Source: Candidatus Nanopelagicaceae bacterium
GTDB taxonomy: Bacteria; Chloroflexota; Dormibacteria; Aeolococcales; Bog-877
DNA: 47,580 nt
Reading direction: 5' to 3'
Assembly (NCBI GenBank): GCA_035531535.1
Contig: DATKSV010000003.1
Location: 1 to 47,580 of the forward strand
This document shows, piece by piece, positions 1-47,580 of this stretch (positions within the stretch are counted from its first letter, which is position 1; the number at the start of each line of letters is the position of its first letter). Both the position numbers and the translations under genes were made by a program. The notes below the pieces were generated by a model, which saw only the letters and a list, made by a program, of their open reading frames with translations, had not been told where the DNA came from and searched no databases.

Positions 1-1
1 G

Positions 2-1033
2 CCACCCGATCTCCCGCGCGCGGTCGGGTACTCGCTAGACTCCAGCGGCGAGTGGGTGCCGTTTCCGCCGCAGGTGTCGGATGCCTTCGCTGCCGCTGGG
101 GGCCTTGTAAGCACCGTTCGAGACCTGGCCACCTGGGTCACCTGGCTCGGCTCGGCCTTCCGGCCGCCGCGCGGCAACGGGGCTGAGCTTTTGAGTCGCG
201 CATCCCGCCGCGAGCTGCAACGGGTGCATATCGCTACACCGCCCGCGCTCGTAGTCGGGGCGAGTGGTGCCATCCAGGTGACGATGGGCGGGTACGCGCT
301 CGGGCTGCGGGTGACAACCGACCTTCATCGCGGCACGTTCATCTCCCATGCCGGAGGCCTGCCCGGCTTCAAGCTCTTCATGACATGGCACCCGCAGTCG
401 GGCCATGGCGCCATCGTCCTCACCAACAGCCATCGCGGTGATCCGATCTCCCTCTGCAGCGAGGCGCTCGGTCGCACCCTGTCCCGATACCAAGTAGCGG
501 CTTCGAGTGTGACGCTCTGGCCGGAAACCGTAGCGCTGCGAGCACAGGTCGAGGAGCTGATCCGCAGATGGGATGACGATCTTGCGGCCAGGACCCTCGC
601 CGACAATGTCGACTTCGACCGTCCACTGCCCGAACGACGCGCCGAGATTGAGCGCTTGGTCGCGGAGGTCGGCCCCCTCCTCGACACCCCGCCCCATCTC
701 GGCATCGTCTCCGCGGCCACGCCGGCCGACGTGACGTGGTCTATCCCAGGGCGAAACGGAGAACTGCTGTGCATGATCCACCTGACGCCGGTAGCGCCGG
801 CGCAGGTCCAAGAGCTGGTGGTGAAGGCTTTCCCTGCCGGCTGCCCCCGCGCGGCTATGCCGGTGGACATCTCACCACGGCGCGCGCAGCTGGGCGAGGC
901 GTTCATCACCCCGATCACCAACGTGCGCGTCCACCTTCCGTCTCTGGCGACCCAGCCCCGCCTCACTGACACCGGTGACGGTGGGGGCCGAGCGGGGGTC
1001 GTCACTTACGGAGCCGGTGCGGAGTCAAGGTAA
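2..1033 (+). CDS. Beta-lactamase-family serine hydrolase, 3' portion; the 5' end lies upstream of the window.
   Basis: The frame is open from nt 2 with no upstream stop. The translation carries class C beta-lactamase / penicillin-binding-like motifs (DLATWVTWL, GYALGLRV, SHAGGLPGF, IVLTNS), followed by an extra C-terminal domain. Confidence 0.6.
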   Translation, partial: PPDLPRAVGYSLDSSGEWVPFPPQVSDAFAAAGGLVSTVRDLATWVTWLGSAFRPPRGNGAELLSRASRRELQRVHIATPPALVVGASGAIQVTMGGYALGLRVTTDLHRGTFISHAGGLPGFKLFMTWHPQSGHGAIVLTNSHRGDPISLCSEALGRTLSRYQVAASSVTLWPETVALRAQVEELIRRWDDDLAARTLADNVDFDRPLPERRAEIERLVAEVGPLLDTPPHLGIVSAATPADVTWSIPGRNGELLCMIHLTPVAPAQVQELVVKAFPAGCPRAAMPVDISPRRAQLGEAFITPITNVRVHLPSLATQPRLTDTGDGGGRAGVVTYGAGAESR

Positions 1034-2018
1034 TCGCAGGCTGACGACGGACCAACGCATGTCGCAATAGGAGCAGGCCGAACGTGAGGGGACTCCGAGC
1101 TCCGGTGCCTTGGTAGCCGGAGGGTGGTTCGTCGTATGCCGAAACCCGGACGGTTTGCCTGTCGGCGCCCTGAGGCCAATCGGAGTTCCATCCATCCCTC
1201 GATGGCTGCTTCGGCAAGCCACGCCGCAACGCTGGGAGGCAAGGTGCAGCTACCTACACGCCGATCAGCGCCTCGCCCAGGGATTCCACTGGCTCGACGC
1301 GGCTGCTGGGGTTACCTACTAGAGCTGGCGGACGAGGGGGTTGAAGTCATCATGAAAGGGGCAGCACATGTCGGAAACTGACTCCTCCCGTAACAAACAG
1401 GCCGATCGCCGCAACGGCCATCGGTGCTGCCGTGGCCGAGCCGACGGCCTTGGCGAGCCTCCCATTACCATAGTCGCCCATCAGGCGACGGCTCCCGGCA
1501 GCCAAGCTGGCCACGACTAGTAGTACAACGCCGCAGGACCGGCGAGTTGATCCGCACCTGGCCCGGGGTCGGCTTGCCGTGCGCCACCGCAGCGTAAATG
1601 GAGCGCTCTGCGATCGCCTTCCTATAGGACGCCATCTTCTCGGCTGGAGAGTCGAGGCCAGGACGCTCGGGCAGCCACCTGTGTTCGGGACGCATCGGCA
1701 GATAGACCCCACTGGGCACCATGAGGCAGCCCCTCCAGGTCGGATAGGGATGCTGCCGTAGTCGCTTCCATGCGAGCGCACCGTTAGCCCCACACCCAAT
1801 GGGCTGGTGCGGCCAACTGGAGGCGCACCTAGGCCCGGAAATGGCTTCCAAGACGGCAGGGGCATCACCGCGGCAAAGGCCAGGCGGGTTCCCTGGGGGC
1901 GGCGGGCGAGGTTGTCGGCACCGACACGCAATCTGGAGGTTGGGTCGTACGTACCGCGAGTTACCGGTGTCACGGGTAGTCGCTCTCCAGGCCTAGAGGC
2001 CCCATGCCGGGCCCCTGG

Positions 2019-3236
2019 TCACCGGCCAATGTCTGCGTGGTGCCGCTGGGTGAGGGCGATGAGCGCCCCCGCGACCAGCACGCCGGCAGACAGACCGAGG
2101 CCCGCCCTGAGCCCTGCGGGTCCATCCGAGAGCACGCCAGCCAGCACCGGGCCAGCACATTGGCCCAAAGCAAAGGCCACAGTGAGACTGGCGATCGCAG
2201 GAGTCCAGTGATGCGGCTGAAGGGAGCGGCGGGCGACCATGGTCACCGCCGTCACCACCGCGAGGAACGACCCCCCGAACAGCACGGCGGACCCCATGAC
2301 GGCCCCGGGCGAGGTGGACACGAGCGGCAGCAAGGCGCCGACGCTGACCACGGCGAGGACCATGCCCGGAGCGCGCCCGCCGCGGAGGTGGACGAGCGGG
2401 CGAACCCATATGAAAGCACCGGTGATCGACGCCGCACCGAGGACGACCCAGAAGGTTGTGATCTCTCCCGGGCCGGCCCCGTGGCCCTTCAAGAAGGCCA
2501 CGATGAAGGTCATGTACGCGATGTAGCCCGCCCCGAAGAATGCGTAGCTGAGGAACAGGGCCCGGAAGCGGCGCGCCGGCCAGTGCTTGTCGGCAAGGGG
2601 CGCGGCGCGTGGCTCACGGCTGGCACGGGCTGCCGGAGCCGCGATCGCGAACGCTAAGAGGCCGAGCCCGGCGAGAAGCACCCAGCCCCATCTCCAGCCG
2701 TTTGCCACCGGAGTGGAGGCAAGGAGAACCGGGATTGCCAGGCCCGACACCACGATCCCCGCTCCGCCGCCGGCGAAGTAAATCCCGAGGAGCGATGCAG
2801 CCCGGCGAGCGGACCCGGCCGTCCCGGCCTCGGCCACCAGCCCGGCGCCGGTGACAAAACAGATCGCACCGGAGACCCCGGCGAGGGCTCGCAAGCCAAC
2901 CAGCACGGTGGCGTTGCCGGTGGCAGCAGTGGCGAGGAGGGATGCCACGGTGACCCCGAGTCCGGCGAGAAAGGACCTGCGGGTCCCCAAGCGACGTGCG
3001 GCTAGGGAGGCAAGCAGGGCTCCGGCAAGGTATCCGAAGGCGTTCGCGGTGTTCATCGCGCCGGCGATGGCGAACGACCAGCGCAGCTCAAGCCGCATCG
3101 ATGGGAGCAACAAGGCGTAGGCGAAACGGCCCAGTCCGAGTGCGACCGCAGGTCCGAGTGCCAAGCCGAAGGCAACCGCAAACCCCGGGACGTGCGGGTG
3201 GCCGTCCCCCAGGGCTGGTCGCCGGTCACAGGGCAT
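2019..3236 (-). CDS. MFS transporter of the YbfB/YjiJ-like family.
   Basis: 405 aa with about 12 predicted hydrophobic helices and Gly/Ala-rich MFS signature stretches (GRFAYALLLPSM, RLGTRRSFLAGLG). Confidence 0.8.
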   Translation of the reverse strand: MPCDRRPALGDGHPHVPGFAVAFGLALGPAVALGLGRFAYALLLPSMRLELRWSFAIAGAMNTANAFGYLAGALLASLAARRLGTRRSFLAGLGVTVASLLATAATGNATVLVGLRALAGVSGAICFVTGAGLVAEAGTAGSARRAASLLGIYFAGGGAGIVVSGLAIPVLLASTPVANGWRWGWVLLAGLGLLAFAIAAPAARASREPRAAPLADKHWPARRFRALFLSYAFFGAGYIAYMTFIVAFLKGHGAGPGEITTFWVVLGAASITGAFIWVRPLVHLRGGRAPGMVLAVVSVGALLPLVSTSPGAVMGSAVLFGGSFLAVVTAVTMVARRSLQPHHWTPAIASLTVAFALGQCAGPVLAGVLSDGPAGLRAGLGLSAGVLVAGALIALTQRHHADIGR

Positions 3237-4312
3237 TGGCTGGCTCAGTGGCGGCGTGCCTGGCGATGCTGCCCCTGCGCGTCCAGCCTCAGCACGGATC
3301 CGCGGCGAGCCTCCGTCGCCACACCGAGGGCGCCGAGGACGAGCGGCATCAGGTCGGCGCCGAGGCGCCTCGGCTCGGCGATGCGCGCCGAGGCGCCTGC
3401 CATGTGGGGGAGCTCATGGAACACCCCATCGGGTCGGAAGGTGGCCATCGCACCGAGAGGATGGCGAGATTGAATAGGTCGCCCACGACTGGCTCAGGAC
3501 CGAGCGATTGCAACAGCGCGCCGTTCGCTTGGGAGCGCTCCATGCCGGCGACGCCGTGGCGAGCAACGTACCCAGACGCACCCAACCACGCCGCTTGCAC
3601 TCACCAGCAAGAATCGCATGCCTTGATGCTACCGTCGGCCAGGTCGGGACTGGGGCCACGAGGTCGTATGGCGGCGTAGGCGCGCTCGTCACGGACGCCA
3701 TCCGGGCGGCCCCGCACGGACCCTCGCCGGCCGTTCCCAAAGTGGGGGACTGGTGGAGCAAACCAATCCTGCGGTGGGCTGTGCCCATCCTCCAAAGGGC
3801 TGTGGCCCGCGGAAAGGCGGACGACAGGCTGACTTAGACGTCAGATGTTTCGAATGCTTGGCCCAAGGTGGTTCGAGTGGGACTGCGGGCCGGATTGTGT
3901 GGCGGGCGGCAAGCCCATCCCGGGGTCGAATCAGAAGCGACAGGTCGGCTACCACCGCGCGACGGCCAAGTCCTCTGTTGAAAAGTCGCCTGGTTTGGTA
4001 CTCCGTGGCGCGCAGGCCCCCCGGATGGGGCCTCCAGACGGCTGTGCCGGACAATGGTTGGCAGTTGGGGATATGAGATCACGTCAGCCGCTGCCGCGCC
4101 CTGGGGCAATACCTCAGGGTGATCAAGCGGCGCTCCCAACAAGGTTGTGAGTACCCCAGCGTCGAACACCAACCGAACGACTTTGGAGCCTCGCACCCGC
4201 ACCGGTTCGGCCTCGGCCCCCAGCGAGATGCCGCGCCCAAGCCGGGCACTAGTCGGAGCAAAGTGATATCTTATTCATATCAGTTTATCGACTCCGCAGG
4301 ATAGGGGGAGAG

Positions 4313-5230
4313 ATGACACAGCCAGCCCCGCCATATGGCAGTCTCGGGTCCACTCCAGTTGGGCACTCGGGAATCCGAGTCGACATCCACGAGCGGACAG
4401 CCTGGGCGATCAACGGCTGGTTCGGAGTACTCGCCGCCGCCGCCTGTATCGCCGTCCAGCTCTTCGTCGTCCGTGGTTCAGCCACGGTCATCTCGGTCGC
4501 GCTCCTCCTGGTGGCCGCAGTCATCTTGGCCTCGCTGGTCATCGTCCAGCCCGGTCAGACCAGGGTGATGCGCTTCTTTGGCAGCTACGTCGGCACCGTG
4601 CGCGGTACCGGCCTGTCCTGGACCCTTCCGCTCAGCACCCGCCGGAATGTCAGCATTCGGGTGCGGAACTTCGAGACTAACCGTCTCAAGGTCAACGACG
4701 CTGATGGCAATCCGGTGGAGATCGCTGCCATTGTTGTCTGGCAGGTGGCCGACACTTCGCGTGCCCTCTACGCGGTGGAGGACTACCTGGCCTTCGTGCG
4801 AGTCCAGGCTGAGTCGGCGTTGCGCCATGTGGCGACCACGCACCCCTACGACGACCCAGAGGGCCGCGGCATCTCCCTGCGCGGCTCCATTGACATCGTC
4901 GCCGGCGAGCTGGCCGAGGAGGTGGCTCAGAGGGTCGCCATCGCCGGCATCGAGATCGTTGAGGTGCGCATCAGCCATCTCGCCTACGCGCCTGAGATAG
5001 CCCAAGTGATGCTCCGGCGGCAGCAGGCAAACGCGGTCGTGGCGGCGCGCTCCCGCATCGTCGACGGGGCGGTCGGAATGGTAGAACTGGCGCTCGCCCG
5101 GCTTAGCGAGCGCGGCATAGTCGCTCTCGACGAGGAGCGCAAGGCGGCGATGGTGAGCAACTTAATGGTAGTGCTTTGCAGCGATCAACCCGCTTCGCCG
5201 GTTGTCAATACCGGGACGCTTTACACCTGA
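4313..5230 (+). CDS. SPFH/band-7 (stomatin/prohibitin-like) domain protein.
   Basis: An N-terminal TM helix is followed by the SPFH core ([52 protein letters not shown]). A GGGAGAG RBS sits in front of the ATG and the upstream leader is AT-rich. Confidence 0.85.
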
Positions 5231-5233
5231 TAG

Positions 5234-5428
5234 GTGAATGCCCGCAAACCGGTACTGCTGCGCTTCGATCCCAGCGTCCACGATGCCCTGGCCAGGTGGG
5301 CGGCCGATGAGTTTCGCAGCCTCAATGCCCAAGTCGAGATGTTGCTGCGCCGGGCCCTCGACGACGCCGGGCGAATGCCGAAACGCGCCGGCCCCTTGCC
5401 CAGGCGAGGTCGGCCACCGGCGGCTTAA
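5234..5428 (+). CDS. Arc-like ribbon-helix-helix DNA-binding protein.
   Basis: 64 aa, starting 3 nt after the SPFH stop. It carries the Arc/RHH-type N-terminal motif LLRFDPSVHDALARWAADEFRSLNAQVEMLLRRAL. Confidence 0.55.
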   Translation: MNARKPVLLRFDPSVHDALARWAADEFRSLNAQVEMLLRRALDDAGRMPKRAGPLPRRGRPPAA

Positions 5429-7418
5429 CTGGCCTGGGGGTGCCGAGCCCTCGGTCCTCCACTCCCCGCCAGGCGGGTGGATCGCACCCGCCGCCAGTGG
5501 GACCACAGCAAGGCGACAGCTCTGGTAACTGGACTTGGTGACGGCCGAGCCCAGCCGAACCGCAACTCGACCGCGATGGTCTGGCTCTGGACCTAACCGC
5601 TAAGTCGTGGGCACGCTCCTGGCCTGCGGCCTGGCGCGAAGTGCCTAACGCAGGCAGCGTTGGGTTGACCAGAGCCTTGCCGCCCAGGCTGGCCCCGCAA
5701 TGACCAGGAGGGTGCCCAGCCCTGCTGGGCCGGTCGCTCCGGTTCTCCCTGGCGGTCTCGGCACTCCAGCCCGCGTGCTCCGGCAGCGCGTTGCGCTCCG
5801 GTCGCCCCTGGGGGCGCCGGACTGCGGCTGAGCTCGCTGAACCCAAAATGCCAGGAACGCCGTTGGCCCCTGCGCCGCTGGCGGGTCAGTGGCCGCCTCA
5901 CACTCAATGGTGCTTGTGGTTGCTCTGGACGAGGGCGGGAGAGTGGCCAGAAAACCGCGTCCTGGCCGATGCCGGCCACAGTCCCGGTACTTGTGAAAAC
6001 CCATCCCGGCTGCTAGCCAGGGCTGTCGAGCTGGCAATGAAGAGGCGGTCAGACTACCCGCACCAGGGGGCCGTGAGAGGTGAGTCGGGCGCTACTGCCA
6101 TCGATCTGGAGCTCGAGAGGCACGACCACCTGATAGACGCCTGTAGGGCTGGTGATCAGTCCGCTCCCTTCCAGCGGCCAGGTCCCGACCAGCGCCACAA
6201 GGCAGATCGGACGCCCAGGCTCTAGAGTGTCCCATCGCCCCACACCTGCAATTGGCATTGTGAAGCAGCCGATTGGATCCGGTTCCCCCTGACAGCAGAT
6301 GCCCCCGGGCTGGGGCGCTCCTCACTCCACAGGCAGAGCTGGCTCCCAAGCCCCGACGCTGACCTCGACCCGGGCTCGGAGATAGTCGCCAGCGGCGACT
6401 TGCATGAACTCAAGAACATTCGTCGCCCGAAGAGACGGTGCGTCGCGATCGGGCCCCCCGCGGCCTTCCTCTTGGATCATAGGACCAGCCCTCCCCACGG
6501 ATCTCGAGTGGAGACCGCGCCGTGCGGTGACGGTGGGCCCGCGTGCTATCCCGTGATGTCGGGGCGCCAAGGTGCGGCGCGGGTTTGGGCGGCGGAAGGT
6601 CGCAGCAGTTAGGTTGCCTGCAAGCTGCGGCCCGGATCGGGACCGGTGAGCGCCGCGATGGACGTCGCCGTGACGACTGCCCCAACCCGAGCCGCTAATC
6701 AGACCCATGCCTGAGCCGATACCCGCCGCCGGCACGGCCGTCATGACAAGCTGGAGTGGCCGAACCCGCTGGCACGTGACGGCCGCAGGCGACCCGACGG
6801 AGATCCAACATGGGCAAGGCTGGTGGTCCTGCTCCCATAAGCGTTCCGTCCGGCAAGCGAAGCAACCCGGCGGGTGACCAACCACATGGCCAACTCGCTA
6901 CGGACCCGGCCCGCTTCGCGGCCCTCTGGGCACCTGGTGGAAGGCCCAAGCACAAGGAGGTGATCGACCGGGCCAAAGGATCAGCCCCGAGTCGGGGGCA
7001 AGCGGGCCAGAGATGGCGTCGGACAGCGGGGCCTAACCCGATTCCCGGTGCCGGGTCAGTTCCGGCGGCGCCCGCAGACTAAATAGGCGACGGATCCACC
7101 CGTGTTAGCAGCTGACAGCACGCGCCACAACCACTTGCTGCCACGAATCTGCGCCTGAGAGCGCCCCCCTATGTCACGCCAGGTGAACGCCGTCACCAGC
7201 ACGTGGAACGGTAGGTACCAGGCCAAGAAGGTCCAGTTCTGGCTCCGCCTTTGCATCCGCGCAGTATGGCACGGCGATCTGGCCGGGTCAGAGCCGGCTC
7301 TGGCCAGGATCGCCGGCGGCTTGAGGTTACGCCGACCTTCGCGGTGCCCCAGGGAGCCGCCCGATCCAGGGGGGCGAGCTGCGACCAAGGGGAAGGGGAT
7401 CATCGAGATCACGACAGG

Positions 7419-7560
7419 ACGCTTCCCGGCTTCTGGTGGGTGCGATAGGACTCGCCATCCAGGCCCAGTTCGTAGGCAAATTTCACCAGGCGGTCGACTG
7501 CGAACTGGGCCAGCATCGGGTCGGCCATCAGGGCAAGCCATTCCTTGGGGTCGCGGTCGG
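7419..7560 (-). pseudogene. IstB-like (IS21-family helper ATPase) C-terminal remnant.
   Basis: The minus-strand translation DPKEWLALMADPMLAQFAVDRLVKFAYELGLDGESYRTHQKPGSVLS* resembles the IstB C-terminal tail (..DRLLHHAHVIELKGESYRLK..). No N-terminal continuation remains in frame. Confidence 0.3.
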
Positions 7561-7768
7561 AGGTCAGGAGAGTCGCGGGGCAACGACCTCATCACGCAGG
7601 CGACGGTCAGCGCCGGAGTGCGGAGCGCGGAGCGTGGAATGGTCGCCTTGACAACCCGGCCCCAGGGCAGAGTTCGCCGGCCTCCCCTGAGCTTCTTGGG
7701 CCTACGAAACCCAGGCCGACGGGGATCCCCTCCGGGGGAATCCCCGTACGAGGGCCGCCTGGAGAAGA

Positions 7769-8212
7769 TCAGCTGTTGGGGACGGCCAGCATGTCTTCGA
7801 GCAGTTGCCGCCACGGAACCGCTGGCCAGCCGATCTCGTGGGCCACCTTCCCGGCGACATGGACGGCCTCATAGACCCAGTCGAGCTCGGCGGCGAACTC
7901 AGGCGAGACCCCTGAGCCGGATTCCGCGGCGACCAGCTGCCCGAGCTGGAAGGCTGCCGTGGTCTCGGCGAGCCGGACCGCCTCAATCGACTTGGCAGCC
8001 TCGGCTCGCAGGTGTCGGTGCGCGGGCAGGGCGACGACCCGATCCGCCCATTGGGCACAAGCGATGGCCCGCCGCCATTCAGCGGACTTGGCGGAGCCCG
8101 AATGGGCCGCTCTCGATGCGTACTGGTCCAGCTGATCGGCCTCAGTGGCTGGCAGCACGTCCCGCAGGGCGTCAATCAGGTGGGTGATCATGAAGCTGGA
8201 TTCATCGCTCAT
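7769..8212 (-). CDS. Hypothetical protein.
   Basis: 147-aa ORF of normal amino-acid complexity and helical character, divergent from the amidase gene. No motif was recognised. Confidence 0.4.
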   Translation of the reverse strand: MSDESSFMITHLIDALRDVLPATEADQLDQYASRAAHSGSAKSAEWRRAIACAQWADRVVALPAHRHLRAEAAKSIEAVRLAETTAAFQLGQLVAAESGSGVSPEFAAELDWVYEAVHVAGKVAHEIGWPAVPWRQLLEDMLAVPNS

Positions 8213-8355
8213 GTGGCCAACTCTAAGTGGTCGGCCACGGCTGTGCGCGCCCGGCCGACCGTCAAGCGCGGCCCCTGGGGACTCCGCAAGCCGCGGCTTC
8301 CACAGCGCCCGGCCCTTGCGAATCGAGGGCCAGCGCCTATACTCCCCCTAGCGCC

Positions 8356-9516
8356 ATGCGCCACGGGCCAATTCGTCCTCTCCACATCGTCGCCCTGGCC
8401 CTCGGGGTCGGCCTTTGTGCCGCTCTCGTTCCCGGGACGGTACTCGCGTCCTCGCACGCCCAGCGAGGTCCCGTCCCACTCACTGCCCCAAAGCCATACG
8501 TGGTCGCCATCGATCCCGGCCACGGCGGCTACGACCCGGGCGCCATCTCCCCCTACAACGGACTGGAGGAGAAGAACGTGACCCTCAGCGTCGGCCTCGA
8601 TCTGCGCCAGCTGCTGGCGGCGGAGGGCGTGAAGGTCGTCATGAGCCGCACCAAGGATGTCTTCGTGAGCATCCCCCAGGCCGAGGCGGTGGCGGACAAC
8701 AACCACGCCAACCTCTTCGTCAGCCTCTGGGTCAACGACTGGAGCACCACCTCGCTGGAGGGGGTGACGGTCTTCACCCCCCACAGCTTCGACGTGCCCT
8801 TCGCCAACTCCATCGATGCCGGACTGGGGCATTCAATTGCCGCCTTCGGGATGGGCAACCGGGGGGTGCAACCCCTGCCCCAGCTGTGGGTGCACGCGCC
8901 CATGCCGACGGTCACCATCGAGTCCGGCTTCATGAGCAACCAGAAGGACTCGGTGCTGCTCGCCGAGCCCGCCTTCCGGGAGGCACTGGCCCAGGGGATA
9001 AACAACGGCATCTTGGCCTTCGCGCCCCAGATCGCCAAGCTCCGAACCCAGGAGCTGGCGTATCAGGTGGCCCAGGCCAAGGCCCGCGCCGCCCAGGAAC
9101 TGGCCGCCATCCGAGCGCGCCAGGGGGCGGGCCTGGTGGAGTGGGTCCTGGTGCTCCTGATCGTGGCGATCCTCTTCTTCCTGGCGATCTACCAGGACAC
9201 CCTCGGACGCGGCCTGCGCTGGAGCTTCGCCCAGGGCAGGGCCCGCGCGCCCACGCTGGCCAGACGTGGCGGTTTGGCATTCCTGCGCTCCCTGACCCCG
9301 GCTCCCCGGGAGCCTCGAGCGCGGCGGGTGCGCCCATCCTCGACTCCCACCGGCCGGCGACTCCCGCGGACGACGAGACCGGGCAGCCCGCCACCCGCCT
9401 GGCGGCGGCCAGGCCCGGGGACCAGGCCCCAGCGGGTGGCCGAGATGGTGCATCCAGATGATGGCCACCGCCGCCGCCGCGGTCGGGGCTCTGTCTACGA
9501 CGACCTGTCCTTGTAG
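8356..9516 (+). CDS. N-acetylmuramoyl-L-alanine amidase (Ami_3 / AmiC-CwlD type) with an N-terminal signal/TM segment and a C-terminal TM helix plus an Arg/Pro-rich tail.
   Basis: Ami_3 catalytic motifs are present (VVAIDPGHGGYDPGA, NLFVSLWVND, ESGFMSNQKDSVLL). The start was chosen at the ATG of MRHGPIRPLHIVALALGVGL, which gives a signal-peptide-like N-terminus. The ORF track began it earlier. Confidence 0.8.
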   Translation: MRHGPIRPLHIVALALGVGLCAALVPGTVLASSHAQRGPVPLTAPKPYVVAIDPGHGGYDPGAISPYNGLEEKNVTLSVGLDLRQLLAAEGVKVVMSRTKDVFVSIPQAEAVADNNHANLFVSLWVNDWSTTSLEGVTVFTPHSFDVPFANSIDAGLGHSIAAFGMGNRGVQPLPQLWVHAPMPTVTIESGFMSNQKDSVLLAEPAFREALAQGINNGILAFAPQIAKLRTQELAYQVAQAKARAAQELAAIRARQGAGLVEWVLVLLIVAILFFLAIYQDTLGRGLRWSFAQGRARAPTLARRGGLAFLRSLTPAPREPRARRVRPSSTPTGRRLPRTTRPGSPPPAWRRPGPGTRPQRVAEMVHPDDGHRRRRGRGSVYDDLSL

Positions 9517-9664
9517 TTCGCCGGCGGTGACCTGCACACGCAGAACCCGAGCCAGCGCTGGCCAAAGGGCGGAGCGGGCATCGGCCGCCGCACCGGGACA
9601 CCGCGCCTGGACCACCGACCGGGCGAGGAACCCTGTGGGTCCAAGGCCGATCCCTGGCTGGTCC

Positions 9665-10564
9665 CTACCGGGGGCGCTCCCCCGGGTCCAGCCCCAGCTC
9701 ATGTGCCAGCGCTTCCCACTCCGCCAGCGGCACCTGGGCGGGGTCGGCGACGATCACCTGGACGGCGACGTGGTCTGCCCCGGCCTGGAGATGCTCCCGG
9801 ACCCTGGCGGCGACCTGGCTGACATTGCCCCAGCCGACCACGGCGTCCACCAGCCGGTCGCTGCCCCCGCCTTCCAGCTCATCCGACCCAAAGCCCATCC
9901 TCTCCAGATTGTGGCGGTAGTTCGGGAGCCGAAGGTAGGAGGAGGTATGCCGCCGTGCGATCGCCCGAGCGGCCTCCGGGTTCGGCTCCAGCACCACCGC
10001 CTGCTCCGGGCAGAGGAGCTTGCCAGGGCCCAGGATCGCCCGGGCCGCCTGGGTGTGCTCCACCGGCACGAAGTAGGGGTGGGCGCCGTCCGCGCGGGCG
10101 GCCGCCAGCTCCAGCATTCGGGGCCCCAGCGCGGCCAGCACCCGGAGCGGTGGCTCGAGCGGCATGGGGGCGTCGTACTGCGCCTGATCCATGGCATCCA
10201 GATAGGCACGCATGGCTGAGTAGGGGCGGTCGTAGGCGTGGCCCCGGGGATTCACCAGGGGCACGTGGCTGACACCCAGCCCCAGCAGGAAGCGGCCCTG
10301 GTAGGCCTCGTCGAGGGTGAGCTGTCCGGCGCGCATAGCCTGGGCGTCCCGGGCCCAGATGCTGGCGATGCCCGACCCCACCACCATCTTGTCCGAGGCG
10401 GCCAGCAGCAGCGACGAGTTGGCGAAGATCTCGCGGCGATAGCTCTCGCCCACCCAGAGGGCGCCGAACCCGAGCGTCTCGAGCCGGCCCACGGCCGACC
10501 TCACAACCACGGCCGGCTGCCGATCCAGGGCGGAGGTCCAAACGCCGAAACGGCCCAGTTCCAT
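9665..10564 (-). CDS. LLM-class F420-dependent oxidoreductase (luciferase-like monooxygenase family).
   Basis: 299 aa with a TIM-barrel LLM signature (GFGALWVGESY, RFLLGLGVSHVPL, GWGNVSQVAARVREHLQAGADHVAVQVIV). Confidence 0.8.
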   Translation of the reverse strand: MELGRFGVWTSALDRQPAVVVRSAVGRLETLGFGALWVGESYRREIFANSSLLLAASDKMVVGSGIASIWARDAQAMRAGQLTLDEAYQGRFLLGLGVSHVPLVNPRGHAYDRPYSAMRAYLDAMDQAQYDAPMPLEPPLRVLAALGPRMLELAAARADGAHPYFVPVEHTQAARAILGPGKLLCPEQAVVLEPNPEAARAIARRHTSSYLRLPNYRHNLERMGFGSDELEGGGSDRLVDAVVGWGNVSQVAARVREHLQAGADHVAVQVIVADPAQVPLAEWEALAHELGLDPGERPR

Positions 10565-10819
10565 GGGGTCAGATTACCGGATAGCAGGGGCCCGGGGGCG
10601 GCCACGGTCGACCCGACCCGCGCTGCCCCGGCTCACGCGCCAACACTGGGCGCACCGCGGTGCGTTGTAAACATCAGCGGTTTGGGGGAGACCCAGAGAG
10701 TGAAACGCAGCGATCGCTGCCTTGCCCTTGACCAGCGCCCAAGAGCAGGCGCCGCGGAGGCTGGCTCGGGCCCGGACGAGACCGCCTCCGCGGGGGATCC
10801 GTCGCCGGTTTCCGGACCG

Positions 10820-11506
10820 ATGTCGGTGCGAAGGGCACGATCCAGTGAGACGACCGGACGTCTGATCCGGATTGCTGTGCTGGCTGCGATTGTCCTGGTG
10901 ACCATCCAGTGCTTAGGGAAGGCGCAAGTGGCAGTCATGACGCCCCGACTGGTTGAGGCCCGGACCCTGGAGACAGTGTTCAACTGGAGCAATGCGTGGC
11001 AGCCCAAACCTCTCCAGTGGGTGCGACCTTCTGCGCCAGCGATGGCGAGCTGGCTGCAGCGGGAACACCTGCCGTCACCATTCGGAGTCGCCTTCAATGG
11101 CGACGGTTACGTGGTGGAAATCACGGGCCACTTCCAAGGCGACGGCCGCCGCAGGGGTGCTCTGGGGCTGCTCATGCCGGTGACCTTTGGGGCACCTCCT
11201 GGGCGATTTGAATATGTGTCCTTTGTCTGGAAGGCGCCGATGGGGCTGGCGTCGCTGGGTTCGGTTCACAATGCGCAGTTCCCGCCGCTATCGCGGTTCT
11301 CAAAGGGCCGCATTCCGGATATGCGGGGACTCACCTCAAGGCAGGCGACGTCGGTCGCCAGGCGCGCTCGCCTATCTAGCACGACACGCGCAGCGCCAAT
11401 CCCCGGCCTGCCAGTCGATACGGTCGTCGCCCAGAGTCCGCCCCCCGGCACCGGCTCAGGCCCGGGCAGAGTTGAACTGACATTGAGCTTCCCGGCCCCT
11501 GGTTGA
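10820..11506 (+). CDS. Membrane-anchored PASTA-domain protein.
   Basis: A TM helix (LIRIAVLAAIVLVTIQ) is followed by a C-terminal PASTA-like unit (IPDMRGLTSRQATSVARRARLSS...VDTVVAQSPPPGTGSGPGRVELTLSFPAP). The upstream part of the track ORF 10238.. is antisense to the LLM gene and was trimmed. Confidence 0.6.
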   Translation: MSVRRARSSETTGRLIRIAVLAAIVLVTIQCLGKAQVAVMTPRLVEARTLETVFNWSNAWQPKPLQWVRPSAPAMASWLQREHLPSPFGVAFNGDGYVVEITGHFQGDGRRRGALGLLMPVTFGAPPGRFEYVSFVWKAPMGLASLGSVHNAQFPPLSRFSKGRIPDMRGLTSRQATSVARRARLSSTTRAAPIPGLPVDTVVAQSPPPGTGSGPGRVELTLSFPAPG

Positions 11507-12024
11507 GCCTGGGTTTTGGCCAGACTACAGCGTCACCATGGGCCAGATGGCAGCCTCGCTAGCGATGTGTGGCGGCTTTGAGCGGTGATTCTCTGCAGGG
11601 CCACGCTGCCCATCCCGGCATTGGCTAGGCTCCTCTCGGCAGGGGCGCTCCAGACAAAGCCGCTCGGACTGTCACTGTTGGCGTTGCGGTAGGCCTCGAG
11701 GGCAGCGGAAAGGTTAGGTTTAGGGCATGCATCACGTCGGATGGCCCTGTCATCCAGGTCGCGGAAGCGCCGGTCCAGAGGCGAGAGCTGACAGCTCAAG
11801 GGCCTGACAGATAGCGCGTGCAAACCAGTCACCCGTGACCGCAACCAGTCCACGTTTGTCTCAAGGACTCCGCAGTGGTCGCACGATCGTATGCCAAGCT
11901 CCTGGCACCGCCGCGGGCGGACCGGACCAGGTGAAACGTTTCAAGGAAACGAGACCCTGGGGGGGCCCCAGCTCAGCTTGGTAGCGAACGCGGATAGTGG
12001 AGTTGTCGAGGCTCGTGGGCCTCT

Positions 12025-12189
12025 CTATAACCGCCTGAGGAATATTAGGTAGACAGCCCCAAAGACCGCGACAATCCCAACATTCACGATCAGCCGTTCC
12101 ACAGGCCGGTACCTCAGGAATGCGAAGTCCACGGCCACGATGAGGACGACCATACCGCCCGCGTAAAGGGCAATTCCGGTTCTGCTCAC
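12025..12189 (-). CDS. Small hydrophobic (two-TM) protein of 54 aa, not in the ORF track.
   Basis: Minus-strand GTG start 6-7 nt after a GGAGG. The translation is VSRTGIALYAGGMVVLIVAVDFAFLRYRPVERLIVNVGIVAVFGAVYLIFLRRL*. It lies in a locally lower-GC patch. Confidence 0.3.
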   Translation of the reverse strand: MSRTGIALYAGGMVVLIVAVDFAFLRYRPVERLIVNVGIVAVFGAVYLIFLRRL

Positions 12190-13180
12190 GCTTCTACCTC
12201 CACCGGTAGTCTAGCCCTTGACGATCTAGCCGGAGCTCCTGTCAGGTTGTGGGGAAATTACTCCCACGACGGCGGGTCTGCTGGTCAACCGGCAGTGCCC
12301 TCGAAGGTGGTGGTGGGAGTTGGCCGCAGGCAGCCGTCGTCGAAGCCATCCCCATCCCGGCGCAGGGCCAGCTGGTTGCGGCCGTTGCTGGGGCGCCAGT
12401 TGATGCTGAGCCGCAGCACCAGCTTGAAGACCAGGTAGAGGGCGTTCTCGCGGGAGCGCAGCCGCATGGTGGCGTTGGTCCTGAGCCGGACGCCGGCGCG
12501 GATCGACTCCCCCGGCGCTAGAGGTCCGAAGCTGGGTCCAATGCTCATCGGGGACGTCGTCGAAGGTGTCGAAGTCCTCCCCCTTTCGCTCCAGGCAGTC
12601 AGCCGCATAAGCATGGTCAGTGGCCGGCGGCTTGGCTCAGTACTCAGCCCGCCGCCGGCTGCATTCGGCCTGGGTCGGGGCTCCGCAGATGTCCCGGACG
12701 GCGGCCATGGCGTCAGCCTGGAGCCGCCTTGGGAGCTGGTCAGCCACATTCGGGCCGCGCTGCACTCAATGCCGGCATCGGCGCTAGAATCGCTCGCCGA
12801 TCACTTTGCCCTCCCCAACGGGGAGAGCGGCGAAATCCGGCCCTAGCGCTTTCAGTTGTTGGTCACAGTGCCGCCCGCCGGTAGTCATCGGCGGACCTGG
12901 CAGGGGCCGCCCGAGAGCGTGGATCTGGCTCTGCCGGTCCCGGCACGACAGCACCACCTCGTCAGGGGGTCCAGCTAGACCCCATCAGGTTGATGAGCTG
13001 CGCCTCGACGGGTGGCGGCTGCGAGAGAGTCGACCCAAACGTCACAAATTCCCAACGCACCACGCCAGCGACTCGGTGGAGCGACCGGCGCTGCCCGCGT
13101 GTGCGACCAGGCGCCCGCTGGCGACATGCATGAGGGGAAGCGGGCAGGCGCCCAACTCGAGCTGAAACGGTTCGGCTACG

Positions 13181-13843
13181 ATGCCCACCATGGAAGCCCA
13201 GAGACCGGTCACGCTGCGGACCACGGTGCGACGTCATCCGGAGCGCGCCAGCTACGACCGGGTGGTCGTCAACCGGGTCCTGGACGAGGGGCTGATCTGT
13301 CACCTGGGGTTCGTGGTCGACGGAGTCCCCTGGGTGGTGCCCACCATGTACGCGCGGGCCGGAGACATTCTGTATGTGCATGGTTCACCCGCTTCCCGGA
13401 TGCTCCAGACGGCCGGGTCGGGCGCCGAGATCTGCGTGACGGTGACCTTGCTGGACGGGCTGGTGCTGGCCCGGTCGGCCTTCAATCACTCCATGAACTA
13501 CCGCTCGGTGATGCTGGTCGGGCGGCCCGAGCCGGTCACCGAGATCCAGGAGAAGATGGCCGCCTTCCAGGCCCTGGTCGAGCACGTGGTGCGGGGCCGG
13601 TGGGAGCATGTTCGAGCCACCACGGCCAAGGAGCTGAAGGCCACCACGGTGCTGCGGCTGGCGATCGGGGAAGCCTCCTGCAAGCTGCGGGAGGGCGGCC
13701 CCGGGGACCCCCGCCAGGATGCCGAGCTCCCCGTCTGGGCCGGGGTGATCCCGCTCCAGTTGGCAGCCGGCCCAGCCCTTCCCGCCCCGGACCTGCCCCC
13801 CGGACTGGCGCTGCCCGCGCACGTGTCGGGTTATCGGCGCTAG
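13181..13843 (+). CDS. Pyridoxamine 5'-phosphate oxidase family (Pyridox_ox_2 / NimA-like flavin-binding) protein.
   Basis: Motifs RASYDRVVVNRVLDEGLICHLGFVVDGVPWVVPTMYARAGDILYVHGS and YRSVMLVGRPEPVTEIQEKMAAFQALVEHVVRGRWEH. Confidence 0.75.
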   Translation: MPTMEAQRPVTLRTTVRRHPERASYDRVVVNRVLDEGLICHLGFVVDGVPWVVPTMYARAGDILYVHGSPASRMLQTAGSGAEICVTVTLLDGLVLARSAFNHSMNYRSVMLVGRPEPVTEIQEKMAAFQALVEHVVRGRWEHVRATTAKELKATTVLRLAIGEASCKLREGGPGDPRQDAELPVWAGVIPLQLAAGPALPAPDLPPGLALPAHVSGYRR

Positions 13844-13864
13844 GTTGGGGAAGCCGGCGCGGGC

Positions 13865-14236
13865 TCAGCTGCCCGCAGCCGGGGGGGTGCCCTTCTCGGC
13901 GAACTGCTGGTAAGCCTGCCAGGCCCGGGGACCGTAGACGGTGGCCGGGCCGCCGTCGAGCAGCACGGTCAAGCCGATCATCTCGGCCACCTCCTGAGCG
14001 GTGGCGCCCCGGCGCGCGGCGCCGCGGGCGTGGGCGGCGATGCAGCCGTCGCAGCGCTTCACGATCGAGATCGCCAGCGCGATCAGCTCCTTGTATTTGG
14101 CCGGGAGTTCGCCCTCGGCCAGGGCAGCCCGGTGCATCGCGGCGTAGGCCGACCAGACCTCGGGAATGGCCCGCCGCAGCTCGGCCACCGGCTGGCCGAG
14201 ATCGGTCAGAACCTCCTGGTAGTCGATCTTGCTCAT
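13865..14236 (-). CDS. Carboxymuconolactone decarboxylase (AhpD-like) family protein.
   Basis: 123 aa beginning MSKIDYQEVLTDLGQ, with the AhpD-type CxxC-H motif (VKRCDGCIAAHARGA). The longer track ORF 13865..15040 extends antisense into the hydrolase gene and was trimmed. Confidence 0.75.
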   Translation of the reverse strand: MSKIDYQEVLTDLGQPVAELRRAIPEVWSAYAAMHRAALAEGELPAKYKELIALAISIVKRCDGCIAAHARGAARRGATAQEVAEMIGLTVLLDGGPATVYGPRAWQAYQQFAEKGTPPAAGS

Positions 14237-14308
14237 GGCATCGCTCCTCAAAAACGGCCGCCTGCCGGACGGCACGTCCCGGCCCAGCTCGTCTGGCAGA
14301 ATACGGAC

Positions 14309-15058
14309 ATGTGCTATGCCGATGATGCGCTGCCCCCGTTTCCCCCCATCCGCGGCGGCGCCCCTGATGGCGAGCAACTGGTTCTGGCGTCCGCGGACCG
14401 CACCCGGTTCGGCGCCTACGGGGCGCATCCAGATCGGGCCAACGGAGCCGGGATCGTCATCCTGCCCGACGTCCGCGGCCTCCACCACTTCTACGAGGAG
14501 CTGGCGCTTCGCTTCGCGGAGACGGGCCTCCAGGCCATCGCCACCGACTACTTCGGGCGCACAGCCGGCCTCGAGCCCCGCGACGACAGCTTCGAGTTCC
14601 GGCCCCACCTCGAGAAGCTGACGCCAGACCAGATCGCCCAGGACACGGCCGCCGCGGTGGCCTGGCTGCGCTCCCCAGCCGGGGGTATCTGCCAGGATGT
14701 CTTCACGGTCGGCTTCTGCTTCGGCGGTAGCAACTCCTGGAACCAGGCCGCGGCCGGCCATGGCCTGGCGGGCAGCATCGGCTTCTACGGCCAGCCCCAG
14801 CGCACCCAGCCGTTCCTGGCGAAGATCGAGAGTCCGCTGCTGATCCTGATCGCGGGCGCCGACTTCACTCCCGCGGAGGCCTACACGGAGTTCGGCTCCC
14901 AGCTGACCAAGGCCGGGGTGGACTTCGAGTCCCACACCTACCCAGGGGCGCCCCACAGCTTCTTCGACCGCACCTTCTCGGAGCACCAGGAGGCCTGCGA
15001 CGACGCCTGGACGCGGATGCTGGACTTCATCGCCCGGCACCGCAGCCAGGTGAACTGA
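14309..15058 (+). CDS. Dienelactone hydrolase family protein.
   Basis: 250 aa from MCYADDALPPF. It has the alpha/beta-hydrolase dienelactone-hydrolase pattern (GIVILPDVRGLHHFYEELALRFAETGLQAIATDYFGRTAG, GFCFGG, HSFFD). Confidence 0.8.
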   Translation: MCYADDALPPFPPIRGGAPDGEQLVLASADRTRFGAYGAHPDRANGAGIVILPDVRGLHHFYEELALRFAETGLQAIATDYFGRTAGLEPRDDSFEFRPHLEKLTPDQIAQDTAAAVAWLRSPAGGICQDVFTVGFCFGGSNSWNQAAAGHGLAGSIGFYGQPQRTQPFLAKIESPLLILIAGADFTPAEAYTEFGSQLTKAGVDFESHTYPGAPHSFFDRTFSEHQEACDDAWTRMLDFIARHRSQVN

Positions 15059-15073
15059 CCCGGCCCGAGCAAA

Positions 15074-15880
15074 CTACCTCGGCTCGCGCCGGAAGGCCCC
15101 GGCACGGAGAACCGGCACCGCCGAGGAGACGTTGAGCGCGGCGGCCCAGTCAAGCTCCCCGGCGTAGCCCCGCTCGATCTGCTCGCGGCCGGACACCGAC
15201 TCCTGCAAGGTCCGGCGCAGTCCGTGACGGCGCGCCTGCAGGTAGACCGCGGCGGCGGCCTGAGCCTCCGGGGATCGCCGCCGCCGGCGGAGTCCGTCGA
15301 TGATCGCGCCGGCGCCAACCAGATCCTCCAGCGCGGGGTCGAGACTGCGATCGGGCCAGCGCTCCCCGGCCGCGATCACCGAGATCACCCCGCCGTGCCG
15401 GCGCGCGAAGCGAGCCACCGCGAAGGCGTTGCGCAGTGAGCCGGCTACCACCTGGGCACCGCTCTCAGATGCCGCCGCCGCCACCGCCGAGCCGTTGGGC
15501 GAGGGCAGCACGATCGAGGTCCCGTGAGGAGCCCGGCTGAGAGTGACAGGCGAGAGCGAGTAGGGGGTCTCCGGCCCCACCTGAGAGCGCCCGACGGCGA
15601 GCTCGGCGCCCACCTTGCCGGCCAGCTTGGCCGCCGCCTCCTGGTCCCAGGGGTGAGGATAGATGGCGCAGTCGCGCTCGACGGCGACGGCCACCGCGGT
15701 GGTGAAGGTGATCACGTCCACCACCACCACCACGTCCGACCCGGGGACCAGGGCCCGTGCCCCTAGCTCCCCCCACCCAAAGCGCACGTTGAAGGGCGCG
15801 CTATCGCGGGCGGCGGCCACCCTGGGTGCGCCGAGGTTGGGGGGATCTGGGACAGCTCCGATAGCGGTGGAGTCAAGCAT
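15074..15880 (-). CDS. comB: 2-phosphosulfolactate phosphatase (ComB) family protein.
   Basis: The ComB signature VVVVDVITFTTAVAVAVE is followed by PSPNGSAVA and a Gly-rich core. Confidence 0.75.
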   Translation of the reverse strand: MLDSTAIGAVPDPPNLGAPRVAAARDSAPFNVRFGWGELGARALVPGSDVVVVVDVITFTTAVAVAVERDCAIYPHPWDQEAAAKLAGKVGAELAVGRSQVGPETPYSLSPVTLSRAPHGTSIVLPSPNGSAVAAAASESGAQVVAGSLRNAFAVARFARRHGGVISVIAAGERWPDRSLDPALEDLVGAGAIIDGLRRRRRSPEAQAAAAVYLQARRHGLRRTLQESVSGREQIERGYAGELDWAAALNVSSAVPVLRAGAFRREPR

Positions 15881-16049
15881 CGCGATAGCTTCGCCGATGG
15901 GGCGGTCGCGGTGCGACGCCCGGCCGCCGCCGGCAGCGGGCGGGTGGAACCAAGTCAGCTGCGGGGCCCCCCTGGGGGAGGCCCATCGGGACGGCGGCTA
16001 TAGTGGGCTCATGACGCTCCCCGCCAGGTTGGGGGCCTAGGTCGCCCCG

Positions 16050-17444
16050 GTGCCGCTGCCTAGGACTCTTGGTGAACTACGGGGCAGCGAGTACCGGATG
16101 CGCTCGGTCCGGGAGGAGCTGCGGGACAACCTGATGGCTGCCCTGCGCTCGGGGCAGCCCCTGTTCGCGGGCCTGATCGGCTACCAGGAGACGGTGGTGC
16201 CGCAGGTGGAGAACGCCATCCTGGCGGGCCAGGACATCATCTTCCTGGGCGAGCGCGGGCAGGCCAAGTCGCGCCTGATCCGGGCCTTGACGTCGCTGCT
16301 GGATGAGCAGCTCCCGATCGTCGCCGGCAGCGAGGTCCACGACGATCCCTATGCGCCCATCAGCCGCTTGGGCAGGGACCTGGTGGCCGACTTGGGCGAC
16401 GCCACCCCGATCGAGTGGGTCCCCCGCGACCGCCGCTTCGGGGAGAAGCTGGCCACCCCCGACACCTCCATCGCCGACCTCATCGGCGAGGTCGACCCCA
16501 TCCGGGTGGCCGAGGGTCGCTATCTGGCGGACGAGCTGACCATCCACTACGGCCTGCTCCCGCGGGTCAATCGCGGCATCTTCGCCATCAACGAGCTGCC
16601 CGACCTGGCCGAGAGGATCCAGGTGGGGCTGCTCAACATCATGGAGGAGCGCGACGTCCAGATCCGGGGCTTCCAGGTGCGGCTGCCGCTGGACGTGATG
16701 GTGGTGGCCACCGCCAACCCCGAGGACTACACCAACCGGGGCCGCATCATCACCCCCCTCAAGGACCGCTTCGGGGCCCAGATCCGGACCCACTATCCCC
16801 GCTCCAGCGTCCAGGAGGCAGAGATAATCGAGCAGGAAGGGGCCTCGTTCGAAGGCCTGGGCGTCAACCTGCACGTGCCCGCCTACATGCGCGAGCTGGT
16901 GGCCGAGATCTCCCAGCTGGCCCGCCACACCGCCCAGATAAACCAGCGCTCCGGGGTGTCGGTGCGGCTTTCCATAGCCAACTTCGAGACCATGTGCGCC
17001 AACTCGATTCGGCGCGCGATCCAGCTCGGGGAGCCGGAGGCGGTGCCCCGGATCAGCGACCTGGTGGCCCTCGCCGCTTCCACCTCGGGCAAGCTCGAGC
17101 TGGAAACCTGGGAGGAAGGGGAGGACCAGGTCGTGATCCAGAAACTGGTCCGCGGCGCCATCAGCACCGTCTTCCGTCACCACTTCTCACTGCAGGAGTT
17201 CGCCCCCCTGCTGGCCCGCTTCGAGCAGGGCCTGAGCCTGGAGACCGGGGAGAGGATCCCCGCCTCGCGCTACCTCCAGATGGCGAGCTCACTGCCCGAG
17301 ACCGCCCGCATCCTGGCCGACCTGGACGAGCCCAACCAGCCCGCCTCGGTGGCGGCCGCGTTGGAGCTGGTGCTGGAGGGCTTGCACCTGGCCAAGCGGC
17401 TCAACAAGACCTCGGTGGATGGCACCGCCGTCTACGCCAGCTGA
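16050..17444 (+). CDS. ChlI/MoxR-like AAA+ ATPase (Mg-chelatase-like, Rv0958-type).
   Basis: 464 aa with a Walker A-like GERGQAKSRLIRAL, a Walker B/sensor region (IFAINELPDL, VVATANPEDYTNRGRIITPLKDRFG) and a C-terminal helical domain. Confidence 0.8.
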   Translation: MPLPRTLGELRGSEYRMRSVREELRDNLMAALRSGQPLFAGLIGYQETVVPQVENAILAGQDIIFLGERGQAKSRLIRALTSLLDEQLPIVAGSEVHDDPYAPISRLGRDLVADLGDATPIEWVPRDRRFGEKLATPDTSIADLIGEVDPIRVAEGRYLADELTIHYGLLPRVNRGIFAINELPDLAERIQVGLLNIMEERDVQIRGFQVRLPLDVMVVATANPEDYTNRGRIITPLKDRFGAQIRTHYPRSSVQEAEIIEQEGASFEGLGVNLHVPAYMRELVAEISQLARHTAQINQRSGVSVRLSIANFETMCANSIRRAIQLGEPEAVPRISDLVALAASTSGKLELETWEEGEDQVVIQKLVRGAISTVFRHHFSLQEFAPLLARFEQGLSLETGERIPASRYLQMASSLPETARILADLDEPNQPASVAAALELVLEGLHLAKRLNKTSVDGTAVYAS

Positions 17445-19443
17445 GGGACGCGCGGTGCCGTCCGCACGCCAGCGTTACAGCCGTTGGGACGGCAGCCAGG
17501 AAGGGGACTTCCCCGCCGCCGACGAGGTCTTCTCCCGGTTGGCCGAGGATGTCTTCCATGGCTGGGACTTCGACTCCGCCCTGCGCCGGCTGCTGAGCCA
17601 GGGCTTCAAGGACCCGCAGGGAAGGCGGCTGCCGGGGTTGGAGGGGCTGCTCGAGCAGATCCGGCAGCGCCGCCAGCAGCAGCTCCGGCGCTACAACCTG
17701 GAAGGTCTCTTCCAGGACATAGCGGAGCGCCTCGACGGGATCGTCAAGCGCGAGCGAGAGACCCTGGGGGAGCGCTTGGAGCAAGCCCGGGGCGAGCCCG
17801 GTGGATCTCTGGCACAACGGACCGCCAGCAGCCGGCTGAGCCAGCTCGACCAGCTGCCCCCCGAGCCCGGGTCGGCGATCGGGGAGCTGCAGAACTACGA
17901 GTTCATGGATCCCAGGGCCGAGGCCGACTTCCGGGAGCTGTTGGCCGAGCTTCGGCGCAATCTGGCGGAGTCGCACTTCCAGCAGCTGGGCCAGAGCATG
18001 CAGCAGATGGGCCCCGAACAGGTGGCCCAGATGCGCGCCATGATGGCTGACCTCAACGCGATGCTGGCCCGCCACCTGCGCGGCGAACCCCCTGGCTACG
18101 AGCAGTTCATGGCCAAGTGGGGCGACCTCTTCCCCGATCGCCCCCAGACCCTGGAAGAGTTCCTGGAGCAGTTGCAACGACGCATGGCGGAACTGGATTC
18201 CCTGCTGAAGTCGATGTCGCCGGAGGCGCGTCAGCAGCTCCAGGAGATGCTCGAGGGCGCCCTCTCCGATGAGGCGCTTCAGGCCGAGCTGGAGCAGCTC
18301 GCCCAGCTGATCGGGCAACTGGCCCCGGGCGACGGCGTGGGCAGCCGCTTCGGATTCTCCGGGGCCGAGGAGCTCAGCTTCCCCGAGGCCATGGACATGA
18401 TGGCCCGACTGCAGCGGCTGGAGGCGCTGGAACGCGGCTTGAGCCGCGCCGTGGAGGGGCAGGAGATGCCCTTGGATCTGCTCGAGCAGCTGGACTCGGA
18501 GCTAGGCCCGGAGGCGGCCGCCAGCGTGCGCCGGATCCAGCAGCTGCTGGAGGAGATGGAGCGCAACGGGCAGCTCCGCCGGGGCGAGCAGGGCCTCGAG
18601 CTGACCCCTCAGGGAGTGCGCCGGATCGGCCAGAAGGCCCTCCGCGACATCTTCTCGAATCTGCGCGGCGACCGCTTCGGGGGCCATCGGGTGGACCGTC
18701 CCGGCGGTGGCGGCGACCGCGGGGAGGAGAGCAAGGTCTACGAGTTCGGCGACCCCTTCACCCTGGATGTGGAACGGACCCTGATGAACGCCGTCCGCAG
18801 AGGCGAGGCGCGGGCCCCGCTGCGCCTGCTGACGGAGGACTTCGAGGTGGTGCGGCCGGAACAGACCGTGACCGCCAGCACCGTGCTGATGCTGGACATG
18901 AGCCGGAGCATGCCGCTGCGGGGCTACTTCTACGCCGCCAAGAAGATGGCCCTGGGGCTGGACGCCCTGATCCGCAGCCAGTTCCCCCGGGACAGCCTCT
19001 ACGTGGTGGGCTTCTCCGACTACGCCCGCGAGATCCCTCCCGGCGCGCTGGCTGAACTCTCCTACAGCGAGTATGTGTACGGCACCAACATGCAACACGG
19101 CCTGATGCTGGCGCGGCGCCTGCTCAACCGCCACCGCGGGGGCAACCGCCAGATCATCATCGTGTCGGACGGTGAGCCCACCGCTCACATGGAGGGCGAC
19201 CGAGCGGTGTTCTTCTACCCGCCCCTGCCGGAGACCTTCCAGAAGACCCTGCTGGAGGTCAGGCGCTGCACCCAGGAGAAGATCGTCATCAACACCTTCA
19301 TGCTGGAGAGCAACAGCTTCTTGGTCCAGTTCGTGAACCAGATCACCCGCCTCAACCGCGGCCGGGCCTTCTTTGTCAGCCCCGACCGGCTGGGTGACTA
19401 CGTCCTGGTCGACTATGTCAGTTCGCGGGCCCGCCCCGCCTGA
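17419..19443 (+). CDS. VWA-domain protein with a long coiled-coil Q/E/R-rich N-terminal region (Rv0959-type).
   Basis: 674 aa. The C-terminal VWA / MIDAS-like region reads VLMLDMSRSM...VVGFSDYAREI...IIIVSDGEPTAH. The ORF overlaps the ATPase stop. An alternative GTG start at 17455 lies just after the ATPase stop and has a GAGGGA RBS. Confidence 0.8.
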   Translation: MAPPSTPAEGRAVPSARQRYSRWDGSQEGDFPAADEVFSRLAEDVFHGWDFDSALRRLLSQGFKDPQGRRLPGLEGLLEQIRQRRQQQLRRYNLEGLFQDIAERLDGIVKRERETLGERLEQARGEPGGSLAQRTASSRLSQLDQLPPEPGSAIGELQNYEFMDPRAEADFRELLAELRRNLAESHFQQLGQSMQQMGPEQVAQMRAMMADLNAMLARHLRGEPPGYEQFMAKWGDLFPDRPQTLEEFLEQLQRRMAELDSLLKSMSPEARQQLQEMLEGALSDEALQAELEQLAQLIGQLAPGDGVGSRFGFSGAEELSFPEAMDMMARLQRLEALERGLSRAVEGQEMPLDLLEQLDSELGPEAAASVRRIQQLLEEMERNGQLRRGEQGLELTPQGVRRIGQKALRDIFSNLRGDRFGGHRVDRPGGGGDRGEESKVYEFGDPFTLDVERTLMNAVRRGEARAPLRLLTEDFEVVRPEQTVTASTVLMLDMSRSMPLRGYFYAAKKMALGLDALIRSQFPRDSLYVVGFSDYAREIPPGALAELSYSEYVYGTNMQHGLMLARRLLNRHRGGNRQIIIVSDGEPTAHMEGDRAVFFYPPLPETFQKTLLEVRRCTQEKIVINTFMLESNSFLVQFVNQITRLNRGRAFFVSPDRLGDYVLVDYVSSRARPA

Positions 19444-19446
19444 GCG

Positions 19447-20325
19447 ATGGCGGCATCCCCACTCGACCCATCCCGGCAGCAGTTCTCAGAGCGCCTGCTG
19501 AACCAGCTGCGGTCCCGCTACCCCAGTTGGGACTTCCAGCCCGCCGACCAAGGATTCGCAATCTCCGCCAGGAAGGAGCAGGCTCGGCTCTCACTCTCCT
19601 TGACCACTCTCTACCAGGCGGCGGCGGCGCCGGGATCGCTGGCCCCGGCCGAGATCTTGCGCTTCGTCCAAGCCGCCGGCCCCAGGCTCAGCGCGGCCGA
19701 GGCTGCGCCGGTGCCGGAGGGTGGGGTGCCCGACCCGGAGGCCCTGGTGTGGTGTGTGCGCACCCAGAAGGTGATCAGCCGCTACCCCCGCGCGGGTGAG
19801 CTGGTGACCAGGGAGCTTCCGGGCGGCCTGCTGGCGTTCGTGTCGGAGGCCCTCCCCGGCGAAATCATGCGCGGGGTATCCCTGAAGCAGGCGGCGGAGG
19901 GGGGCCTCAACGAGGCCGAGCTGGTGCGTCGTTCCGACCACAACACGGCGGTGCGGCTGCAGCGTTGGGAGCAACAGTTGGCGACATCTCCCCGCCAGGG
20001 CCGCTGGATCTTCCGCCACGACGTGCTCTTCTCCAGCAGCCTGCTGCTGGTGCCGCCGTTCCTGCAAGCGGTGGCGGCGCGCGGCCAGGGCAGCGCCGCC
20101 CTTCTGGTGCCGGACCGGGGCACCCTGGTGGCGGCGATCGGGGAGGGGGCTCAGCCGCAGCAGCTACGCCATGTCGCCCGCCGCCTCTACGGCATGGCCG
20201 ACAGCCCCCTCATCCCCTACCTGCTGCTGACCGACGGGCACAGCCTGGCGCTCCATCCCTCCGAGGCCGAGCCACGGCGCCCCTGGTCAGGCTGGCGCCA
20301 GCTCCTGGGAATGAGAGGGTGGTGA
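19447..20325 (+). CDS. Hypothetical protein encoded between the VWA and NlpC/P60 genes.
   Basis: 292 aa. It starts 4 nt after the VWA stop and overlaps the next gene's start by 4-7 nt, so it is translationally coupled. No motif was recognised. Confidence 0.55.
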   Translation: MAASPLDPSRQQFSERLLNQLRSRYPSWDFQPADQGFAISARKEQARLSLSLTTLYQAAAAPGSLAPAEILRFVQAAGPRLSAAEAAPVPEGGVPDPEALVWCVRTQKVISRYPRAGELVTRELPGGLLAFVSEALPGEIMRGVSLKQAAEGGLNEAELVRRSDHNTAVRLQRWEQQLATSPRQGRWIFRHDVLFSSSLLLVPPFLQAVAARGQGSAALLVPDRGTLVAAIGEGAQPQQLRHVARRLYGMADSPLIPYLLLTDGHSLALHPSEAEPRRPWSGWRQLLGMRGW

Positions 20326-21200
20326 ACCCCGTCAGCGCCCCGCCAGCGCTGCTGACGGCACTGGATGGCCTGCGGGAGGAGGCGGCTCAGCGCTATGGGG
20401 CGCCCCCGCTGGTGGGCCTGACGGTGGTGCCCCGGGGCCTTCTGGGCTGGGTCGCCACCCCGGCTCAGGCGGACCAGGTGGCGGCGCTCGTGGCCGAGCT
20501 CTGGCCGGGAGCCAGGGCTCGCCTGCTGGTGCTGGGGGAGCGCCGGGCCCGGGTCGGCCTGCATGCGGTCACGCCGGCGCTCAACGTCTGGCGGACGCCT
20601 CCCGCGCCGGGGACCGAGCCGGAGCGAGTCACTCAGCTGCTTCCCGGGGACCCCCCAGCCGAGGTGATCGCGATCCGCCCCGGCCGTTTCCTGGTGCGAG
20701 CCCCGGGCCACGCCCTGGGGTGGGTGGCCCGGGGTGCCGGCTACCGCCTGGGCACGCCCTCTCCGGAGGGGGATCCGCCGGTCGACATCACCCAAGGTAC
20801 GGCCAGTTGGAGCCCCGAGCGGGTGCTGGCCGCAGCGCTGGCTTACGAGGGGCAACCGTACGTCTGGGGTGGCACCGGCGCCACCGGCATGGACTGCTCT
20901 GGCCTGCTCTGGCGGGCTTTCCTGACCGAGGGAATCCTGCTCCCCCGCAACAGCCGGGCGCAGCGCCGCCTGGGGCTCCGGGTGCGCCGCGAGGAGCTCC
21001 AGCCGGCCGACCTCCTGGGAGCGATCAGCCGGGGACAGCGGCGCTTCAGTCACGTGGCCCTGATGCTCGGCCCGGGCGAGGTGCTCCATGCCTGCAGTGA
21101 GCGCAGTCGAGTCCGCCGCGAGCCGCTGGCTGACTTCGAGCGCCGCTATCGGGTGCTGAGTGTGCGCCGCTTGCCGGGAGGCGTGAGCCCAGGACGGTAA
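20319..21200 (+). CDS. NlpC/P60 (C40) family peptidase with an N-terminal domain of unknown function.
   Basis: A GTG start overlaps the upstream stop and has a GAGAGG RBS. The C-terminal NlpC/P60 signature is GQPYVWGGTGATGMDCSGLLWRAF...HVALMLGPGEVLHA, consistent with a Cys-His catalytic pair. The upstream part of the track ORF 19965.. was trimmed. Confidence 0.75.
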   Translation: MVNPVSAPPALLTALDGLREEAAQRYGAPPLVGLTVVPRGLLGWVATPAQADQVAALVAELWPGARARLLVLGERRARVGLHAVTPALNVWRTPPAPGTEPERVTQLLPGDPPAEVIAIRPGRFLVRAPGHALGWVARGAGYRLGTPSPEGDPPVDITQGTASWSPERVLAAALAYEGQPYVWGGTGATGMDCSGLLWRAFLTEGILLPRNSRAQRRLGLRVRREELQPADLLGAISRGQRRFSHVALMLGPGEVLHACSERSRVRREPLADFERRYRVLSVRRLPGGVSPGR

Positions 21201-21210
21201 TCTTCACTGG

Positions 21211-22764
21211 GTGAACCCCCCGACCCCTGCGGCGAGCCCGACCCCCGGAGCGGCGCTCGGCCCGCTGCGCCTGCCTCCGGCGCTTCAGGGCCTGCGGGAG
21301 CAGCGCGTTGACGTGATCGGGGTGGCCAGCGTCGAAGGCGGCGAGATGGCCGGCTACCTGCTGGCAGCCGGCTTCACCAAGGTGGTCGGCCACGATCTCC
21401 AAGCCGACCTGGAACAGCTCCGTCGAGCCCACCATCTGGCCCACGCCGGGGTCGCTGAGCCAGAGCGCCAGGCCCACCTGGAGCGGCTCCTGAGCGGCCT
21501 TGCCGGGCTCCACCTGGGGCCGGAGTACCTCGCCGGGATCGAGGACTCGGCGCTGCTGATTCCAACTCAGGCCTGGTTTATGCAAGCGGCCAATCTGAAG
21601 CTGGCTCAACTTAGGGACGAGGGCCGGCCCTTCTACTCCCTGATCCAGGCCTATCTCGACCTGGCCAGCGGCCCGGTGGTGGGGATCACGGGCAGCCACG
21701 GCAAGTCCACCACCGCCGCCCTGGTGACAGCCGCCCTCTCCCACGCCCAGATGTTCCCCGAGGTCTGGCTGGCCGGCAATGACCGGCACAACCGCCAGGC
21801 CCTGGAGCAGGTGGCCCGAGACGAGCTGGGAGCGGGCTGCCTGGTGCTGGAGATCTCCAACCGCCAGCTGCTCCAGATGGACCGCGCGCCGGCGCTGGCC
21901 GCGATCACCAACATCACCCCCAATCACCTCGAGGAGCACTCCGGGATGGCCGGCTACATCGCCTGCAAGCGGCGCATCTTCGACCTGCCCGGATGCCGGG
22001 TCGCGGTCCGCAACGGAGACGACCAGATCAGCCTTGGCACCGGCGCCGTCAGGGAGGGCATCAGGGAGCTCCGCTTCGCCGCCGCCCTGGCCGGGCTCGG
22101 GAGCTGCGACGGAAGCTTCGAGGAGGGCGGCGCGGTCTGGCTGACCAGGCAGGGCGATCGAGCCCTGGCGCTGGAGATCGAGCGCCTGCGCCTGCGCGGC
22201 GCCCACAACCTGGCCAATGTGAGGGCGGCGGTGGCCATCTGCGCCGGCCTGGACGAGTTCCGGCCAGAGCTTCTGCCGAAATTGGCCGGGGGGCTGGAGA
22301 GCTTCGGCACCCTGGCTCACCGCATCCAGCTGGTCTGGCAGGAGGCGGGAGTTGACTACTACGACGACCTCTCCAGCACCACCCCGCAGTCGACCGTGGC
22401 CGCGCTTCGGACGATCGGACGCCCCTGCGTGCTGATCGCGGGCGGCCAGGACAAGGGCATCGCCTTCGACCAGCTGGCGGACGAGGTCGGGCGCTCGCTG
22501 GCGGCGGTGGTGCTGCTGCCGGGAGCGGGTTCGGACCGGCTCCTGGGGGCGATCAGGGAGATGGGTGCTGGGGAGTCGGTGCACCGGACCGGCGATCTGG
22601 AAAGCGCCGTGGGGATCGCCCGCCGACTGGCCCGACCTGGCGATGCCATCCTGCTCTCGCCCGCCTGCCCGGGCTTCTTCTCGGCGAACTATCAGGCAGG
22701 CGGATTCCGACAGTCGGTGCGCCGGCTCTCTACTTCTCCTCGTCGACGAACGGGGCCAGCGTGA
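21211..22764 (+). CDS. Mur ligase family protein (MurD-like amino-acid ligase paralogue) lying outside any dcw cluster.
   Basis: 517 aa with the Mur-ligase P-loop VGITGSHGKSTTAALV, ITNITPNHLEEH, a Rossmann-like N-terminal region and a MurD-like C-terminus (AILLSPACPGFFSANYQAGGF). Confidence 0.8.
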   Translation: MNPPTPAASPTPGAALGPLRLPPALQGLREQRVDVIGVASVEGGEMAGYLLAAGFTKVVGHDLQADLEQLRRAHHLAHAGVAEPERQAHLERLLSGLAGLHLGPEYLAGIEDSALLIPTQAWFMQAANLKLAQLRDEGRPFYSLIQAYLDLASGPVVGITGSHGKSTTAALVTAALSHAQMFPEVWLAGNDRHNRQALEQVARDELGAGCLVLEISNRQLLQMDRAPALAAITNITPNHLEEHSGMAGYIACKRRIFDLPGCRVAVRNGDDQISLGTGAVREGIRELRFAAALAGLGSCDGSFEEGGAVWLTRQGDRALALEIERLRLRGAHNLANVRAAVAICAGLDEFRPELLPKLAGGLESFGTLAHRIQLVWQEAGVDYYDDLSSTTPQSTVAALRTIGRPCVLIAGGQDKGIAFDQLADEVGRSLAAVVLLPGAGSDRLLGAIREMGAGESVHRTGDLESAVGIARRLARPGDAILLSPACPGFFSANYQAGGFRQSVRRLSTSPRRRTGPA

Positions 22765-22903
22765 AAGGCTCCAGGGCCACCACCTCGAAGGCGGCTCCAC
22801 AATTCGGGCAGTCGACCAGGTCGCCCACCTCCTCCGCCTCGGTGAGGTCCAATTCGGCCCCACAGTCGGGACATTCGCTTGCCCTATCGGACGCTGGTGC
22901 CAA
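22730..22903 (-). CDS. LysW/ArgW-like zinc-ribbon small acidic protein (candidate amino-group carrier protein) of 57 aa, not in the ORF track.
   Basis: The minus-strand translation is (L/M)APASDRASECPDCGAELDLTEAEEVGDLVDCPNCGAAFEVVALEPFTLAPFVDEEK*. It fits the LysW pattern of two CxxC zinc-ribbon motifs, GELV-C..CGAE.EVV.L.P, and an acidic tail. A TTG start follows a GGAGGAGAAGAGGA purine run. It overlaps the MurD-like 3' end by 35 nt in convergent orientation. Confidence 0.5.
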   Translation of the reverse strand: MAPASDRASECPDCGAELDLTEAEEVGDLVDCPNCGAAFEVVALEPFTLAPFVDEEK

Positions 22904-22917
22904 TCCTCTTCTCCTCC

Positions 22918-23979
22918 ATGCCCAGTCCTGACCCCGGGCCCGGCCCGGGGCAGTGGGATCACGCCGGCCTGTTTCAGGCGAGTGTACCCAGTGCGGCGCA
23001 GCTGAGCTTGGGCGAGGGCTGGACCCAGCTCCAGGCCGCCCGGGAGCTGGGCCTTGAGCTCGGGATCGCCGAGCTGTGGCTGAAGCGGGAAGACCTCTCC
23101 CCCACCGGCTCGCACAAGGCGCGCAGCCTCGGCCTCATGGTCTCGGACCTCAAGGCGCGCGGGATCTCGCAGGCGGTCATCTCCTCCTCCGGCAATGCGG
23201 CGGTGGCGGCGGCCGCGTTCTGCTCCCTGGCAGGGATCCGGTTGCTCAGCCTGGTCTCGCCCCGCACCGCGGCGGTCAAGCTCTCCGCCCTGCTCCGGCA
23301 GCCCCAGTTGGTGGTCGTAAGCGAGCACCCGGTCGCCCTCTTGCACCATGCCGTGACGGCGTGGGGGATGGCCGACCTGCGCACCTCGACCAACCGGCTG
23401 GGATCCGCCGCCTACCGCGGGATCGCCGCCGAGCTGGTGCCCGAGGGGCCCTGGCAGGCGGTCTTCGCGTTCGCCAACAGTGGCGCCACGGTACTCGGCC
23501 TGGCCGAAGGATTCAATCTCCTGCTCGCCGCTTCCGAACGGCCCCGGATGCACCTGGTCGAGGCCACCCCGGGGGGCGAGCTGACCAGGGCCTGGTACCC
23601 GCGGGGGCAGCGGACGGAGGCGTCGGGGGTCGGCGACCTAGGCACCCGGCGGAGCCGGCTGTCGCCGAGGGTGAGGCGGGTCGTCCGGGAGAGCGGGGGC
23701 CGAGGGTGGCGCGTCGGCCGGGCCAAGATGGAGGAAGCCCTGGCCCTGGGCGAGCGGCACGGAGTGGCCACGTCGTGGGAGGGGCTGGCCTCCCTGGCCG
23801 CGGCCCGGGAGGCCGCCCGCGAGGGTGGCGGCGGCAGGTGGGCGGTGGTTCTGAGCGGGGCTGCGGAACAGCTCGACCTGAGCCCGGTAGACCCCACCCC
23901 CACTGCGGCCGCGAGCACCCCTGGGGAGCTCGACCGGATCCTGACGGCGGCCGGCTTCGGGGCTGGGAGCGGCGCTTGA
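22918..23979 (+). CDS. PLP-dependent fold-type II enzyme (threonine synthase-like).
   Basis: It carries the PLP-lysine motif LWLKREDLSPTGSHKARSLG and a Gly-rich SSGNAAVAAAA stretch. The C-terminal region aligns with the threonine synthase / TrpB family pattern. The ATG at 22918 was chosen; the track used a TTG at 22879 that would overlap the LysW-like gene. Confidence 0.7.
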   Translation: MPSPDPGPGPGQWDHAGLFQASVPSAAQLSLGEGWTQLQAARELGLELGIAELWLKREDLSPTGSHKARSLGLMVSDLKARGISQAVISSSGNAAVAAAAFCSLAGIRLLSLVSPRTAAVKLSALLRQPQLVVVSEHPVALLHHAVTAWGMADLRTSTNRLGSAAYRGIAAELVPEGPWQAVFAFANSGATVLGLAEGFNLLLAASERPRMHLVEATPGGELTRAWYPRGQRTEASGVGDLGTRRSRLSPRVRRVVRESGGRGWRVGRAKMEEALALGERHGVATSWEGLASLAAAREAAREGGGGRWAVVLSGAAEQLDLSPVDPTPTAAASTPGELDRILTAAGFGAGSGA

Positions 23980-23987
23980 ACTCGGCG

Positions 23988-25208
23988 ATGGTATTCTTCG
24001 TCGGACCCGAGCCGGTGCCGGCTCTGGCCAGTGGGCTGCCGGTGATCTGCGCCGACGGCTGCGGGATCACCGATGCCGACCTGAGAGCCTTTCCGGAGGC
24101 GGGGCGGTCCAGTCAGGCCCTCTTGGACTGGGCCCCGGCGCAGCAGCTGCTGGCTGAGCGCGCCAGTGGCGTCGCCGTCTGGAAGAGCTCGGTCGCCACC
24201 GAGAGGCGGGCGGCTCAGCTCGGCCTGACCCTCGCCAACAGCCCCGCCAAGATCGCCCGGCGGCTCGAGAACAAGGCCTATTTCAGCCCGGCGGCGGCCC
24301 GGGCGGGTCTGCCGGTTCCCAGGATGGTGGGGGGTCCGGCCGGGCCCGAGTTGCTGGCGCCAGCGCTCGAGCTCGGGCCGGCCCTGGTCTTCCAGCTCGC
24401 GCACGGGTTCTCCGGGGCAGCCACCTATCCGGTCTCATCGGAGCCGGAGCTGCGCCGGCTGCTGCTGCGATTCGTGGGCCAGACCTGTCGCATCGCCGAG
24501 GTGGTGCCGGGGACCGCGGTGACCGTGACCGGAGTCGCCTTCGCCGACCGGATCGTGACCGGGCCGGCGTGCCTCCAGCTGACCGGGATCCCGGCGCTCA
24601 CCCCGCATCCCATGGGCTCCTGCGGCAACGACTTCCAGGCTCTGGTGCCGCACCGGGAGGTGGTGGAGGGCACCGCCGCCCAAGTCGGCGAGTGGCTTCG
24701 CCAGGAGGGACACCGCGGCGTCTTCGGGGTCGACCTGGTGGTAGCGGACGACGGTCGATGCTGGTGCATCGAGGCCAACCCGCGCCTGGTGGCGTCGGTG
24801 CCGCTCTGGACGCTCTCGGCCCGCGATCGCGGCGAGCGCTCGCTCCTGGACCAGCACCTGGGCTGCTTCGGCCTGGGCCAGCCGTCCGCCAGCCCCCTGC
24901 ACTGCCATTGGTCCCAGCTGATTCTCTACCAGGTGGGCGACGCCCCCGGGCCGGCGGCGGGGCCGGGCCAGCGCGCGGTGGAGACGGCCCGGGGCAAACC
25001 CGGCCCCGACGGCGGCTTCGCCGCCAGCGGCCCACTCAGCCTAGAAGGGCCCACGGCCGGCGAGGTCGCGCTGATCGTAAGGGCCGGCGCCCGACCCGGG
25101 CACGAGCTGGCTCGGCTGATCACAGATCGCCCCTTGACGTCTGCAGACGGCGAGTTGCTGCCCGAATGGATGGCCCTGGTGGGCCAGGTGCGGAGCCGGC
25201 TGGAGTAG
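23988..25208 (+). CDS. ATP-grasp domain enzyme.
   Basis: 406 aa from MVFFVGPEP, starting 8 nt after the PLP gene stop. ATP-grasp motifs are present (KAYFSPAAARAGLPVPRMV, GVFGVDLVVADDGRCWCIEANPRL). The upstream 23076..23987 of the track ORF is an out-of-frame overlap and was trimmed. Confidence 0.7.
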   Translation: MVFFVGPEPVPALASGLPVICADGCGITDADLRAFPEAGRSSQALLDWAPAQQLLAERASGVAVWKSSVATERRAAQLGLTLANSPAKIARRLENKAYFSPAAARAGLPVPRMVGGPAGPELLAPALELGPALVFQLAHGFSGAATYPVSSEPELRRLLLRFVGQTCRIAEVVPGTAVTVTGVAFADRIVTGPACLQLTGIPALTPHPMGSCGNDFQALVPHREVVEGTAAQVGEWLRQEGHRGVFGVDLVVADDGRCWCIEANPRLVASVPLWTLSARDRGERSLLDQHLGCFGLGQPSASPLHCHWSQLILYQVGDAPGPAAGPGQRAVETARGKPGPDGGFAASGPLSLEGPTAGEVALIVRAGARPGHELARLITDRPLTSADGELLPEWMALVGQVRSRLE

Positions 25209-25262
25209 GCCCGGCAGCCCCCCAACCGTTTCACGGAGGCTCCGAGGCGGTACCTTGAAGGT

Positions 25263-26333
25263 GTGGAATTCCGCGATTACTACGCCACCTTGGGAGTGCC
25301 TCGAACCGCCTCCGAGAAGGAGATCCGCTCCTCCTACCGCAAGCTGGCCAGGGAGCTCCATCCCGACGTCAACAAGGATCCCAAGGCCACCGAGCGGTTC
25401 AAGCGCGTCAACGAGGCCCACGAGGTGCTCAAGGACCCTGAAAAGCGCTCCAAGTACGATCGGCTCGGGGCGGACTGGGAGCAGCTCGAGAAGGCGCAGG
25501 CTAGCCGGCCCAGGCAGCCCCAGACGCCGTTCCAGAGCGCCGGCCGGCAGAGCGGCGCCCGGTTCGGGGGCTTCAGCGACTTCTTCGAGACCTTTTTCAG
25601 CGGCCACAGCGGCAATGCCGAGGACCCTCTGGTGGAGGCCGAGCTGGACCGGCTCCGGCGCGAGCAGTCGGCCCCCAGGCGAGGCCAGGACAGCGAGCAC
25701 CAGGTGGAGGTCACGCTCCGCGAGGCGGCCGAGGGCAGCGAGCGCACCCTCCAGCTCTCGATGTCGGAGACCTGCCCATCCTGCCACGGCACCGGACTGG
25801 TGCAGGAATCCGGGGACGGCGGCGGGACGACGGTCAAGACGGCGGTGAAGACCTGTCCCACCTGTCAGGGAACCGGGCGGCAGACCCGGCGCCGCAGCCT
25901 CAAGGTGACCATCCCCAAGGGCGTGACCGAGGGCTCGCGGATCCGAGTCGCCGGCGAGGGCACCGCCGGTCCCAACGGGGGCAACCGCGGCGACCTGTAC
26001 CTCCGGGCGCACCTGGAGTTGGAACCCGGCACCGAGGTCCGGGGGCGCGACGTCTACACCGAGATTCCGGTTCGCGACTACCGCGCGGCTCTGGGCGGGA
26101 GCGTGACCACCCAGGGGCTGACCGGCCGGCTTGAGGTCACAGTTCCCCCCAGCTGCCCGTCCGGGCGGACTATGCGGGTCCCCGGGAAGGGCATCCCAGC
26201 CCTGAGGGCCGGGGGCAAGGGAGGGGACCTCTTCCTCAAGGTGCGGGTTACCGCATCGACCAGGTCGCCCCTCGAGGAGGCTGAGCGCAAGGCCTATCTG
26301 GAACTGGCCAAGGCCGACGGACAGAGCGTCTGA
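25263..26333 (+). CDS. dnaJ: DnaJ-class molecular chaperone with a J domain, a CxxCxGxG zinc finger and a C-terminal domain.
   Basis: The J domain reads DYYATLGVPRTASEKEIRSSYRKLARELHPDVNKDP with HPD. The zinc-finger repeats are CPSCHGTG and CPTCQGTG. The start is a GTG. Confidence 0.85.
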   Translation: MEFRDYYATLGVPRTASEKEIRSSYRKLARELHPDVNKDPKATERFKRVNEAHEVLKDPEKRSKYDRLGADWEQLEKAQASRPRQPQTPFQSAGRQSGARFGGFSDFFETFFSGHSGNAEDPLVEAELDRLRREQSAPRRGQDSEHQVEVTLREAAEGSERTLQLSMSETCPSCHGTGLVQESGDGGGTTVKTAVKTCPTCQGTGRQTRRRSLKVTIPKGVTEGSRIRVAGEGTAGPNGGNRGDLYLRAHLELEPGTEVRGRDVYTEIPVRDYRAALGGSVTTQGLTGRLEVTVPPSCPSGRTMRVPGKGIPALRAGGKGGDLFLKVRVTASTRSPLEEAERKAYLELAKADGQSV

Positions 26334-26530
26334 GAGTCGGCCGGGCAACACCTGCCATCGGGAATTGCCAGAGCGCGCCAGGAGGCGCTGGGGTGGTGGG
26401 TCAGTCTGGACCGCTCGATGCTGGACTTGGCCCGACTCTCCGGCGACGGTTCCGCTGAGGCCGCCCGCCAGACCGCGGGTGGCCCTGTGGCCGCGAGTCC
26501 GGCCCGCCGAGGGGGCGTTCGGCGCGCGGC

Positions 26531-27274
26531 TCAGCCGGAGTGGGACTCCAGCACGCCCAGGTCCCGCTCGGCGTACTCGTTGTGCAACCACTCCTCATTC
26601 AGGATGACCTGGAGGCAGTGCCGAACCGGCTCGGCTCGGTTTGGGTGGCCTGCGGTATCGGGAGGGGTGCAGATGCGGTCGAGCTGGTCCGCCGTGAGGT
26701 TCGCGAAGGTCTGCGCCACCTCGGCCTGGCGCTGGCGCCGAACCCGCACCACCTGCTTGAGCGAGGGATGCGCTTCCCTGTCGACGCCCAGACTCGCCGG
26801 ATCGCTGAGCCAGGCGCCGGCCAGCCCCCAGGGGTGATAGGGGTGGGGCATCTGGAGGACCATCCGCCGCAGCCAGCAGTCGGTGGCGAAGATCAGGTGC
26901 TGCAGAGTCTCGACAAAGCTCCACTCGAAGTCGACGCGCTCATGAAGCAACTCCGGCGGCAAAGCTTGGGCGCGAGCCATGGTCGCCTCCCAGCGACTCC
27001 TTACGATCGCCCAGCCCCCGGCCAGGCCGGGGGGGTCGGTGGCGCGCAGTTGGGCGCGTTCCGGAGAGCGCCGTTCCAACTCGGCCCGGATGAGGGGCTC
27101 GACGTCCACGCCGTTGATGCGCAGGCCTTCGATGGATCCCGAGATCTCCGCCCCGGCGAAGTTACCATCGGTGATGCGGGCTTCCTCGAAGTCCGGGGAG
27201 TGCAGGCGCGCGCCGACGAAGTTGAGGTCCTCGAGCCGCGGCGGCGGCTCGCTGCTCATGCCGTGCTCGGGCAA
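26531..27274 (-). CDS. Pentapeptide-repeat plus DinB_2-family (metal-dependent, mycothiol/bacillithiol-transferase-like fold) protein.
   Basis: The N-terminus has pentapeptide-like repeats (LEDLNFVGARLHSPDFEEARITDGNFAGAEISGSIEGLRING). The C-terminus is a DinB-like four-helix region (HLIFATDCWLRRMVL...HP...). Confidence 0.65.
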   Translation of the reverse strand: MPEHGMSSEPPPRLEDLNFVGARLHSPDFEEARITDGNFAGAEISGSIEGLRINGVDVEPLIRAELERRSPERAQLRATDPPGLAGGWAIVRSRWEATMARAQALPPELLHERVDFEWSFVETLQHLIFATDCWLRRMVLQMPHPYHPWGLAGAWLSDPASLGVDREAHPSLKQVVRVRRQRQAEVAQTFANLTADQLDRICTPPDTAGHPNRAEPVRHCLQVILNEEWLHNEYAERDLGVLESHSG

Positions 27275-27481
27275 CGGGCGCTGTCCCCCGTTGCCGAGCG
27301 GCTCCCGGCCGGAAGCGCTCCCGAGGGCAGCTCGGCGCCCGCAAGCCCGACGGGAGCGCCCCAGCAGTGCCCCCAGTCGTTTCGGCTCACCCGGTTGCCG
27401 CCCTCGCCCAACTCCACCGCTAGCACCTGACCCTCACTGCGCCGCTCCGCCCCCGGAGGCTTGCCGCGAGGCTATCCTCGG

Positions 27482-27512
27482 GTATCCTCATGGCGGATCG
27501 CCATGAGGATAC
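27482..27512. promoter_or_regulatory. Perfect 14-3-14 palindrome GTATCCTCATGGCG-GAT-CGCCATGAGGATAC in a divergent intergenic region, and a candidate operator.
   Basis: Read directly from the sequence. The arms are exact reverse complements. A partial direct copy TATCCTCG sits immediately 5'. The site lies between the divergently transcribed DinB-like and VOC genes. Confidence 0.5.
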
Positions 27513-27669
27513 GACCTTCGCCCGGCGGGTGGCGGGCCGGCCCGGCCGAGCCTCCTCCAAACCGGCCCACTGCCGGCGCTGGATCTGGGTTGGGCTCCGC
27601 CTCGCGCGCCGGCTAGAATTTCATCAGCCGCTGCCCTGGCCGAGCCGCTTAGCGCACGGAGGATGTGAG

Positions 27670-28047
27670 GTGCCGCCTCGCTTGCGACTGCATCATGTGC
27701 AACTGGCCATGCCGCCCGGGCGGGAGGAGGATGTGCGGCATTTCTACAGCACGGTGCTGGGAATGCAGGAGATCCCCAAGCCGCCGGTGCTGGCCGCCCG
27801 GGGAGGCGCCTGGTTTCGAGCCGGGGAGATGGAGTTGCACGTGGGCGTCGAGGAGGACTTCCGCCCCGCCCGCAAGGCCCATCCCGGCATCCTGGTGGCG
27901 GCGATCGACAGTGTGGCGCAGCAGCTCCAAGCCGCCGGCGCCAAGGTCCAGTGGGACGACAACTTCCCCGGCTTCCGGCGCTTCTACAGCTGGGACCCGC
28001 TGGGCAATCGCCTGGAGTTCCTGGAGCCGCTGGACGCGGCGGGCTGA
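27670..28047 (+). CDS. VOC-family (glyoxalase/bleomycin-resistance-fold) protein.
   Basis: A GTG start follows GGAGGA by 7 nt. The protein begins LRLHHVQLAMPPGREEDVRHFYSTVLGM, and ..WDPLGNRLEFLEP is typical of the VOC fold. The upstream part of the track ORF 27490.. spans the palindrome and was trimmed. Confidence 0.7.
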   Translation: MPPRLRLHHVQLAMPPGREEDVRHFYSTVLGMQEIPKPPVLAARGGAWFRAGEMELHVGVEEDFRPARKAHPGILVAAIDSVAQQLQAAGAKVQWDDNFPGFRRFYSWDPLGNRLEFLEPLDAAG

Positions 28048-28110
28048 GCCGAGGATCCCTCGTCCGCGATCGGGGCCACGTGGGCGCCTAGACCAAGGAG
28101 GCCGTAACCG

Positions 28111-28578
28111 ATGTCGAAGGGCCGGCGCGGGCGGCTGGTGGTGGCGGCACTGGCCACCGCTGCGGCCCTGCTCGGCGCTGCCGCCGGGACGGCCGAGCCC
28201 TCGATGCGCCCGGCCGTCCCGGCGCCGAAGGGGACTAGCTACAGGCCGGTCCCGGTGGTGCCCGTGTGCTCTGGGTTCTACGCCAGCACCGGGACGGCCG
28301 ACGGCCCCCAGGAGGCGGAGGTGGCTCTGACCTCCACCCTGCCGGGTCCCGGTTTCGTGGCCGTGAAATGGCGGGGAGCCGCCGGTGACGCGCGCCCGCT
28401 GACGGCGCAGTGGGCCATAAATTCCGGACCGATTGCGGGCTTCCCCACTGTGGTGATCTTTCCCGGCCTCTCCCCGGCCCGGGCGAACTCGGCTCTGAGC
28501 GGATCGGCCGAGGTGGCTGTCTCCGCTCTCCACGGAAAGCGCGCCTTCTGTCTGATCGGACCGGCGCCAGCCGTCTGA
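28111..28578 (+). CDS. Secreted hypothetical protein with a signal peptide.
   Basis: A strong AAGGAGG RBS sits 8 nt before the ATG. The N-terminus MSKGRRGRLVVAALATAAALLGAAAG looks like a Sec signal. The protein is 155 aa. Confidence 0.6.
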   Translation: MSKGRRGRLVVAALATAAALLGAAAGTAEPSMRPAVPAPKGTSYRPVPVVPVCSGFYASTGTADGPQEAEVALTSTLPGPGFVAVKWRGAAGDARPLTAQWAINSGPIAGFPTVVIFPGLSPARANSALSGSAEVAVSALHGKRAFCLIGPAPAV

Positions 28579-28659
28579 CCCAGCTGCCAACCGCCCCGCC
28601 ACGGCGCCGCCGACAGCTGTCCCGCCCGAAACCATGGGGACAGAGCGCCGCCCACGACC

Positions 28660-29316
28660 CTACAGGGCCGCCTCCGAGGTGGTCGGCGAGACCAGGAAGA
28701 TCCAGACGTCCCAGATCATGTGGCTGGCGATCAGGGCGGGCATGGGAACTCCGGCGGCGGCCAGGCCCGACCACCCGGCCCCGGCCATGGTGGCAGCCCC
28801 GACCAAGGTGGGGTTGCCAGTGCAGAGGTGCGCTCCGCCGTAGAGCGCGGTGGCCAGGGCGGCTCCGCGAGCCGGGCCGAACCGCCTCGAGAGCTCACCC
28901 TGCAGCAGCCCCCTCCAGAAGAGCTCCTCCGCGGGCGCCACCACCAGGGCCAGGCGGAGGGCCAGCTCCGACGCCGGCCGCAGCTGGCGCAGCTGGTAGA
29001 TGTTGCCGATGTCCTGGGCGCCCTTGGGCATCACCACCCGAGCGGCCCTGTCCCCGACCATGAACACGCCGTAGAGCCCGGCCGCGATCGCTCCCCCGAG
29101 GGCGAGGTCGGCGGCACGAGCCCGCTGGTGCCGCAGGGAGCGGTCGCCCACCAGCGCGGCCGAGCCCAGGACGAGGCCGGTTTTGGTCATGCGCTGCCAG
29201 AAGCGGGCCCGGGGCCCCCGAAAGGTGGCCACGAAGGCGGAGTAGGCGATCACGGTGCTCCCGGCCACGAACCAGGAGCCCCGCGAGCCCGCGTATGCCG
29301 GTCGCGTGAGGGTCAT
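28660..29316 (-). CDS. CPBP-family intramembrane glutamic endopeptidase (CAAX protease).
   Basis: 219 aa from MTLTRPAYAGS with a GGGGAGG RBS. CPBP motifs are present (EELFWRGLL, and a His in LYGGAHL). The longer track ORF has an Arg/Gly-rich spurious N-terminus and was trimmed. Confidence 0.75.
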   Translation of the reverse strand: MTLTRPAYAGSRGSWFVAGSTVIAYSAFVATFRGPRARFWQRMTKTGLVLGSAALVGDRSLRHQRARAADLALGGAIAAGLYGVFMVGDRAARVVMPKGAQDIGNIYQLRQLRPASELALRLALVVAPAEELFWRGLLQGELSRRFGPARGAALATALYGGAHLCTGNPTLVGAATMAGAGWSGLAAAGVPMPALIASHMIWDVWIFLVSPTTSEAAL

Positions 29317-29420
29317 CTGCGCCTCCCCGAAATGCCGCCGCCGCGGCTGCCCGCGAACCTCGAGCACCACCTTATCAAGCCGGGATCCGGGGCCCGGCCC
29401 CGCCATCGTCCGGGGTCGGA

Positions 29421-31400
29421 TCAGGGGTTCCAGAGCGCGGTCGCGGCCAGCCCCGCCACCAACAGCAGCCCGAAGGTCATGTGGAGCTGGGCGGTCTGGA
29501 GGTCGATCATGGAGATCGCCCTCTGCTGACCCGTGGCCCCCAGCTCGGAGGCGCGCATGGCCCGCACGAAGAGCGGCAGGGAGAGGAAGGCCAGCAGGCT
29601 GAGCCGAGGCAGGGCACCCACCGCGACCGCCGCCGCCAGAGCCACATAGGCGCCCACCAGGAGAAAGACGTAGAGGGCGTGGGCCGCCCGCCGGCCGGCC
29701 CTGATGGAGACCGTGCTGATCCCGGCCCGAGCGTCCTCTCCGATGTCGCGCCACTCGTTGCCGTGGAGGATGGCGGTCACCAGAAGGCCGATGGGGATGC
29801 TGGCCACGCCAGCGGTCAAGGACCAGGTGCCGGTGACCGTGTAGTAGCCGCCCATGACCATGAGCGGCCCCATCAGCAGGAACACCAGGGGCAGCCCGGC
29901 CGCTCGGTACTTGTACTGCAGCGGAGGGGCGGTGTAGCCCCAGCCGCCAACCAGCCCGATGACACCCAGCAGGGCCAGCTCCCAGCCTCGGACCGTGATC
30001 AGCCAGACCCCGACCCCAGTCGCGAGCAGGAAGGCGAGCGCGGCCAGGATGAAGGCGGCTCTCTCGGTTACGCGTCCGGTCACCAGAGCCAGGCTGGCCC
30101 GGGGCGAGGTGATGGCGTCTATCCCCTTGCGAACATCGTAGATCTCGTTGATGACGTTGGTGCCGACCTGGAGCATCACCCCACCCAAGAAGGCGGCCGC
30201 GAAGAGCGGCCAGTTCATGGCGTGGTCGGCCAGGGCCAGGCCGCCCGCCGCCGCCACCGGAATGGCGGACGCGGTCAGGCTGAAGGGGCGCAGGATCTCC
30301 AGCCAGCCCCGGGCCCGCCGGCCCAGGCCGATCCCGGTCTCGCTGCTGAGAGCGGCCCTCCGGGAGGTGGCGGCGGTGCCGGCCACCAGGTCCCCCGAGC
30401 TGGCGTAGAGGAGGGCGGCGTCGACCACCTCCTCCACCTGGTCATCCTCCTGGAGCACCGGCTGGAGGATGGGCAGGGTCATGCCCGCATCCCGGAAGCG
30501 CTGGGCCCCGGCCGCTATCTCCTCTCGGGTGCCGCACAGCAGGAAGGCGTCGACCAGCTCATCGGGGATGATCCGGGCCGCCCCGTGGTAGTCCTCCGCC
30601 CGCCAGGCGGTGGCGATGGCCTGGCGCAGAGCCGGGTCCAGGCCCGCCCGGCGCATGGCGAAGTCCGACTGGACGGATAGCATGTAGATGACGAAGGGCT
30701 CGCGCTTGGCCCGGTCGAGTGCGGCCCGGCGGCTGGAGTCGGCCAGGGCCAGCAGGTACCCGCCCACCTCCACCACCCCCGGAGGACGTCCCGCCGCCAA
30801 CTCGGCCGCCCGGATCCGGCGCACGGCCAGCTGGAGCGCCGGAAGGGACTCGGCCGGTCGCGCCAGAAACCCGTCCGCACTCCGCCCCGCCAGCTCGTGA
30901 AAGCCCCGGCGGTAGCCGGCAACCCAGATCGGGACGTGGTGCAGGGGGGGGAACATGGGCTCGATCTCGGGTAGTCCCGGCGCGGTTGGCAGGCGCTCGC
31001 CGGACCAGAGCTTGCGCAGTTCGAAGATGGTGGTCTCCACCTTGGCGGTGGCCAGGTCGGGATCGTAGTCGTAGCCCATCTGGCGGAGGCGCAGGGGCAG
31101 GGCGGACCCCAGGGCCAGCACGACCCGCCCCGGCGCCAGGTCATCGAGCGCACTCACGGTCATGGCGATCAGGACCGGGTGGCGGGTGTTGGGGTTGATC
31201 GCTCCCAGCGCCACCCGGATGCCGGGGACGGCGGCCGCCACCGCTGTCGTGTAGGTCACCGCATCCCGCTCGAAGTAGGACTCGTGGAACCACACCGAGT
31301 CCAGGCCGGCGCTGCCGGCGCGTTCGGCGTGGCGCACAGCGTCGCGGACATCGCCGTGGGAGGCGAGTCCCAGGCCCACCGGCCGGACTAGCGCGGCCAT
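29421..31400 (-). CDS. Fusion protein with an N-terminal LLM (luciferase-like, probably F420-dependent) oxidoreductase domain and a C-terminal UbiA-family (MenA-like) prenyltransferase domain.
   Basis: A single 659-aa frame. Residues 1-330 or so carry LLM motifs (GLDSVWFHESYF, VVLALGSALPL). Residues 390-659 or so are polytopic membrane with the UbiA Asp-rich motif region (NVINEIYDVRKGID). Confidence 0.7.
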   Translation of the reverse strand: MAALVRPVGLGLASHGDVRDAVRHAERAGSAGLDSVWFHESYFERDAVTYTTAVAAAVPGIRVALGAINPNTRHPVLIAMTVSALDDLAPGRVVLALGSALPLRLRQMGYDYDPDLATAKVETTIFELRKLWSGERLPTAPGLPEIEPMFPPLHHVPIWVAGYRRGFHELAGRSADGFLARPAESLPALQLAVRRIRAAELAAGRPPGVVEVGGYLLALADSSRRAALDRAKREPFVIYMLSVQSDFAMRRAGLDPALRQAIATAWRAEDYHGAARIIPDELVDAFLLCGTREEIAAGAQRFRDAGMTLPILQPVLQEDDQVEEVVDAALLYASSGDLVAGTAATSRRAALSSETGIGLGRRARGWLEILRPFSLTASAIPVAAAGGLALADHAMNWPLFAAAFLGGVMLQVGTNVINEIYDVRKGIDAITSPRASLALVTGRVTERAAFILAALAFLLATGVGVWLITVRGWELALLGVIGLVGGWGYTAPPLQYKYRAAGLPLVFLLMGPLMVMGGYYTVTGTWSLTAGVASIPIGLLVTAILHGNEWRDIGEDARAGISTVSIRAGRRAAHALYVFLLVGAYVALAAAVAVGALPRLSLLAFLSLPLFVRAMRASELGATGQQRAISMIDLQTAQLHMTFGLLLVAGLAATALWNP

Positions 31401-31607
31401 GCAGCCGCCCCCAGCGCCAGGCCGCTTGATGAACGTGCCCGCGAAAGACCGGTCGGGTGGGGAGCCATGCCGCCCAGATTAGCTGCTGGAGACGCGCGGC
31501 TCGGTTCCCTTGCTCCAGCCAGCTGACGCCGCTGCCGTCTCCCCGGCACAGTCATTCCAAGCGAAGGCCAGGGGCTGAAATCGAGGTGGGAGCGGTGGTG
31601 CCGGCAG

Positions 31608-31880
31608 CTAGGCCGGAGGCTGTCCCCCCCGCCTCAGGGCGGCCAGCCGACGCTGGTACTCCTCCTCGTCGATCTCGCCCATGGCCAGCCTCCGGGCCAG
31701 AATCTGCTCCGGCGCCTGAGGGTCACTCTGGGGCCGCCAAGGGCCGCGGGCCCGACCGCTGAGGGCCGCTATGCCCCAGACCACCAGGACCAAGAAGATC
31801 ACCATGAAGACCGCCATCACGATCAGCCACACCCACTGGCCCGATCCGTACCCACCGTACCCGTACATTGCTCTAATCAC
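31608..31880 (-). CDS. SHOCT-domain membrane protein.
   Basis: 90 aa with an N-terminal TM helix (WVWLIVMAVFMVIFLVLVVWGIAAL) and a C-terminal SHOCT motif (ILARRLAMGEIDEEEYQRRLAALR). Confidence 0.7.
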   Translation of the reverse strand: MIRAMYGYGGYGSGQWVWLIVMAVFMVIFLVLVVWGIAALSGRARGPWRPQSDPQAPEQILARRLAMGEIDEEEYQRRLAALRRGGQPPA

Positions 31881-32335
31881 CTCGTGTTCGGTTGGCGAAC
31901 GAGCCGGCGATCGGACGCCTCAGAGGAGCGCTCGTCCTCGCCCGGAACCCGCCCGCGTCCATCCGCTGATTCTGCGCTGGGAGGCGGCCGCGGCATCGAT
32001 TCGGAAGCTGCCGCCGGCTGGACCTACAGACTCCACCGTGGGGGCGTTGGTGCCCGGCCCCCTGTCCGCGAACCGAGTGCTCGAGGCGGATGCCGTCGCG
32101 GCGACACCGCCCCACGCCGGAGCGCCGGAGAGATGGGCCAGGGCGTCCGCGCTGACCCGCCCAGAGACGACCATGCCTCGATCATGGACGCTGCCGACGG
32201 CGGCTCCCAGGGGGATTTCAACGGGGCAGAATCAGGGGGATCCACGCGCGGGCAGCGGGATCTCGCCGTGCCACAATCACTCTGCAGTCATCCCCAACCA
32301 CGGCCCGCGCGTGACTGCTGAGGTCACTCCAGCCA

Positions 32336-34258
32336 ATGCCAACCAGCCGACCCGGCGCCGTTTCCAGGGCGTGGCGGCGAGTGTTCGAGCCCGACCTTAT
32401 CCTGCTCCATGCGCCCTCGGTCTGGGACTTCCGCCAGGAGGTGATCCTGCAGGGTCCGCTTGCGGACGTGATCCCCTCCACCGACGAGTTCGAGATGTAC
32501 CCGATCGGACTCACCAGCATTGGCGGTTACCTGGAGCTCAACCACTACAACGTCCGCATCCTCAACATCGCCTACCGGATGCTGCGCGAGCCCAGCTACG
32601 ATGTCGCCAGCCATCTCCGCAAACTGCACTCCCCAGTTTTCGGCATCGACCTGCACTGGCTCCCCCATGCCAACGGCGCGCTGGGGATCGCCGATCTGGT
32701 CAAGCAGGTGCATCCCGACTCCAAGGTGTTACTCGGCGGCCTCTCCGCCAGCTACTTCCACCGGGAGCTGATCGCGAACCCGGCGGTCGATTTCGTGCTG
32801 CGAGGAGACTCCACCGAGGAGCCCTGCCGTCAGCTGCTGCAGGCGCTGCGCGAGGGATCGCCTCTGGAGCGGGTCCAGAACCTGACCTGGAAACGGCCCG
32901 ACGGAGAGGTGGTCGTGAACCCGCTCACATTCATCCCGGCCAACCTGGACTGGATCGACGTCCCCGCCTATGACTTCATGCTCCACGCGGTCTTCAAATA
33001 CCGCAGCCTCGCCGACTTCGTGCCCTATGCGGAGTGGCTGCAGTACCCCAGCACCATGGTGCTGAACGCCCGCGGCTGCCCCTACAACTGCTCCATCTGC
33101 GGCGGTTCCAGGTCGGGCTACCAGATTGTGGCCGGCCGGGCCCGGGCCGCCTATCGATCGCCCGAGAAGCTGGTTGCCGACATGCGCCGGATAGCCACCT
33201 TCTCGCGGGCCCCGATCTTCATGGTCCACGACCCCAGGGTGGGAGGGGTGGAGCGCGCCCAGCGGATCTTCGAACTGGTTGGCCGAGCCGAGATCCCCAA
33301 TGAGCTGACCATCGAGCTGTTCTACCCCGCCGGTCCCGACTTCTTCGCCATGGTTCGCAAGGCCACCAGGTGGTGGAGTCTGGAGATAACCATCGAGTCG
33401 CCCGACTACGAGATCCGCAAGGTCAACGGCAAGTTCCCGGTGTCGAACGCCGCCGTGGAGGAGACGATAGCGGCCGCCCTCGATCAGGGCTGCGAGAAGC
33501 TGGACCTCTTCTTCATGGTGGGGCTGCCCCGCCAGACTCCCGCCGACGCCCTGGCCACGGTCGACTACTGCCGGCACCTGGTCGAGCGCTTCCACGCCGA
33601 CAAGAGGCTGCAGTTCTACGTCGCCCCTCTGGGGCCATTCCTGGATCCGGGCAGCCGCGGCTTCGAGCAACCCGAGCTCGGCTATCACCGCCGCTTCACC
33701 ACCCTGGAGGAGCACCGTCAAGCCCTGCTCGGGCCCACCTGGCGGGAGATGCTCTCCTACGAGACTGACTGGATGACGAGGGAGCAGATCGTGGACACCA
33801 CCTACCGGGTCGCGGCCGGGATCAACGAGCTCAAGTTCGCATCCGGACTGATCGACGCCACCACCCACAACACCGTGGTCACGCATCTGGGGGCGGCCCG
33901 CGAGGTCCTGGCCGAGGTTGACAGAATCCTGCTACTGCCAAAGGCGGAGCAGGATGCCCGGCTGCGCACCCTGAAGGCCAAGACGGAGACCGCCAACACC
34001 GCCACCATGAACGGCAGCCAGGAGCTTAAGTGGCATTCGGCCACCGGGTTCCGGGTGAGCCGGCTCCTGGTCCGGCATCTGCTGGCGGCATTCCCACGGG
34101 AGGGCCAGCACGGCTGGGCGCGGCTGCTGGGGCATTACGACACGGCCGTCGCCCAGGTCAGATCCCTGCCGGAGCTGAGCGAACGGGTCAATGTAGGGCC
34201 TGGGGCCCCAGGCCCGCGGCCCCCAGAGGCCGCGCTCGCCGCTAGCTCTCGGGACTGA
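32336..34258 (+). CDS. B12-binding-domain radical SAM protein (class B rSAM).
   Basis: The N-terminal cobalamin-binding-like domain is followed by the rSAM cluster motif ARGCPYNCSICGG. The protein is about 640 aa. An alternative GTG start lies at 32381. Confidence 0.85.
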   Translation: MPTSRPGAVSRAWRRVFEPDLILLHAPSVWDFRQEVILQGPLADVIPSTDEFEMYPIGLTSIGGYLELNHYNVRILNIAYRMLREPSYDVASHLRKLHSPVFGIDLHWLPHANGALGIADLVKQVHPDSKVLLGGLSASYFHRELIANPAVDFVLRGDSTEEPCRQLLQALREGSPLERVQNLTWKRPDGEVVVNPLTFIPANLDWIDVPAYDFMLHAVFKYRSLADFVPYAEWLQYPSTMVLNARGCPYNCSICGGSRSGYQIVAGRARAAYRSPEKLVADMRRIATFSRAPIFMVHDPRVGGVERAQRIFELVGRAEIPNELTIELFYPAGPDFFAMVRKATRWWSLEITIESPDYEIRKVNGKFPVSNAAVEETIAAALDQGCEKLDLFFMVGLPRQTPADALATVDYCRHLVERFHADKRLQFYVAPLGPFLDPGSRGFEQPELGYHRRFTTLEEHRQALLGPTWREMLSYETDWMTREQIVDTTYRVAAGINELKFASGLIDATTHNTVVTHLGAAREVLAEVDRILLLPKAEQDARLRTLKAKTETANTATMNGSQELKWHSATGFRVSRLLVRHLLAAFPREGQHGWARLLGHYDTAVAQVRSLPELSERVNVGPGAPGPRPPEAALAASSRD

Positions 34259-34982
34259 AAGCTGGCAAGACCCGAGCCGGCACCGGGGTCTCCAAGCAGC
34301 CGCCGCGGCCGTCGGGAATGACGCGGTAGCCGCCGGCGCCAGCCTCCTCGGCCACCACCTCTGCCAGCTCGTCATCGACGAAGTGGACCGCGGCGCCATC
34401 GTCGCAGGCCAGCCCGGCGGGGAGAGTCCCGTCGGCCACCAGCCGTTGAAAGGTGGGCCGCCGGCTCGGCTCGAAGCGGTAGTGGGGAGAGTAGCTGCCG
34501 GCCAGCAGGCCGATGCCATCCCGAAAGGGCCGGAGCTCGGGGCCGAAGGAATCGGTGGTGCCGCTCTCGAACCAGCAGATGGCGCCGGCGCTGACACCTG
34601 CGAGCACGATCCCCCGCTCCCAGGCCGTGCGCAGCACCGAATCCAGGCCATGAGCCCGCCACACCGCCAGCATGTTGGCGACGCTGCCGCCGCCCACCAG
34701 GATCAGGTCCTGGGCCAGCAGCAGCGCCGCTGGGTCGGCAACGTTGGGCTGGGGGAAGAGGGTCAGATGGCTGCTAACGCAGGGCGTCTTTGCCAGCATC
34801 CGGTGCGCCTCGAGCACCCATCGGAGGTCCGGCTCATTGGCCGTGGGCAGCATGCACAGGCGCGGCTCGGGCCGGCCGGTCAGGTGGATCGCGTACTCCA
34901 CCAGCCGGGGCAGGCGCCCCTCCGCAGGGCTTGCCGCCAGCCCGCCGATCGCCAGAACGTGCCTGTGTCCGTCGGCTGCCAC
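34242..34982 (-). CDS. Peptidase S51 / type-1 glutamine-amidotransferase-like (dipeptidase E / cyanophycinase family) protein.
   Basis: Motifs LILVGGGSVANMLAVW and VLAGVSAGAICWFESG (Ser nucleophile elbow). It is convergent with the rSAM gene. Confidence 0.7.
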   Translation of the reverse strand: MAADGHRHVLAIGGLAASPAEGRLPRLVEYAIHLTGRPEPRLCMLPTANEPDLRWVLEAHRMLAKTPCVSSHLTLFPQPNVADPAALLLAQDLILVGGGSVANMLAVWRAHGLDSVLRTAWERGIVLAGVSAGAICWFESGTTDSFGPELRPFRDGIGLLAGSYSPHYRFEPSRRPTFQRLVADGTLPAGLACDDGAAVHFVDDELAEVVAEEAGAGGYRVIPDGRGGCLETPVPARVLPAFSPES

Positions 34983-35171
34983 CAGCCCAGCTTAGAGAGC
35001 GCCCGGGGGTCGGTGGTGGGCGCGACCCAGCCGGGTGGAGGCGGTGCGGCTGGCGCTATACTGCCTCCAGCGCGACCTTGAAGCCGGTCCAGCGAGGCCG
35101 ACAAGGAGCTGGGCGGCTTTTGTGGGCCGCCGCCGCCTTGCGACCCGGCTGGACCTCACGGGAGGCTGGCC

Positions 35172-36119
35172 ATGATGGTGCAGGGGAAAGTTTCGGCTGG
35201 GCTACGCCACGTGATCTCGGCCAGCCAGTTTGATCCCCTCCTGGTGGAGGATCTCTTCCAGCGCACCCGCTCCATGGAGGCCCTGCTGGAGGGCCGCCAG
35301 CTAGGGCCTCTGGGGGGCCGCATCATGGCCACCATCTTCTACGAGCCCAGCACCCGGACCAGGCTCAGCTTCGAGACCGCGATGCTGCGCCTGGGCGGCC
35401 AGGTGGTGGGCACCGAGAATGCCCGCGACTTCTCCTCCGCGGTCAAGGGCGAAACGCTGGAGGACACGGTGCGGATCGTGGGCGGCTACGCCGACTGCAT
35501 CGTGCTCCGGCACTCTGAGGAGGGGGCCGCCGCCCGGGCGGCGTCAGTCTCCCCGGTCCCGGTGATAAACGCCGGGGACGGCCCGGGGGAACACCCCACC
35601 CAGGCCCTACTCGACCTCTACACGATCTCGGCTGAGCTGGGGCGCCTGCACGATCTCCACGTGGTGCTGGTGGGGGACCTCGCCAACGGCAGGACCGTCC
35701 ACTCCCTGGCTCACCTGCTCGCCATGTACCCGGGTATGCGCCTGACGCTGGTAGCCCCCGGAAGGGTCAGGATGGGTGGCGATCTGATCTCCAGCCTGAG
35801 GCAGCGCGGGGTGCAGGTGGAACATGCCGAGGACCTCTTGCACGCGGTCGGCGGCGCCGACGTGGTCTACCAGACCAGGATTCAGACTGAGCGCCTCTCC
35901 GAGCCCTGGCTCGAGGCCGACGCGGAGCGGCAGCGGTTCGCGATCACCCCGGCGGTGATGCGGGCCCTGCCGGCGGGAGCGATTCTGATGCACCCGCTGC
36001 CCCGGGTGGGCGAGATCGATCCCGAGGTTGACAGTGACCCCAGGGCCGCCTACTTCCGTCAGGCCCGCAACGGGGTACCGGTGCGGATGGCGCTGTTGAG
36101 CCGGGTTCTGACGGCTTGA
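35172..36119 (+). CDS. pyrB: Aspartate carbamoyltransferase catalytic subunit.
   Basis: Motifs STRTRLSFETA, HPTQ and HPLPR identify an ATCase rather than an ornithine carbamoyltransferase. Confidence 0.9.
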   Translation: MMVQGKVSAGLRHVISASQFDPLLVEDLFQRTRSMEALLEGRQLGPLGGRIMATIFYEPSTRTRLSFETAMLRLGGQVVGTENARDFSSAVKGETLEDTVRIVGGYADCIVLRHSEEGAAARAASVSPVPVINAGDGPGEHPTQALLDLYTISAELGRLHDLHVVLVGDLANGRTVHSLAHLLAMYPGMRLTLVAPGRVRMGGDLISSLRQRGVQVEHAEDLLHAVGGADVVYQTRIQTERLSEPWLEADAERQRFAITPAVMRALPAGAILMHPLPRVGEIDPEVDSDPRAAYFRQARNGVPVRMALLSRVLTA

Positions 36120-36709
36120 CCGGCAGCCACCTGAAGGTGCCGCCCCACCAGCTTATTGCCGATGCCGACGAGGTTCAGCGCATCCTCTTCCGACTCTCCC
36201 GGGAGCTTCAGGAGCGGCACCGAGACCCAGCTCTCGTGACCCTTTGCGGGATCGTCACCCGGGGCGTTTTCCTGGCCGACCGCCTGCGCCGCATGATCGA
36301 GGAGCAGGGAGGTGGGAGCTGGGATGCAGTGAGCCTCGACGTCGGCCCCTACCGGGACGACGAGATCCGGCCCCAGGGGGCCAGCCGATCCGGAGGCATG
36401 CCCGACTTCCCGCTGCCCACGGCTACCGCGGAGAGGGTTCGCGACCGGGTGGTGGTGCTGGTTGATGACGTCTTCTATCACGGCCGGACTGTGCGGGCGG
36501 CCCTGGCGGCCCTGGCGGAGCTGGCCCGGCCCAGGGCGGTCGAGCTCCTGGTCCTGGTCGATCGGGGGCACCGCGAGCTGCCTCTTCGGGCCACCTACGT
36601 GGGCAAGAACATCCCCACCGCCCAGAACGAGCGGGTGGCGGTGACGGTGGTCGGCTGTGACGCCGACGACGCCATCCGGCTGGAGCGGTCCGAGGAGCCT
36701 AAGGCGTGA
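36116..36709 (+). CDS. pyrR: Bifunctional pyr operon regulator / uracil phosphoribosyltransferase PyrR.
   Basis: A TTG start overlaps the pyrB stop (TTGA). It carries the PRTase motif VVVLVDDVFYHGRTVRAAL and the PyrR C-terminus (ATYVGKNIPT). Confidence 0.85.
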   Translation: MTGSHLKVPPHQLIADADEVQRILFRLSRELQERHRDPALVTLCGIVTRGVFLADRLRRMIEEQGGGSWDAVSLDVGPYRDDEIRPQGASRSGGMPDFPLPTATAERVRDRVVVLVDDVFYHGRTVRAALAALAELARPRAVELLVLVDRGHRELPLRATYVGKNIPTAQNERVAVTVVGCDADDAIRLERSEEPKA

Positions 36710-38025
36710 AAGAGCTGCTACTTCGCAAGGTCCGGATCGTCGACCCCGTCGGGGGCAAGGACCGCGACAGCTACGACTTGCTGATCCGAGACGGGATCGT
36801 GGCCGAAATGGCGAGCAAGCTGGTCCTGCCCGCCGGCGGGGTGGTGCTGGAACGGCCCGGCAGCGTGGTCAGCCCCGCCTTCCTCGACCTCCACTGCCAC
36901 CTCCGTGAGCCCGGGCAGCCATGGAAGGAGCGCATCGCCAACGCCACCGCGGCGGCCGCGGCGGGCGGCTTCGGGGCGATCTGCGCCATGGCGAATCTGC
37001 AGCCGCCGCTGGACACTGAGCCGCGGCTGCGCCAGGCGCGCAGCAAGAACCGCTCCTGGGGCCGGATTCCCATCTTGCAGTTCGCAGCCTGCAGCACCGG
37101 CCTGCGCGGCCAGGAGCTGGTCGACATGGAGGGCCTGGTCGCCGCCGGCGCCGCTGGCTTCTCCGACGACGGCCGCCATGGCTGCGACCAGCGGATTCTG
37201 GCGGAGGGGCTGGCCCGCGCCCACTCCCTGGGCCGCCTCGTTGCCATTCACCCCGAGGACGAGCGCATCGTCGCCATGGCCAACGAATGGTCGGGGAGCG
37301 ACCCCACCGCCTGGAGCCTGCGTCCGGCGGAGGCGGAGGAGGCGGCGGTGACATCCGCGATCGCGGCGCTGCGGGATGCCGAGGTGGGCCGGCTCCACCT
37401 GCAGCACCTGACCACCGCCACCTCCGTGACCCTGGTTCGCCAGGCGAAGTCGGAAGGGCTGGCGCTGACGGCGGAGGTTACCCCCCATCACCTCATGCTC
37501 AGCGGCTTCCTGCGGGACCCCGACGTCCCCGGGCTCAATCTGACCTGCAACCCGCCGCTGCGCACGGAGGCGGATCGAGCCGCCCTCTGGGAGGGTCTGT
37601 TGGACGGCACCATCGACGCCATCGCCAGCGACCACGCTCCCCATGAGGTGCCCACCGATCCCCTGCAGAGGCGCCCGCCGGGGTTCAGCGGGGTCCAGGC
37701 CGTGCTCTCCGTGGTGCTCGGCCACCAGGATTCCGGCTCGCATCTGACCCGGATCGTGGCAGCTCTCAGCGCCGGCCCCCTCAGGGTCCTGGGGGCGGCC
37801 GCGGAAGGGCTCCCCAGCACCGGGATCCAGGTCGGCGAGCCGGCCCACCTCACCTGGTTCGATCCGGCCGGCAGATGGACCCCTGACCGGAGCTCATGGC
37901 TGTCGCTGGGAACCAACACCCCCTTCTGGCACCAGCAGCTGCGGGGCACCGTGCTGGCCACCTTCTCGCGCGGCCGGGCGGTGTACATAAGCCGCGGGCT
38001 GGGCGCGGAGATCGAACTTGACTGA
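36706..38025 (+). CDS. pyrC: Dihydroorotase.
   Basis: A GTG start overlaps the pyrR stop. Metal-ligand motifs are present (DLHCHLREPG, ASDHAPH). Confidence 0.9.
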   Translation: MKELLLRKVRIVDPVGGKDRDSYDLLIRDGIVAEMASKLVLPAGGVVLERPGSVVSPAFLDLHCHLREPGQPWKERIANATAAAAAGGFGAICAMANLQPPLDTEPRLRQARSKNRSWGRIPILQFAACSTGLRGQELVDMEGLVAAGAAGFSDDGRHGCDQRILAEGLARAHSLGRLVAIHPEDERIVAMANEWSGSDPTAWSLRPAEAEEAAVTSAIAALRDAEVGRLHLQHLTTATSVTLVRQAKSEGLALTAEVTPHHLMLSGFLRDPDVPGLNLTCNPPLRTEADRAALWEGLLDGTIDAIASDHAPHEVPTDPLQRRPPGFSGVQAVLSVVLGHQDSGSHLTRIVAALSAGPLRVLGAAAEGLPSTGIQVGEPAHLTWFDPAGRWTPDRSSWLSLGTNTPFWHQQLRGTVLATFSRGRAVYISRGLGAEIELD

Positions 38026-41000
38026 CGAGAGCCGCGCGCGGCGGACTCGAGGGCTGCTGGTGCTTGAGTCCGGGGCCAGCTTCGAGGGCACCTGGCTGGG
38101 CGCCGCACCGAAGCAGGCCTTTGGCGAGGTGGTGTTCAACACCTGCATGACCGGGTACCAGGAGGTGTTGACGGATCCCTCGTACGCGGGCCAGTTCGTG
38201 GTCTTCACCCAGCCCCTGATCGGCAACGTCGGCTGTGCCCCAGTCGACATGGAGTCGAGCCGGGCCTGGGCACGGGGTGTGATCGTCGCCGAAGCCAGCC
38301 CCACCTCCCCCCACTGGCAGGCCCAGGAGACATTCTCCAACTGGTTGAGGCACCAGGGCGTCCCGGGCCTGACCGGGGTCGACACCCGGGCGCTCACCCG
38401 ACACCTCCGCGACCACGGGACGCTCAAGGGGGTGCTGGCCCCGCTGGACGGGCGGGATCCCATCGAGCTGCTGCAGCTGGCCCGGGAGTCGCCCGGGGTC
38501 TCCCAGCAACGGCTCGTCGCCGAAGTCTCCTGCACGGCTACTTACCAGGCCAGCGACCCGCTTCATCCGGCGCTGCTCCGGGGCGCTGCTGGCGGCAGGA
38601 GCGGGGAGCCGCTGAGGATCGCTGTGATCGACTTCGGAGTCAAGTACAACACCCTGCGGTCGCTGGTCAGCCGAGGCGCCGAGGTGTGGGTCCTCCCCCA
38701 CTCCGCCGCCCCAGCCGACCTGGAGCGGCTGGCCCCGGACGGGGTGGTTCTGACCAACGGACCTGGCGATCCGGCCCAGCTCCCGGCGGAGCTGGAGCTC
38801 ACCCGGGCGGTGCTGGCCCGCTACCCGGTGCTGGCCATCTGCCTGGGGCACCAGCTGGTGGGCCGGGCCATCGGGGCGACCACCAGCCGGCTCCCCTTCG
38901 GACACCACGGGGGCAATCACCCGGTTCAGGACGAGACCACCGGCAGGGTCTTCGTCACCCCCCAAAACCATGAGTTCCAGGTCGACTCGGAGAGCATTCC
39001 CGAGGGCTCAGGCTGGTTTGTCTCGGAGCGCAACCTCAACGACGGCTCGGTGGAGGGCATCCGGCATCGGCAGCTGCCGGTGATCTCGGTTCAGTACCAC
39101 CCCGAGGGAAGCCCGGGGCCCCAGGACCGCCAACACCTCTTCGACGAGTTCCTGGCGCTCTGCCGGGACGAGCCGCGGGTGGAGGCGGCGCCGGCTCCGA
39201 GAACAAGCCGCGACCGGCCCCGCAAGGTCCTGGTCCTAGGCAGTGGGCCGATCGTGATCGGGCAGGCCGCCGAGTTCGACTACGCGGGGACTCAGGCCTG
39301 CCATTCCCTGCGCGAGGAGGGCGTCGAGGTGGTGTTGGTCAACAGCAACCCGGCCACCATCATGACCGACGAGGACACCGCCGACCGCGTCTACCTGGAG
39401 CCCCTCACCGTGGAGTCGGTGGAGAGGATCATCGCTCTGGAGCGCCCTGATGCCCTGCTGGCCGGGCTGGGCGGCCAGACCGCCCTCAACCTCGCCGTCC
39501 AGCTCGACGACCAGGGAGTTCTGGCGCGCCACTCGGTGCGGGTGCTGGGAACTCAGCTGGAAGCGGTGCGCGACTCCGAGGATCGGGACCGGTTCAAGCG
39601 CCGGATGGTGGCGATCGGGGAGCCGGTGCCGCCCTCGCGGACGGTCAACAGCGTCGCCGAGGCGGTCCACTTCGCCGCCGAGGTCGGGCTGCCTTTGGTG
39701 GTGCGGCCCGCCTTCACCCTGGGTGGCACCGGCGGTGGCATAGCCAGCAGCGACGAGGAGCTGGAGCAGATCGTCGCCCGGGGCCTGCGCGCCAGCCCCA
39801 TCACCCAGGTGCTGGTGGAGCAGGCACTGCTGGGCTGGCGGGAGCTGGAGTACGAGGTGATGCGCGATGGAGATGGCAGCTGCATCTGCGTTTGCAACAT
39901 GGAGAACCTCGACCCCATGGGCGTCCACACCGGGGACTCGGTGGTGGTGGCCCCCAGCCAGACCCTCACCGACAAGGAACACCAGCAGCTCCGCTCGGCG
40001 GCGCTCCGGATCATCTCCGCGCTGGGGATAGAGGGCGGCTGCAACGTCCAGTTCGCGCTCGCCCCCGACGCCTGCAACTACTTCGTGATCGAGGTCAACC
40101 CCAGGGTCAGCCGCTCGTCGGCCCTGGCCTCGAAGGCGACCGGCTACCCGATCGCGCGGGTCGCCGCCAAGATCGCCCTCGGGCTCAGCCTGCGCGAGAT
40201 CCAAAACCAGGTGACGCAGCGCACCTCGGCCGCCTTCGAGCCCAGCCTCGACTACTGCGTGGTCAAGATCCCGCGCTGGCCGTTCGACAAATTCCCCCAC
40301 GGCGACCGCCGCCTGGGTACCCAGATGAAGTCCACCGGCGAGGCGATGGCGATCGGGCGCAACTTTCAGTCCGCGATCTCCAAGGCGCTGCGTTCGCTGG
40401 AGCAGGGCCAACCCGACGAGGCCACGCTGCGGCTGGCCAGCGAGAGGCTGGAGCAGGCCACCGATCTGCGGCTGCTGGGAGTGCTGGAGGCGCTGCGCCA
40501 GGGCCAGCCAGCAACGACGGTCGCCGCCCGCACCGGGTACCCGGCCTGGTTCTGTGATCGGCTGGGGGAGCTGGTCGCCCTGGAACAGGAGCTGGGACAG
40601 AGCCCTGGTGCCGTCCCACAACCGGGCCTTCTCCGGCGAGCCAAGCAGTTCGGGCTCAGCGACCAACGGATCGCCGAGCTCATCCACGTTGACCTCCAGC
40701 GGCTCCGGGAGCATCGCCTGACGGCCGGGATCCAGCCCACCTTCAAGTGCGTCGACACCTGTGCCGCCGAGTTCGACGCCACCACCCCCTACTTCTACTC
40801 CAGCTTCGAGCAGGAGAACGAGCAGAGGGCTGGGGGTGGAGCGGCGGTGGTGCTGGGCTCGGGGCCGATCCGGATCGGCCAGGGGATCGAGTTCGATTAC
40901 TGCTCGGTGCAGGCGGCGGCGGCCCTGCGCCGCCAGGGTCTGGAAGCGGTCATGATCAACAGCAATCCGGAGACGGTGTCCACCGACTTCGACTGCAGTA

Positions 41001-42460
41001 GCCGCCTCTACTTCGAACCACTCGACCTGGAGGCGGTGCTCGAGGTCTGCTCAGTTGAGAGGCCGCTGGGGGTCGTGGTCCAGTTCGGCGGCCAGACCGC
41101 GATCAACCTGGCGCCCCGCCTGGAACGGCTCGGGGTGCCCCTGCTGGGGTCGCCCAGCCGGGCGATAGAGATGGCCGAGGATCGCGGTCAGTTCGAGGCA
41201 CTGCTCGGCCGGCTGGGGATCGCGCGGCCGCCGGGCGCGGTGACCCGGGACCCGGACGAGGCGGTGGCGATCGCACGCCGAGTGGGGTACCCGGTGCTGG
41301 TACGCCCCTCCTACGTGCTCGGGGGGCGGGCGATGGACGTCACCCACTCCGAGGAGGAGTTGCGCCACTACCTGGGGGAGGCGCTGCGAGCCTCCGGCGA
41401 CGCCGGGGGCGAGGTCCTGATTGACAAGTACATCCTGGGGCTAGAGGTCGAGGTAGACGCGGTCAGCGACGGAACCGAGGTGCTCGTCCCCGGGGTCATG
41501 GAGCACATCGAGCGTGCCGGGGTGCACTCGGGTGACTCGATGGCGGTCTTCCCGCCCCAGCGGCTCAGGCCGGAGGCGATCGCGGAGCTGGTCGAGACCA
41601 CCACCAGGCTCGCTCTGGAGACCGGCACGGTTGGGCTGATCAACGTCCAGTACGTGGTCCATCGGGGGCGGGTGCTGGTGATCGAGGTCAATCCCCGCTC
41701 CAGCCGGACGGTGCCGTTCCTCAGCAAGGTGACCGGAGTGGCGATGGTGGATGCCGCCGTCCGCGCGATGCTGGGACAGTCCCTCCGGGGGCAGGGGCTG
41801 CGCCCCGGGCTGGCACCCCCGCCACCGCTGATAGCGGTCAAGGCCCCGGTGTTCTCCAGCCGCAAGCTGAACTCGGTGGACACGGTCCTGGGGCCGGAGA
41901 TGACCTCCACTGGCGAGGTGATCGGCGTCGACGCCACGCTCACGGCCGCACTCGAGAAGGCGTTCCTGGCGGCCTTGGGATCTTTGCCCAGCCAGGGGGG
42001 CGCCCTGGTCAGCATCGCCGACCAGGACAAGCCGGAGGGCCTCCCGGTGGTGGCGAGGCTGGCGGAGCTGGGCTTCACCATCTACGCCACCGCGGGCACC
42101 GCGGCCGCCCTGCGCCAGGCTGGAGTCAGCGTGGTGGAGGTCAACAAGCTGCACTCCGGACGCCCCGACGTGGTCGATGTGACGGTCGGCGGGCAGGTGC
42201 AGCTGGTGATCAACACCATCTCCCGGGTGGCGACGGACGAGATGCTGGGCGAGGAGTCCCACGGCGACTCCCGGCGCCCGGTCCGGGACGGATACCGGAT
42301 CCGTCAGGCGGCGGTGCAGCGGGGCATCCCCTGCCTCACCTCCCTCGACACCGCGGCGGCGCTGGTGCAGGCGCTGGAGAGCAGCCAGGGAGGGAGCCTG
42401 ACCCGGATCGCCACCATCGACGAGCACCGCCGAGGCACTCCGCAGGTGGCCCCAGCGTGA
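38018..42460 (+). CDS. carAB: Carbamoyl-phosphate synthase, small (glutaminase) and large subunits fused in one 1480-aa frame.
   Basis: A TTG start overlaps the pyrC stop. Residues 1-390 or so form the CarA GATase domain, with a Cys in AICLGHQL. The linker EPRVEAAPAPRTSRDRP runs straight into the CarB N-terminus KVLVLGSGPIVIGQAAEFDYAGTQAC with no stop. Two ATP-grasp halves and a C-terminal MGS-like domain follow. Confidence 0.85.
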   Translation: MTDESRARRTRGLLVLESGASFEGTWLGAAPKQAFGEVVFNTCMTGYQEVLTDPSYAGQFVVFTQPLIGNVGCAPVDMESSRAWARGVIVAEASPTSPHWQAQETFSNWLRHQGVPGLTGVDTRALTRHLRDHGTLKGVLAPLDGRDPIELLQLARESPGVSQQRLVAEVSCTATYQASDPLHPALLRGAAGGRSGEPLRIAVIDFGVKYNTLRSLVSRGAEVWVLPHSAAPADLERLAPDGVVLTNGPGDPAQLPAELELTRAVLARYPVLAICLGHQLVGRAIGATTSRLPFGHHGGNHPVQDETTGRVFVTPQNHEFQVDSESIPEGSGWFVSERNLNDGSVEGIRHRQLPVISVQYHPEGSPGPQDRQHLFDEFLALCRDEPRVEAAPAPRTSRDRPRKVLVLGSGPIVIGQAAEFDYAGTQACHSLREEGVEVVLVNSNPATIMTDEDTADRVYLEPLTVESVERIIALERPDALLAGLGGQTALNLAVQLDDQGVLARHSVRVLGTQLEAVRDSEDRDRFKRRMVAIGEPVPPSRTVNSVAEAVHFAAEVGLPLVVRPAFTLGGTGGGIASSDEELEQIVARGLRASPITQVLVEQALLGWRELEYEVMRDGDGSCICVCNMENLDPMGVHTGDSVVVAPSQTLTDKEHQQLRSAALRIISALGIEGGCNVQFALAPDACNYFVIEVNPRVSRSSALASKATGYPIARVAAKIALGLSLREIQNQVTQRTSAAFEPSLDYCVVKIPRWPFDKFPHGDRRLGTQMKSTGEAMAIGRNFQSAISKALRSLEQGQPDEATLRLASERLEQATDLRLLGVLEALRQGQPATTVAARTGYPAWFCDRLGELVALEQELGQSPGAVPQPGLLRRAKQFGLSDQRIAELIHVDLQRLREHRLTAGIQPTFKCVDTCAAEFDATTPYFYSSFEQENEQRAGGGAAVVLGSGPIRIGQGIEFDYCSVQAAAALRRQGLEAVMINSNPETVSTDFDCSSRLYFEPLDLEAVLEVCSVERPLGVVVQFGGQTAINLAPRLERLGVPLLGSPSRAIEMAEDRGQFEALLGRLGIARPPGAVTRDPDEAVAIARRVGYPVLVRPSYVLGGRAMDVTHSEEELRHYLGEALRASGDAGGEVLIDKYILGLEVEVDAVSDGTEVLVPGVMEHIERAGVHSGDSMAVFPPQRLRPEAIAELVETTTRLALETGTVGLINVQYVVHRGRVLVIEVNPRSSRTVPFLSKVTGVAMVDAAVRAMLGQSLRGQGLRPGLAPPPPLIAVKAPVFSSRKLNSVDTVLGPEMTSTGEVIGVDATLTAALEKAFLAALGSLPSQGGALVSIADQDKPEGLPVVARLAELGFTIYATAGTAAALRQAGVSVVEVNKLHSGRPDVVDVTVGGQVQLVINTISRVATDEMLGEESHGDSRRPVRDGYRIRQAAVQRGIPCLTSLDTAAALVQALESSQGGSLTRIATIDEHRRGTPQVAPA

Positions 42461-43350
42461 GCTCGGCAGAGCCGCTCAGCGCCGCCGCCCTGGTCGGCCG
42501 GAGCGACCTCTCCGGGGCTGTCGACGAGGCGGCTGTCTGCGCCCAGTCGGTCGACCTCGGGGCCAACCTGTTCGAGATCACCTTCGTGGCGCCCCAACTG
42601 GCACGGCTGGCCTGGCCCGGTCAGTTCGCCCAGATCCAGATCGATCCTGGCCCAGTTCCACTGCTGCGCCGGCCGTTCTCATTCAGCCGGGCCGACCCCG
42701 ACCAGGGCACGATCTCCTTCTACTTCGGGGTTGTCGGCGTGGGCACCAGCCTGATGGCTAGCTTCCGGCCCGGCCACCAGGTGCGGATCCTCGGACCCCT
42801 GGGCAGAGGATTCACCCTCCCCAAGACCAGGGGTCGGTCACTTCTGATCTCGGGGGGGTTGGGCGCTGCGCCGCTGCCGCTCCTGGCCGAGCGCCTGACC
42901 GCCCGTCAGGAGGAGGTGATCTGGCTCAATGGAGCCAGGACGGCGCGCGAGGTCTATCCCGACCATCTGATCCCTGCCGGCACCTCCCGCCGGGTCCAAT
43001 TCACCCAGGACGGCAGTGCCGGCAGGGCCGGGCTGGTCACAGATGGACTGGAGGACTGGCTGGACATCAGCCAGCGGATCTACGCCTGCGGCCCCAATGC
43101 GATGCTGAACGCGGTGCACTCGCTCTGGACGCAAAGAGCAGAGCTCCCGGGCCCCGAGCTCGAGGTGTCCATCGAGGCCCCGATGGGCTGCGGTTTCGGC
43201 ACCTGCCTGGGTTGCGCCATCCCCCTGCTCGACCCCGGCCACCCAGGCGGTGAGGGCCCGCTTGGCCTCTGCTGCCGGCAGGGGCCGGTCCTGGCGGCGA
43301 GTGCTCTCGACTGGGAGCGGCTGCTGCGCCAGCCGTCCCATCTGGAATAG
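42457..43350 (+). CDS. pyrK: Dihydroorotate dehydrogenase electron-transfer subunit (class 1B, FAD/[2Fe-2S]).
   Basis: Motifs RRPFS and CGPNAM, plus the C-terminal cluster CGFGTCLGCA. Confidence 0.85.
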   Translation: MSSAEPLSAAALVGRSDLSGAVDEAAVCAQSVDLGANLFEITFVAPQLARLAWPGQFAQIQIDPGPVPLLRRPFSFSRADPDQGTISFYFGVVGVGTSLMASFRPGHQVRILGPLGRGFTLPKTRGRSLLISGGLGAAPLPLLAERLTARQEEVIWLNGARTAREVYPDHLIPAGTSRRVQFTQDGSAGRAGLVTDGLEDWLDISQRIYACGPNAMLNAVHSLWTQRAELPGPELEVSIEAPMGCGFGTCLGCAIPLLDPGHPGGEGPLGLCCRQGPVLAASALDWERLLRQPSHLE

Positions 43351-43358
43351 GAGTCATC

Positions 43359-44288
43359 GTGGCCTTCGACGCCACCGTCGATCTCGGCCGAGGGCTGCTG
43401 CTGCCCAACCCCGTGGGCGTGGCCTCGGGCACTTTCGGCTACGGCTTTGAGCCTTTGGAGCTGGTCGGGATCGACCATCTGGGCGCCGTCTACTCCAAGG
43501 GCACCACCCTGAATCCCCGGGCCGGCAACTCTCCTCCTCGGATCGCGGAGACCACGGCGGGAATGCTGAACTCGATCGGCCTGCAGAACCCGGGGGTGGA
43601 GGTGGTGGCCAGCGAGTACGCCCCGATCTGGGCCACCTGGGCCCCTCCCGTGATCGTGAACGTGGCCGGCGCCGATATCGGTGAGTACGTGGCTGTCTGC
43701 GAGCGCCTCGACGGCGTGCCCGGGGTGGCCGGTCTGGAGCTCAACATCTCCTGTCCCAACATCGCCCACGGGTTGGACCTCGGCACCGACCCCGGCGCAG
43801 CGTCCGCCTGCGTCGCCGCGGTGCGGCAGGTGACCTCGCTCCCCCTGCTGGTCAAGCTCACCCCCAACGTCACCGACATCGGAGAGGTCGCCCGGGCGGT
43901 GGAGACCGCCGGGGCGGACGCGGTCACCGCGGTCAACACCTACCTGGGCATGAAGGTCTCCCTGCGTCGGCTGGGGCCGGTGCTGCCCGGTCTGGGCACG
44001 GCCGGTCTCAGCGGCCCCGCGATCAAGCCGCTGGCGCTGGCGGCGGTCGCCCGACTGCGGCGGGCGGTGGCGATTCCCGTGGTGGGCATCGGCGGCATCG
44101 GGTCGACCCAGGACGCTCTGGAGTTCCTGGCCGCCGGGGCGGCGGCGGTCCAGATCGGGACCGCCAATTTCCACTCCCCTCACATCTCCCGTCAGGTGGT
44201 GCGCGGTTGCCTGGAATACGCCGCTCGGAGCGGGCTCGAAACCTGGGATCAGGTCCTCCAGCGCCCGGTCCGGCCTGAGCCCGCCTGA
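43359..44288 (+). CDS. pyrD: Dihydroorotate dehydrogenase catalytic subunit (class 1B).
   Basis: Motifs NPVGVASGTFGYG, GMLNSIGLQNPG and NISCPN. Confidence 0.9.
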   Translation: MAFDATVDLGRGLLLPNPVGVASGTFGYGFEPLELVGIDHLGAVYSKGTTLNPRAGNSPPRIAETTAGMLNSIGLQNPGVEVVASEYAPIWATWAPPVIVNVAGADIGEYVAVCERLDGVPGVAGLELNISCPNIAHGLDLGTDPGAASACVAAVRQVTSLPLLVKLTPNVTDIGEVARAVETAGADAVTAVNTYLGMKVSLRRLGPVLPGLGTAGLSGPAIKPLALAAVARLRRAVAIPVVGIGGIGSTQDALEFLAAGAAAVQIGTANFHSPHISRQVVRGCLEYAARSGLETWDQVLQRPVRPEPA

Positions 44289-44391
44289 GGCAGGCCCGGC
44301 CACCTGGATCGGCCCAGCTGTGGGCCGCGGCCCCGGCCCGGATCGAGTACTGTCACTCCGGTCATGACACGAACAAGAGGATGGGACCAGG

Positions 44392-44781
44392 GTGCCCCCT
44401 GACCCGAGCGGAGGTGGCGCCCTGCGGGACCGGCTGGCCGGCCACCGAACGGTCCTGGCCTGGGTGCGCACCGGGATATCGCTGGCCGGCCTGGGCTTCG
44501 TGGTCGCCAAGTTCGGCCTCTTCCTGCGCTTGCTCAGCGTCAGGACCCAGACCAAGGCACTGCCGAGCGCCCCCTTCTCCGGCTACCTGGGAGTGGCCCT
44601 GGTGGCGATGGGAGCTGCCACCATGCTGCTGGGATATCGCCAGCACCGCCACGGCCTCGCTACCGGCCAAGCCGCGCCCGACGGGCTGCCCTCCGAATGG
44701 CCGCTGATGCTGCTGGTGGGCGGCTGTTCCCTCGCCAGTCTGGCGCTGGCCGTATACCTCCTGATCGGCCCAGGGGGCTGA
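44392..44781 (+). CDS. DUF202 (YidH-like) membrane protein.
   Basis: The DUF202 N-terminal motif is LRDRLAGHRTVLAWVRTGISLAGLGFVVAKF. The protein is 129 aa with 2-3 TM segments. The start is a GTG. Confidence 0.7.
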   Translation: MPPDPSGGGALRDRLAGHRTVLAWVRTGISLAGLGFVVAKFGLFLRLLSVRTQTKALPSAPFSGYLGVALVAMGAATMLLGYRQHRHGLATGQAAPDGLPSEWPLMLLVGGCSLASLALAVYLLIGPGG

Positions 44782-44879
44782 TCCCGCCAATCGCGGCGGC
44801 GGCTCCCGGCCCCCCGGCCCGGCCCGGTGACAAGGGGATAGGAGGTGTCGCGCGGAACCGGCGGCCGGACGACGTTCCC

Positions 44880-45110
44880 GTTGGCCGAGATATCAAGTTT
44901 CACTCTGGCCGGCTGTGGCGTCTGGCGTGGACCGACGTACTCCACGCGGCCCTCGGCGGAGAGCTCGTCAGAGCCGCGGGCGCTGTCCGTACCGTGGCCG
45001 ACTTCCTCGGACGCTCCGACCCCGCGCTGACGCGCCGCGTGTACAGCCATGCCATCGCAGAGCGGAACCAGACAGCTGCTGCGATCCGTTGCCATCGGCT
45101 GCTGAACCCA
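44880..45110 (+). pseudogene. Tyrosine recombinase (phage-type integrase) C-terminal remnant.
   Basis: The translation TDVLHAALGGELVRAAGAVRTVADFLGRSDPALTRRVYSHAIAERN matches the integrase C-terminal block (LRHTFAT.LL.AG.DLRTIQELLGHSSIATT.RYTHV). No N-terminal catalytic domain remains in frame upstream. Confidence 0.4.
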
Positions 45111-45700
45111 TGTTCGCTTGCGCTGGCCTTGCCGGGCGTGCAGAATCCCTGCCCGTGCTGACCGGTGAACTCGTAACTCTTCGCCCCATCGAGCCTGACG
45201 ACTACCTGGCACTGGCGGACTTCGCCAACGACGTCGAGCTGGAGCTCCTTGGAGGCGGTGATCCGCCCACCCCCACACCCCAGGCATCAGTCGCCGCATT
45301 GTACGAACAGCAGCGAGAGAATCCCGACTCGATCAACTTCGCGATCACCGCGAACGAAGCGGCGGGGAAGCTGATCGGCCAGTGCGGACTGTGGCGTCAC
45401 GACCAACTCGGCCGGACCGTCGAGCTGGGCATAACCATTGGGGTGAGAGAGTACTGGGGGCGGGGCTACGGCCGCGAAGCGGTGGCGCTCCTGGTCGGTT
45501 ACGCCTTCCGGCTGCGCAACATGCGCAAGGTCCACCTGTCCGTCCACGCCAACAACACCCGAGCCATCCGCTCCTACACCGCCGCCGGCTTTGTCGAGGA
45601 GGGCCGCCTGCGGGAGCATGTGTGGAGCGACGGAGCTTATGTCGACCTGGTGCTGATGGGCCGCCTACGGCGTCCCGAGGACGACGTCCTCCCCGCCTGA
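45110..45700 (+). CDS. GNAT-family N-acetyltransferase (RimJ/RimL-like).
   Basis: Motifs LVTLRPIEPDDYLAL, the acetyl-CoA-binding stretch WGRGYGREAVALLVGYAF, and VHANNTRAIRSYTAAGFVEEG. The start was taken at the in-frame ATG 45110. The track began it further upstream, inside the integrase remnant. Confidence 0.75.
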   Translation: MFACAGLAGRAESLPVLTGELVTLRPIEPDDYLALADFANDVELELLGGGDPPTPTPQASVAALYEQQRENPDSINFAITANEAAGKLIGQCGLWRHDQLGRTVELGITIGVREYWGRGYGREAVALLVGYAFRLRNMRKVHLSVHANNTRAIRSYTAAGFVEEGRLREHVWSDGAYVDLVLMGRLRRPEDDVLPA

Positions 45701-45764
45701 GCAGCCTGGGGAGGCAGCGAGCGTCCCAACCATCCCCCCACGGCAAGACAGCGATGGCCTCAGG

Positions 45765-46403
45765 GTGACTCTTCGTTCCGTGGTTCCCCAAGGGCCGGCT
45801 CCTGGCCAGCGCCGCCCAAGCAGCGCGGCCGGGCGGATCAAGACCCATGGCGCTCGGGTGGCCTGTCGATCAGGCTCAACGACTGGTCGCTCTGTGGGGA
45901 GCTCGAAGGCCCGGCGAGTGAGCCAGAACCGGGATGGACGCGCCCTCTCCCACTCCACCTTGGCGGAGATTCGCCAGCCGGCAGTGGAACGCATCGTGCG
46001 AGACGGCGATAGTCCGGAGCTAGTGATCAAAGCGCTGGGATTCCATCGCTCTGTGATCTACGAGTGGCTGGGGCGGTTCCGTAAGGGGGGAATGGCGGCG
46101 CTGGAGGCCCAACCAGTGCCGGGACGGCCCAGCAAGCTGGGGCCCAAGGAGATGCAGCGGTGGCGGGAGGAGGAGTACCCCGCCATCCAGAAGCTGGCCA
46201 AGCAGGAAGATGCGGTGATCTACTTCGGGGATGAGGCGGGGATCCGCTCCGATCACCCCAGCGGCACCACTTGGGCCCCCCAAGGCATGACCCCTGTGGC
46301 GCGGACGACGGGGAGCCGCTTCGGGATGAACCTGATCTCAGCGTTCTCTGCCAAGGGGTTGCGAACAGTTGCTCGTACGATGAGCTATGGTGAGCGGAGA
46401 TGA
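45765..46403 (+). pseudogene. IS630-family transposase, N-terminal HTH plus the start of the DDE domain only (truncated).
   Basis: The wHTH region (RSVIYEWLGRFRKGGMAALEAQPVPGRP) and the first DDE block (VIYFGDEAGIRSDHPSGTTWAPQGMTPV..NLISAFSAKG) are present. The homology ends abruptly at the IS607-type tnpA start. About 150 of the expected roughly 340 aa are present. Confidence 0.6.
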
Positions 46404-46938
46404 ACTTAAAGGAGTGGGCGAGGGTGCAGGGGATTCACCCGGTGACCGCATACCGTTGGTTCCGGGATGGCACGCTGCCGGTGCCGGCGCGCCGCGTTGG
46501 GGGCCTGATCCTGGTGGACGCTCCAGGCTCAGCCGCCGCCACTGGCAGGGTCGCCGTCTACGCCCGCGTTTCGTCGGCGGACCAGCGCACCGACCTCGAC
46601 CGGCAAGTGGCCCGGGTCACCGCGTGGGCGACAGGCGAGGGCCTCTCGGTCGGCCGTGTGGTCACCGAGGTGGGCTCCGCGCTGAACGGCAAACGGCGCA
46701 AGTTTCTGGCTCTGCTGCGGGACGAGTGGCGATGATCGTGGTCGAGCACAGGGACCGATTTGCCCGCTTCGGCGCCGAGTACGTGGAAGCCGCGCTTTCC
46801 GCGCCGGGGCGCCGGCTGCTGGGGGTGGATCCCGCCGAGATGGACGACGACTTGGTCCGGGACGTGACCGAGATCCTCACCTGCTCGGCGCCCGTCTCTA
46901 CGGTCGCCGAGCAGCGAGGAATCGGGCGGCCCGATTAA
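46400..46938 (+). pseudogene. tnpA: IS607-type serine-recombinase transposase TnpA with a frameshift near 46730.
   Basis: Frame 1 reads MNLKEWARVQGIHPVTAYRWFRDGTLPVPARRVGGLILV...VAVYARVSSADQRTDLDRQVARVTAWA...NGKRRKFLALLRDEWR*. The protein continues in the +2 frame as MIVVEHRDRFARFGAEYVEAALSAPGRRLLGVDPAEMDDDLVRDVTEILT. A one-base indel would restore it. Confidence 0.75.
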
Positions 46939-46960
46939 CCGCTGCGGTGACCGGGATGGG

Positions 46961-47377
46961 ATGCGACTCATGACCACAATGCCGGTCGCACATGGGACCA
47001 AGAAGAAGTGGGCTCCGCCGGGGAAGTTCGCAATCCCCAACGGCTGGGTCGCAGGCGGTTTCAGCTTCGAGGTGGAGTGGCCCGAGGGCCAGGAAGTCGC
47101 CTCCTTGGTCCGCTCCCAGTTCGGCGGCCGACGCTACGCCTACAACTGGGCTTTGGGCCAGGTGAAGGCCGACATTGACGCCCCCAAGATCGAGCCCGCC
47201 CAGGAGTCGGTGCGGTGGAACCTCTACTCGCTGCGCAAGAGATGGAACGCCGAGAAGGCCACGGTGGCGCCATGGTGGGCGGAAAACTCCAAGGAGGCGT
47301 ACTCCACAGGGATCGCCGACCTTGCCGTGGCGCTCAAGAACTGGTCCGACTCCAAAAGTGGGGGTGGCGCCATGTGA
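46961..47377 (+). CDS. tnpB: TnpB (OrfB_IS605 family, RNA-guided-nuclease ancestor) N-terminal portion. The frame breaks at 47377.
   Basis: The N-terminal OrfB motif is RSQFGGRRYAYNWALGQVKADI...ALKNWSDSKSGGG. After the stop at 47377 none of the three frames shows the expected RuvC-like continuation. Confidence 0.55.
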   Translation: MRLMTTMPVAHGTKKKWAPPGKFAIPNGWVAGGFSFEVEWPEGQEVASLVRSQFGGRRYAYNWALGQVKADIDAPKIEPAQESVRWNLYSLRKRWNAEKATVAPWWAENSKEAYSTGIADLAVALKNWSDSKSGGGAM

Positions 47378-47580
47378 AGAGCCACCGTGTGGGACGTCAA
47401 GTGGTCACTGGTCCCGCCCAGTTCCAGGAACTGGTTCTCAGCTCCCTACGTCGACTGGAGAAGCTGCCCGCCACCATCCGTGGCTTCTTTGAGGCGCCCG
47501 ATCTCCGCTACATCCTCATGATACGTCGGCTTACCAACGCTCGGATTAGTACCTTCGGGCCAGACGCTCCGCCTCCTAGC

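Follow-up and report, generated by a model that had tools for sequence, protein, structure and literature searches.

A compact run of co-directional genes in the window (the whole 47,580-nucleotide stretch of DNA analysed here) is probably best understood, from comparative genomics, as a single operon of one Dormibacterota subclade in which two independent cassettes stand side by side, with the AAA+ ATPase and VWA pair at its head serving as no dedicated regulator of the peptidase further downstream. The first cassette would comprise the ATPase, the VWA protein and a DUF1444-like protein, and the second an NlpC/P60 peptidase, a MurD-like ligase, an EEK-tailed LysW-like carrier, a PLP enzyme and an ATP-grasp enzyme. 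The DUF1444/CgoN-like partner of the Rv0958/Rv0959-type pair is newly recognised and, as a recurrent third gene, offers this orphan family a testable candidate client and a possible link to tetrapyrroles.

Four plus-strand ORFs were confirmed (16050-17444, 464 aa; 17419 or 17455-19443; 19447-20325, 292 aa; 20322-21200, 292 aa), and all share a high-GC3 coding signature, bearing out the first-pass annotation in its description of four real, tightly packed, co-directional genes. Its domain assignments also stand, namely an AAA_5/ChlI-like ATPase, a VWA_2 protein, a third protein matching nothing in Pfam or NCBIfam, and an NLPC_P60 peptidase. The VWA protein had been given as 674 aa, and its ORF could formally open at ATG 17419, with a 26-nt overlap into the ATPase gene, but this start is not conserved in homologues. 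Because those homologues are annotated at 662 aa, with starts 1-10 nt past the ATPase stop, the most likely start is GTG 17455, which lies 10 nt past that stop, has GAGGGA in front of it and gives 662 aa. Overlapping stop and start codons had been proposed at two junctions. The GTGA overlap at 20322-20325, between the DUF1444-like and NlpC/P60 genes, is real and is kept as NTGA in 18 of 20 related loci, whereas at 19443/19447 the TGA stop ends at 19443 and is separated from ATG 19447 by gcg, a 3-nt spacer (2-5 nt in relatives). Tight packing runs on to a fifth gene, the Mur ligase at 21211, 10 nt past the NlpC/P60 stop, and the combination of 1-10 nt spacers and a conserved NTGA overlap fits the proposed packing into a single operon in the window's clade. 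Spacing and order are kept in about 20 assemblies, independent of one another and with proteins 46-88% identical, so the arrangement is more than chance. A promoter and terminator scan returned nothing exceeding shuffled controls and was uninformative.

The first gene (16050..17444, plus strand) encodes a 464-aa ChlI-like AAA+ ATPase of the Rv0958 type, whose best solved relative is ChlI (8osf, E 7e-11). Its Pfam match is to AAA_5 (5.6e-8); those to Mg_chelatase (18.6, cutoff 20.3) and bpMoxR are weak, as are all of its NCBIfam matches, every one of them to a chelatase subunit (BchI-ChlI, TIGR02030, scores 38.5 bits against a cutoff of 466.95). Walker A reads GERGQAKS, and at the Walker B position, FAINE, Asn replaces Asp. 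These motifs are conserved family-wide, and because the Asn extends across the whole ATPase family, ATP hydrolysis is putative and unproven. The second gene (17455..19443, plus strand) encodes a 662-aa VWA protein of the Rv0959 family, in which a long helical N-terminal region is followed by a VWA domain (Pfam VWA_2) and a C-terminal Rv0959_3rd domain. The combination of Mb0984_helical (PF27532), VWA_2 (PF13519) and Rv0959_3rd (PF27098) is precomputed on a 100%-identical homologue and on all but one of the 120 homologues listed, the exception (P0139) being a truncated protein of 481 aa without the N-terminal helical domain. The MIDAS is intact (D481-x-S-x-S, T544, D572), and its residues are invariant in the homologue alignment. 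Neither Pfam nor NCBIfam gave an AAA match in the N-terminal 450 aa, and a search by sequence found no homologous solved structure.

The ATPase gene lies directly 5' of the VWA gene, on the same strand, in every locus with upstream DNA (tblastn), and comparison of loci shows that the two form an obligate pair at the level of gene order. This arrangement, together with the Pfam domains of the homologues, upholds the assignment to the Rv0958/Rv0959 type. The pair had also been presented as actinobacterial, which it is not specifically here, the locus belonging to Dormibacterota (AD3), a group of soil bacteria. Pairs of this type occur in mycobacteria, Dormibacterota, Chloroflexota and Rubrobacter, and are annotated "magnesium chelatase". 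The pair does not match a Mg-chelatase (BchI/BchD/BchH), given the TIGR02030 score, the VWA N-terminus lacking an AAA match and the annotated ORFs of the window, among which no ChlH/CobN-type large subunit was seen, the sole ORF above 1000 aa being CarAB. Literature searches for a mechanistic study of Rv0958/Rv0959 or of COG4867/MSMEG_5512 found none.

The third gene (19447..20325, plus strand) encodes a 292-aa protein that had been described as having no recognisable motif. This holds for Pfam and NCBIfam, neither of which gave a match, but hhalign identifies a divergent member of the DUF1444/UPF0354 (YtpQ/CgoN) superfamily (99.8%, E 3.4e-30, 251 aligned columns; Pfam assigns the matched proteins to DUF1444). 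The PF07285 gathering score is reached by no member of the family, and only 2 of 22 get to E 0.3. The AF2 secondary structure falls into three α/β units with boundaries like those of YtpQ, as judged from unsuperposed models. The protein is cytoplasmic and, on this profile evidence, a remote DUF1444/YtpQ/CgoN relative, at the level of the superfamily. YtpQ/CgoN is a FAD-dependent, oxygen-independent coproporphyrinogen III oxidase of Bacillaceae, whose cofactor- and substrate-binding residues are not defined in the paper describing it (PMC10965808). This oxidase is the only characterised DUF1444 protein. Because the relationship is remote, with no member above the Pfam threshold, CgoN-like chemistry cannot be assumed for the window's protein.

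Whether the 292-aa gene stays downstream of ATPase-VWA pairs elsewhere had been named in the first-pass annotation as a check, and a survey by tblastn and HMM of 80 genome loci carrying the pair answers it favourably, the gene being found there in 55. A second survey, of 80 metagenome loci, was seeded from the DUF1444-like gene with an alignment of the distant clade; a same-strand VWA gene lies upstream in 58, another 20 are too short upstream and two have no VWA gene. Of the 60 metagenome loci that can be assessed, 58 thus have the DUF1444-like gene behind the pair with strand and order kept, while neither NlpC nor Mur ligase was found near it in any of the 80. Since it follows the pair in such proportions in both collections, ATPase, VWA and DUF1444-like genes are a conserved three-gene unit across much of Dormibacterota. 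A more divergent relative (P0204) lies 1.7 kb downstream of an ATPase-VWA pair. A remote DUF1444-like protein (P0192) sits on a 940-nt contig, and its context is uninformative.

The DUF1444-like gene might instead be a mere syntenic neighbour within Dormibacterota, the pair serving a client encoded elsewhere, presumably as in mycobacteria, where no such third gene is known behind it (in M. tuberculosis the genes downstream of the pair are vapBC9). The gene is absent from 25 of the 80 genome loci, including those of a Dormibacterota sister clade, Chloroflexia and Rubrobacter, and because of these loci inherited synteny without physical partnership is possible. No profile match betrayed a hidden DUF1444-like gene among the downstream genes of the 25, which, from a reading of their sequences, encode either an oxidoreductase of the LLM type or a protein resembling methyltransferases. 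Unrelated inserts (TetR, DinB/MDMPI, DUF1684 with ABC and FtsX) stand between the VWA and DUF1444-like genes in about 45% of linked loci, and flanking genes for a B12-binding protein, L25 and MscS are likewise syntenic among distant loci. Distant DUF1444-like proteins also occur unlinked to the pair, P0209 beside Fur and an ABC-3 transporter and P0208 beside LigD, and a single phylum supplies all the evidence for a tie between gene and pair. Against mere synteny, flanking genes change between clades while each cassette remains intact, and the three-gene set outlasts changes of both flanks; strand and order are the same in nearly all assessable metagenome loci; the set is found again in a lineage with a VWA protein of only 31-37% identity; and where the VWA and DUF1444-like genes are adjacent only 2-5 nt separate them. 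We consider a simple neighbour rather unlikely, though it is the most serious of the alternatives.

The fourth gene (20322..21200, plus strand), which would be the first of the second cassette, encodes a 292-aa NlpC/P60 (C40) peptidase of the YkfC/NpPCP type, predicted to be cytoplasmic (NLPC_P60, 66.8 bits, cutoff 23). An N-terminal α/β domain (approximately residues 1-80) is followed by an SH3b-like domain (approximately 85-145) and a catalytic domain with C192, H244 and H256, all three invariant in 32 aligned sequences. The SH3b domain is packed against the active site, as in the YkfC/DPP VI type. This fold is typical of enzymes acting on free stem peptides. No signal peptide was found on the protein, whose N-terminus is a confidently folded helix of the globular domain (pLDDT approximately 96), and a hydrophobic leader is missing in 30 of the 32 aligned sequences. 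The two exceptions, P0417 and P0419, are outliers, and P0419 was rejected as an orthologue, being a secreted NlpC/P60 protein that is unrelated and whose gene neighbourhood is unrelated too. A secreted wall hydrolase of the RipA/RipC/CwlO type was likewise rejected, given the lack of a signal peptide and a RipC equivalog score of 74 bits against a cutoff of 425. Because the peptidase has no signal peptide and a YkfC-type fold, the earlier suggestion of an ATP-regulated peptidoglycan hydrolase is unsupported, and detaching the peptidase from the pair averts a misleading annotation as an "ATP-regulated wall hydrolase".

Tight packing, and the 4-nt overlap of the DUF1444-like and NlpC/P60 genes kept across most subclade loci, would suit a reading of all four genes as one module, with the peptidase as a peptidoglycan hydrolase or effector that is activated or regulated by the ATPase-VWA pair; other AAA+/VWA pairs, such as CbbQO and NorQD, are indeed activators of other enzymes. 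This is difficult to reconcile with the distribution of the peptidase gene, which follows the pair in only 18 of the 80 genome loci, all in one subclade, and whose more distant orthologues (33-40% identity) were found in four other contexts, 4/4 without ATPase, VWA or DUF1444-like neighbours. In those four contexts the NlpC/P60 gene is followed by a Mur ligase gene (with a 4-nt overlap), a LysW-like gene and a PALP gene. The predicted cytoplasmic location, folded N-terminal helix and YkfC-type fold speak against it too. The functional coupling of peptidase to ATPase-VWA that had been proposed finds no support in this comparison, and a single four-gene module, largely refuted by comparative genomics, is improbable. 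Because the 4-nt overlap is conserved in the window's subclade, co-expression of the two cassettes and some acquired functional link between them are possible there.

Two juxtaposed cassettes, our preferred reading, place the peptidase with the genes that follow it. The Mur ligase (21211..22764, plus strand, 517 aa; Pfam Mur_ligase_M and Mur_ligase_C) is its constant downstream partner, starting 9-11 nt behind it in the window's clade and overlapping it by 4 nt in loci L084-L086 and L171. The ligase is MurD-like apart from some 130 unmatched aa at the N-terminus; it scores 175 bits against NCBIfam murD (TIGR01087, cutoff 212), aligning only from model position 80, and its match to MurD in the PDB (E 7e-38) spans residues 127/144-495 only. 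A housekeeping MurD was judged unlikely, the gene always lying in the cassette and its product lacking a recognisable MurD N-domain. The next ORF (22730..22903, minus strand) encodes a 57-aa LysW-like zinc-ribbon protein (CPDCG...CPNCG), which falls just short of the TIGR01206 lysW model (50.4 bits, cutoff 53.2), leaving tail positions 47-54 of the model unmatched, and which ends in EEK in 17/17 loci. Its gene lies on the minus strand in the window, but on the plus strand in relatives from Chloroflexia. It is followed, here and in relatives, by the gene of a threonine-synthase-like PLP enzyme (22879..23979, plus strand; PALP, 6e-36), which scores well under cutoff against the NCBIfam threonine synthase models and whose start is uncertain, perhaps ATG 22918. 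An ATP-grasp enzyme (23976..25208, plus strand; Pfam ATP-grasp_3, 4e-5) has conserved counterparts in the window's clade and at L084; its start is ATG 23988 or TTG 23976, the latter overlapping the stop of the PALP gene. Gene order shows that the NlpC/P60, MurD-like, LysW-like, PLP and ATP-grasp cassette is conserved independently in other Dormibacterota or Chloroflexota genomes. The grouping of a YkfC-like peptidase, a MurD-like ligase and an EEK-tailed LysW-like protein is apparently undescribed, and a literature search for a paper tying LysW to a Mur ligase found none. The cassette may represent a new use of carrier-protein chemistry.

The block had also been likened to the MoxR-VWA systems of biological conflict, and an anti-phage role with the peptidase as effector would draw on the ATPase's bpMoxR Pfam match, which at 19.6 bits lies under the cutoff of 27, and on an architecture of ATPase, VWA and effector that Kaur et al. 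in 2020 are said to have described as recurring in such systems. PADLOC gave no match for the ATPase, the DUF1444-like protein, the NlpC/P60 protein or the Mur ligase, and the two for the VWA protein are marginal (E 0.003-0.007, approximately 13 bits), amounting to coiled-coil noise. The genes keep a stable place on the chromosome, with housekeeping neighbours that include dnaJ and the pyr genes; they show vertical conservation throughout the phylum and are accompanied by no β-propeller or other signature partner. With no meaningful PADLOC match, a conflict system is very improbable indeed.

If two cassettes are correct, the ATPase-VWA pair may work like BchI/BchD, CobS/CobT, CbbQ/CbbO and NorQ/NorD, couples in which an ATPase ring powers a VWA adaptor whose MIDAS grips an acidic residue of the client. 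The DUF1444-like protein would then be the client, or a substrate-holding partner, of the pair, and most plausibly a flavin- or tetrapyrrole-handling enzyme in need of ATP-driven remodelling or of cofactor or metal loading. In the second cassette the peptidase would cut a γ-glutamyl-type amide in a small soluble peptide or carrier-bound adduct made or recycled by the cassette's two ligases, and not in the cell wall. A bolder version, which we regard as a long shot, makes the ATPase, MIDAS-VWA and DUF1444/CgoN-like proteins a hitherto unrecognised three-part tetrapyrrole machine, chelatase-like or cofactor-loading, with the DUF1444-like protein as substrate holder in the role of ChlH/CobN, and separately makes the second cassette a new carrier-protein pathway that builds or trims amino acids or peptides. 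If true, the three-part machine would give a first clue to what the Rv0958/Rv0959 family, conserved in M. tuberculosis, does.

The closest known counterpart of the pair is mycobacterial Rv0958/Rv0959 (Mb0984), annotated as a 'possible magnesium chelatase' and a conserved hypothetical VWA protein, with the same two-gene architecture and sizes (the ATPase gene is 1395 nt here and 1392 nt for the Rv0958 orthologue of M. marinum; PMC11237697). Unlike the mycobacterial pair, that of the Dormibacterota locus has a third, DUF1444-like gene beside it. Class I chelatase motors (BchI/BchD or ChlI/ChlD, and CobS/CobT) provide, in ChlI, the closest solved relative of the ATPase, whose partner here likewise has a C-terminal MIDAS-VWA domain. 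However, the ATPase falls far under the equivalog cutoff (38 against 467 bits) and carries Asn for the Walker B Asp, and the N-terminal region of the VWA protein is helical where a chelatase D subunit has a degenerate AAA+ domain. YtpQ/CgoN resembles the third protein over some 250 homologous residues, both being three-domain α/β proteins of approximately 270-290 aa without a PDB analogue, although the window's protein lies below the Pfam threshold and there is no report of an AAA+/VWA pair acting with CgoN.

The γ-D-glutamyl-L-diamino acid endopeptidases YkfC (B. cereus, 3h41), NpPCP (2evr) and DPP VI share the SH3b and NlpC/P60 fold of the window's peptidase at 24-25% identity, though the window's protein has an additional N-terminal α/β domain of about 80 aa. 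Enzymes of the YkfC/DPP VI type are specific for L-Ala-γ-D-Glu-X peptides whose N-terminus is free. While YkfC partners the ykfABCD recycling genes, the window's peptidase partners a MurD-like ligase and a LysW-like protein. In the LysW/ArgW carrier systems, in which LysW works with the ATP-grasp enzyme LysX, the tail of LysW is Glu-terminated; a zinc ribbon, an acidic C-terminal region and a neighbouring ATP-grasp enzyme are found here too, but with an invariant EEK tail, and with a Mur ligase, an NlpC/P60 peptidase and a threonine-synthase-like PLP enzyme as partners instead of LysZYJK.

The first-pass annotation of four forward-strand open reading frames is borne out: an ATPase (16050–17444, 464 aa), a VWA protein (17419–19443, 674 aa as the longest ORF), a 292-aa protein (19447–20325) and an NlpC/P60 protein ending at 21200, for which 19965 and 20322 are alternative starts. 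All four show the pattern expected of coding DNA (GC3 high, GC2 low) in a window of about 70% G+C, and Pfam and NCBIfam confirm the proposed domain calls, with an AAA_5/ChlI-like ATPase, a VWA_2 domain (residues 488–586), an NLPC_P60 domain (residues 177–271) and no match in either collection for the 292-aa protein. Overlapping stop and start codons had been reported at both downstream junctions; the TGA of the 292-aa gene (20323–20325) does overlap the GTG at 20322, whereas the VWA stop (TGA, 19441–19443) is followed by a 3-nt spacer, gcg, before the ATG at 19447. The 674-aa length of the VWA protein is also unlikely to hold: its ATG at 17419 is not kept in relatives, and because database homologues are 662 aa long and the gene starts 1–10 nt past the ATPase stop in 16 related loci, GTG 17455, preceded by GAGGGA, is the likely start. 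A Mur-family ligase forms a fifth gene, beginning 10 nt past the NlpC/P60 stop, and a promoter and terminator scan returned nothing beyond shuffled controls. The block as first observed is largely real.

Assignment of the ATPase and VWA protein to the Rv0958/Rv0959 type was correct. Homologues of the VWA protein bear PF27532 (Mb0984_helical), PF13519 and PF27098 (Rv0959_3rd), making it a genuine member of the family that takes its name from mycobacterial Rv0959/Mb0984. The pair is not actinobacterial here, because homologues of the 292-aa, VWA and NlpC/P60 proteins come almost exclusively from Candidatus Dormibacteria/Dormibacterota MAGs. The 100%-identical entries (P0001 and P0331; MAG, locus tag VMV23_00145) are labelled “Candidatus Nanopelagicaceae bacterium”, which does not fit these relatives and probably reflects a mistake in binning or labelling. 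Among solved structures the ATPase is closest to ChlI subunits (E 7e-11), and it scores far under the NCBIfam chelatase equivalog cutoffs. Walker A reads GERGQAK[ST] across the ATPase family (73 loci), and the window ATPase and those of the VWA survey loci L004–L083 have Ala at the usual second conserved Gly; the Walker B-like motif is hhhhNE, with Asn replacing the usual Asp (readable in 68 of the 73 loci), within a region reading RGIFAINE. With these motifs, the family may not hydrolyse ATP normally. The VWA MIDAS residues (DxSxS, T, D) are invariant in the alignment, and sequence searching found no solved homologue of this protein. We found no mechanistic paper on Rv0958/Rv0959, and the papers retrieved only list these genes, for example as a transposon hit, an expression change or one of several candidates chosen for a DNA-association test. 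PADLOC lends no support to a defence system at the locus, nor to a MoxR-VWA conflict system. At two loci (L001, 4100–6400; L169, 1800–5400) the ATPase and VWA genes are split into several short calls across whose frames tblastn aligns, probably through assembly frameshift errors rather than as pseudogenes.

Gene neighbourhoods divide the block into two cassettes, each conserved independently. Scanning with the VWA alignment, one genome per species, gave 80 loci (L004–L083), surveyed by tblastn and profile HMMs. The ATPase lies directly upstream of VWA in every locus with upstream DNA, and the 292-aa gene downstream in 55 of the 80, its product being 46–63% identical in the window's subclade, the Dormibacterota group in which both cassettes adjoin, and around 30–35% in many other Dormibacterota. 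NlpC/P60, Mur ligase, PALP, ATP-grasp and DnaJ genes occur only in the window's subclade (18/80 loci, and also L001 and L002). Unrelated genes follow the 292-aa gene in the 37 further loci that have it (ADP-ribosylglycohydrolase-like, B12-binding protein, ribosomal protein L25, MscS), and there TetR, DinB/MDMPI, or DUF1684 with ABC and FtsX genes are sometimes inserted between VWA and the 292-aa gene. Conservation downstream of the pair, the check suggested at first pass for both genes, thus holds for the 292-aa gene in 55 of the 80 loci and for NlpC/P60 in only 18, all of one subclade. The 292-aa gene is missing from the remaining 25 loci, those of true Chloroflexia, of Rubrobacter and of a sister clade within Dormibacterota that carries the label “Chloroflexi CF_”; an LLM-type oxidoreductase, for example, occupies its place. 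By our reading of the sequences, the usual next gene in the “Chloroflexi CF_” loci (L028–L066) lies 3–36 nt past VWA and encodes about 316 aa of LLM-type (luciferase-like) oxidoreductase appearance, while that of L028 resembles a methyltransferase.

A metagenome scan with a distant-clade alignment of the 292-aa family also gave 80 loci, 58 of which carry a co-directional VWA gene upstream, with a gap below 150 nt in 32, one inserted gene in 15 and insertions of 2–4.3 kb in 11. Upstream DNA was too short to judge in 20, and VWA was absent, over 5.4–5.6 kb of upstream DNA, in just two. No NlpC/P60 or Mur ligase lay near the 292-aa gene in any of the 80. P0204, an even more distant relative, is encoded 1.7 kb past an ATPase gene fragmented by frameshifts and a VWA gene whose product is only 31–37% identical. 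The ATPase, VWA protein and 292-aa protein are therefore the conserved unit (cassette 1). The main rival reading is that cassette 1 reflects plain synteny inherited inside one phylum.

Full-length NlpC/P60 homologues of at least 49% identity are confined to the window's subclade, and the next tier aligns across about 68% of the length at 33–40% identity. We examined four proteins of this second tier (P0409, P0422, P0412 and P0410, in L084, L085, L086 and L171; the L086 contig, from assembly GCA_038212015.1, has an accession series matching the Chloroflexia MAGs of the VWA scan and is probably one), and none has the ATPase, VWA or 292-aa gene nearby. In all four a Mur ligase (513–514 aa) follows with a 4-nt overlap, then genes for a LysW-type zinc ribbon and a PALP enzyme, with an ATP-grasp enzyme additionally in L084. 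Because the upstream genes vary (HAD hydrolase, TetR regulator, hypothetical genes) while the Mur ligase, LysW-type and PALP genes are constant, the NlpC/P60 gene is part of a second cassette, which Dormibacterota share with these other loci. Only in the window's subclade does it stand directly behind cassette 1, with a compact, conserved junction whose NTGA overlap is kept in 18 of the 20 loci, and there the two are probably co-transcribed.

Cassette 2 of the window comprises the YkfC-type NlpC/P60 protein (20322–21200), a MurD-like ligase (21211–22764), a 57-aa LysW-like zinc-ribbon protein (22730–22903, reverse strand), a threonine-synthase-like PLP enzyme of the PALP family (22879–23979) and an ATP-grasp enzyme (23976–25208). 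The ligase stays below the MurD equivalog cutoff, and no MurD match covers its ~130 N-terminal residues. The LysW-like protein, at 50.4 bits, falls short of the 53.2-bit cutoff and lacks the tail of LysW; all 17 readable loci share a terminal EEK. Its gene is inverted in the window's clade and L084, and plus-strand in L085, L086 and L171. Our literature search found no paper combining LysW with a Mur ligase. Residues C192, H244 and H256 of NlpC/P60 are invariant. Its residues 8–25 are modelled with high confidence as a helix within an extra N-terminal domain rather than as a signal peptide, so a cytoplasmic location is predicted. The idea of an ATP-regulated peptidoglycan hydrolase finds no support, given the absence of a signal peptide, the presence of NlpC/P60 beside only 18 of 80 pairs and the occurrence of cassette 2 elsewhere.

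Elsewhere in the window, a 659-aa ORF (29421–31400, reverse strand) resembles LLM-class F420-dependent oxidoreductases in its N-terminal half and MenA-type 1,4-dihydroxy-2-naphthoate prenyltransferases in its C-terminal half; it is either a fused gene or a pair of genes that ORF calling ran together. At 32336–34258 lies a B12-binding radical SAM protein belonging to family TIGR04190 (Ta0216; 600 bits, over cutoff), and a 1480-aa fusion of CarA (small) and CarB (large) carbamoyl-phosphate synthase (38018–42460) lies inside a pyrimidine operon between pyrC (36706–38025) and a pyrK-like gene (42457–43350).

The 292-aa protein had been described as without recognisable motif, which stands for Pfam and NCBIfam searches and fails in profile-profile comparison, where its family aligns with DUF1444 at 99.8% probability (E 3.4e-30, 251 columns). 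A 26-member family profile searched against 1.84 billion representative proteins gave 199 matches at E≤1e-3, the weaker full-length ones being Pfam DUF1444 proteins (e.g. P0237, whose 54.6 bits clear the 23.8-bit cutoff). No individual family member reaches the Pfam DUF1444 threshold, so the relationship is one of superfamily level. The sole characterised DUF1444 protein, YtpQ/CgoN of Priestia megaterium, is a coproporphyrinogen III oxidase that depends on FAD but not on oxygen; its AF2 model, too, is divided into three domains and lacks an analogue in the PDB (PMC10965808). Distant-clade DUF1444-like proteins end in a conserved P-W-L-x-[E/D] (L019, L022, L024, L025, L036, L046, L048 and P0184–P0186; family alignment A4), the terminal acidic residue of which would be a plausible MIDAS ligand; the tail in the window's clade is longer (G-W-R-x-L...). 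At L088 a remote DUF1444-like protein (P0209) directly follows a Fur regulator and an ABC-3 (Mn/Zn/Fe-type) transporter operon, a context recalling the link reported for B. subtilis ytpQ with iron homeostasis (PMC3176815).

All products of both cassettes are predicted to be intracellular. In cassette 2, the YkfC-type peptidase may cleave an amide of the gamma-glutamyl type, either in a soluble peptide or in an adduct on the EEK-tailed carrier, a substrate that the Mur-type and ATP-grasp ligases would make or recycle. New here is a recurrent third partner for the AAA+/VWA pair and, possibly, the carrier-protein cassette beside it. Known AAA+/VWA couples include BchID, CobST, CbbQO and NorQD. 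By analogy, the ChlI-type ring and MIDAS-VWA adaptor of cassette 1 would work as these do, with the DUF1444/CgoN-like protein as their putative client or substrate-holding partner. Tetrapyrrole or flavin cofactor loading is the most attractive specific guess, and only a guess, made because the ATPase and VWA protein resemble chelatase motors and the third protein a porphyrinogen oxidase.

What the first reader, a model, noticed from the sequence alone, without database searches (positions are those of the whole stretch)
22730..22903. The LysW-like ORF is absent from the ORF track, uses a TTG start, ends in -DEEK instead of the canonical C-terminal Glu, and convergently overlaps the MurD-like gene by 35 nt.
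Canonical LysW/ArgW carriers end with a C-terminal Glu (EDWGE-type tail) whose gamma-carboxyl carries the substrate. Here two CxxC pairs and the GDLV-C..CGAAFEVV.LEP core are present, but the tail is PFVDEEK. Either this is a non-carrier zinc-ribbon relative, or the attachment chemistry differs, or there is a sequencing error at the 3' end. The gene is shorter than 60 aa and lies on the strand opposite to all its neighbours. Automated annotation would therefore miss it.
Basis: seen in the sequence. Interest (0 to 1): 0.55.

Follow-up and report, generated by a model that had tools for sequence, protein, structure and literature searches.

The report
LysW-like carrier ending in Glu-Glu-Lys
The small reverse-strand ORF is a real, conserved gene for a LysW-type zinc-ribbon protein with an invariant ...EEK tail; it always travels with a MurD-like ligase, a YkfC-like peptidase, a threonine-synthase-like PLP enzyme and an ATP-grasp ligase, which points to an undescribed carrier-protein step in making the bacterial cell-wall peptide, not to lysine biosynthesis.

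Summary
ORF 22730-22903(-) has a TTG start, encodes 57 aa, ends in -FVDEEK, and overlaps the MurD-like gene convergently by 35 nt. It is a real gene: Pfam Zn_ribbon_LysW scores E=5.5e-14, identity to solved LysW structures is 50-55%, and substitutions are biased to third codon positions. The tail is not a sequencing error. [F/Y/L/I]-x-[D/E]-E-E-K is invariant in all 33 Dormibacterota orthologues and in hundreds of relatives from Chloroflexota, Patescibacteria (CPR), Planctomycetota and others.

Annotation pipelines do call the gene, but mislabel it "lysine biosynthesis protein LysW". It lacks the defining features of LysW: there is no C-terminal Glu, no LysX/RimK-type ligase, and no LysZYJK.

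Instead it belongs to a conserved module: YkfC-like NlpC/P60, MurD-like ligase, zinc ribbon, ThrC-like PLP enzyme, and a PurK/PylC/BesA-like ATP-grasp. In CPR genomes this module sits in the murD slot of the dcw cluster. In one complete cluster it stands where MurD should be.

Best reading (inferred): the protein is a carrier whose terminal Lys tethers an amino acid, probably Glu via its gamma-carboxyl, for processing and incorporation at stem-peptide position 2. The held literature does not describe this.

The parts
22730..22903 (-). Gene for a 57-aa LysW-fold zinc-ribbon protein (ZnR). It has two CxxC pairs (C11/C14, C32/C35), a net charge of about -13, and the invariant C-terminal tail F-x-D-E-E-K.
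   Evidence: The AF2 model's top 5 PDB hits are all LysW chains at 50-55% identity.
22911..22917 (-). Shine-Dalgarno-like GGAGGAG, 9 nt upstream of the TTG start of ZnR. It lies opposite the ATG of the PLP-enzyme gene.
   Evidence: Read directly from the sequence.
22730..22764 (.). 35-nt convergent (tail-to-tail) overlap between ZnR and the MurD-like gene. The last 11 codons of the ligase are antisense to the PFVDEEK* codons.
   Evidence: The same 35-nt overlap occurs in every Dormibacterota-type locus examined. CPR loci show overlaps of 32-47 nt or short gaps.
21211..22764 (+). MurD-like Mur ligase ('mur*', 517 aa). The ATP and catalytic residues are intact, but the pocket for the incoming amino acid is altered.
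   Evidence: TIGR01087 murD scores 175 bits, below the 212 cut-off. The best PDB hits are MurD. Family-wide residue table.
20322..21200 (+). Cytoplasmic NlpC/P60 cysteine peptidase (292 aa), with Cys-His-His present and no signal peptide.
   Evidence: Pfam NLPC_P60, E=2e-18. The best PDB hit is 3h41, B. cereus YkfC, a gamma-D-Glu-L-diamino-acid endopeptidase. Alignment.
22918..23979 (+). Fold-type II PLP enzyme, threonine-synthase-like (353 aa). Its PLP lysine lies in PTGSHKAR, and the SSSGN loop is invariant. The start codon is only 14 nt from the ZnR start, head to head.
   Evidence: Pfam PALP, E=6e-36. The family profile matches ThrC structures best, at 6e-39. Alignment.
23976..25208 (+). 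ATP-grasp ligase (410 aa from TTG 23976, which overlaps the PALP stop; alternatively ATG 23988). It belongs to the PurK/PurT/L-amino-acid-ligase/PylC/BesA structural group, not the LysX/RimK group.
16050..20325 (+). MoxR-like AAA ATPase (16050-17444), Rv0959-like VWA protein (17419-19443) and an unknown 292-aa protein (19447-20325). They are syntenic with the module only in Dormibacterota, so they are probably not part of the core module.

Best explanation
ZnR is the small carrier ('swinging-arm') protein of a conserved five-component module: a YkfC-like NlpC/P60 peptidase, a MurD-like ligase (mur*), ZnR, a ThrC-like PLP enzyme and a PurK/PylC/BesA-like ATP-grasp ligase. The module serves synthesis of the peptidoglycan stem peptide, not lysine biosynthesis.

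Shown:
- ZnR is a true LysW homologue whose tail is shorter than LysW's and invariably ends ...[D/E]-E-E-K.
- The five genes co-occur across phyla.
- In CPR bacteria they lie between mraY and ftsW, which is the murD slot.

Inferred mechanism:
1. The acidic zinc-ribbon domain docks on each enzyme, as LysW does. The tail inserts its terminal Lys, whose epsilon-amine is the attachment point. This is the reverse polarity of LysW, which uses a terminal Glu gamma-carboxyl.
2. The ATP-grasp ligase activates a free amino-acid carboxylate and tethers it to Lys-N-epsilon. The most likely substrate is the gamma-carboxyl of L-Glu, as in BesA. PylC supplies the precedent for Lys-N-epsilon as the acceptor amine.
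3. The tethered residue keeps a free alpha-amine and alpha-carboxylate. The PLP enzyme can therefore act on it; L-to-D epimerisation is proposed.
4. mur* couples UDP-MurNAc-L-Ala to its alpha-amine.
5. The gamma-D-glutamyl-specific NlpC/P60 peptidase cleaves the gamma-Glu-Lys isopeptide. [quoted passage not shown]

Confidence splits as follows. About 0.95 that it is a real gene of a distinct EEK-tailed LysW subfamily. About 0.55 that it is a tail-mediated carrier or scaffold in a peptidoglycan-precursor pathway. About 0.2 for the specific epsilon-(gamma-glutamyl)lysine / D-Glu chemistry.
For: Real gene and LysW fold:
- Pfam hit E=5.5e-14.
- Profile against PDB: LysW 3wwl at 3.6e-13 and 5k2m at 1.9e-11.
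- AF2 model plus Foldseek: the top 5 hits are all LysW chains.
- Third-position substitution bias.

Invariant tail:
- 33/33 orthologues carry it.
- 76 genome loci give FEEEEK 37, FEDEEK 23, FVDEEK 15 and minor variants.
- 77 of 78 further relatives end in EEK.

Module:
- phmmer of the window proteins against 83 loci finds NlpC/P60, mur*, PALP and ATP-grasp next to ZnR in Dormibacterota, Chloroflexota, CSSED10-310, Planctomycetota and Myxococcota-like MAGs, in several gene orders, including fully co-directional operons.
- CPR loci show the same.

Peptidoglycan link:
- L084: mraY-...-NlpC-mur*-ZnR-PALP-ATPgrasp-ftsW-murG-ftsA, and its mur* passes the murD equivalog cut-off at 260.7 against 211.95.
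- L091 and L086/87: the module without mur* lies between mraY and ftsW.
- L093: a complete dcw cluster with murE, murC-like, murA, murF-like, mraY, ftsW, murG, ftsA and ftsZ, but no MurD. ZnR-PALP-ATPgrasp occupy the murD slot.
- A NagZ-like gene is adjacent in 8 loci.

mur* residues:
- Catalytic residues are invariant.
- T321 and K348, which from memory contact the D-Glu alpha-carboxylate, are kept.
- Positions 414-416 change to P-G-F, K319 is lost, F161 becomes an invariant Arg, and D182 becomes Asn. From memory, this segment contacts the gamma-carboxylate.
- A414P and L416F are the residues seen in L-Glu-adding MurD2, and K319T relaxes chirality (PMC8788868).

Peptidase: the best solved relative is YkfC, specific for gamma-D-Glu-L-diamino acid.

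Against: - There is no biochemical evidence of any kind. The attachment site and the tethered molecule are inferred.
- No ThrC-like enzyme is known to be a racemase. The PLP enzyme's nearest relatives, at 6e-39, catalyse beta,gamma-chemistry on O-phosphohomoserine, which the model does not use.
- In the window, and in all Dormibacterota, the module is not in a dcw cluster. It lies next to MoxR/VWA, DnaJ and pyr genes.
- I could not check whether these genomes lack canonical MurD, MurI or D-amino-acid transaminase.
- In peptidoglycan, gamma-D-Glu is linked to the alpha-amine of the diamino acid, not to an epsilon-amine.
- L093 has neither mur* nor NlpC/P60 near the trio.
- The window's mur* scores below the MurD cut-off, and its N-terminal domain does not align to the MurD profile.
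Confidence: 0.45

Rival explanations
1. Lys-as-cargo model. The genetically encoded terminal Lys is itself the tethered substrate, held through its alpha-amine exactly as in LysW-gamma-Lys. The PLP enzyme adds an alanyl or homoalanyl unit to its epsilon-amine by beta/gamma-replacement, or the ATP-grasp acylates it. NlpC/P60 then cuts the Glu-Lys* bond to release a lysine-derived diamino acid or dipeptide. mur* reloads free Lys onto the terminal Glu, a MurE-like Glu-to-Lys ligation.
For: - Typical fold-type II chemistry is beta-replacement; ThrC, SbnA and CysK relatives appear.
- The terminal E-K dipeptide is the most conserved part of the tail.
- mur* keeps the alpha-carboxylate-binding T321 and K348 but replaces the gamma-carboxylate pocket with P-G-F-F. 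That would also suit an aliphatic Lys side chain. The invariant Arg at position 161 could bind the acidic tail.
- The ATP-grasp resembles PylC, which acylates Lys-N-epsilon.
Against: - mur* is MurD-like, sits in the murD slot, and in L084 passes the MurD equivalog threshold. A Rossmann-type N-domain resembling MurC's UDP-binding domain is retained.
- YkfC-type peptidases cleave gamma-D-Glu bonds, not alpha-L-Glu-L-Lys peptide bonds.
- Some CPR loci lack mur* next to the other genes, which would leave no reloading enzyme nearby.
Confidence: 0.15
2. C-terminal extension scaffold, as in pearlins, RimK or tubulin tyrosination. The ligases add one or two amino acids to the alpha-carboxylate of the terminal Lys (or to Glu side chains). 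The appended residue is modified, and the peptidase trims it off to regenerate ...EEK.
For: - The module contains two ATP-dependent carboxylate-amine ligases and one peptidase.
- Carrier-peptide logic has precedents: LysW, and the pearlins discussed in PMC9303977, listed.
- The acidic EE-X terminus resembles the S6/RimK and tubulin-EEY substrates (own knowledge).
Against: - A residue attached through its alpha-amine cannot form a PLP aldimine, so the invariant PLP enzyme has no obvious substrate.
- No PEARL/LanB-like gene is present in any neighbourhood.
Confidence: 0.1
3. ZnR is a non-catalytic partner. It would be a regulatory, chaperoning or substrate-mimicking subunit of the MurD-like ligase or of the enzyme complex. 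Its Glu-Lys terminus would mimic the gamma-D-Glu-Lys end of the stem peptide, and nothing would be covalently attached.
For: - There is tight genetic coupling to mur*, including the conserved tail-to-tail overlap.
- The antisense arrangement could set stoichiometry.
- The E-K terminus resembles stem-peptide positions 2-3.
Against: - Close homology, 50-55% identity, to a protein whose only known role is covalent carrier.
- ZnR stays with PALP and ATP-grasp even where mur* is not adjacent.
- An absolutely invariant terminal residue is typical of a reactive handle.
Confidence: 0.12
4. ZnR is the canonical LysW/ArgW amino-group carrier of lysine or arginine biosynthesis, as the public annotations say.
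For: - NCBI and JGI name it LysW.
- Pfam Zn_ribbon_LysW is above its cut-off, and TIGR01206 is only just below (50.4 against 53.2).
Against: - There is no C-terminal Glu/EDWGE tail.
- No LysX, LysZ, LysY, LysJ or LysK is present in any of about 90 loci. A canonical EDWGE LysW retrieved by the same tools is followed by exactly those five genes.
- The family is common in CPR bacteria, which have very limited biosynthetic capacity (abstracts listed; own knowledge).
Confidence: 0.03
5. Chance ORF, or an artefact of a 3' sequencing error.
For: It is short, has a TTG start, lies on the opposite strand and overlaps a neighbour.
Against: - Highly significant family matches.
- Hundreds of orthologues with an identical tail.
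- The codon-position substitution pattern.
- A Shine-Dalgarno sequence at the right distance.
Confidence: 0.005

Closest known systems
LysW/ArgW amino-group carrier proteins (AmCP) of Thermus, Sulfolobus and Thermococcus
   Same: The zinc-ribbon globular domain is homologous (50-55% identity; E=3.6e-13 to 3wwl). Both are very acidic and about 55 aa long, with a flexible acidic C-terminal tail after the conserved PLxLE segment. Both are encoded with an ATP-grasp ligase and a release peptidase.
   Different: The tail is about 5 residues shorter and ends in Lys (EEK) instead of Glu (EDWGE), so the reactive side chain would be an amine rather than a carboxylate. The partner ligase is not of the LysX/RimK clade. 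There is no kinase, reductase, aminotransferase or M20 peptidase; the partners are a Mur ligase, a ThrC-like PLP enzyme and NlpC/P60. The genomic context is cell-wall synthesis, not amino-acid synthesis.
[quoted passage not shown]
   Same: A MurD paralogue with an altered Glu pocket (Pro and Phe at EcMurD positions 414 and 416, as in mur*) works with extra, ATP-dependent machinery encoded next to it. This supplies the D-configured residue 2 without a glutamate racemase.
   Different: MurL is a single protein that epimerises the nucleotide-bound dipeptide. No carrier protein, PLP enzyme or peptidase is involved. The module proteins gave no MurD2 or MurL family hit among the reported Pfam and NCBIfam matches.
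CysO-CysM-Mec+ protein-bound cysteine biosynthesis (Mycobacterium; own knowledge)
   Same: A small carrier protein presents its C-terminus to a fold-type II PLP enzyme, and a dedicated peptidase then releases the amino-acid product from the carrier.
   Different: CysO has a ubiquitin-like beta-grasp fold ending in GG-thiocarboxylate and is activated by an E1-like adenylase. The system here uses a zinc ribbon ending in Lys and acyl-phosphate-forming ligases.
[quoted passage not shown]
   Same: It is the best solved relative of the module's NlpC/P60 protein. It is cytoplasmic, has the Cys-His-His triad, and cleaves the bond between gamma-D-Glu and Lys or DAP, which is the bond type the model requires.
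   Different: YkfC recycles free murein peptides with a free N-terminal L-Ala. The enzyme here is encoded with biosynthetic ligases and a carrier protein. The CPR versions are strongly diverged and carry inserts.
PylC and BesA ATP-grasp ligases
   Different: Both act on free small molecules. Sequence identity to the module's enzyme is only 11-18%, and the PurK/PurT relatives score slightly higher.

Membership tests
LysW/ArgW amino-group carrier protein | Cys4 zinc-ribbon globular domain homologous to LysW | tested here: met
   PF21344 scores 52 bits against a cut-off of 27. Profile against PDB: 3wwl at E=3.6e-13 and 5k2m at 1.9e-11. Foldseek's top 5 hits are LysW chains, probability 1.0.
LysW/ArgW amino-group carrier protein | C-terminal Glu (EDWGE-type tail) whose gamma-carboxyl carries the substrate | tested here: not met
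   The tail is ...FVDEEK. The terminal Lys is invariant in 33/33 orthologues and in all EEK-family relatives. Canonical members in the same searches end in EDWGE.
LysW/ArgW amino-group carrier protein | Co-encoded LysX/ArgX ligase of the RimK ATP-grasp clade | tested here: not met
LysW/ArgW amino-group carrier protein | Neighbouring LysZ kinase, LysY reductase, LysJ aminotransferase and LysK M20 peptidase | tested here: not met
   None is present in the window or in about 90 related loci. All are present beside canonical LysW.
LysW/ArgW amino-group carrier protein | Reaches NCBIfam equivalog thresholds (TIGR01206, NF041070) | tested here: not met
   TIGR01206 scores 50.4 against 53.2. NF041070 scores 37.5 against 75.
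LysW/ArgW amino-group carrier protein | Covalent loading of a substrate on the tail | not testable with these tools
   This needs mass spectrometry of the protein with its partner enzymes.
EEK-tailed LysW-like module (proposed here, not a named family) | Terminal [F/Y/L/I]-x-[D/E]-E-E-K, and adjacency to NlpC/P60, a MurD-like ligase, a ThrC-like PLP enzyme and a PurK/PylC-like ATP-grasp | tested here: met
   All five genes lie in window 20322-25208. The same set occurs in loci from at least 6 phylum-level groups.
[quoted passage not shown] | Mur-ligase ATP and catalytic residues: P-loop K115, E157, H183, carbamylated K198, N271, R302, D317 | tested here: met
   These residues are invariant or nearly invariant (at least 61 of 63) in 63 mur* sequences.
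[quoted passage not shown] | Canonical D-Glu pocket (D182, K319, A414-S415-L416) and the equivalog score | tested here: not met
   The substitutions are D182N, K319S/N/A/Q, A414P, S415G and L416F. The window protein scores 175, below the 212 cut-off. The CPR orthologue in L084 does pass, at 260.7.
Pearlin/PEARL carrier peptides | A LanB-like peptide aminoacyl-tRNA ligase encoded next to the scaffold peptide | tested here: not met
   No such gene appears among the Pfam-annotated neighbours in any locus.

The most novel reading that the evidence does not exclude
Dormibacterota, many Chloroflexota and a large part of the Candidate Phyla Radiation would make or install residue 2 of the peptidoglycan stem peptide on a protein carrier. 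L-Glu would be tethered by its gamma-carboxyl to the epsilon-amine of the C-terminal Lys of a LysW-like zinc ribbon, and epimerised there by a ThrC-derived PLP enzyme. [quoted passage not shown] This would be a third route to D-Glu in the cell wall, besides MurI/Dat and MurD2/MurL. It would also be the first 'carboxyl-group carrier' counterpart of the amino-group carrier proteins.
Probability: 0.2. Interest if true: 0.9.

Novelty: new variant of a known kind. Interest (0 to 1): 0.74.

Why it matters
LysW-type carrier proteins are known only from lysine and arginine synthesis and from a few Streptomyces natural-product pathways, always with a terminal Glu. This work identifies a large, phylogenetically broad subfamily, with 680 database clusters matching the family profile at E<=1e-3. 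It has the opposite terminal chemistry and a completely different enzyme set, and public databases misname it as a lysine-biosynthesis protein.

Its placement in the murD slot of CPR division/cell-wall clusters, in one case where MurD itself is missing, makes a concrete and testable claim. An essential, supposedly universal early step of peptidoglycan synthesis may run differently in lineages that make up a large share of bacterial diversity. That bears on genome-based metabolic reconstruction of CPR and Dormibacterota, on the evolution of carrier-protein metabolism, and on MurD and MurI as antibiotic targets.

Tried and rejected
- The search for related loci with the diverse EEK alignment failed because no conserved 7-10-column stretch exists. 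I replaced it with a degenerate DNA pattern for CxxCG..E..P..[DE]EEK-stop. This has 0 expected chance hits in the window and found 76 genome loci.
- The pattern forces the EEK ending. I therefore judged tail invariance from profile searches that do not force it.
- Literature searches found nothing describing this subfamily or module: LysW + Mur ligase (0 papers); Mur ligase/NlpC/ATP-grasp/zinc ribbon; 'LysW-like'/PF21344; MurD/D-glutamate/threonine synthase/carrier protein.
- PADLOC gave no defence-system match for any module protein.
- The sigma-70 promoter scan around the head-to-head ZnR/PALP starts found nothing. It is uninformative for this phylum.
- Rfam found no RNA family in the window.
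- All-against-all clustering of flanking ORFs in non-Dormibacterota loci found no further universally conserved partner, only lineage-specific synteny such as NagZ, glyoxalase, arginine deiminase and an MBL hydrolase.
- I considered a cyanophycin-like protein-primed polymer (ATP-grasp plus Mur ligase resembling the CphA1 G and M domains) and poly-gamma-glutamylation (PgsB/PgdS analogy). I rejected both as the main reading. mur* is specifically MurD-like (cyanophycin synthetase E=0.11), and neither idea explains the PLP enzyme or the dcw placement.
Full report
**1. The observation**

The window is 69.6% G+C. ORF 22730..22903 on the minus strand encodes MAPASDRASECPDCGAELDLTEAEEVGDLVDCPNCGAAFEVVALEPFTLAPFVDEEK. 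It starts with TTG at 22903, and GGAGGAG at 22917-22911 gives a 9-nt Shine-Dalgarno spacing. It stops at TAG 22732-22730. The MurD-like gene (21211..22764, +) stops at 22762-22764, so the two genes converge and overlap by 35 nt.

At the default 60-aa threshold the ORF is not listed, whereas a spurious 60-aa ORF in another frame is. All coding-like ORFs from 16050 to 26333 are on the + strand.

The ORF's GC by codon position (0.71/0.45/0.79) is coding-like. Among 38 distinct Dormibacterota orthologues, pairwise differences fall 4810/4505/12907 on codon positions 1/2/3 of this frame. This is a real, selected gene.

**2. What the protein is**

- Pfam Zn_ribbon_LysW matches at E=5.5e-14, 52 bits against a cut-off of 27. 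The NCBIfam equivalog TIGR01206 is just missed, at 50.4 against 53.2.
- A profile of the family finds T. thermophilus LysW (3wwl, E=3.6e-13) and T. kodakarensis LysW (5k2m, 1.9e-11) as the best solved proteins.
- An AlphaFold model (pLDDT 80) has LysW chains as its five best PDB matches, at 50-55% identity.
- The protein is extremely acidic: 15 Asp/Glu against 2 Lys/Arg, read from the sequence.

The globular domain is therefore LysW. The tail is not. It is about five residues shorter than the ...EEAEDWGE tail of T. thermophilus LysW, and it ends in Lys.

**3. The tail is not an error**

The 32 closest database relatives are 63-95% identical, come from Candidatus Dormibacteria MAGs, and all end F-x-D-E-E-K. 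Many are already annotated by NCBI or JGI as 'lysine biosynthesis protein LysW'. Pipelines therefore do not miss the gene.

A profile search of 1.84 billion representatives shows a large set of short LysW-like proteins from other lineages ending -EEEK or -EEK. They are clearly separate from canonical members ending -EDWGE.

A degenerate DNA pattern found 76 loci in species-representative genomes. These cover Dormibacterota, Anaerolineae, Caldilineae, Ardenticatenales, CSSED10-310, Planctomycetota, 'Deltaproteobacteria' and others. Their tails are FEEEEK 37, FEDEEK 23, FVDEEK 15 and minor variants.

A second protein search, which returned 680 clusters at E<=1e-3, added CPR/Patescibacteria, Firestonebacteria and Poribacteria. 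Of 78 new sequences, 77 end in EEK.

**4. The neighbourhood is a conserved module**

In the window the gene lies between a MurD-like ligase and a fold-type II PLP enzyme. An ATP-grasp protein follows, and an NlpC/P60 peptidase lies upstream.

phmmer with these window proteins against six-frame ORFs of 83 loci finds the same four enzymes beside the EEK protein almost everywhere, in different gene orders. Examples are:
- ZnR>NlpC>Mur>PALP>ATP-grasp, fully co-directional, in L009, L032, L054 and L077.
- Mur>ZnR>PALP>ATP-grasp in L028, L064, L069, L079 and L083.
- The inverted ZnR arrangement of the window in all Dormibacterota.

The MoxR-like ATPase, VWA protein and 292-aa protein upstream are conserved only in Dormibacterota. 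No further universal partner was found. A low-GC member in L004 has ZnR>NlpC/P60>Mur>PALP.

As a control, a canonical ...EEEDWGE LysW retrieved in the same search is followed by LysX (RimK), LysY, LysZ, LysJ and LysK. None of these occurs near any EEK protein.

**5. Link to peptidoglycan**

In CPR contigs the module sits inside the division/cell-wall cluster.

- L084 reads mraY - PaaX-like - NlpC/P60-like - mur* - ZnR (opposite strand) - PALP - ATP-grasp - ftsW - murG - x - ftsA. Its mur* passes the MurD equivalog cut-off, at 260.7 against 211.95.
- L086, L087 and L091 have NlpC-like - ZnR - PALP - ATP-grasp between mraY and ftsW, with no Mur ligase there. L091 also shows murE, murC, murA, ddl and murF, but no murD.
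- L093 is a complete cluster: rsmH - ftsL - ftsI - murE - x - murC-like - murA - murF-like - mraY - [ZnR, PALP, ATP-grasp] - ftsW - murG - x - ftsA - ftsZ. It has no MurD, and the trio sits exactly where murD belongs.
- Other CPR loci place the module next to FtsEX/PcsB, a PAP2 phosphatase and envelope glycosyltransferases.
- Eight Myxococcota-like loci have a NagZ-like gene adjacent.
- Every Mur ligase beside an EEK protein is of the mur* type. No canonical MurD occurs in any held locus.

The convergent mur*/ZnR arrangement, with overlaps of 32-47 nt or short gaps, is shared by Dormibacterota, CPR and some Chloroflexota.

**6. The enzymes**

*mur\** (63 sequences aligned to E. coli MurD).
- Invariant or nearly invariant: K115, T117, N138, E157, S159, H183, K198, N271, R302, D317, T321 and K348.
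- Family-specific changes: F161 to Arg (63/63), S160 to Asn, D182 to Asn (57/63), K319 to Ser/Asn/Ala/Gln (60/63), A414 to Pro, S415 to Gly/Tyr/Phe, and L416 to Phe (59/63).
- According to PMC8788868, D182, K348, A414 and L416 surround D-Glu. The L-Glu-adding MurD2 has Glu, Arg, Pro and Phe at these positions, and K319T lets E. coli MurD accept L-Glu.
- mur* is therefore an active ligase whose amino-acid pocket differs systematically from MurD. It is partly MurD2-like.
- From memory of the MurD product complex, T321 and K348 contact the alpha-carboxylate of D-Glu, and the 415-416 region contacts the gamma-carboxylate. On that basis the alpha-carboxylate contacts are kept and the gamma-carboxylate contacts are lost.

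*NlpC/P60.* The catalytic Cys/His/His are present, there is no signal peptide, and the best solved relative is 3h41. [quoted passage not shown] The CPR versions are divergent but keep DCSG and the His.

*PLP enzyme.* The family profile matches threonine synthases best (2zsj at 6e-39). Dehydratases (1e-24), SbnA (1e-18) and Asp/Ser racemases (1e-17 to 1e-15) follow. Invariant residues include the PLP Lys, the SSSGN loop and an Arg in NLRPS.

**7. Mechanism (inference)**

Any explanation must account for four things:
- a LysW-type docking domain with an invariant terminal Glu-Lys;
- two acyl-phosphate-forming ligases;
- a PLP enzyme, which needs a free alpha-amine on whatever it binds;
- a peptidase of a family that cleaves gamma-D-Glu-Lys/DAP bonds.

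It must also fit the MurD step of cell-wall synthesis.

The scheme that uses every part runs as follows.
1. The ATP-grasp tethers L-Glu through its gamma-carboxyl to the epsilon-amine of Lys57. BesA and PylC supply precedents for each half of that reaction.
2. The PLP enzyme acts on the still-free alpha-centre. Epimerisation is proposed.
3. mur* joins UDP-MurNAc-L-Ala to the tethered residue. This would explain why only the gamma-carboxylate side of its pocket changed, and why an invariant Arg appears where the acidic tail would lie.
4. The YkfC-like peptidase releases only the D-form. That makes the conversion unidirectional and regenerates the carrier.

This is LysW logic with the polarity reversed. 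I give about 0.55 to the general claim, a tail-mediated carrier in a peptidoglycan-precursor pathway, and about 0.2 to this exact chemistry.

Weak points:
- No ThrC-like racemase is known.
- In Dormibacterota the module is not in a dcw cluster.
- Absence of MurI and MurD could not be checked.
- The natural stem-peptide bond is to an alpha-amine, not an epsilon-amine.

Rivals are set out separately: Lys as cargo with mur* reloading it, C-terminal extension scaffold, non-covalent regulator or mimic, canonical LysW, and artefact.

**8. Comparison with what is known, and novelty**

The protein fails every defining feature of LysW/ArgW except the fold (see the membership table). The closest concepts are:
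- the amino-group carrier proteins;
- the MurD2/MurL bypass for D-Glu;
- CysO-CysM-Mec+ protein-bound cysteine synthesis.

Four targeted full-text searches found no description of an EEK-tailed LysW relative or of this gene set. That library is incomplete, so prior description elsewhere cannot be excluded.

I rate it a new variant of a known kind. It is a LysW-family carrier recruited, with different end chemistry and different enzymes, to what looks like cell-wall precursor synthesis.

Noticed in passing
window 22901-22920: The ZnR start (TTG 22903, minus strand) and the likely PLP-enzyme start (ATG 22918, plus strand) are head to head, only 14 nt apart. The ZnR Shine-Dalgarno sequence lies opposite the PALP start codon, and PALP has no recognisable SD of its own. 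The whole ZnR mRNA would be antisense to any read-through transcript of the mur*-PALP operon. This may be a stoichiometry or regulatory device.
   Followed up: partly
L093 1-20159 (JGI Ga0210057_1000219): This is a complete CPR dcw cluster (rsmH to ftsZ) with murE, murC-like, murA, murF-like, mraY, ftsW and murG, but no MurD-type ligase. ZnR-PALP-ATP-grasp occupy the murD slot. The 'MurC' scores below its equivalog cut-off (243 against 335) and scores nearly as well as Mpl (189).
   Followed up: partly
L091 17718-18482 and L093 15249-16025: A gene of about 255 aa lies between murE and murC in these CPR dcw clusters. In L091 it weakly resembles arginyltransferase (E=4e-14). It could be a Fem/aminoacyl-transferase-like enzyme for stem-peptide branching.
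   Followed up: no
window 38018-42460: A single 1480-aa ORF fuses the carbamoyl-phosphate synthase small (glutaminase) and large chains (a CarA-CarB fusion). It lies in a pyr cluster with pyrB-, pyrC- and phosphoribosyltransferase-like genes. The same 1485-aa fusion occurs in L001-L003.
   Followed up: no
window 16050-20325: A MoxR-like AAA ATPase, an Rv0959-like VWA protein and an unknown 292-aa protein lie immediately upstream of the NlpC/P60 gene with overlapping or abutting ends. They are syntenic in all Dormibacterota loci but absent from the module elsewhere.
   Followed up: partly
L016, L017, L041, L070: These contigs carry Dormibacterota-type loci: the same gene order, the 35-nt overlap and DEEK/DEEEK tails. 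They are deposited in MAGs labelled Acidiferrales, Micrarchaeaceae/Micrarchaeia archaeon and Verrucomicrobiia, and are probably mis-binned.
   Followed up: no
L027, L033, L052, L054, L061, L067, L077: In high-GC Myxococcota-like MAGs (labelled 'Rickettsiales' or 'Deltaproteobacteria'), a NagZ-like GH3 beta-N-acetylhexosaminidase and a glyoxalase-fold protein flank the module. This is another hint of a link to murein metabolism.
   Followed up: partly
window 15074-15880 (-): A ComB-like 2-phosphosulfolactate phosphatase homologue (PF04029) is divergently placed upstream of the MoxR gene. It is conserved at this position in L001-L003.
   Followed up: no
proteins P0033-P0180: Many other LysW-like zinc ribbons exist with quite different tails, such as long poly-acidic tails ending in W/DW/EW, and as tandem two- or three-ribbon proteins of 100-200 aa. 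The LysW fold has apparently been reused for several uncharacterised tail chemistries.
   Followed up: no

Follow-up and report, generated by a model that had tools for sequence, protein, structure and literature searches.

What does an F420-type luciferase-like (LLM) oxidoreductase contribute when it is built into the same polypeptide as a membrane prenyltransferase? The question is raised by a stretch of 47,580 nucleotides (hereafter, the window) from a soil bacterium of the candidate phylum Dormibacterota, in which one minus-strand gene encodes both domains and is followed by a gene for a putative intramembrane hydrolase. We propose, with moderate confidence, that the locus specifies a late menaquinone-biosynthesis module in which an F420H2-dependent domain on a tether serves to reduce the head group of the naphthoquinone. 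The features on which the argument draws are the following.

29421..31400, minus strand: complete LLM-MenA-like prenyltransferase fusion gene, 659 aa plus stop (ORF and two Pfam domains)
30399..31376, minus strand: Mer-like, F420-type LLM TIM-barrel domain, aa 9-334, predicted cytoplasmic (Pfam, NCBIfam, PDB, AlphaFold2, Foldseek)
30330..30392, minus strand: flexible inter-domain linker, aa 337-357, DLVAGTAATSRRAALSSETGI (pLDDT and translation)
29430..30326, minus strand: nine-helix prenyltransferase domain of the UbiA superfamily, MenA/UBIAD1 clade, aa 359-657 (Pfam, NCBIfam, PDB, AlphaFold2)
30117..30158, minus strand: first Asp-rich motif, N415-VINEIYDVRKGID-428 = NVINEIYDVRKGID, aa 415-428, at the cytoplasmic end of TM2 (translation, alignment)
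29721..29759, minus strand: second Asp-rich motif, N548-EWRDIGEDARAG-560 = NEWRDIGEDARAG, aa 548-560, at the cytoplasmic end of TM6 (translation, alignment)
28660..29316, minus strand: predicted glutamic-type intramembrane hydrolase of the CPBP/Rce1-like kind, 218 aa with the ATG at 29316 as start (Pfam, motifs, synteny)

A sequence-only reading of the window had described an uninterrupted 659-aa frame joining an LLM and a UbiA domain, and this description holds. The ORF opens with ATG and contains 0 internal stops according to both the ORF list and re-translation, and its codon-position GC content (0.73/0.51/0.91) is the GC3 pattern that a genuine coding sequence would show at 70 % genomic GC. 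Positions 30390-30420, where a hidden stop had been considered, are read through as AALLYASSGD, the last part of the LLM domain, immediately ahead of the linker, predicted by AlphaFold2 to be disordered, that separates it from the nine-helix prenyltransferase. The same two-domain protein (about 640-725 aa) recurs across more than 120 protein clusters at 59-92 % identity, and 80 full-length fusion loci were verified among 353 candidate species genomes confirmed by tblastn. Carriers belong to Dormibacterota, Actinomycetota, and Chloroflexota, and include an isolate with a closed genome, Acidothermaceae bacterium B102 (AP028633.1), besides a Dormibacterota chromosome (OY969577.1) and the large contigs CAVSMA010000002.1 and JBJMLO010000011.1. 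Since the protein is continuous in all of these clusters and verified loci, closed isolate genome included, a frameshift or chimera is excluded; an assembly artefact was likewise ruled out by the continuous ORF and by the recurrence of the architecture in at least 80 independent genomes. A promoter and terminator scan of the fusion locus returned no sites.

The family had also been reported as unfamiliar. The architecture is real and widespread, but full-text searches of a paper library, together with a targeted reading of a 2021 F420 review, gave no description of the LLM-MenA fusion, of the MenA-CPBP pairing, or of quinones in Dormibacterota. Database names for the fusion protein are in conflict, being either 'MenA' or 'LLM class flavin-dependent oxidoreductase'.

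The assignment of the N-terminal half to the F420-type LLM enzymes was borne out by sequence and structure, with Mer ranking first in both. Pfam Bac_luciferase (PF00296) matches aa 15-308 (30477-31358) with an E-value of 2e-43 (149 bits vs a cut-off of 27.9), and all strong NCBIfam matches are F420 LLM families, led by Mer and F420 LLM subfamilies, while the best FMN-type match (TIGR04020) reaches only 38 bits. Among PDB sequences, the nearest is F420-dependent Mer (4e-23), followed by fHMAD, FGD, and Adf; the top 7 matches are all F420 enzymes, as are 10 of the 12 overall, the two exceptions being the luciferase-like monooxygenase RslO1 (7bip, 1.9e-07) and the FMNH2-dependent SfnG (8t0u, 2.3e-04). 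Furthermore, the AlphaFold2 model of this half is a confident beta/alpha-barrel that superposes on LLM structures, and a Foldseek search of the PDB gave F420-dependent enzymes for all 29 best matches, with TM scores of 0.87-0.89 for Mer. Judged by these matches, the domain is closer to the F420-dependent than to the FMN-dependent members, yet it fits no named F420-LLM subfamily, as it scores below the cut-off of each (Mer NF002619, 115 bits vs 276; TIGR03857, 80 vs 218; TIGR03841, 79 vs 214). Homologues carry a W-F-H-E-S-Y motif in this half, and PMC6279831 offered no sequence motif separating F420 from FMN users that could be applied here. The same source places Mer in the 'reductase' branch of the F420-LLMs, whose members consume F420H2 (PMC6279831), and the fusion carriers belong to phyla that produce F420, Actinobacteria and Chloroflexi being among the listed producers (PMC8498797). 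The LLM domain thus most likely uses reduced coenzyme F420 as its hydride donor. A separate F420-LLM, of family TIGR03620, is encoded elsewhere in the 47-kb window and scores above its cut-off.

The C-terminal half is a UbiA-type prenyltransferase with its Asp-rich motif in place at aa 415-428, as had been proposed, and with a second such motif at aa 548-560. Pfam UbiA (PF01040) matches aa 382-616 (29553-30257; E 1.7e-32, 113 bits vs a cut-off of 34.2), and AlphaFold2 predicts nine long helices, TM2 and TM6 each carrying one of the motifs at its end. Both Mg2+/diphosphate-binding patterns of the superfamily, NxxNExxDxxxGxD and NxxRDxxxDxxxG, are intact. The first occurs as N-x-x-N-E-x-Y-D-x-R-K-G-x-D in 120/120 homologues examined, with N415, N418, E419, D422, R424, G426, and D428 invariant; the second, kept in the same 120/120, has N548, E549, W550, R551, D552, D556, and G560 invariant and aligns with the corresponding motif of UBIAD1. 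The domain falls in the MenA/UBIAD1 clade, given that MenA equivalogs are its top NCBIfam matches and that UBIAD1, a menadiol prenyltransferase that makes MK-4, is its sole PDB relative (8djk, 5e-22). However, every MenA equivalog match lies below its cut-off (NF004749, 156 bits vs 277; NF004751, 148 vs 264; TIGR00751, 78 vs 102), so the substrate specificity could differ. This shortfall, with UBIAD1 as the best solved relative, would suit an accessory system distinct from the respiratory MenA, which would reduce and prenylate some other aromatic, in naphthoquinone salvage or detoxification as for UBIAD1 or in the making of a specialised metabolite, with the CPBP protein serving in processing or immunity. 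UbiA-type enzymes for other aromatics do exist, such as a dihydroxyphenazine prenyltransferase (PMC4044012). On the other hand, the nearest unfused relatives of the C-terminal half (41-48 % identity) mostly pass the MenA TIGR00751 cut-off.

The LLM domain is not the only redox partner to have been joined to such enzymes. A quinone reductase domain of the type II NAD(P)H dehydrogenase kind (NDH-2; nearest PDB entries, bacterial NDH-2s at 7e-28) is fused to a MenA-like enzyme in Spirochaetota, where the fusion gene overlaps a polyprenyl synthase gene, and a PNPOx/FDOR-type split barrel is fused to a MenA-like enzyme in about 20 clusters, with the same CPBP gene following. The LLM, split-barrel, and NDH-2 fusions occupy separate clades of the prenyltransferase tree; by this phylogeny, related MenA-like enzymes acquired the split-barrel and NDH-2 domains independently of the LLM domain. 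The taxonomy of the split-barrel fusions is uncertain: their nearest named unfused relatives are Planctomycetota MenA proteins, from which they probably belong to phyla not known as F420 makers. If those phyla indeed lack F420, the common theme would be flavin/deazaflavin redox chemistry and not F420 itself.

These independent recruitments also point to a need for catalytic redox chemistry, and so weigh against reading the LLM domain as a relic without catalysis, or as a regulatory or scaffold part, beside a prenyltransferase that acts alone. Such a role would be compatible with subfamily matches that all fall under their cut-offs and with the predicted arrangement of the domains: AlphaFold2 models both confidently, but the pLDDT drops below 50 at aa 337-357 and the pTM is 0.55, so that no fixed docking is predicted and channelling between the two active sites lacks structural support. 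The two halves are nevertheless conserved to a similar degree, with 64 invariant columns in the LLM half, besides many near-invariant ones, and 79 in the prenyltransferase half of the homologue alignment, which spans three phyla. Together with the high-confidence fold and its close superposition on Mer, this makes a relic very unlikely. The basic residues RRARGW precede TM1 of the prenyltransferase domain, consistent with a cytoplasmic N-terminus; the LLM domain is predicted to be cytoplasmic.

The second component of the locus is the CPBP gene. The sequence-only reading had listed CPBP and SHOCT genes as same-strand neighbours of the fusion; their positions are correct (CPBP downstream, SHOCT upstream, both on the minus strand), but only the former is conserved. 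The CPBP gene lies directly downstream on the same strand in 77/81 fusion loci, in most cases with an overlap or a gap of a few nucleotides, and the same CPBP subfamily also follows related MenA-like genes without the LLM domain. It is thus a near-universal partner and part of the same unit as the fusion. Its product matches Pfam Rce1-like (PF02517; 3e-11, 43.8 bits vs a cut-off of 22.4) and has the motifs EExxxR, YxxxH, and HxxxD as EELFWR, YGGAH, and HMIWD, which are at least 95 % conserved in 65 orthologues. A GGGGAGG Shine-Dalgarno sequence lies upstream of the ATG at 29316; an alternative ATG at 29406 would give a protein of 248 aa. The CPBP protein may act as a hydrolase, or it may help to handle the substrate.

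That the prenyltransferase is almost always paired with an Rce1-family protease retaining its catalytic motifs could also be read as a sign of peptide or protein lipidation, in which the UbiA-type enzyme would prenylate a peptide and the CAAX-protease-like CPBP would trim it, and the CPBP protein does resemble the myxosortase models MrtC/MrtS. That resemblance is weak, however, at 27-28 bits and far under the cut-offs of 130-195, and a search beside the cassette for conserved small ORFs or candidate substrate genes gave only out-of-frame CPBP overlaps and low-complexity sequence. The prenyltransferase moreover has MenA-type motifs for aromatic acceptors and is linked to MenG, as described below, and we know of no UbiA-family enzyme that prenylates peptides. 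We consider this explanation extremely improbable.

The wider gene neighbourhood speaks to the product of the menaquinone module that we favour. No men, mqn, isoprenoid, or F420-biosynthesis genes occur in the 47-kb window, and at most fusion loci, the window included, quinone-pathway genes are not adjacent, as would be expected of an accessory system. The SHOCT gene and a gene for a B12-radical-SAM protein were considered as parts of the system and set aside, neither being conserved beside the fusion in other loci. The B12-radical-SAM neighbour is of the TIGR04190 family and lies on the opposite strand to the fusion, and the only recombinase fragment in the window is 15 kb from the fusion.

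The picture is different in Actinomycetota. The order fusion-CPBP-MenG was found in L016 and L025/L094, with a 4-nt overlap at the CPBP-MenG junction, and in five further loci (L026, L031, L033, L036, and L038) a divergent MenG gene is present with a MenJ-like FAD reductase gene behind it, the latter being of the FAD_binding_3/geranylgeranyl-reductase type. On the equivalog model for demethylmenaquinone methyltransferase, the MenG neighbour reaches 388 bits (cut-off 327). This linkage is limited to one Actinomycetota clade and is absent at the Dormibacterota and Chloroflexota loci. An operon with an equivalog-level MenG and a nearby MenJ-like gene nonetheless argues against the accessory system, as does the lack of conserved biosynthetic-cluster genes around the fusion across loci. 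The protein tree of the fusion for the most part follows phylum boundaries, as would suit a housekeeping function. Its exceptions, namely the division of the Actinomycetota carriers into two separate clades and the nesting of one Acidiferrales MAG within Dormibacterota, hint at some horizontal transfer and are the remaining point in favour of an accessory role, which we regard as unlikely. A mobile accessory cassette found no support, given the largely phylum-coherent tree and the lack of integrase or transposase neighbours.

Another possible substrate of the LLM domain is the isoprenoid tail of the quinone. Partly saturated menaquinones are common among Actinomycetota, and the domain could do the job of MenJ by saturating tail double bonds, which would yield partly hydrogenated menaquinones such as MK-9(H2-H8). 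Among the LLM-type F420 enzymes that have been characterised, we know of reduction at C=N or C=O bonds and of alcohol oxidation, but of none that reduces isolated alkenes. F420H2-dependent enzymes are able to reduce activated C=C bonds (PMC8498797), and a reductase tethered near the site that binds the prenyl chain could reach that chain. However, a separate MenJ-like gene already adjoins the cassette in the Actinomycetota loci, and the analogous partners, NDH-2 and the FDOR-like split barrel, belong to families that reduce quinone rings and not prenyl chains. Tail saturation therefore appears improbable to us.

A ring reductase of another kind is encoded near several of the fusions. A Ddn-type FDOR-A gene (TIGR00026, 125 bits vs 46) precedes the fusion by 109-144 nt, in the same orientation, at six Dormibacterota-clade loci, and such a gene is also nearby in three Actinomycetota fusion loci, for nine loci altogether. 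Ddn-type enzymes use F420H2 in the reduction of menaquinone (PMC8498797). Where a stand-alone FDOR-A quinone reductase is encoded beside the cassette, the LLM domain might be superfluous as a further ring reductase.

In the late menaquinone module that we favour, the MenA-type domain, with its active site facing the cytoplasm, would join a polyprenyl chain to 1,4-dihydroxy-naphthoate/naphthoquinol to give demethylmenaquinol. The LLM domain, on a flexible tether of ~25 residues, would carry out an F420H2-driven two-electron reduction of the naphthoquinone ring, and this could serve either of two ends: holding the acceptor as the hydroquinone, the form required for prenylation, or re-reducing demethylmenaquinone to the quinol that is the substrate of MenG methylation. 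In the phylloquinone pathway of cyanobacteria and plants, a reduction of the latter kind belongs to NdbB/NDC1, NDH-2 enzymes that act on demethylphylloquinone, and it must precede methylation by MenG (PMC5299476). The CPBP-family intramembrane hydrolase, with its catalytic residues intact, would complete a two-gene module with the fusion. It had been suggested at the outset that a quinone, for instance menaquinone, is reduced and prenylated in a coupled manner; the MenG/MenJ-like linkage and the convergent NDH-2 and split-barrel fusions lend this suggestion independent backing. The use of F420, the naphthoquinone ring as what the reductase acts on, and menaquinone as the product are inferred. 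The alternative of a prenylated-cofactor variant, put forward at the same time, gained no support.

A more demanding version, which we hold only tentatively and think rather doubtful, would add two components, so far overlooked, to menaquinone biosynthesis in several large bacterial phyla that are mostly uncultured: a dedicated head-group reductase, taken up independently as an LLM, split-barrel, or NDH-2 domain and fused to MenA, and the CPBP protein as an obligate catalytic partner of the prenyltransferase, for example a membrane-embedded DHNA-CoA thioesterase or a substrate-delivery subunit. In this version, F420H2 would directly supply the reducing power for making quinones. If the CPBP protein is such a catalytic partner, this would be the first small-molecule biosynthetic role of the CAAX-protease fold. 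If the menaquinone module is correct, F420 would gain a biosynthetic role in abundant soil lineages; the poorly understood bacterial CPBP family would gain a defined metabolic partner; and the inconsistent names under which the fusion is filed would be corrected. The closed genome of the isolate Acidothermaceae bacterium B102 makes this main reading directly testable.

Comparison with known systems places the fusion among familiar enzymes and apart from each of them. Like MenA (1,4-dihydroxy-2-naphthoate polyprenyltransferase, EC 2.5.1.74) and its animal relative UBIAD1, its C-terminal half has the 9-TM fold of the UbiA superfamily with both Asp-rich motifs, and there is linkage, in Actinomycetota, to MenG, which acts next in the pathway. 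Unlike them, the fusion has a 335-aa N-terminal LLM domain and a CPBP partner, neither of which we found described for MenA or UBIAD1 in the papers searched. The LLM half shares its TIM-barrel fold with Mer, the F420-dependent methylene-tetrahydromethanopterin reductase and its top relative in sequence and structure, but its identity to Mer is ~22 %, and it is found in aerobic soil bacteria, tethered to a membrane domain and outside any methanopterin context; its substrate must therefore differ from that of Mer.

The CPBP partner resembles the Rce1/CPBP family in keeping the EExxxR, (F/Y)xxxH, and HxxxN/D motifs, and Rce1 itself recognises an isoprenoid-bearing substrate. In contrast to the CAAX prenyl proteases and the bacteriocin-processing CPBPs, the partner gene is paired with a quinone prenyltransferase and a peptide substrate is not evident. 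Proteins of the CPBP fold, such as LnsB and APH-1, can act as non-proteolytic partners (PMC7387801).

Two kinds of ring reductase offer functional parallels. Ddn/FDOR-A enzymes share F420H2-dependent menaquinone reduction with the proposed role of the LLM domain, are encoded near nine of the fusions, and are related to the split barrel that replaces the LLM domain in the sister fusions; they are nonetheless split beta-barrels, stand alone as soluble or peripheral proteins, and are assigned to respiration or detoxification and not to biosynthesis. NdbB/NDC1 would share the proposed role, in reducing the ring between prenylation and methylation, and the Spirochaetota NDH-2-MenA-like fusion adjoining a polyprenyl synthase gene is a direct parallel. 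Yet NdbB/NDC1 is a Rossmann-type flavoprotein that uses NAD(P)H and is a separate protein, whereas the LLM domain is a fused TIM barrel. In the textbook bacterial menaquinone pathway, MenA is followed directly by MenG, and to our knowledge an intervening ring-reduction step is recognised only in cyanobacteria and plants. Taken together, the LLM, split-barrel, and NDH-2 fusions suggest that this reduction step is general and has been repeatedly hard-wired by gene fusion.

The gene at 29421-31400 is one reading frame that opens with ATG and is uninterrupted by any stop codon, and its codon-position GC content (0.73/0.51/0.91) is that of real genes of this ~70 % GC sequence. The two Pfam domains lie far above their curated cut-offs, and the junction at 30390-30420 is free of stops, translating to AALLYASSGD at the end of the LLM domain, so that the single 659-aa frame proposed from the sequence alone stands. 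The relevant genes of the window are:

28660-29316, minus strand: CPBP/Rce1-like gene; likely start ATG 29316 with the Shine-Dalgarno sequence GGGGAGG upstream, alternative ATG 29406
29421-31400, minus strand: fusion gene (LLM + UbiA), 659 aa
31608-31880: SHOCT gene
32336-34258, plus strand: B12-binding radical SAM gene (TIGR04190, 600 bits against a cut-off of 500), divergent from the SHOCT gene

The LLM-UbiA fusion is real and occurs widely. Among 5.8 billion proteins searched, more than 120 clusters share its two Pfam domains (640-725 aa, 59-92 % identity). A genome scan in which each GTDB species was represented once gave 353 tblastn-confirmed stretches, the best 80 loci of which all encode the full-length fusion. 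Carriers among these best 80 belong to Candidatus Dormibacterota (including MAG contig JABEUU010000065.1, 95 % identical to the window), Actinomycetota (Mycobacteriales, Frankiales and the closed isolate genome of Acidothermaceae bacterium B102) and Chloroflexota (Chloroflexia, Anaerolineae and Limnocylindria). Public names for the protein disagree, with MenA used by JGI and 'LLM class flavin-dependent oxidoreductase' by NCBI. A neighbour-joining tree of the fusions was largely coherent by phylum, which speaks against a mobile cassette, and comprised a monophyletic Dormibacterota clade that includes the window and two Actinomycetota clades; inheritance appears mostly vertical, with a few old transfers. 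One fusion gene from a MAG labelled Candidatus Acidiferrales (L018, DATLTJ010000023.1) fell deep within the Dormibacterota clade, a placement that would reflect either mis-binning or recent transfer.

An AlphaFold2 model of the fusion (input alignment of 78 sequences, mean pLDDT 84.8) and the domain searches divided the protein as follows:

aa 9-334: beta/alpha barrel (model)
aa 15-308: Bac_luciferase (LLM) domain (Pfam, 2e-43, 149 bits)
aa 337-357: disordered inter-domain linker (pLDDT < 50)
aa 359-370: short helix (model)
aa 372-657: nine long helices (model)
aa 382-616: UbiA domain (Pfam, 1.7e-32, 113 bits)
N415-VINEIYDVRKGID-428: first prenyltransferase motif
N548-EWRDIGEDARAG-560: second prenyltransferase motif

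At a pTM of 0.55, no fixed inter-domain arrangement and no docking between the halves was predicted. Similar constraint acts on both, with 64 invariant columns in the LLM half and 79 in the prenyltransferase half. The first motif sits at an end of TM2 and the second at an end of TM6; the protein has no signal peptide and carries the basic residues RRARGW just before TM1. Both the LLM domain and the active site of the prenyltransferase therefore probably lie on the cytoplasmic side.

Assignment of the C-terminal half to the UbiA family was upheld by the Pfam match, by UBIAD1 (8djk, 5e-22), its sole solved relative, and by both motifs, each kept in 120 of 120 homologues. Its best NCBIfam matches are MenA equivalogs (e.g., NF004749, 7.7e-46), every one under cut-off, as is TIGR00751 for MenA (78 bits versus 102). 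The N-terminal half likewise groups with the F420 type, as its strongest PDB sequence matches are F420-dependent: Mer (methylene-tetrahydromethanopterin reductase, 4e-23) leads, followed by hydroxymycolic acid dehydrogenase, FGD and Adf. The exceptions among its 12 PDB matches are the luciferase-like monooxygenase RslO1 (7bip, 1.9e-07) and the FMNH2-dependent SfnG (8t0u, 2.3e-04), and F420-dependent enzymes fill the top 29 places of a Foldseek search of the PDB (Mer at TM 0.87-0.89). Mer sits in the F420-LLM branch that consumes F420H2 (PMC6279831). Since the half scores under cut-off for every named F420-LLM subfamily, it represents a new one, and we infer F420 use by the fusion from homology and taxonomy only. 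A second LLM in the window (9665-10564, minus strand) passes the cut-off of the F420-dependent family TIGR03620; together with a Pyridox_ox_2 split-barrel gene (13181-13843, plus strand) and a ComB-like 2-phosphosulfolactate phosphatase gene (15074-15880, minus strand), all within 6 kb, it hints at F420 use by the organism.

Clustering of all ORFs from 81 loci left the fusion with a sole conserved neighbour, the CPBP/Rce1-like gene (~215 aa), which lies directly downstream on the same strand, typically overlapping or at most 13 nt away. A profile search recovered it in 77 of the 81 loci, two of the four exceptions being on truncated contigs, and it belongs to the unit. The sequence-only reading had named both the CPBP and SHOCT genes as neighbours; only the former is a conserved partner. 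The SHOCT and TIGR04190 genes were dropped as parts of the system, neither being kept beside the fusion in other genomes. For the CPBP protein, intact catalytic motifs (EExxxR, YxxxH and HxxxD, conserved to 95 % or more across 65 orthologues) favour a hydrolase. No conserved peptide-substrate gene was found near the cassette, and non-proteolytic partner roles exist for CPBP-fold proteins, namely, LnsB and APH-1 (PMC7387801). In Acidothermaceae bacterium B102, a YaaA/H2O2_YaaD peroxide-stress gene (L093, 12607-13389) begins 4 nt after the fusion-CPBP pair.

An exhaustive HMMER search with the prenyltransferase half against 1.84 billion representatives returned unfused proteins of 41-48 % identity as the nearest, most of them past the TIGR00751 cut-off, as well as relatives joined to other redox domains:

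L092 6001-7580 and L086 1029-2656: unfused MenA-like genes P0130 and P0135, with the cassette-type CPBP gene directly after (1e-37 to 1e-44 against the cassette CPBP profile)
L083 6001-7961 and L085 6001-7913: split-barrel fusions, each overlapping by 4 nt a downstream gene of that CPBP subfamily (two loci examined)
L081 719-3809 and L097 8001-11149: NDH-2 fusions, with a polyprenyl synthase gene directly after in both clusters (31 nt downstream in L081, 4-nt overlap in L097/L098)

Since P0130 and P0135, two of the nearest unfused proteins, also have the CPBP gene after them, its pairing with the prenyltransferase predates the LLM fusion; the subfamily is absent after the unfused P0134, P0141 and P0443. 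The split-barrel fusions (~20 clusters, ~450 aa) bear a ~150-aa N-terminal module that resembles PNPOx/general-stress-protein-26/Rv2991 split barrels in profile searches, and their nearest unfused relatives are annotated MenA proteins of Planctomycetota. Fusions to NDH-2 (type-II NADH:quinone oxidoreductase), an enzyme type that reduces quinones, form two divergent clusters from Spirochaetota MAGs, one of them on 8 contigs, and are nearest in the PDB to the NDH-2s of Caldalkalibacillus, S. aureus and B. subtilis (7e-28). In a tree of prenyltransferase domains with poorly resolved deep branches, the LLM fusions group in a single clade that lies within a set of unfused proteins linked to CPBP genes, and the NDH-2 and main split-barrel fusions fall elsewhere; despite that poor resolution, three unrelated redox folds appear to have been joined independently to MenA-clade enzymes. 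Fusions of UbiA to a cupin (P0160), an ABC-transporter permease (P0199) and HTH_17 (P0129) have a single representative each and are possible gene-calling artefacts.

Linkage to menaquinone genes was seen in other genomes. Linkage to an equivalog-level MenG gene (demethylmenaquinone methyltransferase; NF001241, 388 bits versus 327) is confined to one Actinomycetota clade, where the gene lies either after the CPBP gene in the same operon with a 4-nt overlap (L016, L025/L094, the last with nuoA-D ~8 kb off) or upstream in divergent orientation, where a gene for a MenJ-like FAD_binding_3 reductase comes next (L026, L031, L033, L036 and L038). The presence of this separate MenJ-like gene adjoining the cassette argues against saturation of the isoprenoid tail by the LLM domain. 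Six Dormibacterota-clade loci have an FDOR-A (Ddn-type) gene (TIGR00026, 125 bits versus 46) on the strand of the fusion and 109-144 nt upstream of it; in three Actinomycetota loci such a gene is convergent and downstream. According to PMC8498797, F420-dependent oxidoreductases have two main families, the split-barrel and LLM superfamilies, and Ddn-family enzymes (FDOR-A) are F420H2-dependent menaquinone reductases. No men, mqn or isoprenoid genes were found in the window. Its other genes include a compact pyrimidine operon (35172-44288: pyrB, PRTase/PyrR-like, pyrC-like, carAB, pyrK-like and pyrD) in which a single 1480-aa protein (38018-42460, plus strand) unites CarA and CarB, the small and large chains of carbamoyl-phosphate synthetase. 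They also include a gene pair for a MoxR-like AAA+ ATPase and a VWA-domain protein (16050-19443, plus strand) and, close to the end of the window, a truncated N-terminal fragment of a resolvase (46400-46735, plus strand).

The unit is very probably a quinone prenyltransferase module of the MenA type with a link to menaquinone synthesis; the full statement, in which the module includes ring reduction by F420H2, has about an even chance of being correct. The simplest common explanation for the three fusion types would be reduction of the naphthoquinone head group by the tethered redox domain, with F420H2 as the putative reductant in the window's fusion protein. Such a reduction may hold the prenyl acceptor in its hydroquinone form, or else resupply MenG with demethylmenaquinol. 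Full-text searches and targeted reading, with most subscription-journal papers outside their scope, found no description of the LLM-MenA architecture or of a MenA-CPBP pairing. The families of both domains are well known, and precedents exist for the proposed chemistry; what makes the fusion notable is how widely it occurs, the convergence of fusions and a CPBP partner that was not expected. Head-group reduction is preferred as the common reading because NDH-2 and FDOR-A enzymes reduce quinones and because NdbB/NDC1 offers a precedent. In phylloquinone synthesis, this NDH-2 must reduce the demethylphylloquinone ring before MenG methylates it (PMC5299476), and the same role ahead of MenG is proposed for the tethered domain of the fusion.
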